61,794 nt of DNA from an uncultured Clostridia bacterium (GTDB taxonomy: Bacteria > Bacillota > Clostridia > RGIG6154): positions 1 to 61,794 of the forward strand of contig CAKSDT010000001.1 in the NCBI GenBank assembly GCA_934446135.1. The letters run 5' to 3'. Under the pieces are notes generated by a model. The model saw only the letters and a program-made list of their open reading frames with translations. It was not told the origin of the DNA and searched no databases. This document shows positions 1-61,794 of this stretch, piece after piece; the stretch's first letter is position 1; the number at the start of each line of letters is the position of its first letter. A program made the translations under genes and the position numbers.

Positions 1-1548
1 TCCAACCTCAATTCCGCATTTTCTCTTTACCTGTGAGATATACAGATTGGAAACCTTCATGCCGGCATTATGTTCAGACACATACTTCTTTATCTCATCA
101 TATGTAGCCTTAGTCTCTGCAGATGTTATATCCATACCATCAAGTTCAATCGTGACATTAATGTAATCATCCGGCTTTTGTTTCAGTTGGGACAAAAGAA
201 CAACCGTCTCAACATGAGATGTGTTCGGGAACATATCGACCGGAGTGAGGGATATGAGTTTATATCCGTTTTCGACAAGATATTTTACATCTCTTGCGAG
301 GGTTATAGGATTGCAGGAAACATAGACAATCTTTTCAGGAGCGGCATTTAATATTGCATTTAAGGTTATATTATCGCTTCCTTTTCTCGGAGGGTCTATA
401 ATAACTGTGTTTATTTTTCCGTGGCTGTTTATTATTGAGGGAACTGTATTTTCAGCCGCACCGCAGTAAAACAATGCGTTTTCGATATTGTTTAATTTTG
501 CATTTTCTCTTGCATCTTTTATTGCATCGTCGACTATTTCAACACCGATAACTTTTTTTGCTCTTTGAGCGGCACTGAGAGAAATAGTTCCGATTCCGCA
601 GTAGACATCAAGAACGGTATCGTCTTTTGTAACTGCTGCGGCGTTAAGCGCCAGCGTGTAAAGTTTTTCGGTCTGAACGGGGTTTACCTGATAAAAACTG
701 TTGGGAGATATTAAAAATTTAAGACCTAAAAGCGTATCGCATATTGAAGAAGTTCCGAATAGGACATAATTTTCGCTCCCCAGAACAAGGTTATTCGGTT
801 TTCTGTTAACATTTAGTATAATGCTTTTTAATACATATTTTCCGCATTTTAAATCTTTAAGTTTTTGTACCAAACCTTCAATATTTTTAATTTCCCGTTT
901 TGCAGAACACAAAACAATCATAAGTTGCTTTGAATTATACCCCGTTCTTACAAAAACACGGCGGATGCTTCCTTTTCCGCTTTTTTCATTGTACGGTTTT
1001 ATATTGTGTTCTCTCATAAATGACAAAACCGTATTCAGAATTGATATGTTTATTTCATCACCCGCACTGCAGCAGTCAAGCGGCACAATATTATGGCTTT
1101 TTGCGGAATAAAAGCCTCCCGAAATAACACCGTTTGTTTCACCTATTGGAAAAACCATTTTGTTTCTGTATGCAATCGGATTTTCCATTCCTACAGTGTC
1201 AGAAACAGTAACACCGTCAAGATTTATTTTTGAAAGCCTGGTAAAGGCGTCTGTAACCGTTTGTTTTTTAATTTTCAACTGATGTTCGTATCTGATATGG
1301 GAAAGAGGACATCCGCCGCACTTTTCGGAATATTTGCAAGCGTCGTTGTTTCTCAAAGGCGACGGTGTTTCTATTTTGATAACACCAGCCGTCATATATG
1401 TTTTGTGAACTGTATAAATTTCAGCCGAAACAGCGTCGCCTTCAACCGCTCCCAAAACAAATACAACCTTGCCGTCCGATTTTGCAATTCCTCTTCCGTC
1501 AGATGCAGTGCCTGTAATATTAAGTGTTAATATGTCTTTAGGTTTCAT
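1..1548 (-). CDS. rlmD: 23S rRNA (uracil-5-)-methyltransferase, RumA/RlmD family; C-terminus runs off the window start
   Basis: Absent from the ORF track because it is open to the window edge. My translation from ATG at 1548 (RBS AAGGAG at 1555-1560) reads MKPKDILTLNITGTASDGRGIAKSDGKVVFV (TRAM-like). It continues with CKYSEKCGGCPL (Fe-S Cys cluster) and VDMFPNTSHVETVVLLS (methyltransferase end), then a C-terminal extension ending SNLYISQVKRKCGIEVG at the edge. Confidence 0.8.
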   Translation of the reverse strand, partial: MKPKDILTLNITGTASDGRGIAKSDGKVVFVLGAVEGDAVSAEIYTVHKTYMTAGVIKIETPSPLRNNDACKYSEKCGGCPLSHIRYEHQLKIKKQTVTDAFTRLSKINLDGVTVSDTVGMENPIAYRNKMVFPIGETNGVISGGFYSAKSHNIVPLDCCSAGDEINISILNTVLSFMREHNIKPYNEKSGKGSIRRVFVRTGYNSKQLMIVLCSAKREIKNIEGLVQKLKDLKCGKYVLKSIILNVNRKPNNLVLGSENYVLFGTSSICDTLLGLKFLISPNSFYQVNPVQTEKLYTLALNAAAVTKDDTVLDVYCGIGTISLSAAQRAKKVIGVEIVDDAIKDARENAKLNNIENALFYCGAAENTVPSIINSHGKINTVIIDPPRKGSDNITLNAILNAAPEKIVYVSCNPITLARDVKYLVENGYKLISLTPVDMFPNTSHVETVVLLSQLKQKPDDYINVTIELDGMDITSAETKATYDEIKKYVSEHNAGMKVSNLYISQVKRKCGIEVG

Positions 1549-1559
1549 CTTAAACTCCT

Positions 1560-3623
1560 TTAGTTCAATGCTTTAAAAATCATTACGGCAGTATCTATTC
1601 TCGAAAGATTATCCGAATAATTGCTGATAATAAGGTTTTCGGTAAGTCCGTTTTTAACTGCAGAATTAATAAATCCGTCAGGGTAAGAAGCGTTATTCGG
1701 TGCCAAACCTTTGATAACCGTGATAATTTTGAATGCCTGTTCTCCGGTGACAGAGTCTTCGGGTGCAAATTTATTGTTTCCTATTCCCGAAACTGCACCT
1801 TTTTCAACGCAAGAGTTGATAAATTTACTTGCCCAGTGGTCTTTCGCGTCTGAAAAGTCACAGTTTTTATCTGAAGAATAACCCATCATTTTTGAAACAA
1901 TTGTGGCAAATTCTGCCCTTGTAACAGTTTCGTACGGCTTAAAAGAAGAGTCCTCATATCCGTTTATGATACCTTTTAAAGCAACTTGTTTAAGTGCATT
2001 TTTCTGAAAATCATTTAAGGAGTCAGTATCGGTGAATTCTCCCTTTTCAAGCGGTTTTCCAGAAACTTTAAAGTCTTTTTGCACAGTGTTTCCGTTGTTG
2101 TCGGTCGCAACAATGTGCAGGATTCCCGAACTGTTCGGGACAGTTGTTTCAAAAGGAATTTCACGCACGGTATCAAACCATTTGCCGTTTAAGTAATAGT
2201 CAACCTGAACAGTGTCGGCCCCGTAAAGATGAGCATACGCACAAACAGTTTTTCCGCCCTGAACAGACTCATCGCTTTCAATTTTTTTGTAAAATCTTTC
2301 CGCTTTTCCCGAAAACCTGTTTTTAAGAAAAACGGGAGAATTTATGCTGTCGTAAGTGCTTTGCAATAACTTCGAGCCGGTAAGATCATAATAATTTGCC
2401 TCATTGGGCATATTTTTGTTAAAATACGCAATAAGTTTAACCTCAGGATAAGCCAAAGGTATATTTATGTAAATTTCTTTTAGTTTTTGGGCCGCCCACT
2501 CATGGTGGTAAGTGTTCATTTCGCCGCCTGTATAGTATGCACTTCCGCATTCTGAGATAATAACGGGTTTCCTGCCCGAATATTTTTCAACAAAATCTTT
2601 AATCATAAGAACAGGGTCGCTGCTGTAACCCGTCTTAAAACAAATTTCGTTAAATCTGTCAACCCCGTCATAGGTTTTTCCTTCAAAATACCTGTTGCAG
2701 TAAATTGTAATTCCCACATAGTCAACCAAATCATCGCCGGGGTAAAAATCATCTGTGGTGTAAGGTCTTGTTTCGCTTTGCCACGGGTCTGTATGTGCGA
2801 CACCGTAAACTGTTGCAACATTGTCAAAGTTTTTAACCCTTGACGCAATAGTTTTAAAAGCGTTTTTAAATTCATCGGGAGTACAGGTGCTGCCCCATAT
2901 ATTTACTTCGGCACCTATTCTTAAATAAATCGGAACATTTTTAAACTCCGAAACAAGATTTACAAATTTTTCAAGATAAGAATCGGAATTTGAAATATTT
3001 TTGGCTGTCCGACCCTGATTTGGAAAGTTTAGGGCAAGTTCAACAGCCTTGCCGTTTTTCTGTGCATTTTTGAGAACAACTTTTGCCCAGTCAAATTCAT
3101 TTTCATATCCGTATTCAAGGTATAAAAGAACCATAGAATCGGAAGTTTCCTCTTTTTCGCTTACCTGTCCGTATAAAACGCCGTTCGGTTCGTTTTTTGC
3201 ATTGTAAAATTTTGGGTTTTGGTCGGTGGCTTCATAAAGATTTAATTCAGGAGTCAACTGTTTTACAAACTCTTTTGCAATTCTTATGCCGTCTGTCCAG
3301 TTGTTTTTTTCGCCGTATGGAATATATTGTTTGAAATATTCGGCTCCTTTTTCAAACTCTCCTGTATAAAAGCAGGCAAATGCCGTATCATAAAGCCTTG
3401 AACCCATAATATTGTCAGTTTGTTCGTTTGACGGTTCTTTTGAAATAAGGTCGATAACCTGACTTCCGTATAAAACCACATCTCGGTAATTTTTGGAATT
3501 TAAGGCGTTTCCGTAATTTTCATTAAGGCTCCAGAAAGAACCCGGAAGATCGTACGCAGACACCGGAACCGAATATAATAATACTAAGATTGACAAAACA
3601 AATAATAGTGTTTTTTTTCTCAT
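1560..3623 (-). CDS. Secreted glycoside-hydrolase-like (GH26-like) protein with C-terminal SLH domains
   Basis: 687-aa ORF with a signal peptide (MRKKTLLFVLSILVLLYSVPVSA). Candidate catalytic motifs are LRIGAEVNIWG and VIISECGSAYY. C-terminal SLH-type repeats are present (FKPYETVTRAEFATIV, FAPEDSVTGEQAFKII). Confidence 0.6.
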   Translation of the reverse strand: MRKKTLLFVLSILVLLYSVPVSAYDLPGSFWSLNENYGNALNSKNYRDVVLYGSQVIDLISKEPSNEQTDNIMGSRLYDTAFACFYTGEFEKGAEYFKQYIPYGEKNNWTDGIRIAKEFVKQLTPELNLYEATDQNPKFYNAKNEPNGVLYGQVSEKEETSDSMVLLYLEYGYENEFDWAKVVLKNAQKNGKAVELALNFPNQGRTAKNISNSDSYLEKFVNLVSEFKNVPIYLRIGAEVNIWGSTCTPDEFKNAFKTIASRVKNFDNVATVYGVAHTDPWQSETRPYTTDDFYPGDDLVDYVGITIYCNRYFEGKTYDGVDRFNEICFKTGYSSDPVLMIKDFVEKYSGRKPVIISECGSAYYTGGEMNTYHHEWAAQKLKEIYINIPLAYPEVKLIAYFNKNMPNEANYYDLTGSKLLQSTYDSINSPVFLKNRFSGKAERFYKKIESDESVQGGKTVCAYAHLYGADTVQVDYYLNGKWFDTVREIPFETTVPNSSGILHIVATDNNGNTVQKDFKVSGKPLEKGEFTDTDSLNDFQKNALKQVALKGIINGYEDSSFKPYETVTRAEFATIVSKMMGYSSDKNCDFSDAKDHWASKFINSCVEKGAVSGIGNNKFAPEDSVTGEQAFKIITVIKGLAPNNASYPDGFINSAVKNGLTENLIISNYSDNLSRIDTAVMIFKALN

Positions 3624-3807
3624 ATTTTCCTCCCGCTATACTTTTTTTCGTATAAATGTTATCATATCAAAAAAAATATGTCAACGGCAGGATGCGTATA
3701 AGCAAAGTAAAATGAATTTATTTTAGTGAAAATATTGCATTTTCTGGCAAAATATTGTAAAATAATATAGATTATTTTTATGTATAATAATTTTGGAGGT
3801 TATATAG

Positions 3808-4929
3808 ATGTCAGAAATTAAGAAAATCGGTATTATGACCGGCGGCGGCGACTGCCCGGGACTTAATCCTGTTATAAGGGCAGTTGTTAAGACGGCAATA
3901 GAAAAATACGGTCTTGAGGTTGTGGGAATTAAAAACGGTTACCACGGACTTTATCACAAAACTTTCGTACCTCTTACACTTGACAAGGTTCAGGAAATAT
4001 TAAATGTCGGCGGTACTATTTTAAATTCGTCAAATAAAGACAATTTGTTTATTTATCCGGTAAGAGATGAAAATGATGAAATAGTAAGAGATGAAAACGG
4101 AAAAATCAAGTATCATGATGTTTCTGATGTTGCGGTTCAAAATCTTAAGGATGAGGGAATTGACGCAATACTTATTTTGGGCGGCGACGGAACATTAACT
4201 TCGGGCAGAGATTTCTCCAGAAAAGGAGTAAAAGTTATCGGTATCCCGAAAACCATTGATAATGACCTTGCATGCACGGATTATACATTCGGATTTGATA
4301 CTGCAATCAGCATTGTAACCGACTGTATGGACAGATTAAGAACAACAGGTATGTCGCATCACAGAATTATGTGTGTTGAAATAATGGGCAGAGGTGCAGG
4401 CTGGCTTACACTTCACGGCGGTATCGCAGGTGCGGCTGATGTAATACTTCTTCCCGAAATTCCTTTTGATATTAATAAAGTTGCTGAAAAAATTAACAAT
4501 GACAAGAAAAACGGCAAAGACTTTTCAATCGTTGCAGTTGCAGAAGGTGCAAAACCCAAGGGCGGCGAGGCGGTTGTTGCTAAAATTGTTGAGGACTCGC
4601 CTGATGCTATAAGATTCGGCGGCGTTGCAAGTATGGTTGCAGACCAGTTGGAAAAACTTTGCGGCTCGGAAGCAAGAGCAACGGTTTTGGGACATATCCA
4701 GAGAGGCGGAACGCCTACAGGTCATGACAGAGTTTTGTCAACAAGATACGGTTATGCTGCAGTTGAACTTCTGATGAGCGGCAAATACGGCAATATGGTA
4801 ACTCTCCAGGGCGATAAGATAGGTTATGCTTCACTTGAAGATGTTATCGGTCAGAAAACAAAGAATGTTACACCGGATAACGAATTGGTTAAAATGGCAA
4901 AGGCTATAGGAATTTGTTTCGGAGATTAA
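3808..4929 (+). CDS. pfkA: 6-phosphofructokinase
   Basis: 373-aa ORF with MTGGGDCPGLN, LGGDGT and PKTIDND motifs; RBS GGAGG upstream. Confidence 0.9.
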   Translation: MSEIKKIGIMTGGGDCPGLNPVIRAVVKTAIEKYGLEVVGIKNGYHGLYHKTFVPLTLDKVQEILNVGGTILNSSNKDNLFIYPVRDENDEIVRDENGKIKYHDVSDVAVQNLKDEGIDAILILGGDGTLTSGRDFSRKGVKVIGIPKTIDNDLACTDYTFGFDTAISIVTDCMDRLRTTGMSHHRIMCVEIMGRGAGWLTLHGGIAGAADVILLPEIPFDINKVAEKINNDKKNGKDFSIVAVAEGAKPKGGEAVVAKIVEDSPDAIRFGGVASMVADQLEKLCGSEARATVLGHIQRGGTPTGHDRVLSTRYGYAAVELLMSGKYGNMVTLQGDKIGYASLEDVIGQKTKNVTPDNELVKMAKAIGICFGD

Positions 4930-4963
4930 AAATAATAATAAGAAAAAGGTTTCAGAAATGATA

Positions 4964-6253
4964 TGCACCCCAAAAGTTAGACACTTTTGGAGGTGCATAT
5001 TTTTATGGGTAAAACAGGAAGGAAAAACAAAAACTACTCGCCAGAATTCAAACTATCTGTTATAATGGATATGCGAGAACACCATTTAGGATATCGTGAA
5101 ACAATGAGAAAGTATTTTCCGCACTTAAATGAAAACAGTTTCGAATTTCTAAAAAAATGGGAACGCATATTTTTAGAAGAAGGAGCCTAAGGTCTGATGA
5201 AAGAAAGACGAGGCAGAGTTTGTAAAGCAAGCGGGACACGAAAAGGTCGTCCCCCTAAACTTGATAAGAAAGTAGAAGAAGATTTAATTGCTGAAAATCA
5301 GCGACTTAGAATGGAGATAGATTATTAAAAAAAACTGAGTGCCTTAGTTCTTGCGGAAGAGCGAAAGAACGGCAAAAAGCGTTAATTATCGCTGAATTAA
5401 GGCAATTGTATCCGCTTAAAGATTTGTTGAAATTGGCTGGTCTTGCAAGAAGCACCTTTTACTATTATCTAAAACCAAAGGACACAGATGAATACAAAAA
5501 AATTAAAGACGAAATACTTGACATATTCAATCAAAACAAAGGTAGATTTGGTTATCGTAGAATTTTATCTGTTCTAAAACAAAAAGGATATACAATCAAT
5601 CATAAAACTGTATTAAACCTGATGAACGAGCTTAATATTCATGCAAAACAACGCAAAAATGGTAAGTATCATTCATACAAGGGGGAAGTTGGTAAGGTTG
5701 CAGATAATCTGCTTAAAAGAGATTTTACAGTTTCAAAGCCTTTTGAAAAACTTACAACAGATGTTACTGAATTTAAAGTATGTGATGATAAGGTATATTT
5801 ATTACCGGTAATGGACTTATATAATCGTGAAATTGTGTCATACTCCATATCATTAAGTCCAAATTTATGGCAAATCAGAGAAATGCTTGATGGTTTGTTC
5901 AAAAGTTTCCTGCTGACGCAAAACCGTTATTTCATTCTGACCAAGGGTGGCAATACCAACACGCCGAATATCAACGGTTACCGGAAAAACATAACATTAT
6001 CCAAAGTATGTCACGCAAAGGTAATTGTATGGACAATGGTGCTATGGAAAACTTTTTTGGCAGATTAAAGGTTGAAATGTTTTACGGCGAGAAATTTGAA
6101 AGCGTTAACGCTTTCATAGATGAATTAAAAAGATATATTGATTACTACAACAACGAAAGAATTTCTATGAAACTAAAAGGAATGAGTCCGGTACAGTACC
6201 GAACTCATTCCAGAGCAAACTAATATTTAATTTTGTCTAAACTTTTGGGTTCA
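4964..6253 (+). mobile_element. IS3-family insertion sequence, decayed copy
   Basis: Imperfect terminal inverted repeats: TGCACCCCAAAAGTTAGACA at 4964 versus the reverse complement of 6231-6253 (TGAACCCAAAAGTTTAGACAAAA). The 1290-bp length and OrfA/OrfB layout fit IS3, with a CAAAAAG slippery site near 5372 giving the -1 frame change. Confidence 0.8.
4987..6223 (+). pseudogene. IS3-family transposase OrfAB, inactivated (two nonsense codons in orfA, one frameshift in orfB)
   Basis: The orfA frame has TAA at 5188 (EGA*GLMKERRGR) and TAA at 5326 (MEIDY*KKLSALV). The orfB frame breaks near 5897-5903: HSDQGWQYQHAEYQRLPEKHNIIQSMSRKGNCMDNGAMENFF continues in another frame (ORFs 5406..6068 and 6008..6223). 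Confidence 0.75.
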
Positions 6254-6274
6254 CTTCATTTTAAAGCCGCTTTT

Positions 6275-8500
6275 TTAATTCAAGAAATCTGCAATTATTT
6301 GCTTTGCTTTTTTGTTATCGTCAGATATACATACTGCAACAACATTATCTTTTGCTATTATAACAGGTGATTTAAGTTTTTCAAGTTCTTTCGGAATATA
6401 GTCTTTATACGCCTTCCTTTTTTCTTCAATGTGTCTTTCGCAAAGTAATTTAATCTTTTTGATATTTTTAGGGTCTGTAACTTCAAAAACTGCAATTTCT
6501 TCCGCCGTTATTCCGCTTCCGGTGTACAAAATTCCATCGGCAAGAAGGTTGGGCTCTATGCCGTAGTTGGCAAAAATCGAGTTTGGAGAGGTTTTTGACA
6601 AAGAGTCTTCAAAACTTATGTTCTCATTTAATTTGTCTGCCAGAGAGGCAATATCGATTTTTGAGTTGCCGTTAAAAGTGTTTTTGTCCTTAATGTCTGT
6701 TTTTTTGGTGCCGGTGCCCAGTTCGGGAACAGTATGGCACTTAAGATATTCTACCCAGTCTTTGTATAATGATATTTCAAGATGAACTCCGTCGGGGGTT
6801 AAGTCACTCCTTAAGTATCCCTCATCGTCAACAAACATTTCGTAAGGCGTCAGAAAATAAACTTTCTCTTCTTTTGTCAGTTCTTCAAGAATTTTGTTGT
6901 ACTCATAAATATTTTGGTTTTTAAACTCGCTGTACCTGTCTTTCAGCCTCGATACCGGCATAATTGCCTGAACATAAATTGTTGAGTCGGGGCGGACCTT
7001 TTTGAGTTCTTTGATAACTTTGGAATAATTTTCCTTAAATTCAGTTTCTTTATCTTTTGACGGAAGGTCGTTTATTCCGAGCATAATATAAATTTTATTT
7101 GGTTTTGTTTCTTTTACTGCGTCGATAACTGTGCCCTTTTTACCGTCTTTTATATTAACGAAATTATTGCTTAAAATACCGCTTAAACTGTTTCCGACTT
7201 CGGCATAAAATGAAGCAGTTCCGTCAAGACCTGAAAAACTACGCAGCCCCTCTGTTAATGAGTCGCCTATAAATGCCGCGTCTTCAAAATAGTCTGTTTC
7301 AACGGGCACGGACTTCGGTATTTTTCCAAAAGCCGTTTTTGAGTATTCAGAAGTAAGGGTGTACTTTCCGAGCAATTCTATTGTGTCGTCTGTCATAAAT
7401 GTTGAAGTGTTATATAAAAGCAGAATATCATTTAGTTGATTTTCCGACAGATATTTTATGATATCATCATTGTAATATCTTAGGTCGATTATGTGAATGT
7501 ATTCAAAATGCCGGGAAAGAAAAGGAATAATACTGTTTGCATAAGAGTCTTTAAATATTACAAGTTTTCTTCCGTTTTCATTTGACGAATGTATTACGGT
7601 AAGTCCGTGATTTCCTCCGAGATAGTATGAATACTTGTCTTTTGTATTAATGCTGTCATTTTTGTAAAGCGAATAATATGGAGTTGCACTTTCTCCGGGA
7701 AAATTAACGGTTACGCTGTTTTCACCGTTTTTGAGCGAATACTTTAAGACAGAATCTTTTTTGTCTGTCCTGAGCATAACTTTTGACCATGTGGCGCCCA
7801 GAAAATCATCGGAAACCGTTTCAATGTTATAGTCTTCTTTTGAGTAAGGTGTGTAGGACAAAGCGTTTCCGAGTTTGTAATAAACGTAGTAACTTCCGTT
7901 TGCCGTCTGATGATGGTCTGTTCTGTAATAAAGGTATTGTTCGCTGTTTTGCTTTAATATATCGGTTGTGTCAACAAAATTAATCTTAGTATTATGCAGT
8001 GAGGCCTTGATATAATTAATTTCATTCTGTACCGTTTTGTTATACGCATTGGCAGGGAGTTTATCCTTTTCAATTTCAAAAGCCGTCGGGATTACAGACA
8101 CCGTAATATTGTATCTTCTGAGCGAAAAAAGAGTTTTAATGGAATCAATTTTTTTATCAAGTTGCTCTTTGTTAAAAGAAGACGGTTTTGCAATAAAATA
8201 TCCGTCTTTTCCGAAATAAACTCCGCCCTTTTCATCTTTTAAAGTGAATTTTTCACAGTACGATTTAAAAGTCACGAAAAAGTCCCTGAAAATAAATTTA
8301 TCAGTGACAAAATTTTCAAAACCTGTCATAAAACTTCCGTCCGCAAGGGATGTTAAAGTAAGGTGCGGCATTTTTGAAAGAGTTCTGTTTTCATTTTCCG
8401 AGAATTCTTTCGCCGGAACTAATACATTTACTGCAGTAAAAAGCGTTAAAACAACTAAAAGTATTATGATAATTTTTTTACAATCAAATTTATACTGCAC
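6275..8500 (-). CDS. Membrane-anchored DHHW-family / SGNH (GDSL) hydrolase fusion protein, partner of the upstream MBOAT (polysaccharide or cell-wall O-acetylation)
   Basis: 741-aa ORF with a GTG start, RBS AGGAG and an N-terminal TM helix. It has YYRTDHHQT (DHHW-type motif) and FIGDSLTEG (GDSL block I). Its RBS overlaps the MBOAT stop codon. Confidence 0.7.
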   Translation of the reverse strand: MQYKFDCKKIIIILLVVLTLFTAVNVLVPAKEFSENENRTLSKMPHLTLTSLADGSFMTGFENFVTDKFIFRDFFVTFKSYCEKFTLKDEKGGVYFGKDGYFIAKPSSFNKEQLDKKIDSIKTLFSLRRYNITVSVIPTAFEIEKDKLPANAYNKTVQNEINYIKASLHNTKINFVDTTDILKQNSEQYLYYRTDHHQTANGSYYVYYKLGNALSYTPYSKEDYNIETVSDDFLGATWSKVMLRTDKKDSVLKYSLKNGENSVTVNFPGESATPYYSLYKNDSINTKDKYSYYLGGNHGLTVIHSSNENGRKLVIFKDSYANSIIPFLSRHFEYIHIIDLRYYNDDIIKYLSENQLNDILLLYNTSTFMTDDTIELLGKYTLTSEYSKTAFGKIPKSVPVETDYFEDAAFIGDSLTEGLRSFSGLDGTASFYAEVGNSLSGILSNNFVNIKDGKKGTVIDAVKETKPNKIYIMLGINDLPSKDKETEFKENYSKVIKELKKVRPDSTIYVQAIMPVSRLKDRYSEFKNQNIYEYNKILEELTKEEKVYFLTPYEMFVDDEGYLRSDLTPDGVHLEISLYKDWVEYLKCHTVPELGTGTKKTDIKDKNTFNGNSKIDIASLADKLNENISFEDSLSKTSPNSIFANYGIEPNLLADGILYTGSGITAEEIAVFEVTDPKNIKKIKLLCERHIEEKRKAYKDYIPKELEKLKSPVIIAKDNVVAVCISDDNKKAKQIIADFLN

Positions 8501-8512
8501 TTTCTTAATCTC

Positions 8513-9907
8513 CTAAAATCTGAAATATAAAAACGGATTGTATGTTGAATCAACAAGATAGGCTGTAATAATAAACATAAGTATAACGGAAACCAGAATA
8601 AATCCTATGCCGTACTTGTCCCTATCTTTGAATCTGTAAAATGTTTTTTTAATAACCGGCGTTGAACAAACTGCCGAAACAATTAATATCAATGAATATG
8701 ATTTTAAACTGTAAAGAGTGTTTGCAGACCATAGAATTTTATTTCCTCCAAACATTGCCGAAATATAAGACAAAGCATTTTTTATATCCGGTGCAGAGAA
8801 AAATACCCATCCTATAACAACAAGAAACAGGGTATAAAGTCTTTTTGCATAATCGGGCAGCATTCTCAAATATTTGCCAAAAAACATTTTTTCGGCAATG
8901 AGGATTATTCCGTAATAAAGTCCCCACACTATAAAGTTTAAGGATGCTCCGTGCCAAAGGCCTGTAAGTCCCCACACAATCAAAAGATTTAAAACAAGCC
9001 TTTTTTGGGAACATCTGTTTCCGCCGAGCGGTATATAAACATACTCTTTAAACCATGTTCCGAGTGATATATGCCACCTTCTCCAAAATTCCGTTACAGT
9101 CTTGCTGGTGTAAGGATAATCAAAGTTTTTGACAAAGTTAAAACCGAAGATTTTGCCAAGTCCTATGGCAATGTCGGAATAACCTGAAAAATCAATGTAT
9201 ATCTGAAAAGTATAAGCAATAATTCCAAGCCAACTTTCAGAAACGCTGAGTGAGTTTACCGGCAGCGATGAAATATCTGTCCAAAGCATTCCGATATTGT
9301 TTGCTATAAGCACTTTTTTTGCAAGACCGGAAACAATATATGTTATTCCCGATGCGGCACCCTCAAATGTTTCTTTTCTTGAAGAAAGTTCTCTTGCAAT
9401 ATCTTTGTATCTTACAATAGGACCTGCAACCAGTTGCGGAAACATAGAAACATATGTTCCGAAATTAAGGAAACTTTTCTGTGCGGGGGTGTCTTTTCTG
9501 TAAACATCGATAGAATATGACAAGGTTTGAAATGTGTAAAACGATATTCCTATAGGAAGTGCTATTTTCAAAAGAGGTATATTGGTTTTTGCTATTGTGT
9601 TTACCGAACTTATGAGAAAATCAGTGTATTTGAAGAACACAAGAAAGGAAAGATTTATAACAATTGACAAAACAAGGTAAATTTTTCTTTCTTTTCCTGA
9701 TTCGGAATATTCAATCAAAAGTCCGCTTAAATAACCGACAGTAATAGTTATAAGCATAAGGAAAACATATTTCGGTTCTCCCCAGGCGTAAAAAATCAGA
9801 CTTGAAACAAACAAAACAATATTTCTTTTTGAACGGGGAGTCAAAAAATATGCCATTAAAACTGCAGGAAGAAAGTAATATAAAAATACAATTCCCGAAA
9901 ATACCAT
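8513..9907 (-). CDS. MBOAT-family O-acyltransferase (AlgI/DltB-like)
   Basis: 464-aa polytopic membrane ORF with the MBOAT signature FWRRWHISLGTWFKEYVYIPLGGNR and a conserved His (WHG). Confidence 0.85.
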   Translation of the reverse strand: MVFSGIVFLYYFLPAVLMAYFLTPRSKRNIVLFVSSLIFYAWGEPKYVFLMLITITVGYLSGLLIEYSESGKERKIYLVLSIVINLSFLVFFKYTDFLISSVNTIAKTNIPLLKIALPIGISFYTFQTLSYSIDVYRKDTPAQKSFLNFGTYVSMFPQLVAGPIVRYKDIARELSSRKETFEGAASGITYIVSGLAKKVLIANNIGMLWTDISSLPVNSLSVSESWLGIIAYTFQIYIDFSGYSDIAIGLGKIFGFNFVKNFDYPYTSKTVTEFWRRWHISLGTWFKEYVYIPLGGNRCSQKRLVLNLLIVWGLTGLWHGASLNFIVWGLYYGIILIAEKMFFGKYLRMLPDYAKRLYTLFLVVIGWVFFSAPDIKNALSYISAMFGGNKILWSANTLYSLKSYSLILIVSAVCSTPVIKKTFYRFKDRDKYGIGFILVSVILMFIITAYLVDSTYNPFLYFRF

Positions 9908-10022
9908 ATTAAAACTCCTTTCAAAAAATCAACTTCAATATTATAGCACAAATAATTTCAATAGACAACAATTTTATGCAAAATATAGAAGACTGCAAAA
10001 TATACTCTTGCAGTCTGAAACT

Positions 10023-10601
<579 letters not shown>

Positions 10602-10649
10602 TTATTTTAAGCCGCCTGTCCTTTAAAGTTTTATGTAGTTATTTGTTTA

Positions 10650-11993
10650 TTATGCGTTTTCGCTTTTCTTTGAAAGAACAAGGTTTGTGATGATACCGAG
10701 TATCAATGCACAAGCAATTTCAGTAAGTGTAACCTGACCGATTTTAAGTGTCATTCCGCCGATACCTGCAATTAAGATAACAGATACTACAAAGAGGTTT
10801 TTGTTGTCGCCGAGGTCAACTCCCTGCACCATTTTAAGACCGCTTACTGCGATAAATCCGTAAAGTGTTACGCACACACCGCCCATTACACAAGAAGGAA
10901 TTGTTGCAAGGAATGTTACGAACGGACCGAAGAATGAGATAACTATTGCCATTATTGCAGTTGCAAGAATTGTTATTACAGAAGCGTTTCCTGTTATTGC
11001 AACGCATCCTACAGATTCACCGTATGTTGTGTTGGGACAGCCGCCGAAAAATGCACCCAACATTGAACCTACGCCGTCACCCAAAAGTGTTCTGTGAAGT
11101 CCGGGTTCTTCTAAAAGGTCTCTTCCGATAACAGATGAAAGATTTTTGTGATCTGCAATGTGTTCCGCAAATACTACGAATGCAACAGGAATGTAAGCAA
11201 CTGCAACCGTAGCGATGTATTTTGCATCAACTGCCGCAAATCCCTTAGATGCCTTTAAGAATGTGAAATCAGGATACCACTGCATATTGTTAAAGAGTGA
11301 AAAATCAATGATTTTAAATGTATCGTTTCCTGTCATAAAACCGATTCCGGTAAATGCTGCCGCAACTGCATAACCTGCAAGTATACCTAAGATGAAAGGA
11401 ATAAGTTTTGTCATTTTTTTGCCGTATACCGAGCAAAGAACTACAACGAAAAGTGTTACCAATGCACAGATAAATCCGATCCAGCCTTTTGCTGTCATAG
11501 CATAAACTGAGTTTGCTGCGTCGAATTCTGCAAATTTGAGCATATCTCCGATAGCATTTCCTGAAAGCGAAAGACCGATTATTGCAACTGTAGGTCCGAT
11601 TACAACAGGAGGCATAAGTTTGTTAATCCATTTAACACCGAGACATTTAACAAGTATTGCAAGAACAACATAAACAAGACCTGCAAATATTGCACCGATT
11701 ATAAGACCTGCATGGCCTGCTTCAACAGAAACGGCACCTGCAAATGCTGCAAACATTGAACCTAAGAAAGCGAATGATGAACCCAAGAATACAGGGCTTC
11801 TGAATTTTGTGAACAAAAGATAGATAATTGTTCCTACGCCTGCACCGAAAAGTGCTGCAGACTGTGACATACCGTTTTGAATGATAGACGGAACAGCGAT
11901 TGTAGCCGCAAGAATTGCAAGTAACTGCTGGAATGCGAATACTAAGAGTTGTCCGAACTTTGGTTTGTCGTTAATGTCGTAAATAAGTTTCAT
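10650..11993 (-). CDS. pyrP: Uracil permease (NCS2 family)
   Basis: Polytopic ORF. I prefer the start at internal M19 (MKLIYDINDKPKFGQLL), which is preceded by GGAGGAAG (reverse complement of 12001-12008). Confidence 0.85.
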   Translation of the reverse strand: MKLIYDINDKPKFGQLLVFAFQQLLAILAATIAVPSIIQNGMSQSAALFGAGVGTIIYLLFTKFRSPVFLGSSFAFLGSMFAAFAGAVSVEAGHAGLIIGAIFAGLVYVVLAILVKCLGVKWINKLMPPVVIGPTVAIIGLSLSGNAIGDMLKFAEFDAANSVYAMTAKGWIGFICALVTLFVVVLCSVYGKKMTKLIPFILGILAGYAVAAAFTGIGFMTGNDTFKIIDFSLFNNMQWYPDFTFLKASKGFAAVDAKYIATVAVAYIPVAFVVFAEHIADHKNLSSVIGRDLLEEPGLHRTLLGDGVGSMLGAFFGGCPNTTYGESVGCVAITGNASVITILATAIMAIVISFFGPFVTFLATIPSCVMGGVCVTLYGFIAVSGLKMVQGVDLGDNKNLFVVSVILIAGIGGMTLKIGQVTLTEIACALILGIITNLVLSKKSENA

Positions 11994-12043
11994 AAAAACT
12001 TCCTCCGATAAAATAAAATTTTTAAAAGTTATCTTCTTTAGAC

Positions 12044-12190
12044 ACAAAAAATCTTGCTTTACGCAGAGTTAAAGCAAGATTGCAAATCAAAATTCACTGT
12101 GTTCAATCTTGTTGATGTCTCTGCATCAAATTAAAGATATCTTTTAACTAAGGAAAGTATATCACACCTTCTCCGATATGTCAATATAAA
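12044..12190 (-). promoter_or_regulatory. PyrR-type transcription attenuator in the pyrP-pyrR leader
   Basis: On the minus strand a hairpin GATG-CAGAGA-CATC (12114-12127) resembles the PyrR binding loop. A possible antiterminator pairs CAAGATTG with CAATCTTG. A terminator AATCTTGCTTTA-loop-TAAAGCAAGATT + TTTTT lies at 12044-12081. Confidence 0.5.
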
Positions 12191-12192
12191 TT

Positions 12193-13275
12193 TTAAAAAT
12201 CAAGTTGGTTTTTGTCGACATACTGTGAAATGAGTTTTGCAAATTCGGGTTTTGAGTCGATTTTTAAAAGTTTCATCATTCTTTTTGCCCTGTATTTTAC
12301 AGTGTTTTCGGATGAAAAAAGCAGTGAGGCAATTTCCTCATATGTTTTTTCCTCTATAATGAATTTAAGTATGCAAAAATCAATTTCTTCACAGTCGTTA
12401 AGAAGATTTTCTATGTTAATAATCTCATTAACAGTTTTGTCTTCATAAAAATCTATATCTCTTCCGGCATAGGTTTTTCTCGGCGGAGAAAAGGAAGGAA
12501 GAGAAAAATCGGTAGTTTTGTTTACTTTAAGTTCCGACGGAATTTTTATTGTTACACTTAAGGGCACGCTGCTTCTTGTTATATACGACGAAATTCTTAC
12601 CGCCTGAATACCCAGTTCCGAATGGTTTAAGGAAACTGAAGTTATTCCCGGGTTAAAACATTTGCCTATAAGAGTGTTTCCGAAACTTATAACAAACATA
12701 TCCTCCGGGACTTTTATGCTTTCTGAATCAAGATTTTTAATAAGCGAAACTGCCGCAATATCGTTTGAACATATAACTGAATTGTATTTTTTGATATTTT
12801 GTGCGAATTCCGAAAAGCATTCTTTCAGATTTCCGTTATTATAGTAGACATCTTTATCGGTAAATCTTTCGAGAAAACATTTTTCTTTTACCTTATCGGC
12901 CGAGGAGTTTGGATTAATTCCGTAAAGGGCAATATTTTCCCTTTTGCAGGCACAAAGATAATCCATACAAAGTCTTGCTGCCGATATATGGTCAATCAGG
13001 ACAAGACTTGTGTTGTCAAGACCGTTTTCGGGTCTGTAACTTATTATAATGGTATGAATTCCCAACAAATTGAGTTTTTCGTGCGTTTTTTCCATCCAGG
13101 AAGTTGATGTTCCGATCAGTATTACTGTTTTGGTCATGCTTTTTGTGACGCTTTCAGGGTCGGTTATAACGATTTCATATCTTTTTTGCTTTGCACAGTG
13201 CTTTATTCCCGAAACAGTTTGTCTGCACCATATTGAGTTTTTGTAATTCGGTTCGGTAATAACATAAATTATCAT
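12193..13275 (-). CDS. Transcriptional regulator: sugar-binding (LacI/PBP-like) sensor domain + C-terminal LuxR-type HTH
   Basis: ORF 12193..13320; the likely start is M16 (MIIYVITEPNYKN). The C-terminus EIASLLFSSENTVKYRAKRMMKLLKI is a LuxR/GerE-type HTH. Confidence 0.6.
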   Translation of the reverse strand: MIIYVITEPNYKNSIWCRQTVSGIKHCAKQKRYEIVITDPESVTKSMTKTVILIGTSTSWMEKTHEKLNLLGIHTIIISYRPENGLDNTSLVLIDHISAARLCMDYLCACKRENIALYGINPNSSADKVKEKCFLERFTDKDVYYNNGNLKECFSEFAQNIKKYNSVICSNDIAAVSLIKNLDSESIKVPEDMFVISFGNTLIGKCFNPGITSVSLNHSELGIQAVRISSYITRSSVPLSVTIKIPSELKVNKTTDFSLPSFSPPRKTYAGRDIDFYEDKTVNEIINIENLLNDCEEIDFCILKFIIEEKTYEEIASLLFSSENTVKYRAKRMMKLLKIDSKPEFAKLISQYVDKNQLDF

Positions 13276-13430
13276 AAAATCACCGTACATAATTATATAG
13301 TAGAAAATTCTGTATGTCAACGAGGGCGGTAAAAAAATATGTAAAATTTACCCGAATTTTTGTATTGAAAAAAACTATGCAGGTTGATATCATAATAGTA
13401 GAATAAATTATAAAAAGAGAGGGAAACGAA

Positions 13431-16400
13431 ATGGAAAATGTTTTGGTTAATGTAGGAAAAATAGCAATTCCGACATACAGAGAACCTGCGGCAGAAGAAA
13501 TGCCTATGTTTTCTGAAAACAGAGTTCATCAGAGAACAAGCGGAAGACCTTATCCCAATCATGTGGTTTTAGAGGTTGACAGAGAGCACAGAGAAGAAAA
13601 AGAATACGAATGTATTACTTTGGAAAATAAATATATCAAAATTGAAATTCTTCCCGAAATCGGCGGCAGAATTTATTCTGCTTACGATAAAACAACGGGA
13701 TATGACTTTTTCTACAAGCAGCATGTTATTAAACCTGCACTTATAGGCTGTTTGGGTTCGTGGGTTTCGGGCGGTGTTGAATTTAACTGGCCTTTCCACC
13801 ACAGAGCATCAACATTTATGCCGGTTGACTATTATATTGAAAATGAGGCTGACGGCGGTGCTATAGTGTGGCTTTCGGAACACGATCCGATTGAAAGAAT
13901 GAAGGGTATGGTAGGTGTTTGCTTAAAACCCGATTCCGCAATATTCGAAACAAGAATGAAACTTTGCAACAGAACGCCTGTTACAAGCACATTCCTTTGG
14001 TGGGAAAATGCAGCCGTTCCGGTTAACAAACAGTATCAGATTTTCTATCCTCAGGATGTTTCATATGTAAGATTCCATTATAAACGCTCAGTTACAACAT
14101 TCCCGGTTGCATCAAACGCAACAGGCGTGTTTAACGGTATAAGATACGACGGACCTACGGATATCTCAATGCACAAAAACACAATTCAGCCTACATCGTA
14201 CTTCAGTGCCGATTCAAAATATGATTTCTTCGGCGGATATGACCACGGCAAAAACTGCGGTGTCGTTCATGTTGCAAATCATCACACTGCTCCGGGTAAA
14301 AAAATGTTTACATGGGCATATAATCAACTTTCTCGGTCCTGGGAAAAAGCACTTACAGATACAGACGGTGCTTATGCAGAACTTATGGCAGGTTCATTTT
14401 CCGACAATCAGCCTGATTTTGCGTGGATTGAACCTTATGAAACAAAAAACTTCTCGCAGTTCTGGTATCCTATCGGTGCGTTGGGTATCCCCGTGTTTGC
14501 AAACTTAAACGGTGCTTTAAGTTGGAATGAAGAAAAACTTGCAATCCAGCCTACAACAGAAATAGGTGATGTTACTGTCACTGTTACGGATAAAGAAGGT
14601 AATACGGTTGTTTCCGAAAAAGCAAATCTTATGCCCGGAAAACAATTCGTATTAAACGGAAATTACTTTAAAACAGGAAACAAAGTTTCCGTTACTGACA
14701 GTGACGGAAAAGAACTTATGGCTTATGAAATCGAAGTTAAGGAAGTTTACAATATTCCTAAAACAACGGAAGATATGCCTAACTTCAAAAAAGTTCAGAC
14801 CGCACAGGAACTTTATATGGAAGGCGTTCATGTGTTCCAGTACAGAGATCCTGCAATTCTTCCGGATTCATATTGGCTTGAAGCAATTAAAAGAGATCCC
14901 GAACATTATCCGTCACTTCTGGCACTTGCAGACTTTTACTACAGAAGAGCGGAATATGAAACTGCACTTTGTTATGCAAACAGGGGTCTTGACGCTCTTA
15001 CACATTATAACAAAAGAACACCTACCGGTGAGGCATATTTCAAAATCGGTCTTATTCTTAATAAAATGGGTGATACCGACAAGGCTTATGACAACTTCTG
15101 GAAAGCAAGTTGGAATATGGATTATTACGCTGCTGCTATGACCCAGATTGCCGCTATCGACTCAAAAAGAGGCGATTTTGACAAAATGGAAGAACACAGC
15201 AACAATGCAATTATGTATAATGCACAGAATCCTGTTGCTTTGGTATATAATGCAATTGCTTCCTGCAAACTCGGCAAAAAAGACGAGGCTGCCGAGAAAA
15301 TTGAAAAAATTCTTAAAAGCGATCCTCTCAATCATCTTGCAAGATTTATGTTTGCAAGACTCGGAAAGATGACTGAAAAAGAATTTTACGCAGGACTTAA
15401 TTCAGATCCCTCGCAGACCTGCCTTGATCTCGCATTCAATTTATGCGATGCCGGACTTTGCGATATAGCAAAAGAACTTCTTAAAGGACTTGCTGATAAT
15501 GCAGATTATGTATCGCCTATGGTATATTACGTGCTTGGCGATTTTGAGAAGGCACAGAAGACCGAACTTAAGAGTTCGTTTGCTTTCAGACTCGAAGAAA
15601 AGAAAGTTCTTCTCAAAGCAATTGCTGAAAATGAGAAAGATGCAAAAGCGTGGTACTATTACGGATGCCTTGAATATGACAAGAATCAGTATAAACTTGC
15701 TGAAGAGGCATTTAAGAAATCTATTGATGCAGATCCGTCTTTCTATATTCCTTACAGAAATCTTGCGGCTTTGTATTTCAGCCACTTAGACAGAAAAGAC
15801 GAAGTCCTCGCACTTCTTAAAAAGGCACTTGAACTTCATCCTATGGATCAGCAGCTTGTATTTGAAACAGTTTATGTAATGGGTAAACTCGGAGTTGACC
15901 CCGAAGAAAGAATCGAGTTCTTAAAGAAAAACACATCAGACAAAATGAGAGATGATATTTATCTTGAGTGGGCAAGGGCATACAATCAAAACAATCAGCC
16001 CGAAAAGGCACTTGAACTTCTCTTAAGCCATACATTTGTTCCGTGTGAGGGCGGAGAACACGCAAATGCAGAACAGTATATGTTTGCACATCACCTTATG
16101 GGAAGAAAACTTTATAAAGAAGGTAAGTTTGAAGAAGCACTTAAGCACTTTGAAGATGCTCAGGTACTTCCGGACAGTTTGGGAGCGGGCCTTTGGAATG
16201 AATGCAGACTTGTTCCCCAGCAGTTCTATCAGGCAAAATGCCTTGATAAACTCGGTAGGGAAAAGGAAGCAGTTGAAATTTACAAACATATCCTTTGTCT
16301 TAAGATTGATTATTTCTCGGAAATGCACTTAAGAGAACTTCCTTATTATCAGGCACTTTCTTATGTAAGACTCGGAGAAGAACTTGAGGGAAGGTTCCTT

Positions 16401-16649
16401 ATAAACAACTACTTCAGAGACTGGACTCTTGCAGTTAAATCGGAAGATCCGGGATATTTCGGAACAACACCGTTCTTTATTTCATATATTGACAAACCCG
16501 AAGAAGCAAGAGAAGCATACTACAGATATCTTGTAGGGTTTACAAAACGCTATATGGGAGACTTAAAAGGTGCTGAGAAAGATTTTGCGGCAGCCTCAAT
16601 GCTCGACCCGTCAAATCTTAACTATATGCTTGAAAAGGAATTTAATTAA
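13431..16649 (+). CDS. Large TPR-repeat protein with a DUF5107-like N-terminal domain
   Basis: 1072-aa ORF. The C-terminal two thirds show TPR-like repeats (YYRRAEYETALCYANRGL, KAWYYYGCLEYDKNQYKLAEEAFKKSIDADP). It is divergent from the regulator at 12193. Confidence 0.55.
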   Translation: MENVLVNVGKIAIPTYREPAAEEMPMFSENRVHQRTSGRPYPNHVVLEVDREHREEKEYECITLENKYIKIEILPEIGGRIYSAYDKTTGYDFFYKQHVIKPALIGCLGSWVSGGVEFNWPFHHRASTFMPVDYYIENEADGGAIVWLSEHDPIERMKGMVGVCLKPDSAIFETRMKLCNRTPVTSTFLWWENAAVPVNKQYQIFYPQDVSYVRFHYKRSVTTFPVASNATGVFNGIRYDGPTDISMHKNTIQPTSYFSADSKYDFFGGYDHGKNCGVVHVANHHTAPGKKMFTWAYNQLSRSWEKALTDTDGAYAELMAGSFSDNQPDFAWIEPYETKNFSQFWYPIGALGIPVFANLNGALSWNEEKLAIQPTTEIGDVTVTVTDKEGNTVVSEKANLMPGKQFVLNGNYFKTGNKVSVTDSDGKELMAYEIEVKEVYNIPKTTEDMPNFKKVQTAQELYMEGVHVFQYRDPAILPDSYWLEAIKRDPEHYPSLLALADFYYRRAEYETALCYANRGLDALTHYNKRTPTGEAYFKIGLILNKMGDTDKAYDNFWKASWNMDYYAAAMTQIAAIDSKRGDFDKMEEHSNNAIMYNAQNPVALVYNAIASCKLGKKDEAAEKIEKILKSDPLNHLARFMFARLGKMTEKEFYAGLNSDPSQTCLDLAFNLCDAGLCDIAKELLKGLADNADYVSPMVYYVLGDFEKAQKTELKSSFAFRLEEKKVLLKAIAENEKDAKAWYYYGCLEYDKNQYKLAEEAFKKSIDADPSFYIPYRNLAALYFSHLDRKDEVLALLKKALELHPMDQQLVFETVYVMGKLGVDPEERIEFLKKNTSDKMRDDIYLEWARAYNQNNQPEKALELLLSHTFVPCEGGEHANAEQYMFAHHLMGRKLYKEGKFEEALKHFEDAQVLPDSLGAGLWNECRLVPQQFYQAKCLDKLGREKEAVEIYKHILCLKIDYFSEMHLRELPYYQALSYVRLGEELEGRFLINNYFRDWTLAVKSEDPGYFGTTPFFISYIDKPEEAREAYYRYLVGFTKRYMGDLKGAEKDFAAASMLDPSNLNYMLEKEFN

Positions 16650-16663
16650 CAAATAAAACAACC

Positions 16664-16700
16664 TTTCCGCAGACGGATTCCGTCTGCGGAAAAGTTTCTT
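16664..16700 (+). terminator. Intrinsic terminator
   Basis: 12-bp perfect stem TTTCCGCAGACG / CGTCTGCGGAAA with loop GATTC, followed by a T-rich tail. Confidence 0.7.
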
Positions 16701-16719
16701 AAAAATGGGTTTAAATTAC

Positions 16720-16748
16720 TTGACAACAGGCAAAGAATGTGATATATT
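16720..16748 (+). promoter_or_regulatory. Sigma-A type promoter upstream of rpmG-secE-nusG
   Basis: TTGACA (16720-16725), 17-nt spacer, TATATT (16743-16748). Confidence 0.5.
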
Positions 16749-16873
16749 ATTAACTAATCCTGTCGAAGTTTAAAAACAGGTTTATTATTATTGTGTAAAA
16801 AAACAGAAATGCAGTGTAGTTAAAGCACTGTTAAACACTTTGATTTACACTGTTAAAATACGGAGGTAACACG

Positions 16874-17023
16874 ATGCGTACAAAAATTACATTGGCTTGC
16901 ACAGAATGTAAGCAGAGAAATTATGACACAATGAAAAACAAAAAAAATACACCTGACAGAATCGAAATGAACAAATACTGCAGATTCTGCGGCAAACATA
17001 CTCTTCATAAAGAAACAAAATAG
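16874..17023 (+). CDS. rpmG: 50S ribosomal protein L33
   Basis: Below the ORF-track size cutoff. My translation is [49 protein letters not shown], with RBS GGAGG upstream. Confidence 0.9.
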
Positions 17024-17066
17024 TAATTTTCTTTTGCTAAATTGTAAAAGTTAGGGGGTAACTGAT

Positions 17067-17291
17067 ATGGCAATGGGCGAAAATTCCGCAAAGCCGTCAT
17101 TTATTAAAAAGATTGCTGATTATTTTAAAAGCGTAAAGGGCGAATTTAAGAAAATTGTTTGGCCTTCAAAGGAAAGCGTTATTAAAAATACCGGTGTAGT
17201 TATTGCATACTGTATTATAATCGGCGTTATAGTTTTTTTACTTGATATGTTATTCAGCTGGGTATTTAATCTGGTAGTCGGATTGCTCTGA
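17067..17291 (+). CDS. secE: Preprotein translocase subunit SecE
   Basis: 74-aa ORF with a single C-terminal TM helix and the motif FKKIVWPSKE; conserved position between rpmG and nusG. Confidence 0.85.
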   Translation: MAMGENSAKPSFIKKIADYFKSVKGEFKKIVWPSKESVIKNTGVVIAYCIIIGVIVFLLDMLFSWVFNLVVGLL

Positions 17292-17331
17292 TATCTTCCT
17301 TTTGAATTCATATTAAAAAGGAGGATTAAAT

Positions 17332-17859
17332 ATGGCTCAGGAAGCAAACTGGTATGTTGTTCACACCTATTCGGGTTATGAGAACAAGGTTAAGGTTAAT
17401 CTTGAAAAGACTATAGAAAATAATAATCTTCAACATATGTTTTTTGACATTAAGGTTCCTATGGAAGAAGTTATAGAGGCAACAAAAGACGGTCAGAAAA
17501 AGAGTGTTATGAAAAAACTTCTCCCCGGTTATATTATTGTCAAAATGATTATGAACGATTTTAGTTGGTATATTGTCCGTAATACAAGGGGCGTAACCGG
17601 ATTTGTAGGTCCGGGGTCTAAGCCCGTTCCTTTGACGGAAGAGGAAATCGAAAGGCTCGGCTTTGAGGAAAAAACATTTAATATCTACTATAAAGTCGGT
17701 GATAATGTTAAAATCACAAGCGAGGCATTTAAAGATTTTGTCGGAATTGTTGAAGAAATTAACCTTGAAAGAGAAAAAGTCAGAGTTTCTGTATCAATGT
17801 TTGGAAGAGAAACTCCGGTTGAACTTGAGTTTAATCAGGTTGAACCTTTAGATTATTGA
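17332..17859 (+). CDS. nusG: Transcription termination/antitermination factor NusG
   Basis: 175-aa ORF starting WYVVHTYSGYENKV (NGN domain) with a C-terminal KOW (VGDNVKITSEAFKDFVGIVEEI). Confidence 0.95.
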   Translation: MAQEANWYVVHTYSGYENKVKVNLEKTIENNNLQHMFFDIKVPMEEVIEATKDGQKKSVMKKLLPGYIIVKMIMNDFSWYIVRNTRGVTGFVGPGSKPVPLTEEEIERLGFEEKTFNIYYKVGDNVKITSEAFKDFVGIVEEINLEREKVRVSVSMFGRETPVELEFNQVEPLDY

Positions 17860-17987
17860 TATATGTGCTTTTTGCGTATATATAGATTAGTGGGAGAGTA
17901 ACTCACTCGCTAAGACCCTTAAGTAAGACCTTTTTGGATTTATGAAATTAGGGTCAATACCACATTTATATGAAGGAGGTGCTTTAA

Positions 17988-18413
17988 ATGGCACAGAAAG
18001 TTGTAGGTTACATTAAGTTGCAAATTCCTGCAGGCAAAGCAACACCGGCTCCACCGGTAGGTCCTGCACTCGGTCAGCACGGTGTTAATATCGTTCAGTT
18101 CACAAAAGAATGCAACGAAAAGACAGCAAAGGATATGGGTCTTATTATTCCTGTTGTAATAACAGTATATGCAGACAGATCATTTACTTTTATTACTAAG
18201 ACGCCGCCTGCTGCAGTTCTTCTTAAAAAGGCTTGTAAAATCGAAAGCGGTTCAGGTGTTCCTAACAAGACAAAAGTTGCATCTATTTCAAAAGACGCTT
18301 TGAAACAGATTGCGGAACAGAAAATGCCTGACCTTAACGCAGCATCTGTTGAGGCTGCTATGAGTATGATAGCCGGAACTGCTCGCAGTATGGGTATCAC
18401 AGTAGAAGAATAA
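17988..18413 (+). CDS. rplK: 50S ribosomal protein L11
   Basis: 141-aa ORF; [26 protein letters not shown] is the L11 signature. Confidence 0.95.
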
Positions 18414-18485
18414 TTTTTTTGACCTGTATTTTAGGTCAAGTGGGAGGAAAAACTTTCCGCTTAAACCACTTAAGGAGGATTTATT

Positions 18486-19181
18486 GTGAAAAGAGGTAAG
18501 AAATATTTAGAGAGTGCAAAACTCATCGACAGAACTAAATCATATGACGCTGTTGAGGGTCTTGACCTTGTTGTTAAGGCTTCAAAAGCAAAATTTGATG
18601 AAACAGTTGAATGTCATGTAAGATTGGGTGTTGACTCAAGACATGCAGATCAGCAGGTTAGAGGTGCAGTTATACTTCCTAACGGAACAGGTAAGACTGC
18701 AAGAGTTTTGGTTTTTGCTAAAGGCGAAAAGATAGACGAAGCACAGAATGCAGGTGCTGATTTTGTAGGTTCAGATGAATTGGTTGCCAAAATTCAGGGT
18801 GAAAACTGGTTCGATTTTGATGTTGTAGTTGCAACTCCCGATATGATGGGTGTTGTAGGCAGATTGGGTAAGGTTTTAGGTCCTAAAGGATTAATGCCAA
18901 GCCCGAAAGCAGGTACTGTTACTATGGATGTTGCTAAAGCAGTTTCTGAAATCAAATCCGGTAAAGTAGAGTACAAGCTTGACAAAACAAATATTATTCA
19001 TTGCCCGATCGGTAAAGTATCTTTCGGCAAAGAAAAACTTGCTGAAAACTTTAACACACTTTTGGGTGCTATTGTTAGGTCGAAACCTTCTGCTGCAAAA
19101 GGTCAGTATTTAAGAAGTGTAACATTGGCTTCAACAATGGGTCCGGCTGTTAAAATCAACCCCGGTAAACTCGGAGAATAA
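18486..19181 (+). CDS. rplA: 50S ribosomal protein L1
   Basis: 231-aa ORF with a GTG start after GGAGGA; [14 protein letters not shown] and [15 protein letters not shown] motifs. Confidence 0.95.
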
Positions 19182-19187
19182 TTTTTG

Positions 19188-19216
19188 TTGACAATCGGAA
19201 TGATTTGTGATATAAT
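19188..19216 (+). promoter_or_regulatory. Consensus sigma-A promoter for rplJ-rplL
   Basis: TTGACA (19188-19193), 17-nt spacer, TATAAT (19211-19216). Confidence 0.6.
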
Positions 19217-19395
19217 CCATTCCGTTGAAAAATTAAATATTTATCCGCAGACAGCAGGGGCTTTTATTAAGCATAATATTCCTGCCGAGGAATCTTTTAA
19301 GTTATAAATATTAACTATCAGAGGTTTTCGTGTTCTGCGAAAACCTTTACTTTTTGTAAAGGTTTGACAGAATTAATTTAAAAGAGGTGAAAAAT
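19217..19395 (+). promoter_or_regulatory. L10 (rplJ) leader with terminator-like hairpin
   Basis: ~180-nt structured leader between the promoter and rplJ. It contains the hairpin AGGTTTTCG-loop-CGAAAACCT (19322-19346) followed by TTACTTTTT. The position and length fit the Firmicutes L10 autoregulatory leader. Confidence 0.5.
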
Positions 19396-19911
19396 ATGCC
19401 AAACGCACAGGTTCTTGAACAGAAGAAAGAAATCGTTAAAAATCTTGCTGAAAGATTTAAAGAATCTGCAACAGGTGTTTTCGTAACATATTCAGGCTTG
19501 AGTGTTGCAAAAGACACAGAACTCAGAGCAAAACTCCGTGAAGCCGGCGTTGAGTACACAGTTATCAAAAACACACTTGCAAGATTTGCAGCCAACGAAA
19601 TCGGTTTTGAATCACTTTCAGACATTTTTAACGGAACAACTGCAGTTGCAACACATCCTACAGATGTTGTAGCACCGGCAAAAGTTTTAGCAGAATTTAT
19701 CAGTGCAAATCCCGAACAGCCCGGTATTGAAATCAAAGCCGGATTTGTTGAAGGAAAAGTTGTTGATTTGAGCGAAATAATAGCACTTTCAAAAGTACCT
19801 TCAAAAGAAACACTTCTTACTATGCTTGCTTGTGGCTTGAATGCAAATATCGCAAATCTTGCCCGTGCAATTAATGCAGTTAAGGAGCAGAAGGAAGCAG
19901 CAGAAGCATAA
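19396..19911 (+). CDS. rplJ: 50S ribosomal protein L10
   Basis: The ORF track starts at GTG 19387. I prefer ATG 19396 (MPNAQVLEQKKEIV), which has AGAGGTG 6 nt upstream. Confidence 0.95.
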   Translation: MPNAQVLEQKKEIVKNLAERFKESATGVFVTYSGLSVAKDTELRAKLREAGVEYTVIKNTLARFAANEIGFESLSDIFNGTTAVATHPTDVVAPAKVLAEFISANPEQPGIEIKAGFVEGKVVDLSEIIALSKVPSKETLLTMLACGLNANIANLARAINAVKEQKEAAEA

Positions 19912-19971
19912 TTCTGTTATGTTAAAAATTTTAAGTTTGAAAATTATATTTTAATTATGGAGGAAAATAAA

Positions 19972-20346
19972 ATGAGCGAAAAAATTACAGCGATTATTGA
20001 AGAAGTTAAAGCTCTTTCAGTTCTTGAATTATCAGAACTTGTAAAAGCAATTGAAGAAGAATTCGGAGTATCAGCAGCAGCTCCCGTAGCAGTTGCAGGT
20101 GCAGCAGTTGCAGGCGGTGCAGCAGCAGAAGAAAAATCAGAATTTGATGTTGTTCTTGCTGAAGCAGGTGCTGAAAAAATCAAAGTTATCAAAGTTGTTA
20201 GAGAAATCACAGGTCTTGGACTTAAAGAAGCAAAAGACATGGTTGACGGTGCTCCTAAAACAATTAAAGAAGCAGCAGGTAAAGACGAAGCTGAAGAAAT
20301 CAAGGCTAAACTTGAAGAAGTTGGAGCAAAGGTTGAACTTAAATAA
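19972..20346 (+). CDS. rplL: 50S ribosomal protein L7/L12
   Basis: The start is taken at [13 protein letters not shown] (GGAGG 8 nt upstream). It has an Ala-rich hinge and the C-terminal [16 protein letters not shown] motif. Confidence 0.95.
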
Positions 20347-20386
20347 GTTTGATTTAATTGCGGTTTGATTTTATATTAAAAACCTG

Positions 20387-20416
20387 AACGGTGTAGATTT
20401 TCTGCACCGTTTTTAA
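20387..20416 (+). terminator. Intrinsic terminator after rplL
   Basis: Stem AACGGTGTAG / CTGCACCGTT (one G-U pair) followed by TTTTT. Confidence 0.7.
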
Positions 20417-20480
20417 ATTTCAAAAAAATTCCTGTAGAGAAAATAAAGATAAGGCATATAATATTAATGAGGTGAGTTAT

Positions 20481-20630
20481 ATGTCTAATTACAAAAACAA
20501 AATTCCTCTTTATAAGACTATGCCCACATTAAACGGATTAAGAAAGGCTAATGACGGAACCAATGTAAAAATCCCCTCCATTGAAGATGTCGAACAACTT
20601 AAAAACTTTTCTGTGGAGCATAAACTTTAA
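20481..20630 (+). CDS. Small hypothetical protein (49 aa)
   Basis: Below the ORF-track cutoff; translates to MSNYKNKIPLYKTMPTLNGLRKANDGTNVKIPSIEDVEQLKNFSVEHKL. It has RBS GAGGTGA 6 nt upstream and a strong terminator immediately after. Confidence 0.4.
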   Translation: MSNYKNKIPLYKTMPTLNGLRKANDGTNVKIPSIEDVEQLKNFSVEHKL

Positions 20631-20634
20631 ATAA

Positions 20635-20675
20635 AAGAAGGTGTAAAAAATATTTTTTACACCTTCTTGTTTTAT
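20635..20675. terminator. Bidirectional intrinsic terminator
   Basis: 16-bp stem AAGAAGGTGTAAAAAA / TTTTTTACACCTTCTT between convergent genes. Confidence 0.7.
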
Positions 20676-20679
20676 TATG

Positions 20680-21174
20680 CTAAATTTTGTTATATAAATT
20701 AATAGTCCCAATTCCGGATTTTTTTGCATAATTTAAAGTATATTCCGAACCGCCGGTGCCGTTTGAATAGCAAACAAGAATAGAGGAATTATCAACCATA
20801 TATCTGTTTCTTGTATGATACACGCCCTTTTTATAAGTCCGGGAGATATAGTGAACATAATCAGAATGTTCCAGGGCAAATTTATATAAATCTTTGTTTT
20901 TTTCTTCCCAAAACTTTTCCTGTCCTATAAAAGGCGATGCAATAATACTTTTAATATGAGGATATTTTGTTTTGGCACGGTTTAATATGCAAAAAACAAT
21001 AAGGTCAAAGCCGTAACAGCCTCCGGTAATAAATGTGTCATAACCTTTCTGTATAAGTTCATTTATGATAAGAACAAGTTTTCTTTCAAGAATTTTTATA
21101 TCGCATTTAAGTTTTTCGGTTCTGTGACCCGAAAAAGAAACTGTTTTTGATTTATCAATTATCAAATTCATCAC
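20680..21174 (-). CDS. SLOG-fold / DUF1273 (YpsA-like) family protein
   Basis: 164-aa ORF with FSGHR and ITGGCYGFD motifs and overall similarity to the B. subtilis YpsA layout. Confidence 0.6.
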   Translation of the reverse strand: MMNLIIDKSKTVSFSGHRTEKLKCDIKILERKLVLIINELIQKGYDTFITGGCYGFDLIVFCILNRAKTKYPHIKSIIASPFIGQEKFWEEKNKDLYKFALEHSDYVHYISRTYKKGVYHTRNRYMVDNSSILVCYSNGTGGSEYTLNYAKKSGIGTINLYNKI

Positions 21175-21211
21175 CCATATAAATTGTAACAGAATTGGGG
21201 CGGTTAGTCAA

Positions 21212-22435
21212 TCAATAAATTTCCTGTTCAATCTCTAAAAGCCTGTTATACTTCTCAACCCTGTCCGATCTTGCGGGAGCACCTGTTTTGATTTGTCCCG
21301 AATTTGTTGCAACAGCGATGTCTGCAATTGTAGAATCACCTGTTTCGCCGCTTCGGTGTGAAATTATTGTTCCGAAGTTTGCTCTCTTTGCCAAAGAAAT
21401 CGCATTCAGCGTTTCGGTAAGTGTTCCTATTTGATTTGGTTTTATCAGAATTGCGTTGCCGCAGTTTTCGAAAATTCCTTTTCTTAGCCTTTCGGTGTTT
21501 GTAACAAACAAATCATCACCTACTATTTGGATTTTATCGCCTAATTTTTCAGTAATATCTCTAAATCCGTTCCAGTCGTTTTCTGATAATGGGTCTTCTA
21601 TTGAGTAAATCGGATAGTTTTTGCTGAGATTTTCCCAGTAAGATATAAGTTCTCTTGTCGAAAGAGTTTTTTGCGACTTTGGCAGTGTGTATTTTTCACC
21701 GTCATACCATTCGCTTGCAGCTGCATCAATTGCCAAAGTGAAATTTTCTCTCATTTTATAACCTGATTTTTCTACGGCTTCTATTATAAGGTCAAGTGCT
21801 TCTTCATCGCGGTTAAGATTTGGTGCGAAACCGCCTTCGTCACCTACTGCTGTAGAACCTTTTATGATTTTTTTCAGGTTATGGTAAACGGTAACGCAGC
21901 CTTCCATTCTTTCTTTGAAACTGTCAAATCCTATGGGGAAAAGCATAAATTCCTGTATATCAACATTGTTGTTAGCGTGTGCACCGCCGTTTAAAATATT
22001 CATCATAGGGACGGGAAGACGGTTTCCGAACACTCCGCCCAGATATCTGTATAAAGGTATATTAAAATAGTTTGCAACTGCTTTTGCATTGGCAAGAGAA
22101 ACTGCCAGTGTTGCGTTTGCACCGAGTTTGGACTTGTTTTTTGTTCCGTCTTCCGAAATCATTAAACTGTCAATGTTTTGCTGATTAAAGGCGTCTTCCC
22201 CTACAAGTATATTTTTTATTACGGTGTTTACATTTCCTACTGCTTTTAAAACACCCTTGCCGAAAAGCCTTTCACCGCCGTCACGGAGTTCGCATGCCTC
22301 AAACTCGCCGGTTGACGCTCCTGACGGCACTTTTGCTTCTCCATTTGTTCCGTCTGAAAGAACAACTGTTGCTTCGACTGTCGGATTTCCTCTTGAATCA
22401 AAAACTTCAATTGCACTTACATCTTTAATTTTCAT
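21212..22435 (-). CDS. eno: Enolase (phosphopyruvate hydratase)
   Basis: 407-aa ORF with the N-terminal [13 protein letters not shown] and the [18 protein letters not shown]...[22 protein letters not shown] block. Confidence 0.9.
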
Positions 22436-22545
22436 AATTAATCACCTCAAAATTATTATGTATTTAAGTTGTAAAATTTATACTTTTATGGTAAAATAAT
22501 TACAACAAAACATAAGGCTCAATTGTTTTAATAATGAAAGGATGA

Positions 22546-24549
22546 TTGATTATGAAAAAAATTATCAGTATTATGCTTACATTATTGTTGGTTTTGGGAT
22601 GTTTTCCCGTGTTTGCAAAAGAAGCAGATGATATGACAGACACACTCAAAGCAATAAAACCGAGGATAATGGATACAGAAGAATTTGAAACTTTTTCATC
22701 GGATAGTATGGTTTCCGACGGCGAGACTACTTATGAATTTAATTGGTCAACAGATGAGCCTTATAAGAGTCTTTCGGTTTCCTGCAACAAAGAAGGGATA
22801 ATCACATCATATTTTTATTACAATTCAAAAGATGAGGGCACGGAAGATGTTTCGGGAATTCTTTCAAAAGAACAAATTACACAGAAAGCACAAGTTCTTT
22901 TAAACAGACTTAATCCCGATTTAAAAAATGAAGAATTTAAAATAGAAAGTATTCAATGTCATGATTACGGAGAAAGTTATTCATTCAAAGTTAAAAGATA
23001 TGTAAACGGTGTTGCCGTAAAGTATGACAGAGGATATTTTGAAACAAATGCCGATGTAACCAATATAAAATCATTCAACCTTGAATATACCGAAATACCT
23101 TCGTTTGAATCAATAGACGGTATTAAAACTCCGGCTCAGGCAAAAGAAGCATTTAAGCAGAATAATTTTCTTAAACTCCTTTATTCCGAAAGAGAAGATA
23201 ATGTAGTATTAAAATATAAATATTTGAATGATGGTTTATTTATAAGTGCTAAGGACTTGTCGATAATTAAAAGAGATATTCCGGATGTTGTGCTCTACAG
23301 AAATGAAAGTGCAAAATCGGCGGATATGATGAATGCCGGTTCCGGAGGCGGAGTTTCGATTTCACCGGCAGAACAGAAAGAAATTGAGGAAATAAACAAC
23401 AATTATCCGTCCGAAGAACTTTATAACAAACTCATAAATAACAAGTACTTTAAAATTGGTGAAGACCCTGTTCTTTCATCAAAAAGGGCCTATAAGACAT
23501 CTGAAAACAGATATTATTATTCTTTCTCAATTGAATGCGATAACAACGAATTTATGTATGCAACCGTTGACGCACAAAACGGAAATGTAATATCATTTTA
23601 CGCACCGTACGACGATACGGAAGTTTCGGAAAATGCAAAAGAACTTGCTGTTTCAGCATTAAGAGAACTTTCGGATTATTCAAATGAATTTGTTTTAAAT
23701 GAAGAACATGACAACAAATACAACTTCATATTCAACAGAGTGGTAAACGGTATTTCTTTTGAATATGACAATGCAAATATTACTGTTGATAAAGAAACAG
23801 GAAAGATATGCTCATTTAATGTAAACCGTACTTATAAAGAACTTCCGGATGCAAGTGATGTTGTTTCAAAAGATGAGGCATTAAATGCAGTGTTTGAAAA
23901 AATTCCGTTTGATCTTTATTATGTTGTATCCGGAGGAGAAGCAAAACTTGTTTATGATTTTTCAAACAACTATGTATCTGTAGATGCAAAAACCGGAACA
24001 CTCGAAAATTATACGGAAACTGCACCAAGTTCGATTTCATACACGGATATAGAAGGACATTATGCCGAAGAGTATGTAAACATTGCGTCAAGCCTTAATA
24101 TATATTTCAACGAAAAGGAATTTAAACCCGAAAAAGAGATAACTCAAGGCGAATTTATCCAACTTATGTATTTTGCTCAGGGTTATTCGGATGATGAGGC
24201 ACATATATTAAATTCCGAAAGTGCTGAAAAAGACGCGTATGAATATGCAAAGTTTTCGGAAATTCTTTCGGAAAATGAAATAGATAAAACTGCATCTATT
24301 ACAAGAGAGCAGGCGGCAGTATATGTCGGAAGAAGATTCGGAATCAAAAAGGTTGCTGAAATGGATATATATAAACCTATATACAATGATACAACCTCAA
24401 ACCTCGGATATATAAATATTACAAGCGGTTATGGCATATTCAAAGGAGACGAAAACGGCAATTTCAACCCCGGCGGTAAACTTACCAGGGCTGACTCGTT
24501 TATAATATTCTGCTATATGTTAAAGTGTAAGGATTTAAGAAGAGTTTAA
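22546..24549 (+). CDS. Secreted SLH-domain cell-surface protein
   Basis: 667-aa ORF with a signal peptide (MKKIISIMLTLLLVLGCFPVFA) and C-terminal SLH-like repeats (YTDIEGHYAEEYV, ITQGEFIQLM, ITREQAAVYV, LTRADSFIIF). Confidence 0.65.
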   Translation: MIMKKIISIMLTLLLVLGCFPVFAKEADDMTDTLKAIKPRIMDTEEFETFSSDSMVSDGETTYEFNWSTDEPYKSLSVSCNKEGIITSYFYYNSKDEGTEDVSGILSKEQITQKAQVLLNRLNPDLKNEEFKIESIQCHDYGESYSFKVKRYVNGVAVKYDRGYFETNADVTNIKSFNLEYTEIPSFESIDGIKTPAQAKEAFKQNNFLKLLYSEREDNVVLKYKYLNDGLFISAKDLSIIKRDIPDVVLYRNESAKSADMMNAGSGGGVSISPAEQKEIEEINNNYPSEELYNKLINNKYFKIGEDPVLSSKRAYKTSENRYYYSFSIECDNNEFMYATVDAQNGNVISFYAPYDDTEVSENAKELAVSALRELSDYSNEFVLNEEHDNKYNFIFNRVVNGISFEYDNANITVDKETGKICSFNVNRTYKELPDASDVVSKDEALNAVFEKIPFDLYYVVSGGEAKLVYDFSNNYVSVDAKTGTLENYTETAPSSISYTDIEGHYAEEYVNIASSLNIYFNEKEFKPEKEITQGEFIQLMYFAQGYSDDEAHILNSESAEKDAYEYAKFSEILSENEIDKTASITREQAAVYVGRRFGIKKVAEMDIYKPIYNDTTSNLGYINITSGYGIFKGDENGNFNPGGKLTRADSFIIFCYMLKCKDLRRV

Positions 24550-24663
24550 GAAGATTTTATTATAAACAGGTTAAGAGTGCCTAATAAATATCCCCCGTTC
24601 TACGGGGGGGCAGTGTGCCGATAAACCCTATCGGCACACTGCCAGACTTCGAAAATGGAAGGC

Positions 24664-24821
24664 AAAAGCAAGCAGAAAAACCTTGAACCCTCGGTGGTTT
24701 CAAGGTTTTTTTATGTGGTTTATTTTGGACAGCAGTTATCCGAAAATTAATACGCTTAGGTTATATACAGAACATTGTATTGATATTTTTTTACTTGCGG
24801 CAGACCGACTTTTTCGGCAGC
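24664..24821 (+). repeat. Copy 1 of a ~160-bp conserved non-coding module (second copy at 43638-43797)
   Basis: By eye about 80% identical to 43638-43797. Shared features are AAAAGCAAGCA, a terminator hairpin AACCTTGAA..TTCAAGGTT + T-run, TTGGACAG.GGTTATCCGAAAATTAATACGCT and ...CTTGCGGC..CAGAC..TTTTTCGGCAG. Confidence 0.7.
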
Positions 24822-24859
24822 CAGATCCCCCGTATAATTGGGGGATTTCGTTATACAAA

Positions 24860-24888
24860 AATGAGGTGTGATTTTTCACACCTCATTA
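24860..24888 (-). terminator. Intrinsic terminator of the isomerase gene
   Basis: 11-bp stem AATGAGGTGTG / CACACCTCATT; on the minus strand it is followed by TTTTTG. Confidence 0.7.
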
Positions 24889-24898
24889 AAGTTAACAT

Positions 24899-25864
24899 TT
24901 ATGCCCAGTACATTTCTCCGGGTGTCTCATAAATCAAAACTTCTTTTAAGAATTTAATTGCCTTTTCAAGACCTTCTGTAGGCGACATTAAACCGTCTTC
25001 ATGCTCAATTGAGATTGCTCCGTCATAACCTGTAAGTTTAAGTGTTGAAATGACATCGTTCCAAAAATCTTTTCCGTGACCGTAGCCTATTGTTCTGAAT
25101 GCCCAAGAGCGGTCTGCAATATTTGAAAGACTCTTCGTGTCAAGAACACCGTTTACGGCACAGTTTATAGCGTCGATTTTGGTATCTTTTGCGTGGAAGT
25201 GATAAATTGCACCCTTTAATGCTTTTATTGCAGCAACTATATCAATTCCCTGCCAGATAAGATGGCTCGGGTCAAAGTTTGCACCGATTATATCACCAAC
25301 TGCTGCACGGAGTTTAAGAAGTGTTTCGGGATTATATACGCAAAAACCGGGGTGCATCTCAAATGCAATTTTCTTAATACCGTGCTGTTTTGCAAATTCA
25401 GCCATATCTTTCCAGTATGGAATAAGTTTTTCTTCCCACTGCCATTTTAAAATATCACCGTATTCCGTGGGCCATGCACAGGTAACCCAGTTGGGATTTT
25501 TAGATTCTTCGCAGTCACCGGGACAGCCTGAAAAACCGACTATTGTATCGACTCCCAAAAGTTCTGCCGCAAGAATAGCATTTTTGAACTGATTATGATA
25601 GTCCTCGGCAATTTCCTTGTTAGGATGAACAGGGTTGCCGTGACAACTTATAGCGGATATCTCAAGTTCGTTATCTTTTAATATCTTTTTAACTTTTTCA
25701 ACATTTTCGGGATGACCGATTAATTCTTTCGGCTTGATGTGAGCATCGCCCGGGTAACCGCCGGCACCGAGTTCGACACAGTCTACACCTAAAGAATGGA
25801 GATACTTCATTGCGTCTTCAAACGGCATTGAAGCCAAAGCAGGATTCATAACACCTAATTTCAT
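24899..25864 (-). CDS. Sugar phosphate isomerase/epimerase (xylose isomerase-like TIM barrel)
   Basis: 321-aa ORF with the typical AP-endonuclease-2/TIM-barrel layout (VELGAGGYPGD, FEMHPG, SIEHED). Confidence 0.75.
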   Translation of the reverse strand: MKLGVMNPALASMPFEDAMKYLHSLGVDCVELGAGGYPGDAHIKPKELIGHPENVEKVKKILKDNELEISAISCHGNPVHPNKEIAEDYHNQFKNAILAAELLGVDTIVGFSGCPGDCEESKNPNWVTCAWPTEYGDILKWQWEEKLIPYWKDMAEFAKQHGIKKIAFEMHPGFCVYNPETLLKLRAAVGDIIGANFDPSHLIWQGIDIVAAIKALKGAIYHFHAKDTKIDAINCAVNGVLDTKSLSNIADRSWAFRTIGYGHGKDFWNDVISTLKLTGYDGAISIEHEDGLMSPTEGLEKAIKFLKEVLIYETPGEMYWA

Positions 25865-25911
25865 AACAATTACCTCACTTTTTTATATAAATTTTTAAAA
25901 CTAAATTATGT

Positions 25912-26913
25912 TTATTTTCCGTAATTCGTGGTTTGTTTATGTTTAATTTCATAACCCAGTACGGTTTTTTCCTCAAACGGCTCATTTTTAATCATACTGT
26001 AAACCTTATCAAAAGCAAGTCTTCCGAGTTCTGCCTGAGGCTGGGCAATTGATGAAAGCGTCGGATTCATCATATAACAGGTTGTTGAATTGTCAAAACC
26101 CATAACCATAATGTCCTCGGGAATTTTGTAACCGTTCTGCATTAATATATTAACAGCCGCCGCCGCCATACGGTCGTTATTTGAAACAATTGCATCAATA
26201 TGTATACCCTTTTTCAGAAAATCAGCCATAAGTTTTAATGTTGAACGGTAGCCGTAATTGCTCCTTATTACAAGTTCGGGACGGTATTTTATATTGTTCT
26301 CCGCCAGTGCACTGCAGTAACCTTTAAATCTTTCTTTTGTAGAGGCAGTATCATTGTCGCAGCTTATATGAAGAATATTTTTTCTGCCCTTATTTATCAT
26401 ATATTCCGTTGCAGATTTCATAGCGTTGAAGTTGTCTATGACAACAACCGGAATATTAAGTTTTTCATGATATTCGGAACATTGAACCATTGAAACATAA
26501 TTTGACATTTCGTTTATCTTTCCGATAACTTCCTCATCAGTTTCTATTCCCAACAGAACGGCTCCGTCTGCCGCTTTTGTTTTAACAAGTTCAAGATATT
26601 TTAATATCTTTTCCCTGCGATTATCGGTCGTGCATACCAAAATATTGTATTCGAATTCGTCTGCCCGGTCCTCCATACTTTTAATTATTTTAGCAAAAAA
26701 TGAATTTATTATCGAATTCATTATGACAAGAATAAGTTTTGTTTCACTTTTTCTTAAATTTCTGCCGGTAAGGTTTGGGTAGTAATTTAGTTTTTTAATT
26801 GCGTCGAGAACTTTTATTTTTGTTTTATCCGAAACTATATTTTCATTATTTAAAACTCTTGATACCGTAGCAACCGAAACGCCGGCTTCATTTGCAACAT
26901 CAAAAATATTTAT
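25912..26913 (-). CDS. LacI-family transcriptional regulator; N-terminal HTH lacks a canonical start codon
   Basis: The ORF track gives only 25912..26721 (ligand-binding domain). The same frame continues upstream as INIFDVANEAGVSVATVSRVLNNENIVSDKTKIKVLDAIKKLNYYPNLTGRNLRK. It is bounded by TAA and has AAAGGAG 8 nt before an ATA codon (26911-26913), with no ATG/GTG/TTG. Confidence 0.7.
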   Translation of the reverse strand: MNIFDVANEAGVSVATVSRVLNNENIVSDKTKIKVLDAIKKLNYYPNLTGRNLRKSETKLILVIMNSIINSFFAKIIKSMEDRADEFEYNILVCTTDNRREKILKYLELVKTKAADGAVLLGIETDEEVIGKINEMSNYVSMVQCSEYHEKLNIPVVVIDNFNAMKSATEYMINKGRKNILHISCDNDTASTKERFKGYCSALAENNIKYRPELVIRSNYGYRSTLKLMADFLKKGIHIDAIVSNNDRMAAAAVNILMQNGYKIPEDIMVMGFDNSTTCYMMNPTLSSIAQPQAELGRLAFDKVYSMIKNEPFEEKTVLGYEIKHKQTTNYGK

Positions 26914-27011
26914 TGTTGTTTCTCCTTTCTTTGTAAAGGTTTACAACGGTATTATATCACAACAGGAAATATTTTGCAATAGTGATTTATACATCAATTT
27001 TAAAAAAAGCC

Positions 27012-27040
27012 TTGCAATTTGTCCGGAATTGTTGTATATT
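27012..27040 (+). promoter_or_regulatory. Candidate promoter of thrC
   Basis: TTGCAA (27012-27017), 17-nt spacer, TATATT (27035-27040). Confidence 0.45.
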
Positions 27041-27105
27041 ATATTGAAAACATATTTTAGGATTTGTTTGATGGGCTTTAATATGCGGTGTAAAGGAGAT
27101 ATGTT

Positions 27106-28614
27106 ATGAGTATGAAATATCACAGCACAAGAGATTCAAAAATATCATATACTGCCGGTGAGGCAATCATTAAAGGATTGTCACCCGAAGGCGGTCTTTT
27201 TGTTCCGGAAAACATACCGAAAATTTCATTGAATGATATCGAAAGTCTTAAGGATATGAAATATACAGACAGGGCTAAATTTGTTTTAAGCAGGTTTTTA
27301 GATGATTTTTCGGCTGAAGAACTCACTTTTTGTACTGACAGTGCTTATACCAAGGAAAAGTTTGGAAGCGATGATATTGCACCTTTGTATAAATTGAGTC
27401 AAAAGGCTTATATCCTTGAACTGTGGCACGGACCCACTTGTGCATTTAAAGATATGGCACTTCAGATTTTGCCTTATTTTTTGGTTACATCGCTTAAAAA
27501 GAGCGGTGTTAATAAAGAAATCGTTATTTTGGTTGCAACCTCAGGCGATACAGGAAAGGCAGCACTTGAAGGATTTGCAGATGTCGACGGCACAAGAATA
27601 AATGTTTTTTATCCGAATGAGGGCGTAAGCAAGATTCAGAAACTTCAAATGGTAACCCAAAGAGGTAACAATGTTAATGTTACTGCTGTAAACGGTAATT
27701 TCGACGATGCCCAAACAGGCGTTAAGATGATATTCACCGATAAGAAATTTGAAGAATATGCAGACAACCATAATTTTAAGTTTTCTTCCGCAAATTCAAT
27801 TAACTGGGGAAGACTTGCACCGCAGATTGTGTATTATATTTCTTCTTATGCAGAACTTTTGCAGGCTGGAGAAATAAAATTGGGCGACAAGATAAATATA
27901 GTTGTTCCGACCGGTAATTTCGGAAACATTCTTGCGGCATATTATGCTTATAAGATGGGACTTCCGGTCAATAAATTTATCTGTGCATCGAACGAAAACA
28001 ATGTACTTACGGATTTCATAAACACAGGCATTTATGACAGAAACAGAAAATTTCATCTTACTGTGTCCCCATCAATGGATATCCTGATTTCAAGCAACCT
28101 TGAAAGATTTCTGTACGATTTAAGCGGTAATAATACCGACGAAATAAACGAATATATGAAACTTTTGAAAGAGGAAGGAAAATATGAAGTTTCAGACTCG
28201 ATTAAGGAAAAAATAAAGGGCCTTTTCTACGGCGGTTTTGCAACAGATGAGGAAACCAAAAATACAATAAAGAAAGTTTTTGAAGAAAAAGATTATGTTT
28301 TGGATACACATTCGGCAGTTGCTTATAATGTGTATGAAAAGTATACAGAAAGCACAGGCGATGAAACCAAAACGGTTATTGCTTCGACTGCAAGTCCGTT
28401 CAAGTTCTCAAAGAGTGTTATGCAGGCAATAAAAGGCGATAACAAATACGGTGCCGATATGGATGAATTTGACATACTTGACGAACTTTCAAAAATATCG
28501 GGTGAGGAAATTCCTGCCTCGCTTAAGGAACTTAAAAACAAATCGGTTCTGTTTGATGTTACTTGCGAAAAAGATGAATTGAAGCAAATAGTAAGTGATT
28601 TTCTCAGACTGTAA
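27106..28614 (+). CDS. thrC: Threonine synthase
   Basis: 502-aa ORF with the N-terminal YHSTRD and the PLP-lysine block GPTCAFKDMALQ. Confidence 0.9.
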   Translation: MSMKYHSTRDSKISYTAGEAIIKGLSPEGGLFVPENIPKISLNDIESLKDMKYTDRAKFVLSRFLDDFSAEELTFCTDSAYTKEKFGSDDIAPLYKLSQKAYILELWHGPTCAFKDMALQILPYFLVTSLKKSGVNKEIVILVATSGDTGKAALEGFADVDGTRINVFYPNEGVSKIQKLQMVTQRGNNVNVTAVNGNFDDAQTGVKMIFTDKKFEEYADNHNFKFSSANSINWGRLAPQIVYYISSYAELLQAGEIKLGDKINIVVPTGNFGNILAAYYAYKMGLPVNKFICASNENNVLTDFINTGIYDRNRKFHLTVSPSMDILISSNLERFLYDLSGNNTDEINEYMKLLKEEGKYEVSDSIKEKIKGLFYGGFATDEETKNTIKKVFEEKDYVLDTHSAVAYNVYEKYTESTGDETKTVIASTASPFKFSKSVMQAIKGDNKYGADMDEFDILDELSKISGEEIPASLKELKNKSVLFDVTCEKDELKQIVSDFLRL

Positions 28615-28626
28615 AGGGTTGATCAA

Positions 28627-29313
28627 ATGGCAATTTATGCAATATCTGATTTGCATTTGTCTTTTGAATGTAAAAAGCCAATGAATAAGTTTGGAAATTT
28701 GTGGCAAGAATACGAGGAGAAAATGAAGTACAACTGGAATTGCCTGGTTAAAAAATCTGACCTTGTATTGATCGCAGGCGATGTATCGTGGGCAACTTAT
28801 GTTAAAGATGCACGGACTGATTTTGGCTATATTGATTCATTAAACGGTATCAAGATTATTTCAAAGGGCAACCACGATTATTGGTGGGAAACAGTAAAAA
28901 AACTTAATGAATTTACAATAGAAAACAATTTTAAAACCATTAATTTTCTTCATAATAATTGCTATGAATATGAGGGTTTTGCAGTTTGCGGGGCAAAAGG
29001 TTTTGACTATACGGTTGAAGAAAAATACCGTGAAAGAGAATTGATAAGGTTAGACCTTTCGCTTTCTGAGGGGAAAAAGAAGGGAAAACAAATAATCGCA
29101 ATGCTTCATTATCCGCCGTTTACGGCAGGCGGTGAAGTTATACCGGGGTTTATGGAACTGTTTGAAAAGTACGAAGTTAAGACTTGTGTATATGGGCATT
29201 TACACGCAAACGGACATAAAAGAGCCGTAAATGAAGTTATAAACGGGACAGAATTTAAACTCACTTCTTGTGATTATTTGGGGTTTTCACCTATTCTTAT
29301 AGAAAAAACTTGA
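28627..29313 (+). CDS. Metallophosphoesterase (calcineurin-like)
   Basis: 228-aa ORF with ISDLHL, GDVSWA, GNHDYWW and GHLH motifs. Confidence 0.75.
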   Translation: MAIYAISDLHLSFECKKPMNKFGNLWQEYEEKMKYNWNCLVKKSDLVLIAGDVSWATYVKDARTDFGYIDSLNGIKIISKGNHDYWWETVKKLNEFTIENNFKTINFLHNNCYEYEGFAVCGAKGFDYTVEEKYRERELIRLDLSLSEGKKKGKQIIAMLHYPPFTAGGEVIPGFMELFEKYEVKTCVYGHLHANGHKRAVNEVINGTEFKLTSCDYLGFSPILIEKT

Positions 29314-29385
29314 AATATTTGGTTTTATAATTTATAATAATTAAATATGATAAATAATTTATACACAAACGGAGGAATTTATATT

Positions 29386-30825
29386 ATGAGTGCTAAACTT
29401 ATAAAAAAAGAAGGTTATACGGTTGAATTTGAAATGACCGTTGATGCAGAAAAATTTGAAAATGCAATGCAGAAATCTTACATAAAAAATGTTAAGAAAA
29501 TCAATATTCCGGGCTTCAGAAAAGGTAAAGCACCGAGAAAATATATTGAAAAGATTTATTCTGAAGCAATTTTTTATGATGATGCGATAAATTTTGCTTT
29601 CCCGGAAAGTTATGAAGAAGCAGTTAAGGAACTTGAACTTAAACCGGTTGACAGACCTAATGTTGATGTTAAGGAAGTCGGCGAAGGCAAGGGAATGACT
29701 CTTACAGTTAAAGTTGATGTTGAACCTGAGGTTGAAATCGGCTCTTATGAAGGTATTGAAGTTACAGAGAGAAAATATCCTGTTGCTAAGGCAGATGTTG
29801 ATGCTGAAATTGAAAGACTTCGTGACAGAAACGCAAGAATGATTACTGTAGAAGACAGACCGATTCAGAAAGGCGACATCGCAGTTATTGATTTTGAAGG
29901 TTTTACAGACGGAAAAGCATTTAAAGGCGGAAAAGCAGAAAATCATGAACTTGAAATTGGTTCGGGTGCATTTATTCCGGGCTTTGAGGATCAACTTATA
30001 GGTGTTAAGTCCGGCGAGGAAACAGAAGTTAATGTTAAATTCCCGGATGATTACCAGGCTGAAGAATTAAAGGGAAAAGATGCGACATTTAAAGTCAAAG
30101 TAAACCAGATTAAGTATAAGGAACTTCCTGAACTTGATGATGAATTCGCAAAAGATGTAAGTGAATTTGATACATTGAAAGAACTTACCGCAGACATTAA
30201 AAAGAAATTCACGGAACAGAATAAAAAGCGTGCAAAAGCCGAAATGGAAAATGAGATAGTTGAAGTCTTGGTTAAAGATCTTAAAGGCGAGATTCCGCAG
30301 GGAATGTATAACTCGAAGTGTGATTCTTTGATTCGTGACTTCGAAATGCGTCTTTATCAGCAGGGCATGAGCCTTGATATGTATAAAAAATATACCGGTA
30401 TGACTGATGATGCCTTAAAGCAACAGTTTATGCCTCAGGCAGAAAATGCAGTTAAGAGCACTTTAGCACTTGAAAAAGTTGCTGAACTTGAAAAAGTTAA
30501 AGTATCTCAGAAAGAACTTGATAAGAAACTTGAAGAACTTGCAAAGGCATATAATATGGAACTTGAAAAAGTTAAAGAAGTTCTCAAAGATGAAGATCTT
30601 GAAAATATCAAAAACGATATTAAGATTGAAAAGGCAATTGATATAATTCTTTCAAAGGCAGTTATGGTTGAAAAGAAAGAAGAAAAGAAAGAGCCGGCAA
30701 AAAAGACAACCGCTAAGAAAACAACAACCGCAAAAAAGACAGCAACTAAGAAAGAAACAGCAGAAAAACCGGCAGCAAAAAAGACAACTGCTAAAAAAAC
30801 AACCAAGAAGACAGAAGATAAATAA
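29386..30825 (+). CDS. tig: Trigger factor with a Lys/Thr/Ala-rich C-terminal tail
   Basis: The start is taken at MSAKLIKKEGYTVEFEM (M14 of the ORF-track entry). It has an FKBP-type PPIase core (GDIAVIDFEGFTDGKAFKGG), and its position before clpP-clpX is conserved. Confidence 0.9.
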   Translation: MSAKLIKKEGYTVEFEMTVDAEKFENAMQKSYIKNVKKINIPGFRKGKAPRKYIEKIYSEAIFYDDAINFAFPESYEEAVKELELKPVDRPNVDVKEVGEGKGMTLTVKVDVEPEVEIGSYEGIEVTERKYPVAKADVDAEIERLRDRNARMITVEDRPIQKGDIAVIDFEGFTDGKAFKGGKAENHELEIGSGAFIPGFEDQLIGVKSGEETEVNVKFPDDYQAEELKGKDATFKVKVNQIKYKELPELDDEFAKDVSEFDTLKELTADIKKKFTEQNKKRAKAEMENEIVEVLVKDLKGEIPQGMYNSKCDSLIRDFEMRLYQQGMSLDMYKKYTGMTDDALKQQFMPQAENAVKSTLALEKVAELEKVKVSQKELDKKLEELAKAYNMELEKVKEVLKDEDLENIKNDIKIEKAIDIILSKAVMVEKKEEKKEPAKKTTAKKTTTAKKTATKKETAEKPAAKKTTAKKTTKKTEDK

Positions 30826-30918
30826 CTATTAAATCAAGCGGCGGAAGCAAATGGGAATTTGCTTCCGCTGTCAAACCAATTACACATAAATTGTCGAAAT
30901 AAGTAGGGAGGAATCGAA

Positions 30919-31500
30919 ATGAGTTTAGTACCAATGGTAGTAGAACAGACAAGCAGAGGAGAAAGATCTTATGATATATTTTCAAGACTGCTGAATGACA
31001 GAATAGTATTTTTGGGTGAAGAAGTAAACGATGCGACTGCAAGTTTGGTAGTTGCACAACTTCTGTTTTTGGAAGCACAAGACCCGGATAAAGATATAAG
31101 TCTTTATATCAACAGCCCCGGAGGTTCTATAACTTCGGGAATGGCAATATATGATACAATGCAGTATATTAAATGTGATGTTTCAACAATTTGCGTTGGT
31201 ATGGCGGCGTCTATGGGGGCATTTTTGCTTGCAGCAGGTGCAAAGGGAAAAAGATTCGCACTTCCGAACAGTGAAATTATGATACATCAGCCTTTAGGCG
31301 GTATGCAAGGTCAGGCAACCGATATTAAAATTCATGCTGACAGAATTATCAAAATTAAGGAAAATCTTAATAAAATCTTAAGCGAGAGATGTAATAAACC
31401 TCTTGAAGTTATAGAAAGAGATACTGAGAGAGATAACTTTATGTCTGCTGAAGAAGCAAAGGAATACGGACTTATTGACAAGGTTATAACTAACAGATAG
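30919..31500 (+). CDS. clpP: ATP-dependent Clp protease proteolytic subunit
   Basis: 193-aa ORF with [11 protein letters not shown], the Ser block [11 protein letters not shown] and IMIHQP. Confidence 0.95.
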
Positions 31501-31510
31501 GAGTAGTTTA

Positions 31511-32764
31511 ATGGCTAAAGACGATAGAAATCAGGTTAAATGTTCTTTCTGCGGCAAGACACAGGAACAGGTAGAAAGAATAATTGCAGGTCCCAACGGT
31601 GTTTTTATATGCAATGAATGTATAGAAGCCTGTGCTGATATAATCTATGATGATGATGACAATACGGCTGATTATAACATTTCTTTGGAAGATGTTCCAA
31701 AGCCTAAGGAAATAAATAAAGTTCTTTCGGATTATGTGATCGGTCAGGATAGGGCAAGAAAAGCACTTTCCGTTGCAGTTTATAATCATTATAAAAGGAT
31801 TAATTCAAAGGAAATCGCCGATGATGTTGAAATTCAAAAGAGCAATGTTATGCTTCTAGGACCTACAGGCTCGGGAAAAACACTTTTGGCATCAACTTTG
31901 GCAAAAATTTTGGATGTTCCATTTGCTATTGCCGATGCAACAAGCCTTACCGAGGCAGGCTATGTAGGGGAAGATGTTGAGAATATTCTTTTAAAACTTA
32001 TACAGGCGGCGGATTATGACATCAAAAAGGCGGAAAAAGGCATTATATATGTTGATGAAATAGATAAAATTTCAAGAAAATCAGAAAACCCGTCTATTAC
32101 AAGAGATGTAAGCGGAGAGGGTGTTCAGCAGGCACTTCTTAAAATTCTCGAAGGAACTGTTGCGTCTGTTCCGCCGCAGGGCGGAAGAAAGCATCCCCAT
32201 CAGGAATGCCTCAGAATTGACACATCAAATATTTTGTTTATATGCGGCGGTGCATTCGACGGACTTGAGAAGATAATAGAAAAAAGAGTCGGAAATAAAG
32301 TTATGGGATTTGGTGCAGATATTAAGTCTGCAGACGATGTCCGGAAGAATGCAGCACTTAAGGATGTTCAGCCTGAAGATTTGCTGAAGTTCGGACTTAT
32401 TCCGGAATTTATAGGAAGACTTCCTGTTATTGTTTCTCTTGATATGCTTACAGAAAATGATTTGGTCAGAATTCTGACCGAACCTAAAAACGCTGTAGTG
32501 AAACAGTATAAAAAGTTGTTTTCATATGATGACTGTGAACTTGAGTTTGAAGATGATGCTTTAAAGGAAATAGCAAAAATGGCAATATCAAGAAAAACAG
32601 GTGCGAGAGGTCTTCGTGCTTTGGTGGAAGAATGCTTGGGCGAAGTTATGTATGAACTTCCGTCACTTGAAAATGTTTCAAAGTGTATAGTTACAAAAGA
32701 AACTGTATTGGGAAATAAACAACCTGTTTTAATTGAAAGTGTGGGACAAAAAGCAGGAGCATAA
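31511..32764 (+). CDS. clpX: ATP-dependent Clp protease ATP-binding subunit ClpX
   Basis: 417-aa ORF with an N-terminal zinc finger (CSFCGK...CNEC), Walker A GPTGSGKT and Walker [10 protein letters not shown]. Confidence 0.95.
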
Positions 32765-32772
32765 ATTAGAAC

Positions 32773-32803
32773 AAAACGCCGTAATGTATTGCGGCGTTTT
32801 GTT
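32773..32803 (+). terminator. Intrinsic terminator after clpX
   Basis: Stem AAAACGCCG / CGGCGTTTT followed by T residues. Confidence 0.7.
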
Positions 32804-32816
32804 GGAAGGAATTGTT

Positions 32817-33437
32817 ATGGAGTATATAAAATTAAATGTCGGTGACATGGATGAAAATTGTTATATTGCCTATGAAAATGGGGTTGGATTTGCAGTAGAC
32901 CCCGGTGCTGACGCTCTGAGGATAAAAAACGAGGCTGAAAGACGCGGAATATTGATTTCGGCAATTTTTCTTACTCATGGGCATTTTGACCATGTAGGGG
33001 CGGTTAAAGAACTGAAGGAGCATTAGAGTGCAAAGGTTTATATGTCGCTTGCAGATAATTATATGACAGAAAATCCCGAAATGAATTTGAATTTTGGGGC
33101 ATACAGCCGTTTTGACGGATTTAAGGGAGATGTTTTTCCTGATGACGGACAGGAAATATATGTAGGCACAATGAAATTTAAAGTATTCAAAACTCCGGGA
33201 CATACACAAGGCGGACTTTCATACCTCTGCGGGAAATATATGTTTTCGGGAGATACCCTTTTTAAAGGAACAGTTGGAAGAACCGATTTCCCGGGAGGAG
33301 ATTTTGAACAACTTATGCTTTCCCTTAAAAGGGTTTATTTTACGCTCCCTGATGACACTATAATACTTCCGGGACATAATGAAATAACCGATATTGCAAC
33401 AGAAAAAAAGGAAAATCCATATTTTTTGCAACTTTGA
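32817..33437 (+). pseudogene. MBL-fold metallo-hydrolase interrupted by a single in-frame TAG
   Basis: ORFs 32733..33026 and 33042..33437 are in the same frame. The reading is ...THGHFDHVGAVKELKEH-TAG(33024-33026)-SAKVYMSLADNYM...TPGHTQGG...GRTDFPGG, a contiguous MBL hydrolase. The likely start is MEYIKLNVG at 32817. Confidence 0.7.
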
Positions 33438-33458
33438 TAGAAAAATTTTAAAAAAGTA

Positions 33459-33487
33459 TTGACAATATGAAGATATAGTGTTAAAAT
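33459..33487 (+). promoter_or_regulatory. Promoter of the tRNA cluster
   Basis: TTGACA (33459-33464), 17-nt spacer, TAAAAT (33482-33487), about 20 nt before tRNA-Gly. Confidence 0.55.
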
Positions 33488-33507
33488 ATACAAGTCGTAA
33501 GAAACTT

Positions 33508-33581
33508 GCGGGTGTAGTTCAATGGTAGAACCCCAGCCTTCCAAGCTGGTCGTGTGAGTTCGATTCTCATCACCCGCTCCA
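33508..33581 (+). tRNA. tRNA-Gly (anticodon UCC)
   Basis: Hand-folded cloverleaf: acceptor GCGGGTG/CACCCGC, anticodon stem CCAGC/GCTGG with loop CTTCCAA, T-loop GTGAG-TTCGATT-CTCAT, and an encoded CCA. Confidence 0.9.
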
Positions 33582-33590
33582 GAAAAGTTT

Positions 33591-33667
<77 letters not shown>

Positions 33668-33704
33668 CTTTTTTTATTAGGAGAAATTTTTTAATTTAAT
33701 ATAT

Positions 33705-33781
33705 GGCGGCTTTAGCTCAGTTGGTAGAGCACCAGATTGTGGCTCTGGGTGTCAAGGGTTCGATTCCCTTAAGTCGCCCCA
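33705..33781 (+). tRNA. tRNA-His (anticodon GUG)
   Basis: It has the extra 5' G(-1) typical of tRNA-His. Anticodon stem CCAGA/TCTGG with loop TTGTGGC, T-arm AAGGG-TTCGATT-CCCTT, and an encoded CCA. Confidence 0.9.
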
Positions 33782-33788
33782 AATAGGG

Positions 33789-33840
33789 AAACCGCATAAA
33801 TACTAGGAAAGCCTGTATTTATGCGGTTTATTTTTGTTTT
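33789..33840 (+). terminator. Intrinsic terminator after the tRNA cluster
   Basis: 14-bp stem AAACCGCATAAATA / TATTTATGCGGTTT followed by ATTTTTGTTTTT. Confidence 0.65.
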
Positions 33841-34000
33841 TGGGTGTGTTTTTAGTTGTTTGGAAATGTCCTTAAATGCTTTGAAAGTGTTGTCAAAATG
33901 TTGTCAAATTTTTGCAGAGGTTAAAGTTATTTATTTTGAGTTTAGGATTATTTATTTTGCCGGTGAGGTGGAGTTAATTATATTGCCGGAGGGGTTAGAG

Positions 34001-35035
34001 TTAATTATTTTCTTCAAGTTTTGAGTTTATTTTATCCAAAGTTGAAGAGAGTCTTGAGTGTCTTATATGGGTATAGATATTTCTTGTGGTTGATATATCT
34101 GCGTGGCCCATTATTTCCTGGGTATCTTTTTCGTCTATATTCCATTCAAAGAGAAGGGTTGTGAAAGTATGACGGAGTTGATGAGGGGTTATATTTATGC
34201 CGATTGTTTTTACATAATTATTCCAATGTGTTTGAAAGTATGATTTTACCATATAATTTCCGTTTTGGGAAAAGATTATGCCCTTTAGGTTATGTTTTAA
34301 GAGTTGGGATTTAAGTTTATTTACGAGAGGGACTTGGCGTTTTCCTGCCTGTGTTTTTGGTTCTTTAAGGCAAGGGGTGTTACTATGATGTTCTATTGAT
34401 TTAGTCACATAGATTATATTATTTTCAAAATCTATATCCTTATCGGTGAGGGCGAGTGCTTCGCCTCTTCTCAAGCCGGAATAAAGGAGGAGGAAAGCGA
34501 GAAGTCCGAAGTCTTTATCTACATTTTGATCAACGATTTTGATTTGCTCATCTGAGAGAGCGGAGCGGTTTATTTTTGGCTGTCCTTTAGGCGGGGAGAT
34601 ATAGAGTGCGGGATTTTCCGATATATATCTTTTTATCACGGCGTATTTAAAAATCATTTTAATTACGGAGGATTGATCCTTTATACTTTTAGTGCTGAAT
34701 TTTTGAGATACCATATCATTTAGGATTTGGGATATATCCTGAGGGGTTACCGACTTTATATATATATTTCCGAGTGACGAAGTTGCTCTTTTTACAAGTG
34801 ATTTATAGCGGTAAGATGTTTGATACATAATATTTTTATAATGCTGTTCCTCCCACTCATCGGCAACTTGTTTGAAAGTCGGGCCTTTTTCGATTTTTCC
34901 CTGATAATCAAGCATTTGTTTTTCTATATCCTTAAGGGCCTTCTTTTCGGTTGGTTCTGCGGAATAAAAAAAGACTCTGTTTCCGTTTATTGTTTTGGAT
35001 TTACAGAATCTTCCGTCTTTTCTTTTTGTGAGCAT
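34001..35035 (-). CDS. int: Tyrosine-type site-specific integrase
   Basis: 344-aa ORF with catalytic-domain motifs LLYSGLRRGEALAL, HQLRHTFTTLL and GHADISTTRNIYTH. Confidence 0.9.
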   Translation of the reverse strand: MLTKRKDGRFCKSKTINGNRVFFYSAEPTEKKALKDIEKQMLDYQGKIEKGPTFKQVADEWEEQHYKNIMYQTSYRYKSLVKRATSSLGNIYIKSVTPQDISQILNDMVSQKFSTKSIKDQSSVIKMIFKYAVIKRYISENPALYISPPKGQPKINRSALSDEQIKIVDQNVDKDFGLLAFLLLYSGLRRGEALALTDKDIDFENNIIYVTKSIEHHSNTPCLKEPKTQAGKRQVPLVNKLKSQLLKHNLKGIIFSQNGNYMVKSYFQTHWNNYVKTIGINITPHQLRHTFTTLLFEWNIDEKDTQEIMGHADISTTRNIYTHIRHSRLSSTLDKINSKLEENN

Positions 35036-35070
35036 AAAAAAATCACCTCTGTTTTTCGGTTAATGTTGTT

Positions 35071-36594
35071 TTATGAATTTGAGTGCCATGTGAATGCCCT
35101 TCTGAATCCGTTTTCTTCTGCTTCTTTTGTTGTTGATGCGTAGAATTCACCTTCCGGGTAGTTTATTTGTATATTATCATACTGTTGGTCAAACGGAAGA
35201 TGATATATTTTTTCGCCGGTTTTCCGTGAAATATTACATTTAACACAAGGATAATTTTTATCAAATTCGAAATTGTCCTTAATGATTATATTTAACTTTT
35301 CTGCGTATCTTTTTGCTGTGTCTGACAGTGAGCAAGTTGTTATCAAAACCCCTTTTATGTTAGGAGGAACTGCAAATTGAATTTGGTCTTTATTTTTATC
35401 TGCACAATATGCAATCATAGTTCCGAACAGTTGAAAAATATGTTTTTCATGAATTGTTTTGTGCTGACTCCAATATTTGCATTGAATTATTAATGTTTCG
35501 GTTTCGTTTTTGGCAATAATATCTCTTCCCAGATCGTCAAGTCCTTTTGTTGCACCGAAAAAAGTCACCTTATAGTTTTTACTTTCATATAAATACCCTA
35601 CATATCTTTCGAAGGATATTCCTATTTCCCAATTTGACTTTTTGCGTTTCTTGTACCTATCAAGTGCTAATTGGAACTTTTCAGTATCAGAAAGTTTTTT
35701 GTATTCTATGGGAGATACATACATCTTTATGTTTTCATATTCTTCATCTTCAGACTTAATATTAAATACTTCTTTTATTTCTTCTATTTCTGAACTTGTA
35801 GGGGTTTTGAAATCTGAGAGCCACGGAACGGCATACTCATATGCTTCTAATTGATATTGCAACAAGCGATATTCCTTTTCAATTGTTCTCAAATTTTGCC
35901 GCAACATTTTCATTGTTTCTGCTGCTTTGAGTGCAGGCAACTTTTTATTTTTAAAATATTCTTCATACTTTTGATTCAGATAATCTCTATAGTCGGAAAA
36001 AAGTTTTGAAAAATAAGGCAAGGCATTTTCTTCATTTGAAACAATTTTATTAATATCTTTGATTGTTTTTTCCTTGAAATCTTTTGCTTTTTTTTGGATT
36101 GACAGAGCCTCTTTTTTTGCCTTCTCAACAAATTCGGGACATTCGAGATAGTCATAGTTATCAAAATAAACAGAATATAAATCGCCTTTTTTGTCCTTTA
36201 AAATTGTTTCTTTATACGGCTCTAAAACATTATTGACAGGTTTGCCTTCTTCATTTATGCCAAAGCACAGATGTCCGCCATTGTTAAAATAGACGGATTG
36301 AAGTCTGTAAACTGTATCGTATTTATCCCTTGATTCGTAATTGCTAAAGGCTTTATAACTGGTAACTTCTATGCAGGCACGCAATGAATATTCTGCATTT
36401 GAACTCATTCTTCTTAATTTTATAAGATACGAATTTGAATAAGATGCCGGAGCATAGTGACCGTCTTTTATAAGGGCTTTTATCATTTTTTTCTTTTTTC
36501 TGTTTAGAATGAGTTTTAAACGCAGTGATTTAATTGCCTCATATATCATATACAAGAACATAACAACAACATAGAATATAACAATATCACCCAT
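35071..36594 (-). CDS. Membrane-anchored protein with a C-terminal Mrr-like (PD-(D/E)xK) restriction endonuclease domain; candidate prophage defence/exclusion factor
   Basis: 507-aa ORF with an N-terminal TM helix (IVIFYVVVMFLYMIYEAI) and a K/E-rich ~300-aa region without motifs I recognise. This is followed by FERYVGYLYE...GLDDLGRDIIA...LIIQCKYW (Mrr_cat-like) and a CVKC...KIYHLPFDQQY...EAEENGFR tail. Confidence 0.6.
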   Translation of the reverse strand: MGDIVIFYVVVMFLYMIYEAIKSLRLKLILNRKKKKMIKALIKDGHYAPASYSNSYLIKLRRMSSNAEYSLRACIEVTSYKAFSNYESRDKYDTVYRLQSVYFNNGGHLCFGINEEGKPVNNVLEPYKETILKDKKGDLYSVYFDNYDYLECPEFVEKAKKEALSIQKKAKDFKEKTIKDINKIVSNEENALPYFSKLFSDYRDYLNQKYEEYFKNKKLPALKAAETMKMLRQNLRTIEKEYRLLQYQLEAYEYAVPWLSDFKTPTSSEIEEIKEVFNIKSEDEEYENIKMYVSPIEYKKLSDTEKFQLALDRYKKRKKSNWEIGISFERYVGYLYESKNYKVTFFGATKGLDDLGRDIIAKNETETLIIQCKYWSQHKTIHEKHIFQLFGTMIAYCADKNKDQIQFAVPPNIKGVLITTCSLSDTAKRYAEKLNIIIKDNFEFDKNYPCVKCNISRKTGEKIYHLPFDQQYDNIQINYPEGEFYASTTKEAEENGFRRAFTWHSNS

Positions 36595-36734
36595 ATGTAT
36601 TTCCTATTTTTACCTTTCTCTTTCAAAATTAGTGTTAAGAGCCTCATCTATTTTAGTTTGCTGACATTCCTCTTTTGTATCTTAGAAATTAAGGAAATGA
36701 TTACAAAACCCGATGATGTTACTGTTTCCACGGA

Positions 36735-37112
36735 TTATGTGTTTTTACATTTTAACTCAGCGGCATAGATTAAGAGTTTTGCACGGTCTATGACGCTGAG
36801 GCTTTCGAATATGCTTAAAAGTTCTACTTCCTGTTCGGTTAATTTTTTTTCATTACCGTTTATATTTGTGTGGCAGATTATGCCGTTATTATTTTGGACG
36901 GAACTTATATTTACAGAATTATCGTCTGTTAAATAGGTTGGTGATACTCCGAAATAATCGGCTATTTTTTTTACGGTGGAAAATTGAGGTGTACTCCTTT
37001 TATCAGCCCAATCCTTAGGTGTTGACCTTGATATTCCCACATCATCTGCCATTTTTGACCTTGATATTCCGTTTTGACGACATAAATAAATCACTTTTTC
37101 ATAAAAGTCCAT
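36735..37112 (-). CDS. XRE-family HTH transcriptional regulator
   Basis: 125-aa ORF with the HTH GISRSKMADDVGISRSTPKDWADKRSTPQFSTVKKIADYFGVSPTYL. Confidence 0.8.
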   Translation of the reverse strand: MDFYEKVIYLCRQNGISRSKMADDVGISRSTPKDWADKRSTPQFSTVKKIADYFGVSPTYLTDDNSVNISSVQNNNGIICHTNINGNEKKLTEQEVELLSIFESLSVIDRAKLLIYAAELKCKNT

Positions 37113-37457
37113 TATTCTTTACTCCTTTGTATTGTTTTGGATTATTTTTAACAAAACTATTGACAGTGAGAATAAAAGTGTGCTAATATGGACTAAACAA
37201 AACAAGACATTATTTTGTTTTTATTTTCAAAATGTCACATAATTTTGCTTACAAAAGCATTATAGCATTAAACCAAACAAAAAGCAATAATAAAACCAAA
37301 AAAATAACAAAAAATGAGTAATTTTTTTGGTAAATTATAACAATAGCATAAATTAGGGGGAGAAGTTTGCAGAAACAATAAGGAAAATGAGCGAAGAAAA
37401 ACTATTACAGCAGAGGAATTAAAAATAATTTTGGGACAAAAAAAGCGGTATAAACCG

Positions 37458-37814
37458 CTAAAAATCGTTATTGAGGACTTCATCGACTGACTTTTCCAGG
37501 AACTGCATAAGATCAGACCTCATATTTTTGGGGAGTGCAAGGTAGTTATCAAGAATTTTCTTTTCAAGGGCAGACATATTAAATTCACCTGCGAGGCAGT
37601 CGATTGTTTTCGGTTCGTCAGTATTTCGTCCCAAAAGGTAGTCTGTTGTCACATTATAAAAATCAGCAAGTTTAGAAAGCATTTCGGTACTTACATCTCT
37701 TGTTCCGTTTTCATATTTCTGATATGCTGAAAGGCTGATGTTTAACGACTCTGCAACTTCTTTCATAGTTAAACGGCGACTTTTTCTGATAGAGGCCAAT
37801 TGTGCTGCAACCAT
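37458..37814 (-). CDS. XRE-family repressor (CI-like), divergent from the early promoter
   Basis: The start is taken at MVAAQLASIRKSRRLTMKEVAESLNISLSAYQKYENG (M37 of the ORF-track entry), preceded by AAAGGAGGGG. A terminator AGCGGT-ATAA-ACCGCT + T-run lies downstream at ~37443-37460. Confidence 0.8.
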   Translation of the reverse strand: MVAAQLASIRKSRRLTMKEVAESLNISLSAYQKYENGTRDVSTEMLSKLADFYNVTTDYLLGRNTDEPKTIDCLAGEFNMSALEKKILDNYLALPKNMRSDLMQFLEKSVDEVLNNDF

Positions 37815-37835
37815 AGTACCCCTCCTTTCGTTAAA

Positions 37836-37864
37836 ATTATATTCCAAAACGGATAATTTGTCAA
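37836..37864 (-). promoter_or_regulatory. Consensus promoter for the CI-like repressor
   Basis: The minus strand reads TTGACA (37859-37864), 17-nt spacer containing TTATCC, then TATAAT (37836-37841). Confidence 0.6.
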
Positions 37865-37915
37865 GATATTTAAAAAAATATTCAAAAATAATTATCCAAA
37901 AAGTAAAAAATATTA

Positions 37916-37944
37916 TTGACAAATATCCAATTCGGATATATAAT
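37916..37944 (+). promoter_or_regulatory. Consensus early (lytic) promoter
   Basis: TTGACA (37916-37921), 17-nt spacer, TATAAT (37939-37944). The spacer is itself the palindrome TATCCAATTCGGATA. Confidence 0.65.
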
Positions 37945-37972
37945 CAACATGTGGTTTATCCGATGTGGATAA
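37924..37972. promoter_or_regulatory. Palindromic operator sites (TTATCC-N5-GGATAA type)
   Basis: TATCCAATTCGGATA (37924-37938) and TTATCCGATGTGGATAA (37956-37972). Additional half-sites are GGATAA at 37851 and TTATCC at 37893. Confidence 0.5.
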
Positions 37973-38232
37973 TATGAGAAAGGAAATAAAAAACTATGAG
38001 TAAATGAAAATAAAGACAACCGCAAGGTAACCAATTGGAAAATTATCCTGCGACTGTCACAGTAAACCTTGGGAGTTTACATCTTTTAAAAGGATACTAC
38101 AATTCATACTCATTGTCAATACAAAAAAGTAGAAAGGAAGAATTTTTATGAAAACATTTAAGATTGTATGGCAGAAGTAGAAATTTTGTTTCGTATTGGC
38201 TTGATTATTTTAATAGTTGGGAGGAAGGAATA

Positions 38233-38358
38233 ATGAGAGCAGAAGAAGAGGACAAATTTATAAGTCTTATCAAAAAGTTACCGGGGAAAAAACAGAAAGA
38301 GTTTTATTATATGGTAATGGGAGCATTGCTTGTTGCTGAGAAGGAAAAAGAGAATTAG
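38233..38358 (+). CDS. Small hypothetical protein (41 aa)
   Basis: ATG at 38233 preceded by GGGAGGAAGGA; it is the first ORF after the early promoter. Confidence 0.35.
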   Translation: MRAEEEDKFISLIKKLPGKKQKEFYYMVMGALLVAEKEKEN

Positions 38359-38371
38359 GGAGGTAATGGGA

Positions 38372-38548
38372 ATGGAAAAGATTTACACTTGCAAAGAGAT
38401 TGCGGAGCGATACAGTGTCAATGTTAACACGGTATGGGATTGGGTAAGGACCAACAAAATTCCTGCAATCAACATTGGAAAAGGGTACAGAATAGCCGAA
38501 AGCGACTTAGTTAAGTTTGAAGAGGACAACAGGACTGTAAGGGAATGA
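38372..38548 (+). CDS. Excisionase-type / MerR-like HTH DNA-binding protein
   Basis: MEKIYTCKEIAERYSVNVNTVWDWVRTNKIPAINIGKGYRIAESDLVKF is the typical helix-turn-helix_17/excisionase pattern; GGGAGG lies upstream. Confidence 0.6.
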   Translation: MEKIYTCKEIAERYSVNVNTVWDWVRTNKIPAINIGKGYRIAESDLVKFEEDNRTVRE

Positions 38549-38695
38549 GAGATTTTCTTAGGCAATGAGAGAATTTCTTACATCATGATTGTCAGGGAAG
38601 GGACAGAAAGTTACGGTGTTTTGTGAATGGAATTATTATGATTTAAGGATTTGGGAGTTTAAAGAGGAAATAAGAGAGAAAAGGAGACAAGGAAA

Positions 38696-38899
38696 ATGAA
38701 AGAAAAGGAAGGGCACAGGGAGAGGCTTTGGGTTCAGGCGGACAGGCTTGACGAGTATTTTCCGGGGAAAGAGATACTTACGATTAAAGATGTATCCGAG
38801 TACACGGGGTACGGATACAGGTATGCCAAGAAGAAATTTATGATAGGAAGCAACGGGATAAGCAAGATAAGGTTTGCCTCCCTTTTATGTGAAGTTTAA
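38696..38899 (+). CDS. Hypothetical early protein
   Basis: 67-aa ORF with RBS AAAGGAGACAAGGAAA. There is a possible HTH (LTIKDVSEYTGYGYRYAKKK). Confidence 0.4.
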   Translation: MKEKEGHRERLWVQADRLDEYFPGKEILTIKDVSEYTGYGYRYAKKKFMIGSNGISKIRFASLLCEV

Positions 38900-39197
38900 A
38901 AATGTAAAAATAACTCAGAATGCAAAAAGAAAAATAATTTAAGCAGGGAAGCAGGTTGTGAAAGCGTTTTAGTTTAAATAAATACGGTGGAAAAACAACT
39001 TTTTTAAAAAAGCATGTTAAGTAAAAACTCGCAAAAAGGTGGTAGCCGAAGTTTGCCGTAAGGGAGGGCGTTTACAACCGAGCAGGCAAACAAGAGCGTG
39101 CTTTTTTGCGAAAGAGGAGAAATGACGGAACGGGCGAGGGTTTTATTTTAAGAAAGCCCGAACAAAGTGGAGTCCATTCCGACGACGGAGGAGGAAA

Positions 39198-39365
39198 ATG
39201 AGAATAGGGCGGTACAGGATTAGGATTAACAAGTTAATATTTGAAAAGAGAATACTGGAGGCTACAGTTATATTAACCGTTATGTTTTTTGGGCAGATGA
39301 TATATTTTCCGGAGACTCTTATTACTACATACAAGGCAGAGTTAAGAAATGAGATATTAAAGTGA
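39198..39365 (+). CDS. Small hypothetical membrane protein (55 aa)
   Basis: Below the ORF-track cutoff; translates to MRIGRYRIRINKLIFEKRILEATVILTVMFFGQMIYFPETLITTYKAELRNEILK, with a strong RBS GGAGGAGGAAA. Confidence 0.4.
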   Translation: MRIGRYRIRINKLIFEKRILEATVILTVMFFGQMIYFPETLITTYKAELRNEILK

Positions 39366-39553
39366 AACAATTCAGCGATTGAATACTACAACGAGCGGTA
39401 TTTAAAGTTGGGAATAAAGTTATGGGAAGATTAAAGATATGGTGTAATTACTTAGGATTTGCGAAAGAGGAGGAATGACGGAGTGTATGACGGTTTTCTT
39501 TTAAGAAAATCGGAATGGAGCAAAGTCCATTCCGACAATGAGGGGGGTTTGAC

Positions 39554-40186
39554 ATGAGGTGTATTATAAAAAGTCCGGGCAGGAAAGAGAAAGAGTGTGA
39601 GGTTGAGAACAGTCTTAGTGTTTTTCAGAACATTGTCGGGGGGTACATAGAATTTATTCATTTAAGTGACGGGATTATTATTATATTGAATGAGGAAGGC
39701 AAGATAAGAGAGGGATTTTCGGAGAATTTTGAGTTAAGGGGGGACACGGTATTCGGGCCTGTTATATTTGCGGGGAGTGCGTTTGAGAACATAAGAAGTC
39801 TTACGGACGGGGAAATTTTAGAAGTTAAGAGTTTTTTAAGAGAAAAGGGAAAAGAGAAGAAGAAACCGTTTGGAGAAACCGGGAATGTTTATCTTACCGA
39901 GTCTGAGTACAGCAAACTTATAAAGAGGTTTGGTTTGGAGCGGGTGACGCTTTACATTGACAAGGTTGGAAATTACATGGGGCGGAGCGGCAAAAAGTAC
40001 AAGAGTTGTTATTTAGCGGTTATATCTTTTATAAGAAGTGACGAGGAAAAAGGGCTTTACATATTCGGCGAGGGGAAAGTTGCGAAAAAGAGCAAATTTA
40101 ACAATTTTACACAGAAAAGAATTAATTATGAAGAAATTGAAAACCGTGCAATGCTTAAGCTGATGGAAAGGCGGGGCAGGAAGTGA
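39554..40186 (+). CDS. DUF3846-like N-terminal domain protein with a phage early-protein C-terminal motif
   Basis: 210-aa ORF. The N-terminus LSVFQNIVGGYIEFIHLSDGIIIILNEEGK fits DUF3846. The C-terminus YLTESEYSKLIKRFG...GKKYKSCYLAVISFI resembles a motif common in phage replication-organiser-like proteins. Confidence 0.5.
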   Translation: MRCIIKSPGRKEKECEVENSLSVFQNIVGGYIEFIHLSDGIIIILNEEGKIREGFSENFELRGDTVFGPVIFAGSAFENIRSLTDGEILEVKSFLREKGKEKKKPFGETGNVYLTESEYSKLIKRFGLERVTLYIDKVGNYMGRSGKKYKSCYLAVISFIRSDEEKGLYIFGEGKVAKKSKFNNFTQKRINYEEIENRAMLKLMERRGRK

Positions 40187-40374
40187 ACAGGAGAAAGACA
40201 GCCAAAGAAAGTTACATCGCCGCCGCTATAATGAGAAGCAGTGCAAAGGAGTTAAGCAGAAAAAGAGAACGGAGAAAAAGGATTTTAGGCAAGAGAAGGT
40301 TTGACCTTGATTTAGACGAGGCGGCTGAGAGAATACTTGAAATATGTGAGAAAGGTGAGATTTACGATGAGTAG
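40183..40374 (+). CDS. Hypothetical basic protein
   Basis: 63-aa ORF whose GTG start overlaps the previous stop (translational coupling). Confidence 0.4.
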   Translation: MNRRKTAKESYIAAAIMRSSAKELSRKRERRKRILGKRRFDLDLDEAAERILEICEKGEIYDE

Positions 40375-40687
40375 GAAAGTATGTTCGGTTTTTGGGGAAG
40401 AGCCCTGCATTAGGATTTCGGGCTGTTGTTACAATTGTGTGAAAAAGAAAATTTGTGAAAGTCCCAAGAAATGTTTTAATATGCCGTCGGTTTGTTCTTG
40501 TTTTTTGGAGCCGGGAGAAAGTTTGAGCAACAAGGAAAAGATTTTAAAGTATGCCTTAAAGAGCGAGGAATTTGAAAATGCTGTAAACGGCATCAGTCCC
40601 GAAGAGGCTGAGAAGATTGTATTTGAGATATCGGGCACAAACGGAACAAAGGCAAAAATAAGGAGATTAAGGGAGATATATGAGTGA
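40367..40687 (+). CDS. Hypothetical Cys-rich protein
   Basis: ATG 40367 overlaps the upstream stop by 8 nt, with RBS AAAGGTGAG. The protein has 9 Cys in its first 60 residues. Confidence 0.4.
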   Translation: MSRKVCSVFGEEPCIRISGCCYNCVKKKICESPKKCFNMPSVCSCFLEPGESLSNKEKILKYALKSEEFENAVNGISPEEAEKIVFEISGTNGTKAKIRRLREIYE

Positions 40688-40893
40688 TGACTAATTTTGA
40701 CAGGGTTTTAAAAATGAATTTAGACGAGGCGGCTGATTTTTTAGACCGAATAGTTGACGGGGAAATTGAGGACAGTTTTTGCAGGTTATACTGCAAAGAC
40801 AGAAAAGAGTGCGAGAAAGATGACGCATTTTGCACGAAAGGACAGCAGGAGTTATTAAAAGAGTATTTAGAGTCTGAATACAAAGGTGAATAG
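40687..40893 (+). CDS. Hypothetical protein
   Basis: ATGA overlap with the previous gene; 68 aa, acidic. Confidence 0.4.
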   Translation: MTNFDRVLKMNLDEAADFLDRIVDGEIEDSFCRLYCKDRKECEKDDAFCTKGQQELLKEYLESEYKGE

Positions 40894-40895
40894 GC

Positions 40896-41195
40896 ATGGA
40901 AAAAGAGAAGTTTTTAGAGAGGGCAAGAGCGGTATCTATGCTAAAAAGCGGGATATGCGGGACAAAGGCGTACATACCCGACAGGTTCAAAGTTATTTAC
41001 AGCGGGATAGTGTTTTTTCCGATTGGGTACAAGATATTTTACAAGAACGGGATAGAAAATCACATTGCGATACTGCACGATTTATACTGCAATTCGGTTA
41101 TAGAGTGTGCATTGGAGAGAGTTAAAAAATATAGTAAGGAGGAAGTAGAGTTTGCATCCGTTAATAGCGTTATTGATGATAAAGAAGATGATTAA
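40896..41195 (+). CDS. Hypothetical protein
   Basis: 99-aa ORF with RBS AAAGGTGA 6 nt upstream. Confidence 0.4.
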   Translation: MEKEKFLERARAVSMLKSGICGTKAYIPDRFKVIYSGIVFFPIGYKIFYKNGIENHIAILHDLYCNSVIECALERVKKYSKEEVEFASVNSVIDDKEDD

Positions 41196-41409
41196 AGAAG
41201 AAAAGGACATGACAGACAGGAGTGAGGCATTAAAGGCGGCAGAAAAAGCACTTAATACTAGGGTACCGCAAAAGGTTAAATGTATGGGGGAGCGTTACAG
41301 TTGTCCCGGCTGCAATAAAAACAACACGCTTTTAGTCGGGGATTTATACTGCACGGAGTGCGGACAGGCTTTAGAGTGGAGAGATTTGGAGGTTTTTAAA
41401 GGTGAATGA
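41152..41409 (+). CDS. Hypothetical zinc-ribbon protein (start uncertain)
   Basis: CPGC...CTEC zinc-ribbon motif. Several in-frame ATGs (41176, 41185, 41209) could be the real start. Confidence 0.4.
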   Translation: MHPLIALLMIKKMIKEEKDMTDRSEALKAAEKALNTRVPQKVKCMGERYSCPGCNKNNTLLVGDLYCTECGQALEWRDLEVFKGE

Positions 41410-41728
41410 GAGGAAAAGGCTGATTGAATTAATACGGGAATCTGTTGGCAGTTGTGCGGAAAATTGGGCAGCAGTTATTGCCGATTACTTACTTGAAAAC
41501 GGTGTAATTGTACTGCCGTGCAAGATTGGTACCGAGGTTTACTGGTTAACCACACCGTGCGGGGAGTGTGGGAATAATTATACTCCATTTATAAAAGGGT
41601 GCCGCAACTGTTCAAAGAGAGGAATTAAAACTATTATGTTTGATTATGGCTTAATTCCCGAGTTGGGAAAGGAGATATTTTTGACCCGGGAAGAGGCCGA
41701 AAAAGCATTGGAAGGCGGCACGGAGTGA
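41402..41728 (+). CDS. Hypothetical protein
   Basis: 108-aa ORF with a GTG start after GGAGG that overlaps the upstream stop. Confidence 0.4.
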   Translation: MNERKRLIELIRESVGSCAENWAAVIADYLLENGVIVLPCKIGTEVYWLTTPCGECGNNYTPFIKGCRNCSKRGIKTIMFDYGLIPELGKEIFLTREEAEKALEGGTE

Positions 41729-41907
41729 TGAAAGGGTTTGTAAATGAATTTGGCATTGCTATTGCTCCGTGCGGTACTTGTAAATATAAAAATAGAATAA
41801 TTGATGAAAAGCCGTGCCGCAGATGTGTGAGCCGTGCTGATTTGAAATTGTGCAAACCTGCAAATGAGAAAGAATATTCAAATTACGAAAGCCGGTGCAA
41901 CAAATGA
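41728..41907 (+). CDS. Hypothetical Cys-rich protein
   Basis: ATGA overlap with the upstream gene; it carries CGTC...CRRC motifs. Confidence 0.4.
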   Translation: MKGFVNEFGIAIAPCGTCKYKNRIIDEKPCRRCVSRADLKLCKPANEKEYSNYESRCNK

Positions 41908-42059
41908 ATAACAGATATGCAGTCCGAAATGTAAGCATATATCAGGTTGTGAGCGGCGGCCGAAAAGCGGGATAAAAGAAAAACAAAATAAGGCAGCGAC
42001 CCTCCCGAAGCGGGAGGGGCACGGTGTCCGCACATACACCGCACTAATATCACCGTATG

Positions 42060-42140
42060 TTACCGACGGTACAGAGCAACGATTGACACTATTAACTGGA
42101 GTATTATTATTACCAATGTAATGATTTCATATGTGCTCAT
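42060..42140 (-). CDS. Hol-Tox-like small hydrophobic peptide (26 aa), candidate type I toxin
   Basis: Not in the ORF track; translates to MSTYEIITLVIIILQLIVSIVALYRR. It has its own promoter TTTACA-17-TATAAT (42204-42232, minus strand). A downstream hairpin CCCTCCCG-AAG-CGGGAGGG (42000-42018) is followed by a T-rich tract on the minus strand. Confidence 0.45.
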   Translation of the reverse strand: MSTYEIITLVIIILQLIVSIVALYRR

Positions 42141-42360
42141 TGCCACCCACTTCCCTTCCGGGAGGTTATGGCTTAAAGCGAAACATATGGTAATGCCGGG
42201 TAAATTATAATACAAGGGGCAGGGCATGTAAAGGGGTTATTTTATTAATCGAGGAAAAACTGATACAATTATATAGGAAGAAAGGCATAATTTAAGACCG
42301 TTCCGGTGGGGACGGTATGAGCCTTGTATACAATCTTAATTAATCAACCATTAATTAAGT

Positions 42361-42492
42361 GCGGGCGGTTTTTTGAAAGTGGATTTTTTGAGAGCGTTTT
42401 TCGGGAGCGGTTTTTGAGAGCGTTTTTCGGGAGCGGTTTTTGAGAGTGGTTTTTGAGAGTGGAATTTTGAGTGGGTTTTGATTGAGGGGTTT
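42361..42492 (+). repeat. Iteron-like tandem repeats (GAGAGYGGTTTTT units) immediately upstream of the Rep gene
   Basis: GAGAGCGTTTTTCGGGAGCGGTTTTT occurs twice, then GAGAGTGGTTTTT twice, then GAGTGGAATTTT and GAGTGGGTTTT. All have the same polarity and are C-poor. Confidence 0.7.
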
Positions 42493-43275
42493 ATGAGAAA
42501 ATATAGGGAACAGATTTATGATTTAGGAAATTACAAGCAGATTAACATATATCCTGTTTTTAAGAAAGCGGGGGACAGGAGGAAAAGGTTTCAGCCGACA
42601 TCTGAGGTGCAGGCGGCACTTAACAGAAAAAATTCGGCGGAGCATTTAGAGAGGCTTATCACACTAAACTTTACGGGAAAGGACCACTGGGTACACTTAA
42701 CTTATGATGAGGAGAACAATCCCGGAAGTGTTGATGAGGCGTACAGAGATATTGCGAATTACATAAGGCGGATAAAGAGGAAGTATGACAAGGCGGGGCT
42801 TTTATTTAAATACATCATTGTGCCTGAAAAGGGAGAAAAGAGCGGAAGAAAGCATTTTCATGTTTTTATGACAGGCGGAATAGGAAAAGAAGTGATTGAG
42901 GATTCGTGGGGATTTGGAATTGCCAGGGCAGACAGGATAAAGTTTGGGAAAAAGGGGGTATTGCCCCTTGCGAAATACTGCACAAAGCAGAAATTAATGA
43001 GAAAGAGATATATTTGTTCAAAGAATTTAGCCAAGCCGGAGTCCAGAGAGCGTGACGGGAAGATTTCGGGCAGGCAATTAAGATTTTGGGCTGAGTTTAA
43101 GGATTTTACATACGGCGGAGTTTTAGAGAAGTTATATCCGGGTTATGAATTATGTTTTGAACCCGAGATTTCGGAAAATCAGGTAAACGGGGGAATGTAT
43201 ACAACGATAAATTTAATCAGGAAAGAATATTTGGAGGAAATTGAGTCAGGGTATCGGAAAAGAAGAGCAAAATAA
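42478..43275 (+). CDS. HUH-superfamily rolling-circle replication initiator (Rep)
   Basis: Motif 1 is HWVHLTY, motif 2 (HUH) is KHFHVFMTGG, and motif 3 is LAKYCTKQK (catalytic Tyr). The real start may be ATG 42493 (MRKYREQIY). Confidence 0.55.
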   Translation: MIEGFMRKYREQIYDLGNYKQINIYPVFKKAGDRRKRFQPTSEVQAALNRKNSAEHLERLITLNFTGKDHWVHLTYDEENNPGSVDEAYRDIANYIRRIKRKYDKAGLLFKYIIVPEKGEKSGRKHFHVFMTGGIGKEVIEDSWGFGIARADRIKFGKKGVLPLAKYCTKQKLMRKRYICSKNLAKPESRERDGKISGRQLRFWAEFKDFTYGGVLEKLYPGYELCFEPEISENQVNGGMYTTINLIRKEYLEEIESGYRKRRAK

Positions 43276-43338
43276 AAAGTCGGGTATGCGGTTTTGCCGT
43301 ATGCCCTTTAAGTGTTTAAAAAAAGGGGGGGTGAGAGA

Positions 43339-43638
43339 GTGAATTTTAAAAAAAGGCTTGATTATTTAAAAGGCGACAGAAGAAGGTATGAGGCGTTTAA
43401 AAGTGCCGGGGTTGAAAGGAGAAATTTTTACAAAAGGTATGAGGAAAACGAGGCAGTTGTAAAATCTGCGATAATGAGGGTAAGCGACATATACTACAGG
43501 TTTATCTTATATGATTTTTACATCAAAGGGTACACGGTTTCGAAAATTGCCGAAAGGTTAGGATATTCCGAAAGCCACATCAAGAGGCTTAAGAAAGACG
43601 CCGTTGCAGAAGTTATCAAAAAGAGCAGGGAGAAATGA
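43339..43638 (+). CDS. Sigma-70 region-4-like HTH protein (DUF1492/ArpU-like late regulator candidate)
   Basis: The preferred start is GTG 43339 after GGGGGGTGA. The C-terminus YIKGYTVSKIAERLGYSESHIKRLKKDAVAEV is a sigma r4-type HTH, and the gene sits just before the packaging genes. Confidence 0.5.
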   Translation: MNFKKRLDYLKGDRRRYEAFKSAGVERRNFYKRYEENEAVVKSAIMRVSDIYYRFILYDFYIKGYTVSKIAERLGYSESHIKRLKKDAVAEVIKKSREK

Positions 43639-43797
43639 AAAAGCAAGCAAAAAACCTTGAAATCTTGGGAGTTTCAAGGTTTTTTATGTATTTTCATTAT
43701 TTTGGACAGTGGTTATCCGAAAATTAATACGCTCAAATTATATGCGGAAAATTGTATTAATATGTTTTGCTTGCGGCCGGCAGACTTTTTCGGCAGT
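43638..43797 (+). repeat. Copy 2 of the ~160-bp conserved non-coding module (copy 1 at 24664-24821)
   Basis: See copy 1. As with copy 1, it lies between convergent genes. Confidence 0.7.
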
Positions 43798-43831
43798 CTG
43801 AGCACTCGCCTTACAAAGGCGGGGGCTAATT

Positions 43832-44143
43832 TTACAAAAAATTTATGTAGTTGCGTCTTCCGTAGATAACACGCAATATATATACCGTGTTTTTTTCGGC
43901 ATTTACCCTGTAAAACACAATATAATTTTTTACAGATACCTTTCTGTAGCCTTTGGCTTTAAGCCTTTTATCCAAGCACAGAGGAAACGCAAGAGGATTT
44001 AATGAAATTGCGTCGATAACCGATTCTATTTGTGTCAAAAGATTCTTTGCGGCAGTGGGATTTTTTAACACATTAACGATATGTGAAACAATACTGTCAA
44101 TATCGTTTTTGGCTTCATCGGCAATAAAAAGTTTACAAGCCAT
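43832..44143 (-). CDS. Type II toxin, RelE/ParE family
   Basis: 103-aa ORF whose C-terminus YRVNAEKNTVYILRVIYGRRNY is typical of RelE/ParE. It overlaps the antitoxin gene by 11 nt. Confidence 0.8.
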   Translation of the reverse strand: MACKLFIADEAKNDIDSIVSHIVNVLKNPTAAKNLLTQIESVIDAISLNPLAFPLCLDKRLKAKGYRKVSVKNYIVFYRVNAEKNTVYILRVIYGRRNYINFL

Positions 44144-44393
44144 ATTTTTCCCTTATGCTTTTTACTGATTCTTTTGCATCAGAGATATTGCCGTTTATCA
44201 CTGATTCTTCGCCCTTTTCGAGTTTATTATACAAAGAATTAATATAAAGAGCCTTTTCATAAGATTCCATACTCATAATGACCATATCGCCGTATCCGTT
44301 TTTTGTTACAAAAACAGGTTCGTTTGACGAATGGCATATATCAGATATTCTGCTTGTATTTTTTAGGTCGCGTATCGGTATTATACGGGGCAC
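44133..44393 (-). CDS. Type II antitoxin, Phd/YefM-like
   Basis: 86-aa ORF with a GTG start after AAGGAG. The N-terminus IPIRDLKNTSRISDICHSSNEPVFVTKNGYGDMVIMSMESYEKAL fits Phd/YefM. Confidence 0.75.
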   Translation of the reverse strand: MPRIIPIRDLKNTSRISDICHSSNEPVFVTKNGYGDMVIMSMESYEKALYINSLYNKLEKGEESVINGNISDAKESVKSIREKYGL

Positions 44394-44420
44394 AAAATCA
44401 ACTCCTTTCTATGTGGCTTT

Positions 44421-44449
44421 ATTATACCACAAATATACCGCATTGTCAA
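44421..44449 (-). promoter_or_regulatory. Consensus promoter of the TA operon
   Basis: The minus strand reads TTGACA (44444-44449), 17-nt spacer, TATAAT (44421-44426). Confidence 0.6.
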
Positions 44450-44544
44450 TTTATAATGTTTTGGGAAAGTTATGATACCCTATGAACTTGTATGATACCC
44501 TATGATACTATAAAATATTAAGAGAAAGGAGGTTTTTTGACGAA

Positions 44545-45021
44545 ATGGCGAGAGGACAGAAGACCGGAAGAGAGCAGATTATCAAAATATTTACTGTTTA
44601 TGCGGCGTCGCACAACATCAATCAGACTGCGAAGGAACTTAAAATGAGTTACAACACTGTTAAGGGCATTATAAAGAAGTATGAGAACGAAGATTTTGTT
44701 AAAAAACTTCTCAGCAAAAAAAGTCAGGAGTTTTCAAAGCGGGCCGACGGGATAGTGGATTCTCTTTTATTGCTTTTGGAAAGAAGAGTTTGCCGGGCAC
44801 TTGAGGCTGAAGCCGAACTTGACAGAATCATATCGGAAATTGAAAAAGACGGTACTCTTTCGGAGGGAGCAAAGAAAAGTGCCGTTAAGGCGATAAATGA
44901 CATTGCGATTAAGCGTGGGGTTGACATTACTACGATGATTGGTACGCTCCGTGACAAGTCTGCGGTTGCAAAAGGAGAGTTAACCGAGAACACGAAAGTT
45001 GTTATATCGCTTGAAGAGTGA
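44545..45021 (+). CDS. Putative terminase small subunit (HTH protein)
   Basis: 158-aa ORF directly upstream of terL with an N-terminal HTH (NINQTAKELKMSYNTVKGIIKKY). The assignment is by position only. Confidence 0.45.
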   Translation: MARGQKTGREQIIKIFTVYAASHNINQTAKELKMSYNTVKGIIKKYENEDFVKKLLSKKSQEFSKRADGIVDSLLLLLERRVCRALEAEAELDRIISEIEKDGTLSEGAKKSAVKAINDIAIKRGVDITTMIGTLRDKSAVAKGELTENTKVVISLEE

Positions 45022-45233
45022 GCGGGATTTGAGTTAGGAATTAGGAATTAGGAGTCAGGAGTTTGGAGTTTGGAAAGTGAAGTCGGACGGATGGGAGCAG
45101 ACAGACGGAAGTTGAGTACGGAAGTGAGTACGGAAGCGGACAGACGGAAGTGAGTACGGAAGTTGGGCGAGTGATTGCGTGAGTTTGGAAGTTGAGTGAA
45201 TGGGGGAAGGCTGAGAAGGGGACAGATGTATGG
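45022..45233 (+). repeat. C-poor purine/T-rich degenerate tandem repeats between terS and terL
   Basis: TTAGGAA occurs 2-3 times, GGAGTTTGGA twice, GGACAGACGGAAGT twice and GAGTACGGAAGT three times. All three + frames are closed. Confidence 0.75.
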
Positions 45234-46727
45234 ATGAAAAGGTTAGAGATTGAGATAAAAAAAGATGTGTTCAACCCGGCATATTTGCCCTATTTATTTG
45301 ATTATGACACCAAAAGGCTTATATTTTACGGCGGAGCAGGTTCGGGGAAAAGTTATTTTATTGCCGAGAGGTTTATATTAAAACTTTTAAACATTTCAGG
45401 CTGCAACATTTTGGTTGTAAGGCAGGTGGGGGACACTAACAGGAATTCGACTTTTGCACTTTTCAGGCAGGTTATTGACCGTTGGGGGCTTGGGAGATAT
45501 TTCAGGTTTAACACAAGCAATTTATCTGTAAAGTGCATATTAAACGGGAACACGGTTATATTTAAAGGGCTTGACAACATTGAGAAGTTAAAATCCATTA
45601 CATTTGAGACAGGGGAACTTACAGATGTTTGGATTGAGGAGGCTTCGGAGACTGAGGAAGTGAGTCTGAACCAGTTAATTACAAGATTAAGAGGCGGGAA
45701 AAGCAAGAAGCAGATAGTTATAAGTTTCAACCCTGTTTCTGTAAATCATTGGCTTAAGAGAAGATTTTTTGATATAAAGCAGACGGCGAAGAAAGTTAAA
45801 ATTTTACACACAACATACAAGGACAATTTATTTATAGATTCGGACTACAAAGAGGAACTTGAGAGTTTTAAGGTTACAGACCCTTATTATTATCAGGTTT
45901 ACTGTTTGGGAGAGTGGGGTGTTTTAGGAAAGAGTATATTTCCGAAAGACAATGTTCAAAAAAGAATCAATCTTAGGATTATGCCGGTTATTTTGGGATA
46001 TTTTGAGTATGAATATGACGGGCTGTTACTCAAAAACATCAGGTTTAAGGAGTCGGAGGACGGATTTATTAAAATATACCGTTTGCCCCAAAAAGGAAAG
46101 GACTATGTTTTGGGAGGAGATACGGCAGGCGAGGGGTCTGACAGGTTTACCGGGCAGGTACTTGACAGGTTCGGAAATCAAGAGGCGGTTCTTTTAAAAG
46201 AATTTGATGAGGGGGAATATGCAAGGCAGGTTTACTGTTTGGGAAAATATTACAACGACGCACTTTGTGCCATAGAAACAAACTTTTCGACATTTCCGGT
46301 AAGGGAGTTAGAGAGGCTTTTATATCCCAACTTATTTGTGAGGATAAGAGAGGACACATACACGAAAAAGCCTGTTAAAAGTTTTGGATTTCAGACAAAT
46401 TCTGTTACGAGGCCGATTATTATTTCAAAGTTAGTTGAGAAGATGACATTTAATTCAGAGACGGTATCTGACCTTGACACGCTTTATGAGATGCAGACAT
46501 TTGTAAGAAACGAAAAAGGAAGGCCGGAGGCCGAGCAAGGTTCGCACGACGACCTTATTATGGGGCTTGCCATTGCAGAATATGCAAGGGAGCAGTTGCC
46601 CGTTTTGATTCCGAAAGAGGAGATAAAAAAAGTTAAATGGACCGAAGACATGTATGAAGATTACTACGGAGCCCAAAGTGAGGAAGAGAGAAAAGAGATC
46701 ATAAGGCGGTATGGGAATCCGTTTTAG
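45234..46727 (+). CDS. terL: Terminase large subunit
   Basis: The start is taken at MKRLEIEIKK (M15 of the ORF-track entry). It has Walker A FYGGAGSGKS, Walker B-like DVWIEEASE, and a C-terminal nuclease-like HDDLIMGLAIA. Confidence 0.85.
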   Translation: MKRLEIEIKKDVFNPAYLPYLFDYDTKRLIFYGGAGSGKSYFIAERFILKLLNISGCNILVVRQVGDTNRNSTFALFRQVIDRWGLGRYFRFNTSNLSVKCILNGNTVIFKGLDNIEKLKSITFETGELTDVWIEEASETEEVSLNQLITRLRGGKSKKQIVISFNPVSVNHWLKRRFFDIKQTAKKVKILHTTYKDNLFIDSDYKEELESFKVTDPYYYQVYCLGEWGVLGKSIFPKDNVQKRINLRIMPVILGYFEYEYDGLLLKNIRFKESEDGFIKIYRLPQKGKDYVLGGDTAGEGSDRFTGQVLDRFGNQEAVLLKEFDEGEYARQVYCLGKYYNDALCAIETNFSTFPVRELERLLYPNLFVRIREDTYTKKPVKSFGFQTNSVTRPIIISKLVEKMTFNSETVSDLDTLYEMQTFVRNEKGRPEAEQGSHDDLIMGLAIAEYAREQLPVLIPKEEIKKVKWTEDMYEDYYGAQSEEERKEIIRRYGNPF

Positions 46728-46809
46728 AGGTTATCGGGTGGTTCGGAAAGTTTTGAGGATTTGGAAGATTTGAGGATTGGGAAGTTTTTTAGGAGAAAGG
46801 AAAATTAAG
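46728..46809 (+). repeat. Short C-poor GA/T repeat spacer between terL and portal
   Basis: GAGGATTTGGAAGATTTGAGGATTGGGAAG-type repeats run up to the RBS AGGAGAAAGGAAA. Confidence 0.6.
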
Positions 46810-48792
46810 ATGGCGGGAGTTATGATTTATTCCGGGCTTAAAGAGCCGGAGGAAAAGCAGAGGCTTTCTGCATGGAGGGAGCGGTATGAAGCGGCAAAGA
46901 GCCGATACAGTGACGAATTAGCGAGGATAAGGGAATATACTGAGTATCTTCAGGGGACAAAGAAGATGATTAAGTACGGCAGAGAGGGGAAAAAGCCCAA
47001 AGACGCCTTACTTTCGAGAAACATTTGTTATGAACTTATCGAAGCACAGATAGACAACAACATTCCCATGCCGAAAGTTACGGCGACCAGGGAAGAAGAG
47101 GTAGGTCTTGCGGTTAAGATTGAGAACAAGATGAGAAACGAGATTGAGAGGCTGCCGTTTCTTACCATGCTTGACCTGCAGGAGAGGGAAACGCCGACTG
47201 ACGGAGGTTCGTTTTTCCTTATTGAGTGGGACAACACGCAAAAGACGCACAACACTGTAGGAAATTTATCTGTGAGGGTTTTATCTGCGTCCCAGGTTAT
47301 TCCGCAGCCCGGAGTATATGAGATTAAAGATATGGACTACATATTTGTAAGGCTTTCGCAGACAAAGAAGTTTATTAAAGACAACTACGGGGTTTCGGTA
47401 TGCGGGGAAGGCGAGGAAGAGACGGAGTACAAGTCGCTTTCGCCCGACGAAAACAGCGAACTTATAACCCAGGTTATATGTTATTACAAAAATTCGAAAA
47501 GCGGGATAGGAAAATTTTCTTTTGCAGGGGACACTGTTTTAGAGGACATTGAGGACTATCAGGCAAGGATTTTAAAGCGGTGTGTGAAATGCGGAAAAAT
47601 TGTTACTGCCGACGAGTGCGAATGCGGAAGCAGGAGTTTTGAGTTTAAAGAAGAAGAGTTTGAGAAATTGGAGTATGACATTACAGAAACCGTAACAGAT
47701 GAAACGGGGCGTGAAGAAACAGTTATAAAAATTCCCAAAGGAACAAAGATACCTTACTTTAAGCCTGACATTTATCCTGTTATATTAAGGCGGAATGTTT
47801 CAAAATTCGGTTCGTTTTTAGGGTCTTCGGACATTGAACTTATAAAGTATCAGCAGGACATCATTAACAAATGCGAAACAGACTGTCTTGAAAAGATGCT
47901 TAAGGGCGGTTCTATAGTAACGCTTCCCAACGGGCTTAAGGTTCAAAACAGCGATGAAAACTTCAAGATAGTTAAAATTGACAATGCTTCGCAGATTGAT
48001 ATGATCAAAGCCATTAACATTCAGCCTGACACGGGAAGGACCGAAAACTATGCCGAGATGCAATATCAGAGGGCAAGGCAGATTTTAGGAATTACCGATT
48101 CATTTCAGGGAAGAAAAGATTCGTCTGCAAATTCGGGTACTGCAAAACAAGCGGCAATTCAGCAAACAGCAGGAAGGCTTGAGTCCAAAAGGATTATGAA
48201 AAATTCCTGTTTTTCGGAATTATACAAAGCAATGACAATGTTTCTTATAGCATTTGCTGACGAGCCCAGAACTTTGGTTGTTGAAACAAAGAACGGGGAT
48301 TCGGTTTATGACACCTTTTCAAAGTATGATTTTCTGAAAAAGGACATTGAGGGAAGTTATTACTATTCGTTTGATTATTTATTTTCAACCGACAACACCG
48401 GAACTCTTGCTTCAAACCGTGAGGCTTTATGGCAGGAACACGCACAGAATCTGGCAAGAGGTGCTTTCGGAGTGCCGAACGAAACAGACACTCTTATTGT
48501 GTTCTGGCAAAGTATGTTATCTGCACATTATCCGAATGCAGGGCGGATACTTGCTTCTTTAAAAGACAGGATGACTCTTGAAAAGCAGTACAATATGCTT
48601 CTTCAGGAAAACGAGCAGTTAAAAGGGGAAAACGCCCGGCTGGGTGAAGGAATAGACCAATTAGGGCAAAGAAACACGGAGTTATACGACGAGGCCGAGA
48701 ACTACCGGAGAAGTTTTGAGGACATATCGGGGTACGGCAATGAAGGCGGGGCAGGCGAAAACGCTTACGGCAATGTGCCGGGAGCGGATTAA
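46810..48792 (+). CDS. Putative portal protein (with embedded Cys4 zinc-ribbon)
   Basis: 660-aa ORF immediately after terL, assigned by size and position. It has an internal CVKCGK...CECGS motif and a C-terminal coiled/charged tail. Confidence 0.6.
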   Translation: MAGVMIYSGLKEPEEKQRLSAWRERYEAAKSRYSDELARIREYTEYLQGTKKMIKYGREGKKPKDALLSRNICYELIEAQIDNNIPMPKVTATREEEVGLAVKIENKMRNEIERLPFLTMLDLQERETPTDGGSFFLIEWDNTQKTHNTVGNLSVRVLSASQVIPQPGVYEIKDMDYIFVRLSQTKKFIKDNYGVSVCGEGEEETEYKSLSPDENSELITQVICYYKNSKSGIGKFSFAGDTVLEDIEDYQARILKRCVKCGKIVTADECECGSRSFEFKEEEFEKLEYDITETVTDETGREETVIKIPKGTKIPYFKPDIYPVILRRNVSKFGSFLGSSDIELIKYQQDIINKCETDCLEKMLKGGSIVTLPNGLKVQNSDENFKIVKIDNASQIDMIKAINIQPDTGRTENYAEMQYQRARQILGITDSFQGRKDSSANSGTAKQAAIQQTAGRLESKRIMKNSCFSELYKAMTMFLIAFADEPRTLVVETKNGDSVYDTFSKYDFLKKDIEGSYYYSFDYLFSTDNTGTLASNREALWQEHAQNLARGAFGVPNETDTLIVFWQSMLSAHYPNAGRILASLKDRMTLEKQYNMLLQENEQLKGENARLGEGIDQLGQRNTELYDEAENYRRSFEDISGYGNEGGAGENAYGNVPGAD

Positions 48793-48843
48793 AGCACAAG
48801 CATATAAAACATTTTGATTTATTTACGGGAGGGGGGTGAGAAT

Positions 48844-48975
48844 ATGAACAAAGGTTATCAGGGTCAGATTAAAGGCGGTCCTTGTTTTAGTGTAAATGCA
48901 CCTATTAAAAGAGGGGGCGGAAAAGAACCCAAAGTTATAACGGGCGGGGACTTAAGAGTCGGCAAGAAGAAGTAA
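48844..48975 (+). CDS. Small basic Gly/Lys-rich protein (43 aa)
   Basis: Below the ORF-track cutoff; translates to MNKGYQGQIKGGPCFSVNAPIKRGGGKEPKVITGGDLRVGKKK, with a strong RBS GGGAGGGGGGTGA. Confidence 0.35.
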   Translation: MNKGYQGQIKGGPCFSVNAPIKRGGGKEPKVITGGDLRVGKKK

Positions 48976-49055
48976 GAAAAAAAGGCTGCGGAAAATGCCG
49001 GCAAGAATGAAAAAAACGGAACAGGGCAAAGGTTGTTCCGGCAAATCGCAAGGAA

Positions 49056-49340
49056 ATTTCGGCGGATTGTGTGGGGGTTTCGGCGGATTGCGTTGGGAAT
49101 TCCGGCGGATTGCGTGGGGGGTTCAGCGGATTGCGTTGGGATTTCAGCGGATTGTGTTGGGATTTCGGCGGATTGCGTGGGGATTCCGGGCGTATTGCGT
49201 GGGGAGTTTCGGGCGTATTGCGTGGGGGTCGGCAAATTGTATGGGAATTTTGGAAAATCGCATGGGAAAAGCGTAAAAATACCGTTCGCAGGGTGAAAGC
49301 GTAAAAATACTATTCGCAGGCAATGCGTAAAAATGCAGAA
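49056..49340 (+). repeat. Nine tandem ~21-bp repeats (C[GA]GCGGATTG[CT]GT[TG]GGG...) followed by three ~27-bp GCGTAAAAAT repeats
   Basis: The repeat core starts at 49060, 49081, 49103, 49124, 49145, 49166, 49187, 49210 and 49230. GCGTAAAAAT units occur at 49271, 49299 and 49325. Confidence 0.85.
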
Positions 49341-49353
49341 AGGTTGGAAGAAT

Positions 49354-50205
49354 ATGGATGAAAATTTGACAGAAAATTTGACAGAAAATGTTAATGAAGG
49401 TATTGATGAAGAATTAAAGGAAAGTTTAAATGAAAATTCAGGTGAGGCTGAGGACATTTCGGGTTTTGGGAATGAGAGCCGGGATGATTCTGAAACTGCC
49501 GGACAAGATGAAGATGATGTTAAGAGAAATCAGAATGCACAGAGCCATGAGGAAAATTCGCGGTTTGCAGAGATGAGGAGAAGGAGTCAGTACAGAGAAC
49601 TGTCCGACAGAGTTGAGCGGTTTGCCAAGCAGAGCGGATACGGCTCATTCGGGGAAATGGAGTCTGCCCAAAAGCAGAAAGAGATTGACGATTTCACCTC
49701 GGATTTTGAGAAAAAGACCGGTCTTAATTATGAAGATATAAAAAAAGCGGTTTTACATATCGAAAAAAACAGTCCGGCAATGGAAGTGCTTTCAAGGCTT
49801 GCACATGACGCTGAGAAAAATGCAGCTGAGAGTGCTTTCAGCAAGGGAATGGAAAAGATATCCGAGTTATACGGGGAAAAAATAACTTCGTTCGGCGAGT
49901 TGGAGAAACTTCCCAGGTTTGAGGAGTTTGACCGCATAGCAAGGACCGGTATGCCTATTGAGGACGCCTTTAAGTTATCTCATTTTGACTATCTGATTGA
50001 AAGAGCGGGTCAAAAAGGAAAAACATCGGCTATAAAGCAATTCGGTTCTAAGAATCATTTATCGCCTGCTAAGGGAAGTTCTGAAGACGGGGTATCTGTT
50101 CCGCCGGAAATTATGGAAGAATACAAGATTTTCAATCCTAAGGCTTCCGACAAAGAAATAGCGGAGCATTACAAAAGGCACTTAAAAGAAATAAGCGGCA
50201 GGTAA
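49354..50205 (+). CDS. Putative scaffolding protein
   Basis: The start is taken at MDENLTENLTEN. The protein is acidic and predicted helical, and lies between the portal and capsid genes. Confidence 0.5.
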   Translation: MDENLTENLTENVNEGIDEELKESLNENSGEAEDISGFGNESRDDSETAGQDEDDVKRNQNAQSHEENSRFAEMRRRSQYRELSDRVERFAKQSGYGSFGEMESAQKQKEIDDFTSDFEKKTGLNYEDIKKAVLHIEKNSPAMEVLSRLAHDAEKNAAESAFSKGMEKISELYGEKITSFGELEKLPRFEEFDRIARTGMPIEDAFKLSHFDYLIERAGQKGKTSAIKQFGSKNHLSPAKGSSEDGVSVPPEIMEEYKIFNPKASDKEIAEHYKRHLKEISGR

Positions 50206-50276
50206 TGCTAAAAAAGTGCGGGGGGAACGGATTAAAAAAGTCTGTTCTCCCGAAAATTGAAAAAAGGAGAGTAATT

Positions 50277-50636
50277 ATGGCTAAAATCAAATATTGCGGA
50301 AACATGGGAACGCCGCCGGCAGTTACTATTGCAAAAAAAAGCGGTGTTACATACAAAGCCGGTGCATTTTTAGCATCGGACGGGGGGATTGCGACAGCAG
50401 TTCCGTCACTTATTGCGGTCGGAGTTACTGACAGTGAAGTTATTTGCAACAGAGTAAGAAAAGACGACATTTTTGAAACAACTTTATCTGCTGCAGGGAC
50501 TGACCTTGATGTAGGTGACAAAGTGACTCTTTCGGCTGACGGAACAAAGGTTACTGCCACCACTACGGCAGGTTATGCCGAAATTATCAAACTTTTCGGC
50601 ACTGCAGAGGGTTCTAAAGTGCTTATAAAGTTTTAG
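50277..50636 (+). CDS. Putative head decoration protein (DUF2190-like)
   Basis: The start is MAKIKYCGNMGTPPAV after AAAAGGAGAG. It is ~120 aa, Gly/Ala/Val/Thr-rich, and lies directly upstream of the capsid gene. Confidence 0.45.
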   Translation: MAKIKYCGNMGTPPAVTIAKKSGVTYKAGAFLASDGGIATAVPSLIAVGVTDSEVICNRVRKDDIFETTLSAAGTDLDVGDKVTLSADGTKVTATTTAGYAEIIKLFGTAEGSKVLIKF

Positions 50637-51094
50637 AAAGTATTAATTAAGTTTTGAAAGGCACTTATTAAGTTTAGAAAGGCACTTATTAAGTTTAGAA
50701 AAGTATTTACAAAGTCTTAAAGAGTGTTTAGGGAGTTTGGAAAAGCAATTGTAAAGTTTGGAAAAGCGGTTGTAAAGTCTTAAAAAGTGTTTATAAAGTT
50801 TTACAAAGCGTTTACAAGGTCTTAAAAAGTGTTTAGGGAGTTTGGGAAAGCAATTGTAAAGTCTTAAAAAGTGTTTATAAAGTTTTACAAAGCGTTTACA
50901 AGGTCTTAAAAAGTGTTTAGGGAGTTTGGAAGAGCGGTTGTAAAGTCTTAAAAAGTGTTTATAAAGTTTTACAAAGTATTTACAAAGTCTTGAAAAGCGG
51001 TTAGAGGGGTTTTGAAAAGTGCTGATAAAGTTTTAAGAGGTGCTTTTTAAAGTCTTAAAGAGTACTTATTAAGTTTTGGAAAGGAGAAAAGATT
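50637..51094 (+). repeat. ~450-bp array of helically phased A/T-tract decamers with exact 42/84-bp higher-order repeats
   Basis: GTCTTAAAAAGTGTTTA occurs at 50777, 50819, 50861, 50903 and 50945 (exact 42-bp spacing; a variant occurs at 50987). The sub-units are GTCTTAAAAA / GTGTTTATAAA / GTTTTACAAA / GCGTTTACAAG, i.e. 10+11+10+11 bp. Confidence 0.9.
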
Positions 51095-52105
51095 ATGATA
51101 TTTTCAGTAGGTTCGGGGGTTAATGATTCGGTATTCGGCAAGAGTCAGGAGCCTATAAGAATGATGATGGAAAAGGACATTGAGGGTTTTGAACAAAACT
51201 CGGTTGTAGGAACGGTATTTAAAAAAGTCAATTCAAAATCGTTTGCCGAGAAATTTACATCTATGACGGCACTGGGAAATTTTGAAGATGTAGGAGAAGG
51301 CGGTGCATATCCCGTAAGCGAGAAGCAGGAAGGATATGACAAAGTTATTTCTGCAAGAGAGTGGAAGCAGTCTTTTGTTATTACTCAGACTATGGTAGAG
51401 GACAACAAGATACTGGATTTACAGGGCGGTGCTTTGGGATTTACCCAGGCATACGGCAGAGGAAAAGAGGAATTCTGCTGCGGACTTTTAGCAGGTGCCA
51501 CAAGCACGCAGGCAAACATTTTCGGCAGGAATTATGACGCCACATCGGCAGACAATGTTCCGCTTTTTTATGCTTCGCATCCGTCTGTTACGGGTGAATG
51601 CGATGTTCAGAGCAACATTTTTTCGGATTCCTGTTCTTCGATTTCGGCGGCAAAGTCTGCTATAGGAAAAGTTGCGGTTAAGATGAGCAACTTTAAAGAT
51701 GACAACGGCCATTTATTAAGCGTTAATCCCGACACTATCATTATTCCCAACGATTACACGGTTATTGACGCTGTATTCGGGGCTATAGGTGCTGAAAAAG
51801 ATCCGGCTTTAGCGGGCGGAAACGGTTTTAACTACAATTTCGGAAAATGGAATGTAATTGTATCGGGTTATCTTAATTCTATGGTTACATCAGCCAACAC
51901 TGCACCTTTTATTTTATTTGATTCAAAATACAACGAAAGAGTCGGCGGTGCTATATTCTTAGACAGGGTTCCGCTTACCGTTAAATCATACATTGACGAA
52001 AACACTGACAACAATGTATGGAAAGGAAGAACAAGATATTCTGCAGGCTTTAACAACTGGAGAGCCTTTGCCTTAGGCGGAATATCTACGGCGTCGGTGG
52101 CCTGA
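51095..52105 (+). CDS. Putative major capsid protein
   Basis: 336-aa ORF with RBS GGAAAGGAGAAAAG. It follows the scaffold and decoration genes and is followed by a terminator hairpin. Confidence 0.6.
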   Translation: MIFSVGSGVNDSVFGKSQEPIRMMMEKDIEGFEQNSVVGTVFKKVNSKSFAEKFTSMTALGNFEDVGEGGAYPVSEKQEGYDKVISAREWKQSFVITQTMVEDNKILDLQGGALGFTQAYGRGKEEFCCGLLAGATSTQANIFGRNYDATSADNVPLFYASHPSVTGECDVQSNIFSDSCSSISAAKSAIGKVAVKMSNFKDDNGHLLSVNPDTIIIPNDYTVIDAVFGAIGAEKDPALAGGNGFNYNFGKWNVIVSGYLNSMVTSANTAPFILFDSKYNERVGGAIFLDRVPLTVKSYIDENTDNNVWKGRTRYSAGFNNWRAFALGGISTASVA

Positions 52106-52141
52106 ACAAACAGGGGTGGTTTGATACGCCTTATGAAAGCC

Positions 52142-52170
52142 AAAAAGCAGGGCGTTAGCCTTGCTTTTTA
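52142..52170 (+). terminator. Intrinsic terminator after the capsid gene
   Basis: Stem AAAGCAGGGC / GCCTTGCTTT (one G-U pair), loop GTTA, then TTTTT. Confidence 0.6.
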
Positions 52171-52651
52171 TGATATTGGGAGAAAAGTTAGAAGTTGCGG
52201 AGTGAGAAGTTTTGAGTTTGGAGTGTGGAGTTTGGGAGTTAGGAGTTTGGAGTTGCGGGGTTTGGGAGTGCGGAGTTTGGGAGTGTGGAGTTAGGGAGAG
52301 TGGAGTTTGGGAGTGAGCGAGAGTGTATGAGTATGAAGTTGTATGAGAGAGTGTGAGGCTGTGTGCGAAAGTCGGACGGGCGGAAACGGACGGAGGCGAG
52401 TGGTTGTGCGAGTGTGAGGTTGAGCAAGTGAGGAAGTTGTGCTGAATTTGAGGCTGTGCGAGCAGGAAGCGAACGGGAGCGGAAGTCGAGCGAGAGGACT
52501 GTGCGGGCAGGAAGCGAGGGCGGCAAGTGAGTGGAAGTGAGGTTGCGGAGTTGTGGAGTGTGGGAGAGTGGAAGTGAGTGCGGAATGTGAGCGAGTACGG
52601 AAGTGTGGAGTTTGGAGTTGGGTGAGTTAAGAGAAAGGAGGAAAAAAAGGA
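52171..52651 (+). repeat. ~480-bp C-depleted G/T/A degenerate repeat array rich in GGAG words
   Basis: 15-bp units occur (GGAGTTTGGGAGTGC, GGAGTTTGGGAGTGT, GGAGTTAGGGAGAGT), followed by GTGAG/GGAAG-type repeats. My hand count is about 32 C in 52201-52620. All + frames are closed, and the array ends at the RBS AAAGGAGG. Confidence 0.85.
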
Positions 52652-53281
52652 TTGAGGACATTTTTGAGTTTGGAAAATGAGGTATTGGGGCTTATGTTTT
52701 CTAATTCTGCCGGAGGGCAGAAAGTGACTGTTGACGACGCGTCGGTTAAAGAGTATGTGATTAACATGCGTGACTGTTACAATGCGGGGGTAAGGGACAT
52801 TTCGTTTTTTTATCCTCAAAAGAGGGAATATTCATTTATTGCCCAAAAAGGCGTTGAAACTTTGGACCTTAGGAAAGAAGATTCGGATTTTATGAATTTA
52901 AGCGGCGTTAAAGTGTATGAGGAGGCAGAAAGCGGATTTAGAAACTTTTACAATTTCAGTGTGATAGGGGAAAGCGTTATTATAATTTCGGCAAGTGAAG
53001 GTTTAAGATACACTGTTATTTACAATGCTTATCCCAAGGTTATGAGTGAAACGGACCCGGACAGCACTGTGCTTTCGCCCTGTGACGCGGTATTGGACGC
53101 GGTATGTTACTACATGGCGTCGAGGCTTTATGCAGAGGACGACATTACGCTTAGCACGCAGTATATGAACATTTACGAGGAGAGAAAAGCAAGGCTTTAC
53201 GAGAGGTATCAGATTATGGAGGCAGAAAGTCAGAGTTATTCAGGGTTTGACGGCTTTTATTCCGAAAGGGGTTGGTTTTAA
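52652..53281 (+). CDS. Hypothetical structural protein (possible head-tail adaptor)
   Basis: 209-aa ORF with a TTG start 10 nt after AAGGAGG; assigned by position after the capsid gene. Confidence 0.35.
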   Translation: MRTFLSLENEVLGLMFSNSAGGQKVTVDDASVKEYVINMRDCYNAGVRDISFFYPQKREYSFIAQKGVETLDLRKEDSDFMNLSGVKVYEEAESGFRNFYNFSVIGESVIIISASEGLRYTVIYNAYPKVMSETDPDSTVLSPCDAVLDAVCYYMASRLYAEDDITLSTQYMNIYEERKARLYERYQIMEAESQSYSGFDGFYSERGWF

Positions 53282-55984
53282 ATGGCTAAGTTTTCAATTC
53301 CAGCAGCACCTGCGGTTTACACTTCATCATACAAGGATTTTAAAGGTGTTGATTTAAACGGCGACGCAGCCACTGTCTCAAAATCGAGGTTTCCATATGC
53401 GTTAAATCTTGATTTTGACAAGAGAGGATATCCCGAAAAACGCCCCGGGGTTGAAGAAGTTTACAAATTCGGCGGAAATATAAAATCATTCGGAGAAGTT
53501 ACGGGCGGAAAAATTGCGGTTCACGCAGGAAACGGAATTTTTGAGAGCAATTCTTCGGGAGGATTTACCAAACTTTGTTGCAACCGGTTTATTACAAAAT
53601 CTTTGAGCAGAAAGTTCAGTGTAAACGGCAAGGATTCTTCAGGCAGTTTAAAAAATGAGATTGAGGCTTTTAAGGACATAAAGACTGCAAAGGTTAAGGT
53701 TGACGGGTTATCGGGCGTAGTTGGAATAAAAGACATAGAGGTGATTCTTGAGTACAGCCGGACAGACTTAGACAATTCTTCTTTAAACGGAGTTGGGGAA
53801 GAAAGCGGAAGTTTAGGAGTATCGGTTTCTTCAGAAAGCAAAATTTCAGGAGGTGCTGAATCTTCAGGAAGTGCTGAGTCTTTAGGGATTGCTGAAACTT
53901 CGGGAAGTGTTAATTCTTTAGGAAGTGCGGGAGGTGTTCTTTCTTACGGTTCGCATTTTACGGGAAGTTACTACGGCGGTGCGGTAAATTCCATAATCAC
54001 CGACAAATACAAAGAGAGGCTTTTTAAGGGAGCGGCAAAGGACGGGGAAATTACCAAAGTTTACGGAGGAGAAAGTTATGAGACTGAAATTCCGGCGGCT
54101 TTTCCCCAAAATTTTGAGGTGTTTTACATTTACATTACTGTAAGGGTTACATTTTCGGCAAGGTCGGAGGAAAGCGGCGTTAAGGCAGGCATTAAGTTTT
54201 TTAACCAAGAGGGGGAAGAACTTTCGGACTATTCTGCAGAGAATGTATTTTCGGGATTAAGTACCAAAGAGATTACGGCAGAGGGAAAATCCTCGGTTAT
54301 TTCAAACGGATTTAACTATTATGTAAAAGGAGAGGGTTTTTTCATAAAGGTAACGGAATACGGGGTATTTAATGTTTTGGAGGACTGTTATTCACCCAAA
54401 ATAATAATCGGCAGGAACAGGTACAGGTTAAAGCCGTCGGACGGAGAGGCAACAAACATTTACGATGAAGAAGGAAGTGCGTTTGAGGACATTAATTTAT
54501 TATCCAGAAAAGTAAGTGAGAGTTTTTCGGTTAAAAGTTGGAAAAAGCGGACAAGCAGCGACAGTTCGGCATATTTTTACAACATTGTAACTTTAAGCAA
54601 AAAGGCTGTACGCATAGAATCGGTAAAATATCTTTCGGAGGACGGATTTTTGGTTGCACCGTCTGACATGTATGAAATTTACAATTTAGGTTCGGGAAAC
54701 GACATTGCGTTTAAAAGCAGCGAGGAGACAAAGAACGGGTACACGCTTTTTTCTTCGGGGTTTGAGATTTTCGGCACAGGCGGGAATGAAGTTTCGGACA
54801 ACCTTATTATTACTTACATTGCCGAAACAGATGAAAATTCCTCATTATGGGAAGACACTGTAAAAGACGCTTACATTTATGAGTTATACGGAGCGGGAAG
54901 CGATTCCAGGCTTTTTCTTACAGGAAACAGCAACAGAAAGAACTTTGTTTGGTATTCTGAGTTTAACAATTTTTCATATTTTCCCGACAGAGGGTATATT
55001 ACTGTCGGCGATGAATCGGCTTTGGTTATGGGATTTTCAAAGTTCGGTTCAAGTCTTGCGGTTTTTAAACAAAAGAGTCTTAACAAAACGGGAGTTTACT
55101 TTATTACGGCTTCTGTTTCGGAGCAGGGGGTTTCGTTTACGGTGAGTCAGGGAGTATCGGGAACGGGAGCGGTATCTTTCGGTTCGGTAACAAACATATC
55201 GGACTGTCCGGCTTTTTTATCCGATGACGGGCTTAATGTTATAACGGCATCGTCGGGAGAAAGTTCACTTCACAATGTAAGTTATTTTATCAACAGTGTT
55301 TTTAAAAGCGGAGATTTAGAAAATGCCGATATTATAAGATACCGTGACAAAGTTTTAATATCGCTTTCGGGGAAAGTTTATGTTTTATACACCGGCAAAA
55401 AGACATACCTTGAAAATTTCAATGCCGAGTATGCCTACGAATCTATGATATGGGACGGTTTTAATGCCGAAAAATTTGAGGTTATATCGGGTTTATTATG
55501 GTTTTCGGACGGAAAATCGCTTTTTAGGTTTAAGGTTCGGAATTCAAAAAACGACATGGGCTATTTTAACGACACATTTATAGGTTCTGACGGAGAAAAG
55601 TACGGCAAAGCAATTGAAAGTTATTTTCTTACGGTATCGGACGACGACGGCACATTTATGACTTTAAAAACAATGGTTAAAAGAGGTTCGGGCATTATGA
55701 TAAAGCCTTTTATAAGAAGCAGTGCCGAGATTTATGCAATTACCGATTCCGGCAAAGGGAAACTTATAAAAGAGGGAAAGTCCGGGATATTGGATTTTTC
55801 GGAGTTTTATTTCGGGACTGTGGATTTTTCCACCAATGAGGGAGCCAGAATAATTCCTTTCAACTCCAAAATAAAAAAATACGCATATTTACAGTTTATG
55901 ATAAAAAACTGCAAATTAAACGAGGGGTTTGGAGTTTACGGCATTGAAAAGAGATTTACTTTGGGAAATTCCAAGAAATATTAA
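53282..55984 (+). CDS. Large virion structural protein (putative tail/nozzle or adaptor protein)
   Basis: 900-aa ORF abutting the previous gene. It has an internal Ser/Gly repeat linker (GGAESSGSAESLGIAETSGSVNSLGSAGG) and no motifs I can assign. Confidence 0.4.
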   Translation: MAKFSIPAAPAVYTSSYKDFKGVDLNGDAATVSKSRFPYALNLDFDKRGYPEKRPGVEEVYKFGGNIKSFGEVTGGKIAVHAGNGIFESNSSGGFTKLCCNRFITKSLSRKFSVNGKDSSGSLKNEIEAFKDIKTAKVKVDGLSGVVGIKDIEVILEYSRTDLDNSSLNGVGEESGSLGVSVSSESKISGGAESSGSAESLGIAETSGSVNSLGSAGGVLSYGSHFTGSYYGGAVNSIITDKYKERLFKGAAKDGEITKVYGGESYETEIPAAFPQNFEVFYIYITVRVTFSARSEESGVKAGIKFFNQEGEELSDYSAENVFSGLSTKEITAEGKSSVISNGFNYYVKGEGFFIKVTEYGVFNVLEDCYSPKIIIGRNRYRLKPSDGEATNIYDEEGSAFEDINLLSRKVSESFSVKSWKKRTSSDSSAYFYNIVTLSKKAVRIESVKYLSEDGFLVAPSDMYEIYNLGSGNDIAFKSSEETKNGYTLFSSGFEIFGTGGNEVSDNLIITYIAETDENSSLWEDTVKDAYIYELYGAGSDSRLFLTGNSNRKNFVWYSEFNNFSYFPDRGYITVGDESALVMGFSKFGSSLAVFKQKSLNKTGVYFITASVSEQGVSFTVSQGVSGTGAVSFGSVTNISDCPAFLSDDGLNVITASSGESSLHNVSYFINSVFKSGDLENADIIRYRDKVLISLSGKVYVLYTGKKTYLENFNAEYAYESMIWDGFNAEKFEVISGLLWFSDGKSLFRFKVRNSKNDMGYFNDTFIGSDGEKYGKAIESYFLTVSDDDGTFMTLKTMVKRGSGIMIKPFIRSSAEIYAITDSGKGKLIKEGKSGILDFSEFYFGTVDFSTNEGARIIPFNSKIKKYAYLQFMIKNCKLNEGFGVYGIEKRFTLGNSKKY

Positions 55985-56003
55985 GAAAGGGGAATGAAAA
56001 AGA

Positions 56004-57884
56004 ATGAGTATTAAAAAGATTACCGAAAAAGAGATTTCGGAAAATCAGGTACAGGGCAGGGAAAATCCGCTTTCGGGTTCGGTTACGGAAAATCAGTCGG
56101 TTTTTGACAGGCTTCCGAAACTTGCTGTAAGCAAGATAAACGAGGCGGCGGAGTTTTTAAATTCGTTTTATGCCGAATTTAAGGCACACAGTGAAAAGTC
56201 TGTTTTGGACCATCAGGACGGAGCGGTGACCGGAGAAAAGATAGCAGGCGGTGCAGTGACCGAAAGTAAAATTGCGGACGGAGCGGTGAGTGAAAGTAAG
56301 ATAGCGGACAGGGCGGTGACAGAAAGTAAGATAGCGGACAGGGCGGTGACAGAAAGTAAGATAGCAGACGGTGCGGTGACAAGTAGCAAGATTGCAAACC
56401 TTTCCATTACCACAGAAAAGATAAGCGGAAGTTCCGTTACAACTGACAAATTGGCAGATATGTCGGTGGACGAAAACAAACTTAAGAATGGGTCTGTTTC
56501 TAATTACAAATTAAAAAGCAACTCGGTAACAACTATAAAAATAGCCAATGAAGCCGTAACAGAAGACAAGCTATCAAGTGAATATAAAGATAAAATTTCG
56601 GCTGAATTTGAAAAAAAAGCGGACAAAGAAGAAGGAAAAGGATTATCCCAAAACGATTTTACCGACGCATACAAAACCAAACTTGACAATGCCTTGACGG
56701 AACATCAGGACATTTCTGGTAAAGAGAACAAGATATTATATGGTTATTATGATTATGCCAACAAATATTTTGTAGACTCCGATTCTCAGCCTATTGAAAA
56801 TGTTGAAAATCAATTATACTATGATGTTGGGCTTAATGTTTTATACCTTTACAGGGCTGAAAAGTTTAACCTTGTAAGCAAGACTTTATTTGGATTTTTT
56901 GACAGTCCTGATTTTATAGGTAGCGATGGATTTCCTTTGGTTAAAACTAAAGAGTGTTTATATATCGATACTAATACTAATTTTGCTTATATTTGGAACG
57001 GTACTGAGTTTATTAAAACAAAAGGCTATGACGATTCAGATTTAAAGTCTGAGATTGAGGAGTTAAAAGATATAGCAAACAACACAAAGACAAACACTTT
57101 AAAAGGAGAGGAAAGTGTGGTTATTACTGATTCTGTCAAGTTACTTCCTGCAAAGGGAATTGAGATTTTCGGAAACAGCGTTCAGGACGGAACGCCGGCA
57201 ATAACTGCCCCTTATGAGATAAAAAGTGTTACAAATCCGACGGTTTCGTTTTCATACGGCGGCGAAACAAAGTCTGTAACATTTGAGGGAATTACTTTAA
57301 GTGGAGTTACATCTGCAAAAGACAGGATTTATGTAAAAGCCGGAAAAGTGTATTTGGAGCAGAACATAAAAAATTCTGTTCCGTCGGTATTTATGAGTGC
57401 AAATGCTGTTGAAAATTTATACGACCCCAACAGAGCAGCCGTTAATTTCAACAGTCAGTATTCGCATGCAGACGATGTTATGTCAAACATCGGCATGCAC
57501 AGGGTTAAATACGGAGTTGACGGTGTGCTTCACTGGTACATACAGGACAACAATTCAAAGGCAATGTCTTTTATAAACATATTTCCGGCTGCGTCTTCGG
57601 ACTGGACAAACGGGCAGACGGCTTATCAATGGATTATTGACAATGCAGGTATGCCGTTTGAGTATCAATACAGGTTAAAAACTCCGAAAGTGACAGAAAT
57701 AACAGGTGAAAGTTCTCTGCTTCTTTTAAGCATTTTAAGCGAAATAAAGTATGAAAGTTTTACCGTTTCATTTTCTGCTTCGAACGGGGTTCCGGTTACG
57801 GGAAGCGTTACATACAGTCAGGATTTAGACAAAGTTATTGAAAAATTAACAAATGCGGTAATAGCGTTAGGAGGAAACATATAA
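56004..57884 (+). CDS. Tail fibre / receptor-binding protein with 10-aa tandem repeats
   Basis: 626-aa ORF with about 12 consecutive GAVTESKIAD-type decapeptides followed by a unique C-terminal domain. Confidence 0.6.
   Translation: MSIKKITEKEISENQVQGRENPLSGSVTENQSVFDRLPKLAVSKINEAAEFLNSFYAEFKAHSEKSVLDHQDGAVTGEKIAGGAVTESKIADGAVSESKIADRAVTESKIADRAVTESKIADGAVTSSKIANLSITTEKISGSSVTTDKLADMSVDENKLKNGSVSNYKLKSNSVTTIKIANEAVTEDKLSSEYKDKISAEFEKKADKEEGKGLSQNDFTDAYKTKLDNALTEHQDISGKENKILYGYYDYANKYFVDSDSQPIENVENQLYYDVGLNVLYLYRAEKFNLVSKTLFGFFDSPDFIGSDGFPLVKTKECLYIDTNTNFAYIWNGTEFIKTKGYDDSDLKSEIEELKDIANNTKTNTLKGEESVVITDSVKLLPAKGIEIFGNSVQDGTPAITAPYEIKSVTNPTVSFSYGGETKSVTFEGITLSGVTSAKDRIYVKAGKVYLEQNIKNSVPSVFMSANAVENLYDPNRAAVNFNSQYSHADDVMSNIGMHRVKYGVDGVLHWYIQDNNSKAMSFINIFPAASSDWTNGQTAYQWIIDNAGMPFEYQYRLKTPKVTEITGESSLLLLSILSEIKYESFTVSFSASNGVPVTGSVTYSQDLDKVIEKLTNAVIALGGNI
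56220..56579 (+). repeat. In-frame 30-bp tandem repeats inside the fibre gene
   Basis: GAVTGEKIAG GAVTESKIAD GAVSESKIAD RAVTESKIAD RAVTESKIAD GAVTSSKIAN LSITTEKISG SSVTTDKLAD ... The central copies are nearly identical at the DNA level. Confidence 0.85.
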
Positions 57885-58075
57885 TGTTTGACATAAAATT
57901 ATTCATAAAAGAAAATTTGGTAAGAGGATTTGAAAACGGGTCATTTACCCGGGAGCAGGTAAACATTTATGCCTTAAACTACAAGGCAAACGGATACATT
58001 GACGAAACCTGTTTTAATGAGATATTAGAAGAAATGGGAGATTTTAAAGAGCAGGAGGAAGGTGAGGAAGAATGA
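57884..58075 (+). CDS. Small hypothetical protein (XkdX-like position)
   Basis: 63-aa ORF lying between the fibre and endolysin genes and overlapping both neighbours. Confidence 0.35.
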   Translation: MFDIKLFIKENLVRGFENGSFTREQVNIYALNYKANGYIDETCFNEILEEMGDFKEQEEGEEE

Positions 58076-59241
58076 AAATATGTATAGACGCAGGGCACAA
58101 CAATTCAAGGGCAGATACCGGGGCTGCCGGGTTTGGCACCAGAGAGCAGGACATTACTTTTGAGATTGCAAAATGTCTTGAAGAAAAACTTAAAAAAAGC
58201 GGAACCTACACTGTTATGACAAGGCAGTACAAGAGTCAGAATTTAGGGAAAAGCACTTCAGATAGTCTTAAAAAGAGAGTTCAGGCTGCAAATTCCGGCA
58301 AAGCCGATTTATTCATATCAATTCACTGCAACAGTTCCTTATTTAAGTCAGCGTCCGGAACAGAGGTTTTTATTTATTCAAGAAACTCAAAAGCATCGGG
58401 ATTAGCAGATAAGGTATCAAAAGAGATTTCAGAAAAGTTAAGCCTAAAAAACAGGGGAGTTAAAACTGCTGCGTATTATGTTTTAAAAAACACAAATATG
58501 CCGGCAATGTTGATTGAAACTGCTTTTATATCAAACAGGGAGGACTGCCGAAAGTTAAGAGAAAGAGCACAGGACTTTGCAGGTGCAATATTTAAGGCGG
58601 TTACCGGGAAGGAGGAAGATGATATGCCTGAGCATTTTAAGTATCACATTGAGGGGACTACGCACATTATAGAAGCCGACCCTAGAAGCATCTGGGCGGT
58701 TGAAACACAGAAAGAGACAAACAAGACGCCTTACGACAATTTTGTAAACTCGGTATTTTTTATGAACCAAAAGAACGGGAAAGTATATCCTGAGGGAATT
58801 GTGGTTAATGCAGGAAAGATTATTTCAAACAATTTACCTCACGGCAAACCTGTATCGACTTTAATAATTTACGGAAAAGACAGGGTTGAGATGAAAAAGG
58901 TTTCAGACATCAAGCAAGAAAAAGGAGTTTGGTTTGCGGTATCGGGGTTTGGGATATATCCGTGCATTACGGCAAAAGAAGAAGGCTTTACGGGAGCGTT
59001 TTCAGATGTTACGCGTTATGCCGACAGACCCATAATAGGCTACAGGAAAAAAGACAACAAGATTGTAATTGCGGTAAGGAAAGGGTCTACTGCAGAAAGA
59101 GCAAAGGAAACAGCCAAGAATTTAGGGCTTGATTTTGCAATATCGCTTGACGGCGGAGGTTCTGCGACTTTAAAGGTAAACGGAAGTTACAAATTCAAAG
59201 GTGACGGCAGGAAGATATTCGGCGGAATTATTTGGGCATAG
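58072..59241 (+). CDS. Endolysin: N-acetylmuramoyl-L-alanine amidase (Amidase_3) + C-terminal phosphodiester-glycosidase-like domain
   Basis: The N-terminal part has KICIDAGHNN, ISIHCNS and LIETAFISN motifs. The C-terminal part has ISLDGGGSATL (NAGPA-type motif). Confidence 0.85.
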   Translation: MKICIDAGHNNSRADTGAAGFGTREQDITFEIAKCLEEKLKKSGTYTVMTRQYKSQNLGKSTSDSLKKRVQAANSGKADLFISIHCNSSLFKSASGTEVFIYSRNSKASGLADKVSKEISEKLSLKNRGVKTAAYYVLKNTNMPAMLIETAFISNREDCRKLRERAQDFAGAIFKAVTGKEEDDMPEHFKYHIEGTTHIIEADPRSIWAVETQKETNKTPYDNFVNSVFFMNQKNGKVYPEGIVVNAGKIISNNLPHGKPVSTLIIYGKDRVEMKKVSDIKQEKGVWFAVSGFGIYPCITAKEEGFTGAFSDVTRYADRPIIGYRKKDNKIVIAVRKGSTAERAKETAKNLGLDFAISLDGGGSATLKVNGSYKFKGDGRKIFGGIIWA

Positions 59242-59257
59242 AGAAAGGAGAAGCAAG

Positions 59258-59653
59258 ATGGAAGCAATCAAAGGGATTAAACTGGCACTTACGGGAGCGG
59301 TAGCGTTTTTAAGTTACATATTCGGCGGAAGCGACCTTATATTCAAAGTTCTTATTATTTTTATTGTTTTTGATTATTTAACGGGCATAGCGGCCGCAAT
59401 TTACACCAAAACATTAAACAGCCAAACAGGGTTTAAGGGGATAATAAAAAAACTCATAATTTTAACTGTTGTGGCTATTTCGCACTGGGCAGGGCTTATA
59501 ACGGGTGCGGAGATGATAAGAACTGTTGTTATATCGTTTTACATTGCAAACGAGGGGATATCTATTATGGAAAATGCCGTAAGGTGTGATATTCCGGTTC
59601 CGGACAAATTAAAAGAATTGCTTGAGCAATTAAAAAACGGGGATAAGGAGTGA
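59258..59653 (+). CDS. Phage holin (holin_4_1 / toxin secretion-phage lysis holin family)
   Basis: The start is MEAIKGIKLALTG after AAAGGAGAAG. It has multiple TM helices and the FDYLTGIAAAIYTKTLNSQTGFKGIIKK motif. Confidence 0.8.
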   Translation: MEAIKGIKLALTGAVAFLSYIFGGSDLIFKVLIIFIVFDYLTGIAAAIYTKTLNSQTGFKGIIKKLIILTVVAISHWAGLITGAEMIRTVVISFYIANEGISIMENAVRCDIPVPDKLKELLEQLKNGDKE

Positions 59654-59659
59654 TTTTAA

Positions 59660-60841
59660 GTGGTTTACAGTCCAAGGCGTGATTTGAATGAAATTACATA
59701 TTTAAAGGGAAGGTATGTTTCGGGAAACGATTCTGACAAGAAATATGCCCAGAGCGAAGCAAAAAAGTATTATGACAGGTTAAGGGCCAACGGTTACGGT
59801 GCAGAGGCCGACAAGTATTCCGGTTTCAGTTATGACAAAGCGTATTCAGACTACAAGGCAAGGTATTCTCCCGAGGGAAGGGTGGGAACATCTTCCGGAA
59901 GTTACATTGACGGCATAAAAAAAGGAACTGACGAAAACTATGACCTTAATTACAAAAAAGCCGACTTATATTACCGTTTGAATGAAGAAAATACCGACAA
60001 AGAATACAACAGCAAGTTAAAGAGCAACTACTTAAATTACGAAAGGGAAAAGGCATTTCTTCCCGAAAAACTTTCGGCAATGGGAATAACGGGAGGAGGT
60101 TCGGAATCATATCTTAGCGGGCTTCAGAACACTTATTTAAACAATGCTTATGAGATAAACCGCGAAAGAGATTCAAAAAAAGCACAGATTGAAGCCGAAA
60201 AGAGAGCGGCATATTACGATTATCTTATGGGAAAGAATGAAAACGACAGCAAGTATGCCGAGATGAAGTACAACGGCTTTTTAAACGACAGGAGTTTTGA
60301 TTATCAGAAATTAAGGGACAGTGTTTCGGACAACCAGTACAGGGACAATTTTGACTATCAAAAAGAAATTGACGACAGAAACTACGGTTATCAAAGAGAG
60401 CGTGACGCGGTATCTGACAGGCAGTACAGCGACAGTTTTAATTATCAGTTGGAAAAAGACGCAAAAAACTTTGAATATCAGGACAGAGTATTAAATTTTG
60501 ACAATGCCTACAAATCTGCGTCGCTCGGTGATTTCGGTCCGCTTGCAAGGCTTTACGGAATTTCGGAAGACGAGATGAGGGCAAAATACTACAATTTAAT
60601 GGCTTATGAAAATTCTTTTAAGAGTTCGGGGAAAGGAGGCGGTTCGAAAAAAAGTTCAGGGGGAGGATATGAAGAAGTAGATATTTATAATCCGGATATA
60701 CCAAACCAAAAGGTTTATAAGGGAGAAAATATAAACGGGAACTATTTTGAACAAATAAATAAGATAGCCCAAACTTTTCTTGAACAGAGGGGACACCCTG
60801 AAAAGACACCGGGAAAGAGTCTTACTTTTATAAAGAAATAA
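59660..60841 (+). CDS. Hypothetical Tyr/Asp/Asn-rich repeat protein
   Basis: 393-aa ORF with a GTG start 9 nt after AAGGAG. It has internal repeats (DSVSDNQYRDNFDYQKEIDDRNYGYQ / DAVSDRQYSDSFNYQLEKDAKNFEYQ). Confidence 0.4.
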   Translation: MVYSPRRDLNEITYLKGRYVSGNDSDKKYAQSEAKKYYDRLRANGYGAEADKYSGFSYDKAYSDYKARYSPEGRVGTSSGSYIDGIKKGTDENYDLNYKKADLYYRLNEENTDKEYNSKLKSNYLNYEREKAFLPEKLSAMGITGGGSESYLSGLQNTYLNNAYEINRERDSKKAQIEAEKRAAYYDYLMGKNENDSKYAEMKYNGFLNDRSFDYQKLRDSVSDNQYRDNFDYQKEIDDRNYGYQRERDAVSDRQYSDSFNYQLEKDAKNFEYQDRVLNFDNAYKSASLGDFGPLARLYGISEDEMRAKYYNLMAYENSFKSSGKGGGSKKSSGGGYEEVDIYNPDIPNQKVYKGENINGNYFEQINKIAQTFLEQRGHPEKTPGKSLTFIKK

Positions 60842-60882
60842 AGATAAGGGCGGATTATCCGCCCTTAAAAAGGAGGAAAAAT

Positions 60883-61794
60883 ATGTATATACCAAACAAG
60901 AATTTTAATTTGCCTTTAATGGGAGAAAAAAAAGAAACTCCGGCAACAAACCCGAAAGAGGCATTAAGCAAAGGAAACGGTCCTGTTAAATACAACAACA
61001 ACCCGATTAATCAGGGGAAGGGTCCTATAAAAGTACAAAGGGCAATTGAAAACGAAAGAAACATTTTAAACCACAATATGTCAATGCTCAAAAAGTACGG
61101 CGATTTAGGGCGGTTTGACATTGCGGACAGATATTACATAAATGCTGCGTCCAGCCGTTTAAGGCTTGAGAAACTTATGGGTATCAGCAAAAGCACGCCC
61201 CAAAACATAGTTAAGGCAAACAGCAAGCAGGCAGCGGCTGTTACCGACAATTACACCCCGGCTTACGGTCTTACAAGAAATGAGTATGAGATGAGGAGAA
61301 GCCAAAATCCGGACATGCCGGAATACGGAAGTTATGAGTATTACAAAGACAGGGAAAACAAGTTAGGGGAACTTATAGATATTTTTGAAAAGAACGCGAG
61401 AGACTACAATGTTCAGGCAAATTATGCGTATAAAAATCAGGATATCAAATCAACAGGGAAATGGTATGAAAAAGCCAATGAGGAACGGGAAAAGATAAAT
61501 AGATATTACCAAAGAGAGTACGGACAAGTTTCGGACAATATGGGGGTTTTGGAAAGACAAAAGGGGGACATCGACAGGACAGCCTCCAGAATGGCAAGGT
61601 ACGGTTTTGATTCAGGGTACAAGGATATGACGGGCCGGGAAATAGAAAATGAGATTGAAAAGTCCGGCAGAAGATTGGTATCTCTTAGAAATATGCCCAG
61701 GACTTCGGAAACTTCAAGACAAATAAAAGAAGAAGAAAAAGCAAATAAGATGCTTTATTCGGCAAGGAAAGAGATTCTTTTAAGAGAGTTTGAA
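60883..61794 (+). CDS. Hypothetical protein, 3' end beyond the window
   Basis: Not in the ORF track because it is open to the window edge. ATG 60883 follows AGGAGGAAAAAT and the frame stays open for 304 codons (MYIPNKNFNLPLMGEKKETPATNPKEAL...). Confidence 0.4.
   Translation, partial: MYIPNKNFNLPLMGEKKETPATNPKEALSKGNGPVKYNNNPINQGKGPIKVQRAIENERNILNHNMSMLKKYGDLGRFDIADRYYINAASSRLRLEKLMGISKSTPQNIVKANSKQAAAVTDNYTPAYGLTRNEYEMRRSQNPDMPEYGSYEYYKDRENKLGELIDIFEKNARDYNVQANYAYKNQDIKSTGKWYEKANEEREKINRYYQREYGQVSDNMGVLERQKGDIDRTASRMARYGFDSGYKDMTGREIENEIEKSGRRLVSLRNMPRTSETSRQIKEEEKANKMLYSARKEILLREFE

Follow-up and report, generated by a model that had tools for sequence, protein, structure and literature searches.

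Variable-number tandem repeats (VNTRs, or minisatellites) of bacteria and phages, of the kind used in MLVA typing, are built of head-to-tail units, often with higher-order repeats, gain or lose whole units between near-identical strains, and are not conserved in sequence in distant relatives. Other described systems place SD-like words or repeated motifs in comparable positions. The STAB-SD 5′ mRNA stabilisers of Bacillus (as in the cryIIIA leader) and ribosome standby sites have SD-like words in untranslated RNA 5′ of the true RBS, while CsrB/RsmZ-type sponge RNAs carry many GGA triplets in a non-coding transcript. Repeated non-coding motifs are found immediately 5′ of start codons across phage genomes, such as the SAS/ESAS sequences of cluster K mycobacteriophages and the stoperators of cluster A, which are single short motifs conserved across the whole cluster. 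Direct repeats also make up origin iterons and the boxes of pac sites (SPP1 pacL/pacR).

The window analysed here (61,794 nt of contig CAKSDT010000001.1, from an uncultured Clostridia bacterium) contains a gut prophage of roughly 28 kb, with about 1.8 kb of tandem-repeat, cytosine-poor spacer DNA between its replication and head genes. Non-coding, mostly tandem-repeat spacers of 82–546 bp, all of the same polarity, occupy five head-module junctions, and a sixth array lies 5′ of the replication initiator gene (rep). The junction sizes given in the original prediction were exact: 45022–45233 (A1, 212 bp), 46728–46809 (A2, 82 bp), 48976–49353 (A3 spacer, 378 bp), 50637–51094 (A4, 458 bp) and 52106–52651 (containing A5, 546 bp). 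Tandem repeats were detected by TRF at all five (scores 68 to 441), and each array extends to the downstream RBS, as had been proposed. The sixth array, A0 (42365–42492), lies outside the range that the prediction covered. All genes and arrays described below are on the + strand, and the identities of the head-module genes are profile matches. The six array-bearing junctions fall within a 10 kb stretch from rep to the adaptor gene, and no array is present at other phage junctions.

The arrays share with VNTRs the head-to-tail arrangement (units of 7–84 bp), the higher-order repeats, the unit-sized strain differences and the lack of distant conservation, but differ in that six of them lie at successive junctions of a single phage and account for about 6% of its genome, with one polarity, a C-poor composition and several identifiable seeds (a gene end, an RBS, a control element). 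Like SAS/ESAS and stoperators they stand immediately 5′ of start codons, but each is a long tandem array with a unit of its own, and they are hypervariable even between strains. This six-array layout is very unusual: 196 related phage loci (2.0 Mb) include no locus with at least two non-coding arrays of 60 bp or more, other than in the phage's own clade. The arrays have no Rfam match and, as the original prediction supposed, no described system organised in this way turned up.

A local gene end, RBS or control element, copied repeatedly, seems to have given rise to each array. A4 follows the gene for a small head-module protein (50277–50636), previously proposed as a decoration protein and still putative as such, which probably starts at M25 of a 143-aa ORF and whose C-terminus (V-L/Y-V/I-K-F-stop) is kept in relatives. 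The seed of A4 is the last 21 nt of this gene (50616–50636, KVLIKF-stop), of which the array contains about 21 further copies (TRF score 441) in a strict 21-nt register that begins at 50616, inside the upstream gene, with higher-order repeats of 42 and 84 bp. Nineteen of the units are identical to the gene end at 13–19 of 21 positions (expected, 6.6 ± 2.1), and the last units contain the RBS of the major capsid gene (51095–52105; PF25209, phrog_371).

The A3 spacer is a multiplied form of a conserved element that is normally found 5′ of the scaffold gene. The element, TTCGCA-N4-10-GCGKAAAAA, occurs once in each close relative (L018–L024), always just 5′ of that gene, and the window has three copies of it together with about nine degenerate 21-bp copies. 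The former constitute A3b (49258–49340; TCGCA-N7-8-GCGTAAAAAT) and the latter the hypervariable A3a (49055–49250; unit ATTTCGGCGGATTGCGTGGGG, TRF scores 210–238). The A3b element is a putative late promoter or operator for the scaffold and capsid genes. The scaffold-position gene (49354–50205; phrog_35275) is also assigned by synteny with relatives.

In A0, A2 and A5, the last copies include the RBS. The units of A2 are 17 nt long (TRF score 68), and the final, diverged unit carries the SD sequence (AGGAG, read directly in the sequence) of the portal gene (46810–48792; phrog_156 at 7e-33), which is followed by a conserved 43-aa ORF (48844–48975; phrog_30605) with a counterpart of 43–44 aa at the same position in L018–L023. 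A0 has a 13/26-bp unit (TTTTTGAGAGCGG/TTTTTCGGGAGCGG; TRF score 125, 6% C), and the final copy in this repeat family overlaps both the RBS and the ATG of rep (42493–43275), which encodes a rolling-circle-type replication initiator (PF23343 REP_ORF2-G2P, 1.8e-12; phrog_3584, 1e-60; phrog_3419).

A1 and A5 are paralogues, the only such pair among the arrays. A1 lies between a gene for an HTH protein at the small-terminase position (44545–45021; weak HTH_28 match), immediately before terL, and terL itself (45234–46727; PF04466 at 7e-55); it was detected by TRF and consists of 7-nt units (TTAGGAA/TTTGGAG) followed by 12-nt units (ACGGAAGTGAGT). A5 (52171–52651) has 15-nt units (GAGTTTGGGAGTGTG), a G-rich low-complexity core (about 52316–52528, not clearly tandem) and 37-nt units (TRF scores 132 and 88 for the array), and ends at the RBS of the adaptor gene (52652–53281; weak PF24175 match, resembling the SU10 adaptor). 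The three words said to be common to both, GGAGTTTGGAG, GAGTACGGAAGTG and GTCGGACGG, were recovered, and the two arrays are colinear, with a local alignment score of 55 (31 ± 5 in dinucleotide shuffles) and a glocal score of 161 (119 ± 7). For A4, A3, A2 and A0, which amplify their own local sequence, the proposal of a dispersed family rather than independent slippage is incorrect.

The low C content had been estimated by hand, and the count of 32 C in 420 nt at 52201–52620 is exactly right. In order, the five junctions contain 8.0, 2.4, 14.0, 6.3 and 8.2% C, compared with 15.9% for the window, so that five arrays, including A0, are C-poor (2–8%) but the A3 spacer, which separates the small ORF from the scaffold gene, is ordinary; the junction holding A5 (52106–52651) has 44% G. 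The phage baseline is itself low, with 13.5% C for four-fold sites and about 11% for the phage's remaining intergenic DNA, which makes the depletion in the arrays about 1.5–2-fold rather than 3-fold, although array C (6–8%) is still below the other intergenic DNA. At four-fold sites phage-wide, G is 0.27 and C 0.135 (host, about 0.13 and 0.15). Variants within arrays include T>C (0.086 per site, versus 0.120 for A>G), indicating that C is not actively purged. One polarity and closed sense frames were found at all five junctions, as described, but since none of the stop codons has a C, depletion of this base is in itself enough to close the sense frames and open the antisense ones.

Between strains of 98–99.9% identity, all six arrays show unit indels or rearrangement. 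A 26-bp unit is deleted from A0 in L197 (about 99% identical), A2 is longer or different in L115 and L116, both of whose contigs break inside it, and A4 has an 84-bp deletion in L015 and a 42-bp insertion in L017. A5 has an 8-bp insertion in L017 and three substitutions in L016. In L115, where terL DNA is 98.3% identical, the distal part of A1 is rearranged and the 50 nt adjoining the RBS are kept. The A3 spacer of L116 has deletions of 20 and 45 nt and 14 substitutions, mostly in A3a (3.7%, versus 1.4–2.2% in the flanking genes), while A3b is invariant. Errors in short-read assembly could account for some of the copy-number differences, since the arrays are regular break points of contigs in this clade. 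The tail-fibre gene contains a coding VNTR that likewise differs from strain to strain, suggesting that the genome is prone to slippage.

Relatives with 60–65% and 44–50% capsid identity lack arrays, and their small head protein and capsid genes are about 20 nt apart; their short junctions contain 0–5% C and an SD sequence. In L023 the position of A0 is taken by a shorter, G/T-rich stretch. By the original prediction, close relatives that lacked the arrays or varied freely in array length, with no change in late gene expression, would count against it, and the sequence side of this is seen: near-identical strains vary freely in array length and sequence, and the relatives at 60–65% capsid identity have tight junctions. 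L114 (terL 88% aa and 81% nt identity) has a C-poor spacer of at least 319 nt 5′ of terL (6.9% C), with its own 26-bp repeat and no relation to A1; the architecture is either maintained or repeatedly regenerated.

We favour, with moderate confidence, the view that the arrays are minisatellites, formed by slippage or unequal recombination, that act as passive transcribed spacers. They are lineage-private and hypervariable, and would have arisen when slipped-strand or unequal-recombination events copied the original junction sequence: the upstream gene end for A4, the RBS-proximal spacer for A2 and A0, and the conserved pre-scaffold control element for A3, with one spacer copied between the junctions of A1 and A5. 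The ancestral junctions were presumably 13–20 nt long, C-free and purine/T-rich, with an SD sequence and a stop codon, and amplifying them would yield C-poor, single-polarity arrays with GGAG words and closed sense frames that end at the true RBS. These properties would then be inherited rather than designed, and the phage-wide sense-strand bias (G>C and T≥A) would push composition in the same direction. Transcribed within the late operon, the arrays would serve as passive intercistronic spacers that remove translational coupling, and may be tolerated because they are C-poor, hence poor Rho-loading substrates, and lack a terminator-like hairpin followed by a U run. Rolling-circle plasmids of Firmicutes pass through single-stranded replication intermediates, which favour recombination between short repeats, and we infer that slippage linked to the rolling-circle-type Rep of this phage formed the arrays, which would be neutral. 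Several points count against this account: uniform slippage would not predict clustering at six rep-to-adaptor junctions, about 6% inert DNA is unusual in a phage given the usual bias towards deletion, a C deficit relative to other intergenic DNA persists, and L114 has its unrelated C-poor spacer.

Alternatively, the spacers may be long, C-poor, G/U/A-rich untranslated RNA selected for composition rather than sequence, which would keep the downstream SD unpaired, resist Rho loading, let every head cistron be translated and degraded on its own and so set head-protein stoichiometry, perhaps also offering weak 30S standby, RNase J1-blocking or RNase Y entry sites. This is essentially a weakened form of the idea in the original prediction, and we consider it unlikely. 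Every array does end at a good RBS, L114 keeps a long C-poor spacer of unrelated sequence before terL, and the head module, in which the arrays are clustered, has the widest stoichiometric range. The arrays also resemble STAB-SD and standby sites in having SD-like words 5′ of a true RBS in a Firmicute system, and weak SD-like sites are denser in A5, A2, A0 and A1 (3.3–6 per 100 nt) than in coding sequence (about 2), although A3 and A4 have fewer than coding sequence. However, those systems use a single defined site rather than arrays, and anti-SD complementarity here does not exceed composition: pairing sites of ≤ −6 kcal/mol are no commoner than in dinucleotide shuffles, and strong sites (≤ −8 kcal/mol) are depleted, with 4 in A5 (9.9 ± 3.1 expected), 2 in A1 (4.7 expected) and none in A0 and A2. 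The predicted richness in SD words was not upheld and reflects composition. Of the supposed lack of structure, A1, A2 and A5 do fold less than coding RNA, though only as composition predicts, but G-U pairing gives A0 and A3 more structure than coding RNA has, and A4 is about equal to it. Selection on composition is also hard to reconcile with the ordinary C content of A3, with arrays 5′ of genes of low copy need (terL, portal, rep), with the 20-nt junctions on which relatives at 60–65% identity manage, and with lengths free to change between near-identical strains.

Less probable still is recognition of the arrays by a DNA- or RNA-binding phage protein, with A0 as Rep iterons or part of the origin, A1 as a TerS pac array and A3 as late-activator sites. 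As with iterons and pac boxes, direct repeats adjoin rep (A0) and the terS-like gene (A1); short G-rich repeats also lie 5′ of the rep homologues in L023, L069 and L090, the element triplicated in A3b is conserved before the scaffold gene in all close relatives and is invariant in L116, and the A3 and A4 units have a sub-period of about 10.5 bp. A candidate late activator is encoded at 43312–43638, a sigma-70 region 4-like small regulator (PF04545, 2e-7; phrog_248, annotated as a transcriptional activator). Unlike iterons and pac boxes, the A1 sequence varies between strains with the same proteins, being rearranged in a strain with 98% identical terL, and similar arrays stand at junctions unrelated to replication or packaging. 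In addition, the six arrays have six different units, that of A4 is demonstrably a copied gene end, and the small ORFs yielded no additional protein, such as HutP, that would bind DNA or RNA. The GGA triplets, which exceed dinucleotide-shuffle expectation in A1, A3 and A5, recall CsrB/RsmZ RNAs, but the A(N)GGA context is not enriched and no hairpin-loop presentation is evident, and amplification of a GGA-containing unit would itself produce such an excess. Nothing in this sequence analysis shows regulation by the arrays, and binding sites plausibly account for A0 and A3b only, not for the whole set.

A role in recombination, as G/T-rich, Chi-like or RecA-preferred tracts or as module-boundary homology that would protect rolling-circle tails or promote exchange between phages, is very improbable. 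The composition is G/T-rich and strand-specific, sequence has been exchanged between A1 and A5, and the 6 nt that distinguish unit 2 of A4 from the gene end are all synonymous changes, suggesting unequal crossover between diverged alleles at this boundary. However, there is no enrichment of the known Chi words of Firmicutes and E. coli, the strand skew of AGCGG matches a general purine skew that spans the whole phage, and all skewed words fit order-2 Markov expectation. The A5 unit pattern, the one scanned for, was found in no other phage of IMG/VR, and the GenBank phage set gave no high-identity match to the array region, so the arrays cannot serve as shared boundaries there. That the arrays are coding (antisense low-complexity genes, or sense genes under a recoded stop) or assembly artefacts is scarcely credible: gene callers do predict antisense ORFs of 140–248 aa and most unit lengths are multiples of 3, but antisense frames are bound to be open when their strand has little G, Pfam matches none of these ORFs, TAG, TGA and TAA are all ordinary stops in the phage, which has no suppressor tRNA, and at least seven independent assemblies, made from different samples by different pipelines, contain the arrays.

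Two smaller features flank A5. The array starts 3′ of an intrinsic-terminator-like hairpin after the capsid gene (52142–52169), which has a 12-bp stem followed by a U run; the folded 80-nt stretch containing it (52106–52185) has a z-score of −3.3, and an equivalent hairpin is found in relatives. At the other end, the TTG start of the adaptor gene at 52652 is backed by homology, as the N-terminus aligns with those of relatives.

The 61,794-bp window is a complete contig. Host genes extend to a cluster of three tRNAs at 33.5–33.8 kb, and the prophage occupies about 28 kb after them. The integrase gene (34001-35035) is adjoined by a gene for an Mrr-like restriction nuclease (35071-36594), and the prophage also carries two HTH repressor-type genes, a small early operon, and genes for a rolling-circle-type Rep (42493-43275; PF23343, phrog_3584 at 1e-60, phrog_3419) and a late-activator-like regulator with sigma-70 region 4 similarity (43312-43638). 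The regulatory and packaging genes are separated by a ParE/Phd toxin-antitoxin pair (43832-44393), which is encoded on the opposite strand. The late genes code for an HTH protein at the terS position, TerL (PF04466), portal, a conserved 43-aa ORF, a protein in the scaffold position, a small head protein, major capsid protein (PF25209), an SU10-like adaptor, a 900-aa protein, tail fibre, amidase and holin. Alignment with homologues confirmed the TTG start of the adaptor gene at 52652. In the 143-aa ORF of the small head protein, the first 24 codons (50205-50276) lack a counterpart in homologues. The true start is probably the ATG at 50277, in which case the ATGA overlap with the scaffold gene would be only apparent. 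Within the tail-fibre gene, a 30-bp unit is repeated 5.5 times in frame (56216-56381); this VNTR is one unit shorter in strain L016 and may reflect host-range variation.

Just 5' of the terS-like gene, TATGATACCC is repeated about 3.8 times (44471-44508), beside a perfect sigma-70-like promoter on the minus strand (44449-44421), directed towards the toxin-antitoxin pair; this area is probably a late promoter or operator region. An element of about 160 nt, consisting of a terminator hairpin and conserved downstream sequence, lies between the late-activator-like and ParE genes (43640-43800), and a second copy (83% identity) is found in the host part of the contig (24680-24830).

Phage late operons are classically compact, with translationally coupled genes. 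Five junctions of the head module are instead filled by non-coding DNA: terS/terL (array A1, 45022-45233, 212 bp), terL/portal (A2, 46728-46809, 82 bp), small ORF/scaffold (A3, 48976-49353, 378 bp), small head protein/capsid (A4, 50637-51094, 458 bp) and capsid/adaptor (A5, 52171-52651, within a 546-bp junction at 52106-52651). These lengths and positions agree exactly with the original prediction, and TRF detected tandem repeats at all five (scores 68 to 441). A sixth array, A0 (42365-42492, 6% C), lies directly 5' of rep. Overall, TRF reported periods of 7, 12, 13/26, 15, 17, 21, 28, 37 and 42/84 (scores 49–441). The spacers had been described as C-poor, which holds for A1 (8.0%), A2 (2.4%), A4 (6.3%) and the A5 junction (8.2%; the 32 C in 420 nt counted by hand proved exactly right) but not for A3, where 14.0% is ordinary against 15.9% for the window. 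All arrays reach the downstream RBS, in the position of untranslated RNA, and a terminator hairpin precedes the start of A5. The sense frames are all closed within the arrays, as had been noted; this and the open antisense frames follow automatically from the scarcity of C. Gene callers predict spurious antisense ORFs over the arrays, a pitfall for annotation; these ORFs gave no family match.

The origin of A4 can be read directly. Both TRF and a second repeat search placed the start of this array inside the upstream gene, and the first 21-nt row, from 50616, is the last seven codons of that gene (AAAGTGCTTATAAAGTTTTAG, K-V-L-I-K-F-stop). The next 18 rows follow in strict register and are identical to row 1 at 13–19 of 21 positions, where 6.6 ± 2.1 would be expected by chance. 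Homologues in relatives keep the K-F-stop end, which there lies about 20 nt ahead of the capsid ATG. The register, the identity to the gene end and the conservation of K-F-stop indicate that A4 is a native gene end copied about 20 times, and much of the interest of the system lies in this: the birth of a repeat, seven codons with their stop, is legible in the sequence. The array is also ordered into 42- and 84-bp higher-order repeats, an organization that came later than the copying, and AAAG microhomology flanks the unit. Compared with the gene end, the second unit (50637-50657, AAAGTATTAATTAAGTTTTGA) has 6 differences in 21 nt and still reads K-V-L-I-K-F-stop, every change being synonymous, TAG to TGA among them. 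The pattern suggests a coding past for the unit, for example through unequal crossover between two diverged alleles of the gene end.

Local sequence also seems to be the source of A3, A0 and A2. In A3, about nine degenerate 21-bp units (A3a, 49055-49250) are followed by three copies of TCGCA-N7-8-GCGTAAAAAT (A3b, 49258-49340). Every close relative (L018-L024) has exactly one copy of the motif TTCGCA-N4-10-GCGKAAAAA, in each case directly 5' of the scaffold gene. A3 thus seems to be an amplified form of a conserved control element, perhaps a late promoter or operator. Judging by resemblance, the 21-bp units may come from the same element. In its fuller form, TTCGCA-N4-10-GCG(T/G)AAAAA(T), the element, which the relatives have once and this phage three times, has a spacing that does not fit sigma-70, and it may be the target of the phage's own sigma region 4-like regulator. 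The last copy of A0 covers the RBS and ATG of rep, while A2 consists of 17-nt units, the last of which has diverged and bears the portal SD sequence. A1 and A5 are linked differently, as colinear paralogues (local score 55 against 31 ± 5, and glocal score 161 against 119 ± 7, for dinucleotide shuffles). The words reported as common to these two are present, and the proposal of a dispersed family is therefore upheld for this pair only; A4, A3, A2 and A0 were built locally. The relative L023 (61% capsid identity) has a small-scale analogue of the pair, a 31-nt repeat (AGTGAATAGCTATTAGCTGTYAGCWGTTAGC) of UAG-N4 heptads at 8428-8458 and 11110-11140, that is, at the portal end and directly after the capsid terminator, both head-module junctions.

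In independent assemblies of the phage (98–99.9% identity), all arrays are kept and each differs in at least one assembly. A0 lacks 26 bp in L197, its units being otherwise identical in L197 and L198. L115 has a rearranged distal part of A1, although its terL DNA is 98.3% identical (the terS gene of L115 is not in the recovered sequence), and A2 is altered in L115 and L116. In L116, deletions of 20 and 45 nt shorten the 21-bp array of A3, and substitutions in the A3 spacer amount to 3.7%, compared with 1.4–2.2% in the flanking genes; most fall in the 21-bp array, and the three 28-bp elements are invariant. A4 is 84 bp shorter in L015 and 42 bp longer in L017, and A5 is 8 bp longer in L017. The intermediate relative L114 (TerL 88% aa, terL 81% nt identity) has at least 319 nt of unrelated sequence 5' of terL, with its own 26-bp repeat and 6.9% C. 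Other relatives (L018-L024, 60–65% capsid identity; L001-L014, 44–50%) have tight junctions without arrays, and the hairpin that follows the capsid gene is retained in most of those at 60–65%. The architecture is exceptional: a survey of 196 related loci (2.0 Mb) found no locus beyond the phage's own clade with two non-coding arrays of 60 bp or more. Contigs of the clade repeatedly end at arrays (L016, L017, L114-L116 and L197); such breaks in short-read assemblies bias long-contig relatives towards array-free phages and leave array-bearing phages under-represented among long viral contigs. Megablast found no match to the array family in GenBank phages, the only IMG/VR match to the A5 pattern was an unrelated three-heptamer element, Rep patterns gave no hits in IMG/VR, and nothing comparable in architecture turned up in the literature searched.

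The best-supported reading, which we modestly favour, is that the arrays are hypervariable minisatellites derived from the junctions themselves and that, once transcribed, they act as passive spacers, poor in C, which eliminate translational coupling. They resemble VNTRs in having head-to-tail units of at least about 7 bp, in originating by duplication of local sequence (A4, A3, A0, A2), and in copy-number polymorphism between strains 98–99.9% identical, with unit-sized indels in A0, A3, A4 and A5 and rearrangement of A1 and A2; as these are short-read assemblies, some copy-number differences may be artefacts. The phage tolerates, or possibly uses, six minisatellites within its replication-to-head stretch. 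If neutral, they offer a rare view of slippage and unequal recombination in a phage with a rolling-circle-type Rep.

The composition fits such an origin. In relatives, the short native junctions have 0–5% C, are purine/T-rich and carry an SD sequence, and their amplification would yield every listed array property, including C-poverty, GGAG words and single polarity. Variants within arrays include T>C at 0.086 per site, compared with 0.120 for A>G, so C is not actively purged. The phage baseline is itself already C-poor, with G and C at 0.27 and 0.135 of four-fold sites (about 0.13 and 0.15 in host genes) and about 11% C in other intergenic DNA. Over the whole phage (38000-61794) the sense strand is extremely purine-loaded, with plus:minus counts of 58:0 for AGAGG, 50:0 for GAGAG and 22:0 for GGAGGA, and skewed words such as AGAGG fit an order-2 Markov expectation. 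Deamination of the displaced single strand during rolling-circle replication would be one possible source of the G/T enrichment. A gradient of single-strand exposure from a rep-proximal origin was rejected, as four-fold GC skew has no trend along the genome.

Among other explanations, a role as protein-binding sites is plausible for A0 and A3b only. Like iterons and pac repeats, A0 and A1 adjoin the gene of a possible binder (rep and the terS-like gene, respectively), and G-rich repeats are also found 5' of rep homologues, which favours such a role for A0.

An RNA function selected through composition appears rather unlikely. Its attractions are the clustering of arrays at six junctions in a row, from rep to the adaptor gene, their share of the genome (about 6%), and L114, where a spacer has persisted through complete sequence turnover; the arrays would then be a new kind of tunable intercistronic regulator. 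Folding was mixed: the predicted lack of structure applies to A1, A2 and A5, which fold less than coding RNA and equally to their own shuffles, but A0 and A3 fold more than coding RNA, through G-U pairs. At E ≤ 1, Rfam matched only three host tRNAs and no array RNA family. Promoter-like and terminator-like sites showed no excess over shuffles, the only hairpins that look real being those after the capsid gene and at 43649-43685. More doubtful again is the specific proposal that a temperate, podovirus-like gut clade actively maintains long, fast-turnover, composition-selected tandem-repeat spacers that uncouple the head cistrons and separately tune their translation and decay at the RNA level. 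Selection would then act on a C-poor, G/U-rich, terminator-free composition, not on sequence, between replication, packaging and head genes, and the result would be an evolvable alternative, tunable through copy number, to the tightly coupled translation of related phages.

The proposed richness in SD words did not survive comparison with dinucleotide shuffles. Using duplex energies with a generic Firmicute anti-SD, which may differ from that of the host's own 16S, sites at ≤ -6 kcal/mol were at or below shuffle counts, strong sites were depleted (4 in A5, against 9.9 ± 3.1), and weak SD-like sites in A3 and A4 were fewer than in coding sequence. With no enrichment seen, an SD sponge was rejected; the arrays share with STAB-SD and standby leaders a location 5' of the true RBS, but not 16S complementarity above composition. 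The GGA excess results from unit amplification. A CsrA sponge was rejected, with no Rfam match at E ≤ 1 and A(N)GGA within shuffle expectation, and two-tetrad G-quadruplex motifs are at expectation. Known Chi words, which may not be those of the host, are absent or at expectation, arguing against a Chi-type recombination hotspot; the AGCGG skew (58:5) is ordinary for a purine-loaded strand whose skewed k-mers fit an order-2 Markov model. The KVLIKF-stop heptads had prompted the idea of stop-codon recoding, which was dismissed: the arrays contain all three stops, each of these also ends ordinary genes of the phage, and no suppressor tRNA is present. A HutP-like reading of the UAG-N4 heptads (A1 and L023) likewise failed, since neither a HutP-like protein nor any other RNA-binding protein turned up in the phage ORFs.

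Other repeats were seen in related phages. The L018 contig begins within four repeats of GTGATATG (1-105), each followed by a short hairpin, directly 5' of the portal gene, a further junction repeat where assembly breaks. Two GC-rich phages with Rep proteins 31–35% identical, L090 (5850-5900) and L069 (5620-5740), have G-rich tandem repeats (GGACGGGGGACGAAG) 5' of rep, followed by a conserved inverted repeat, possibly the nick site.
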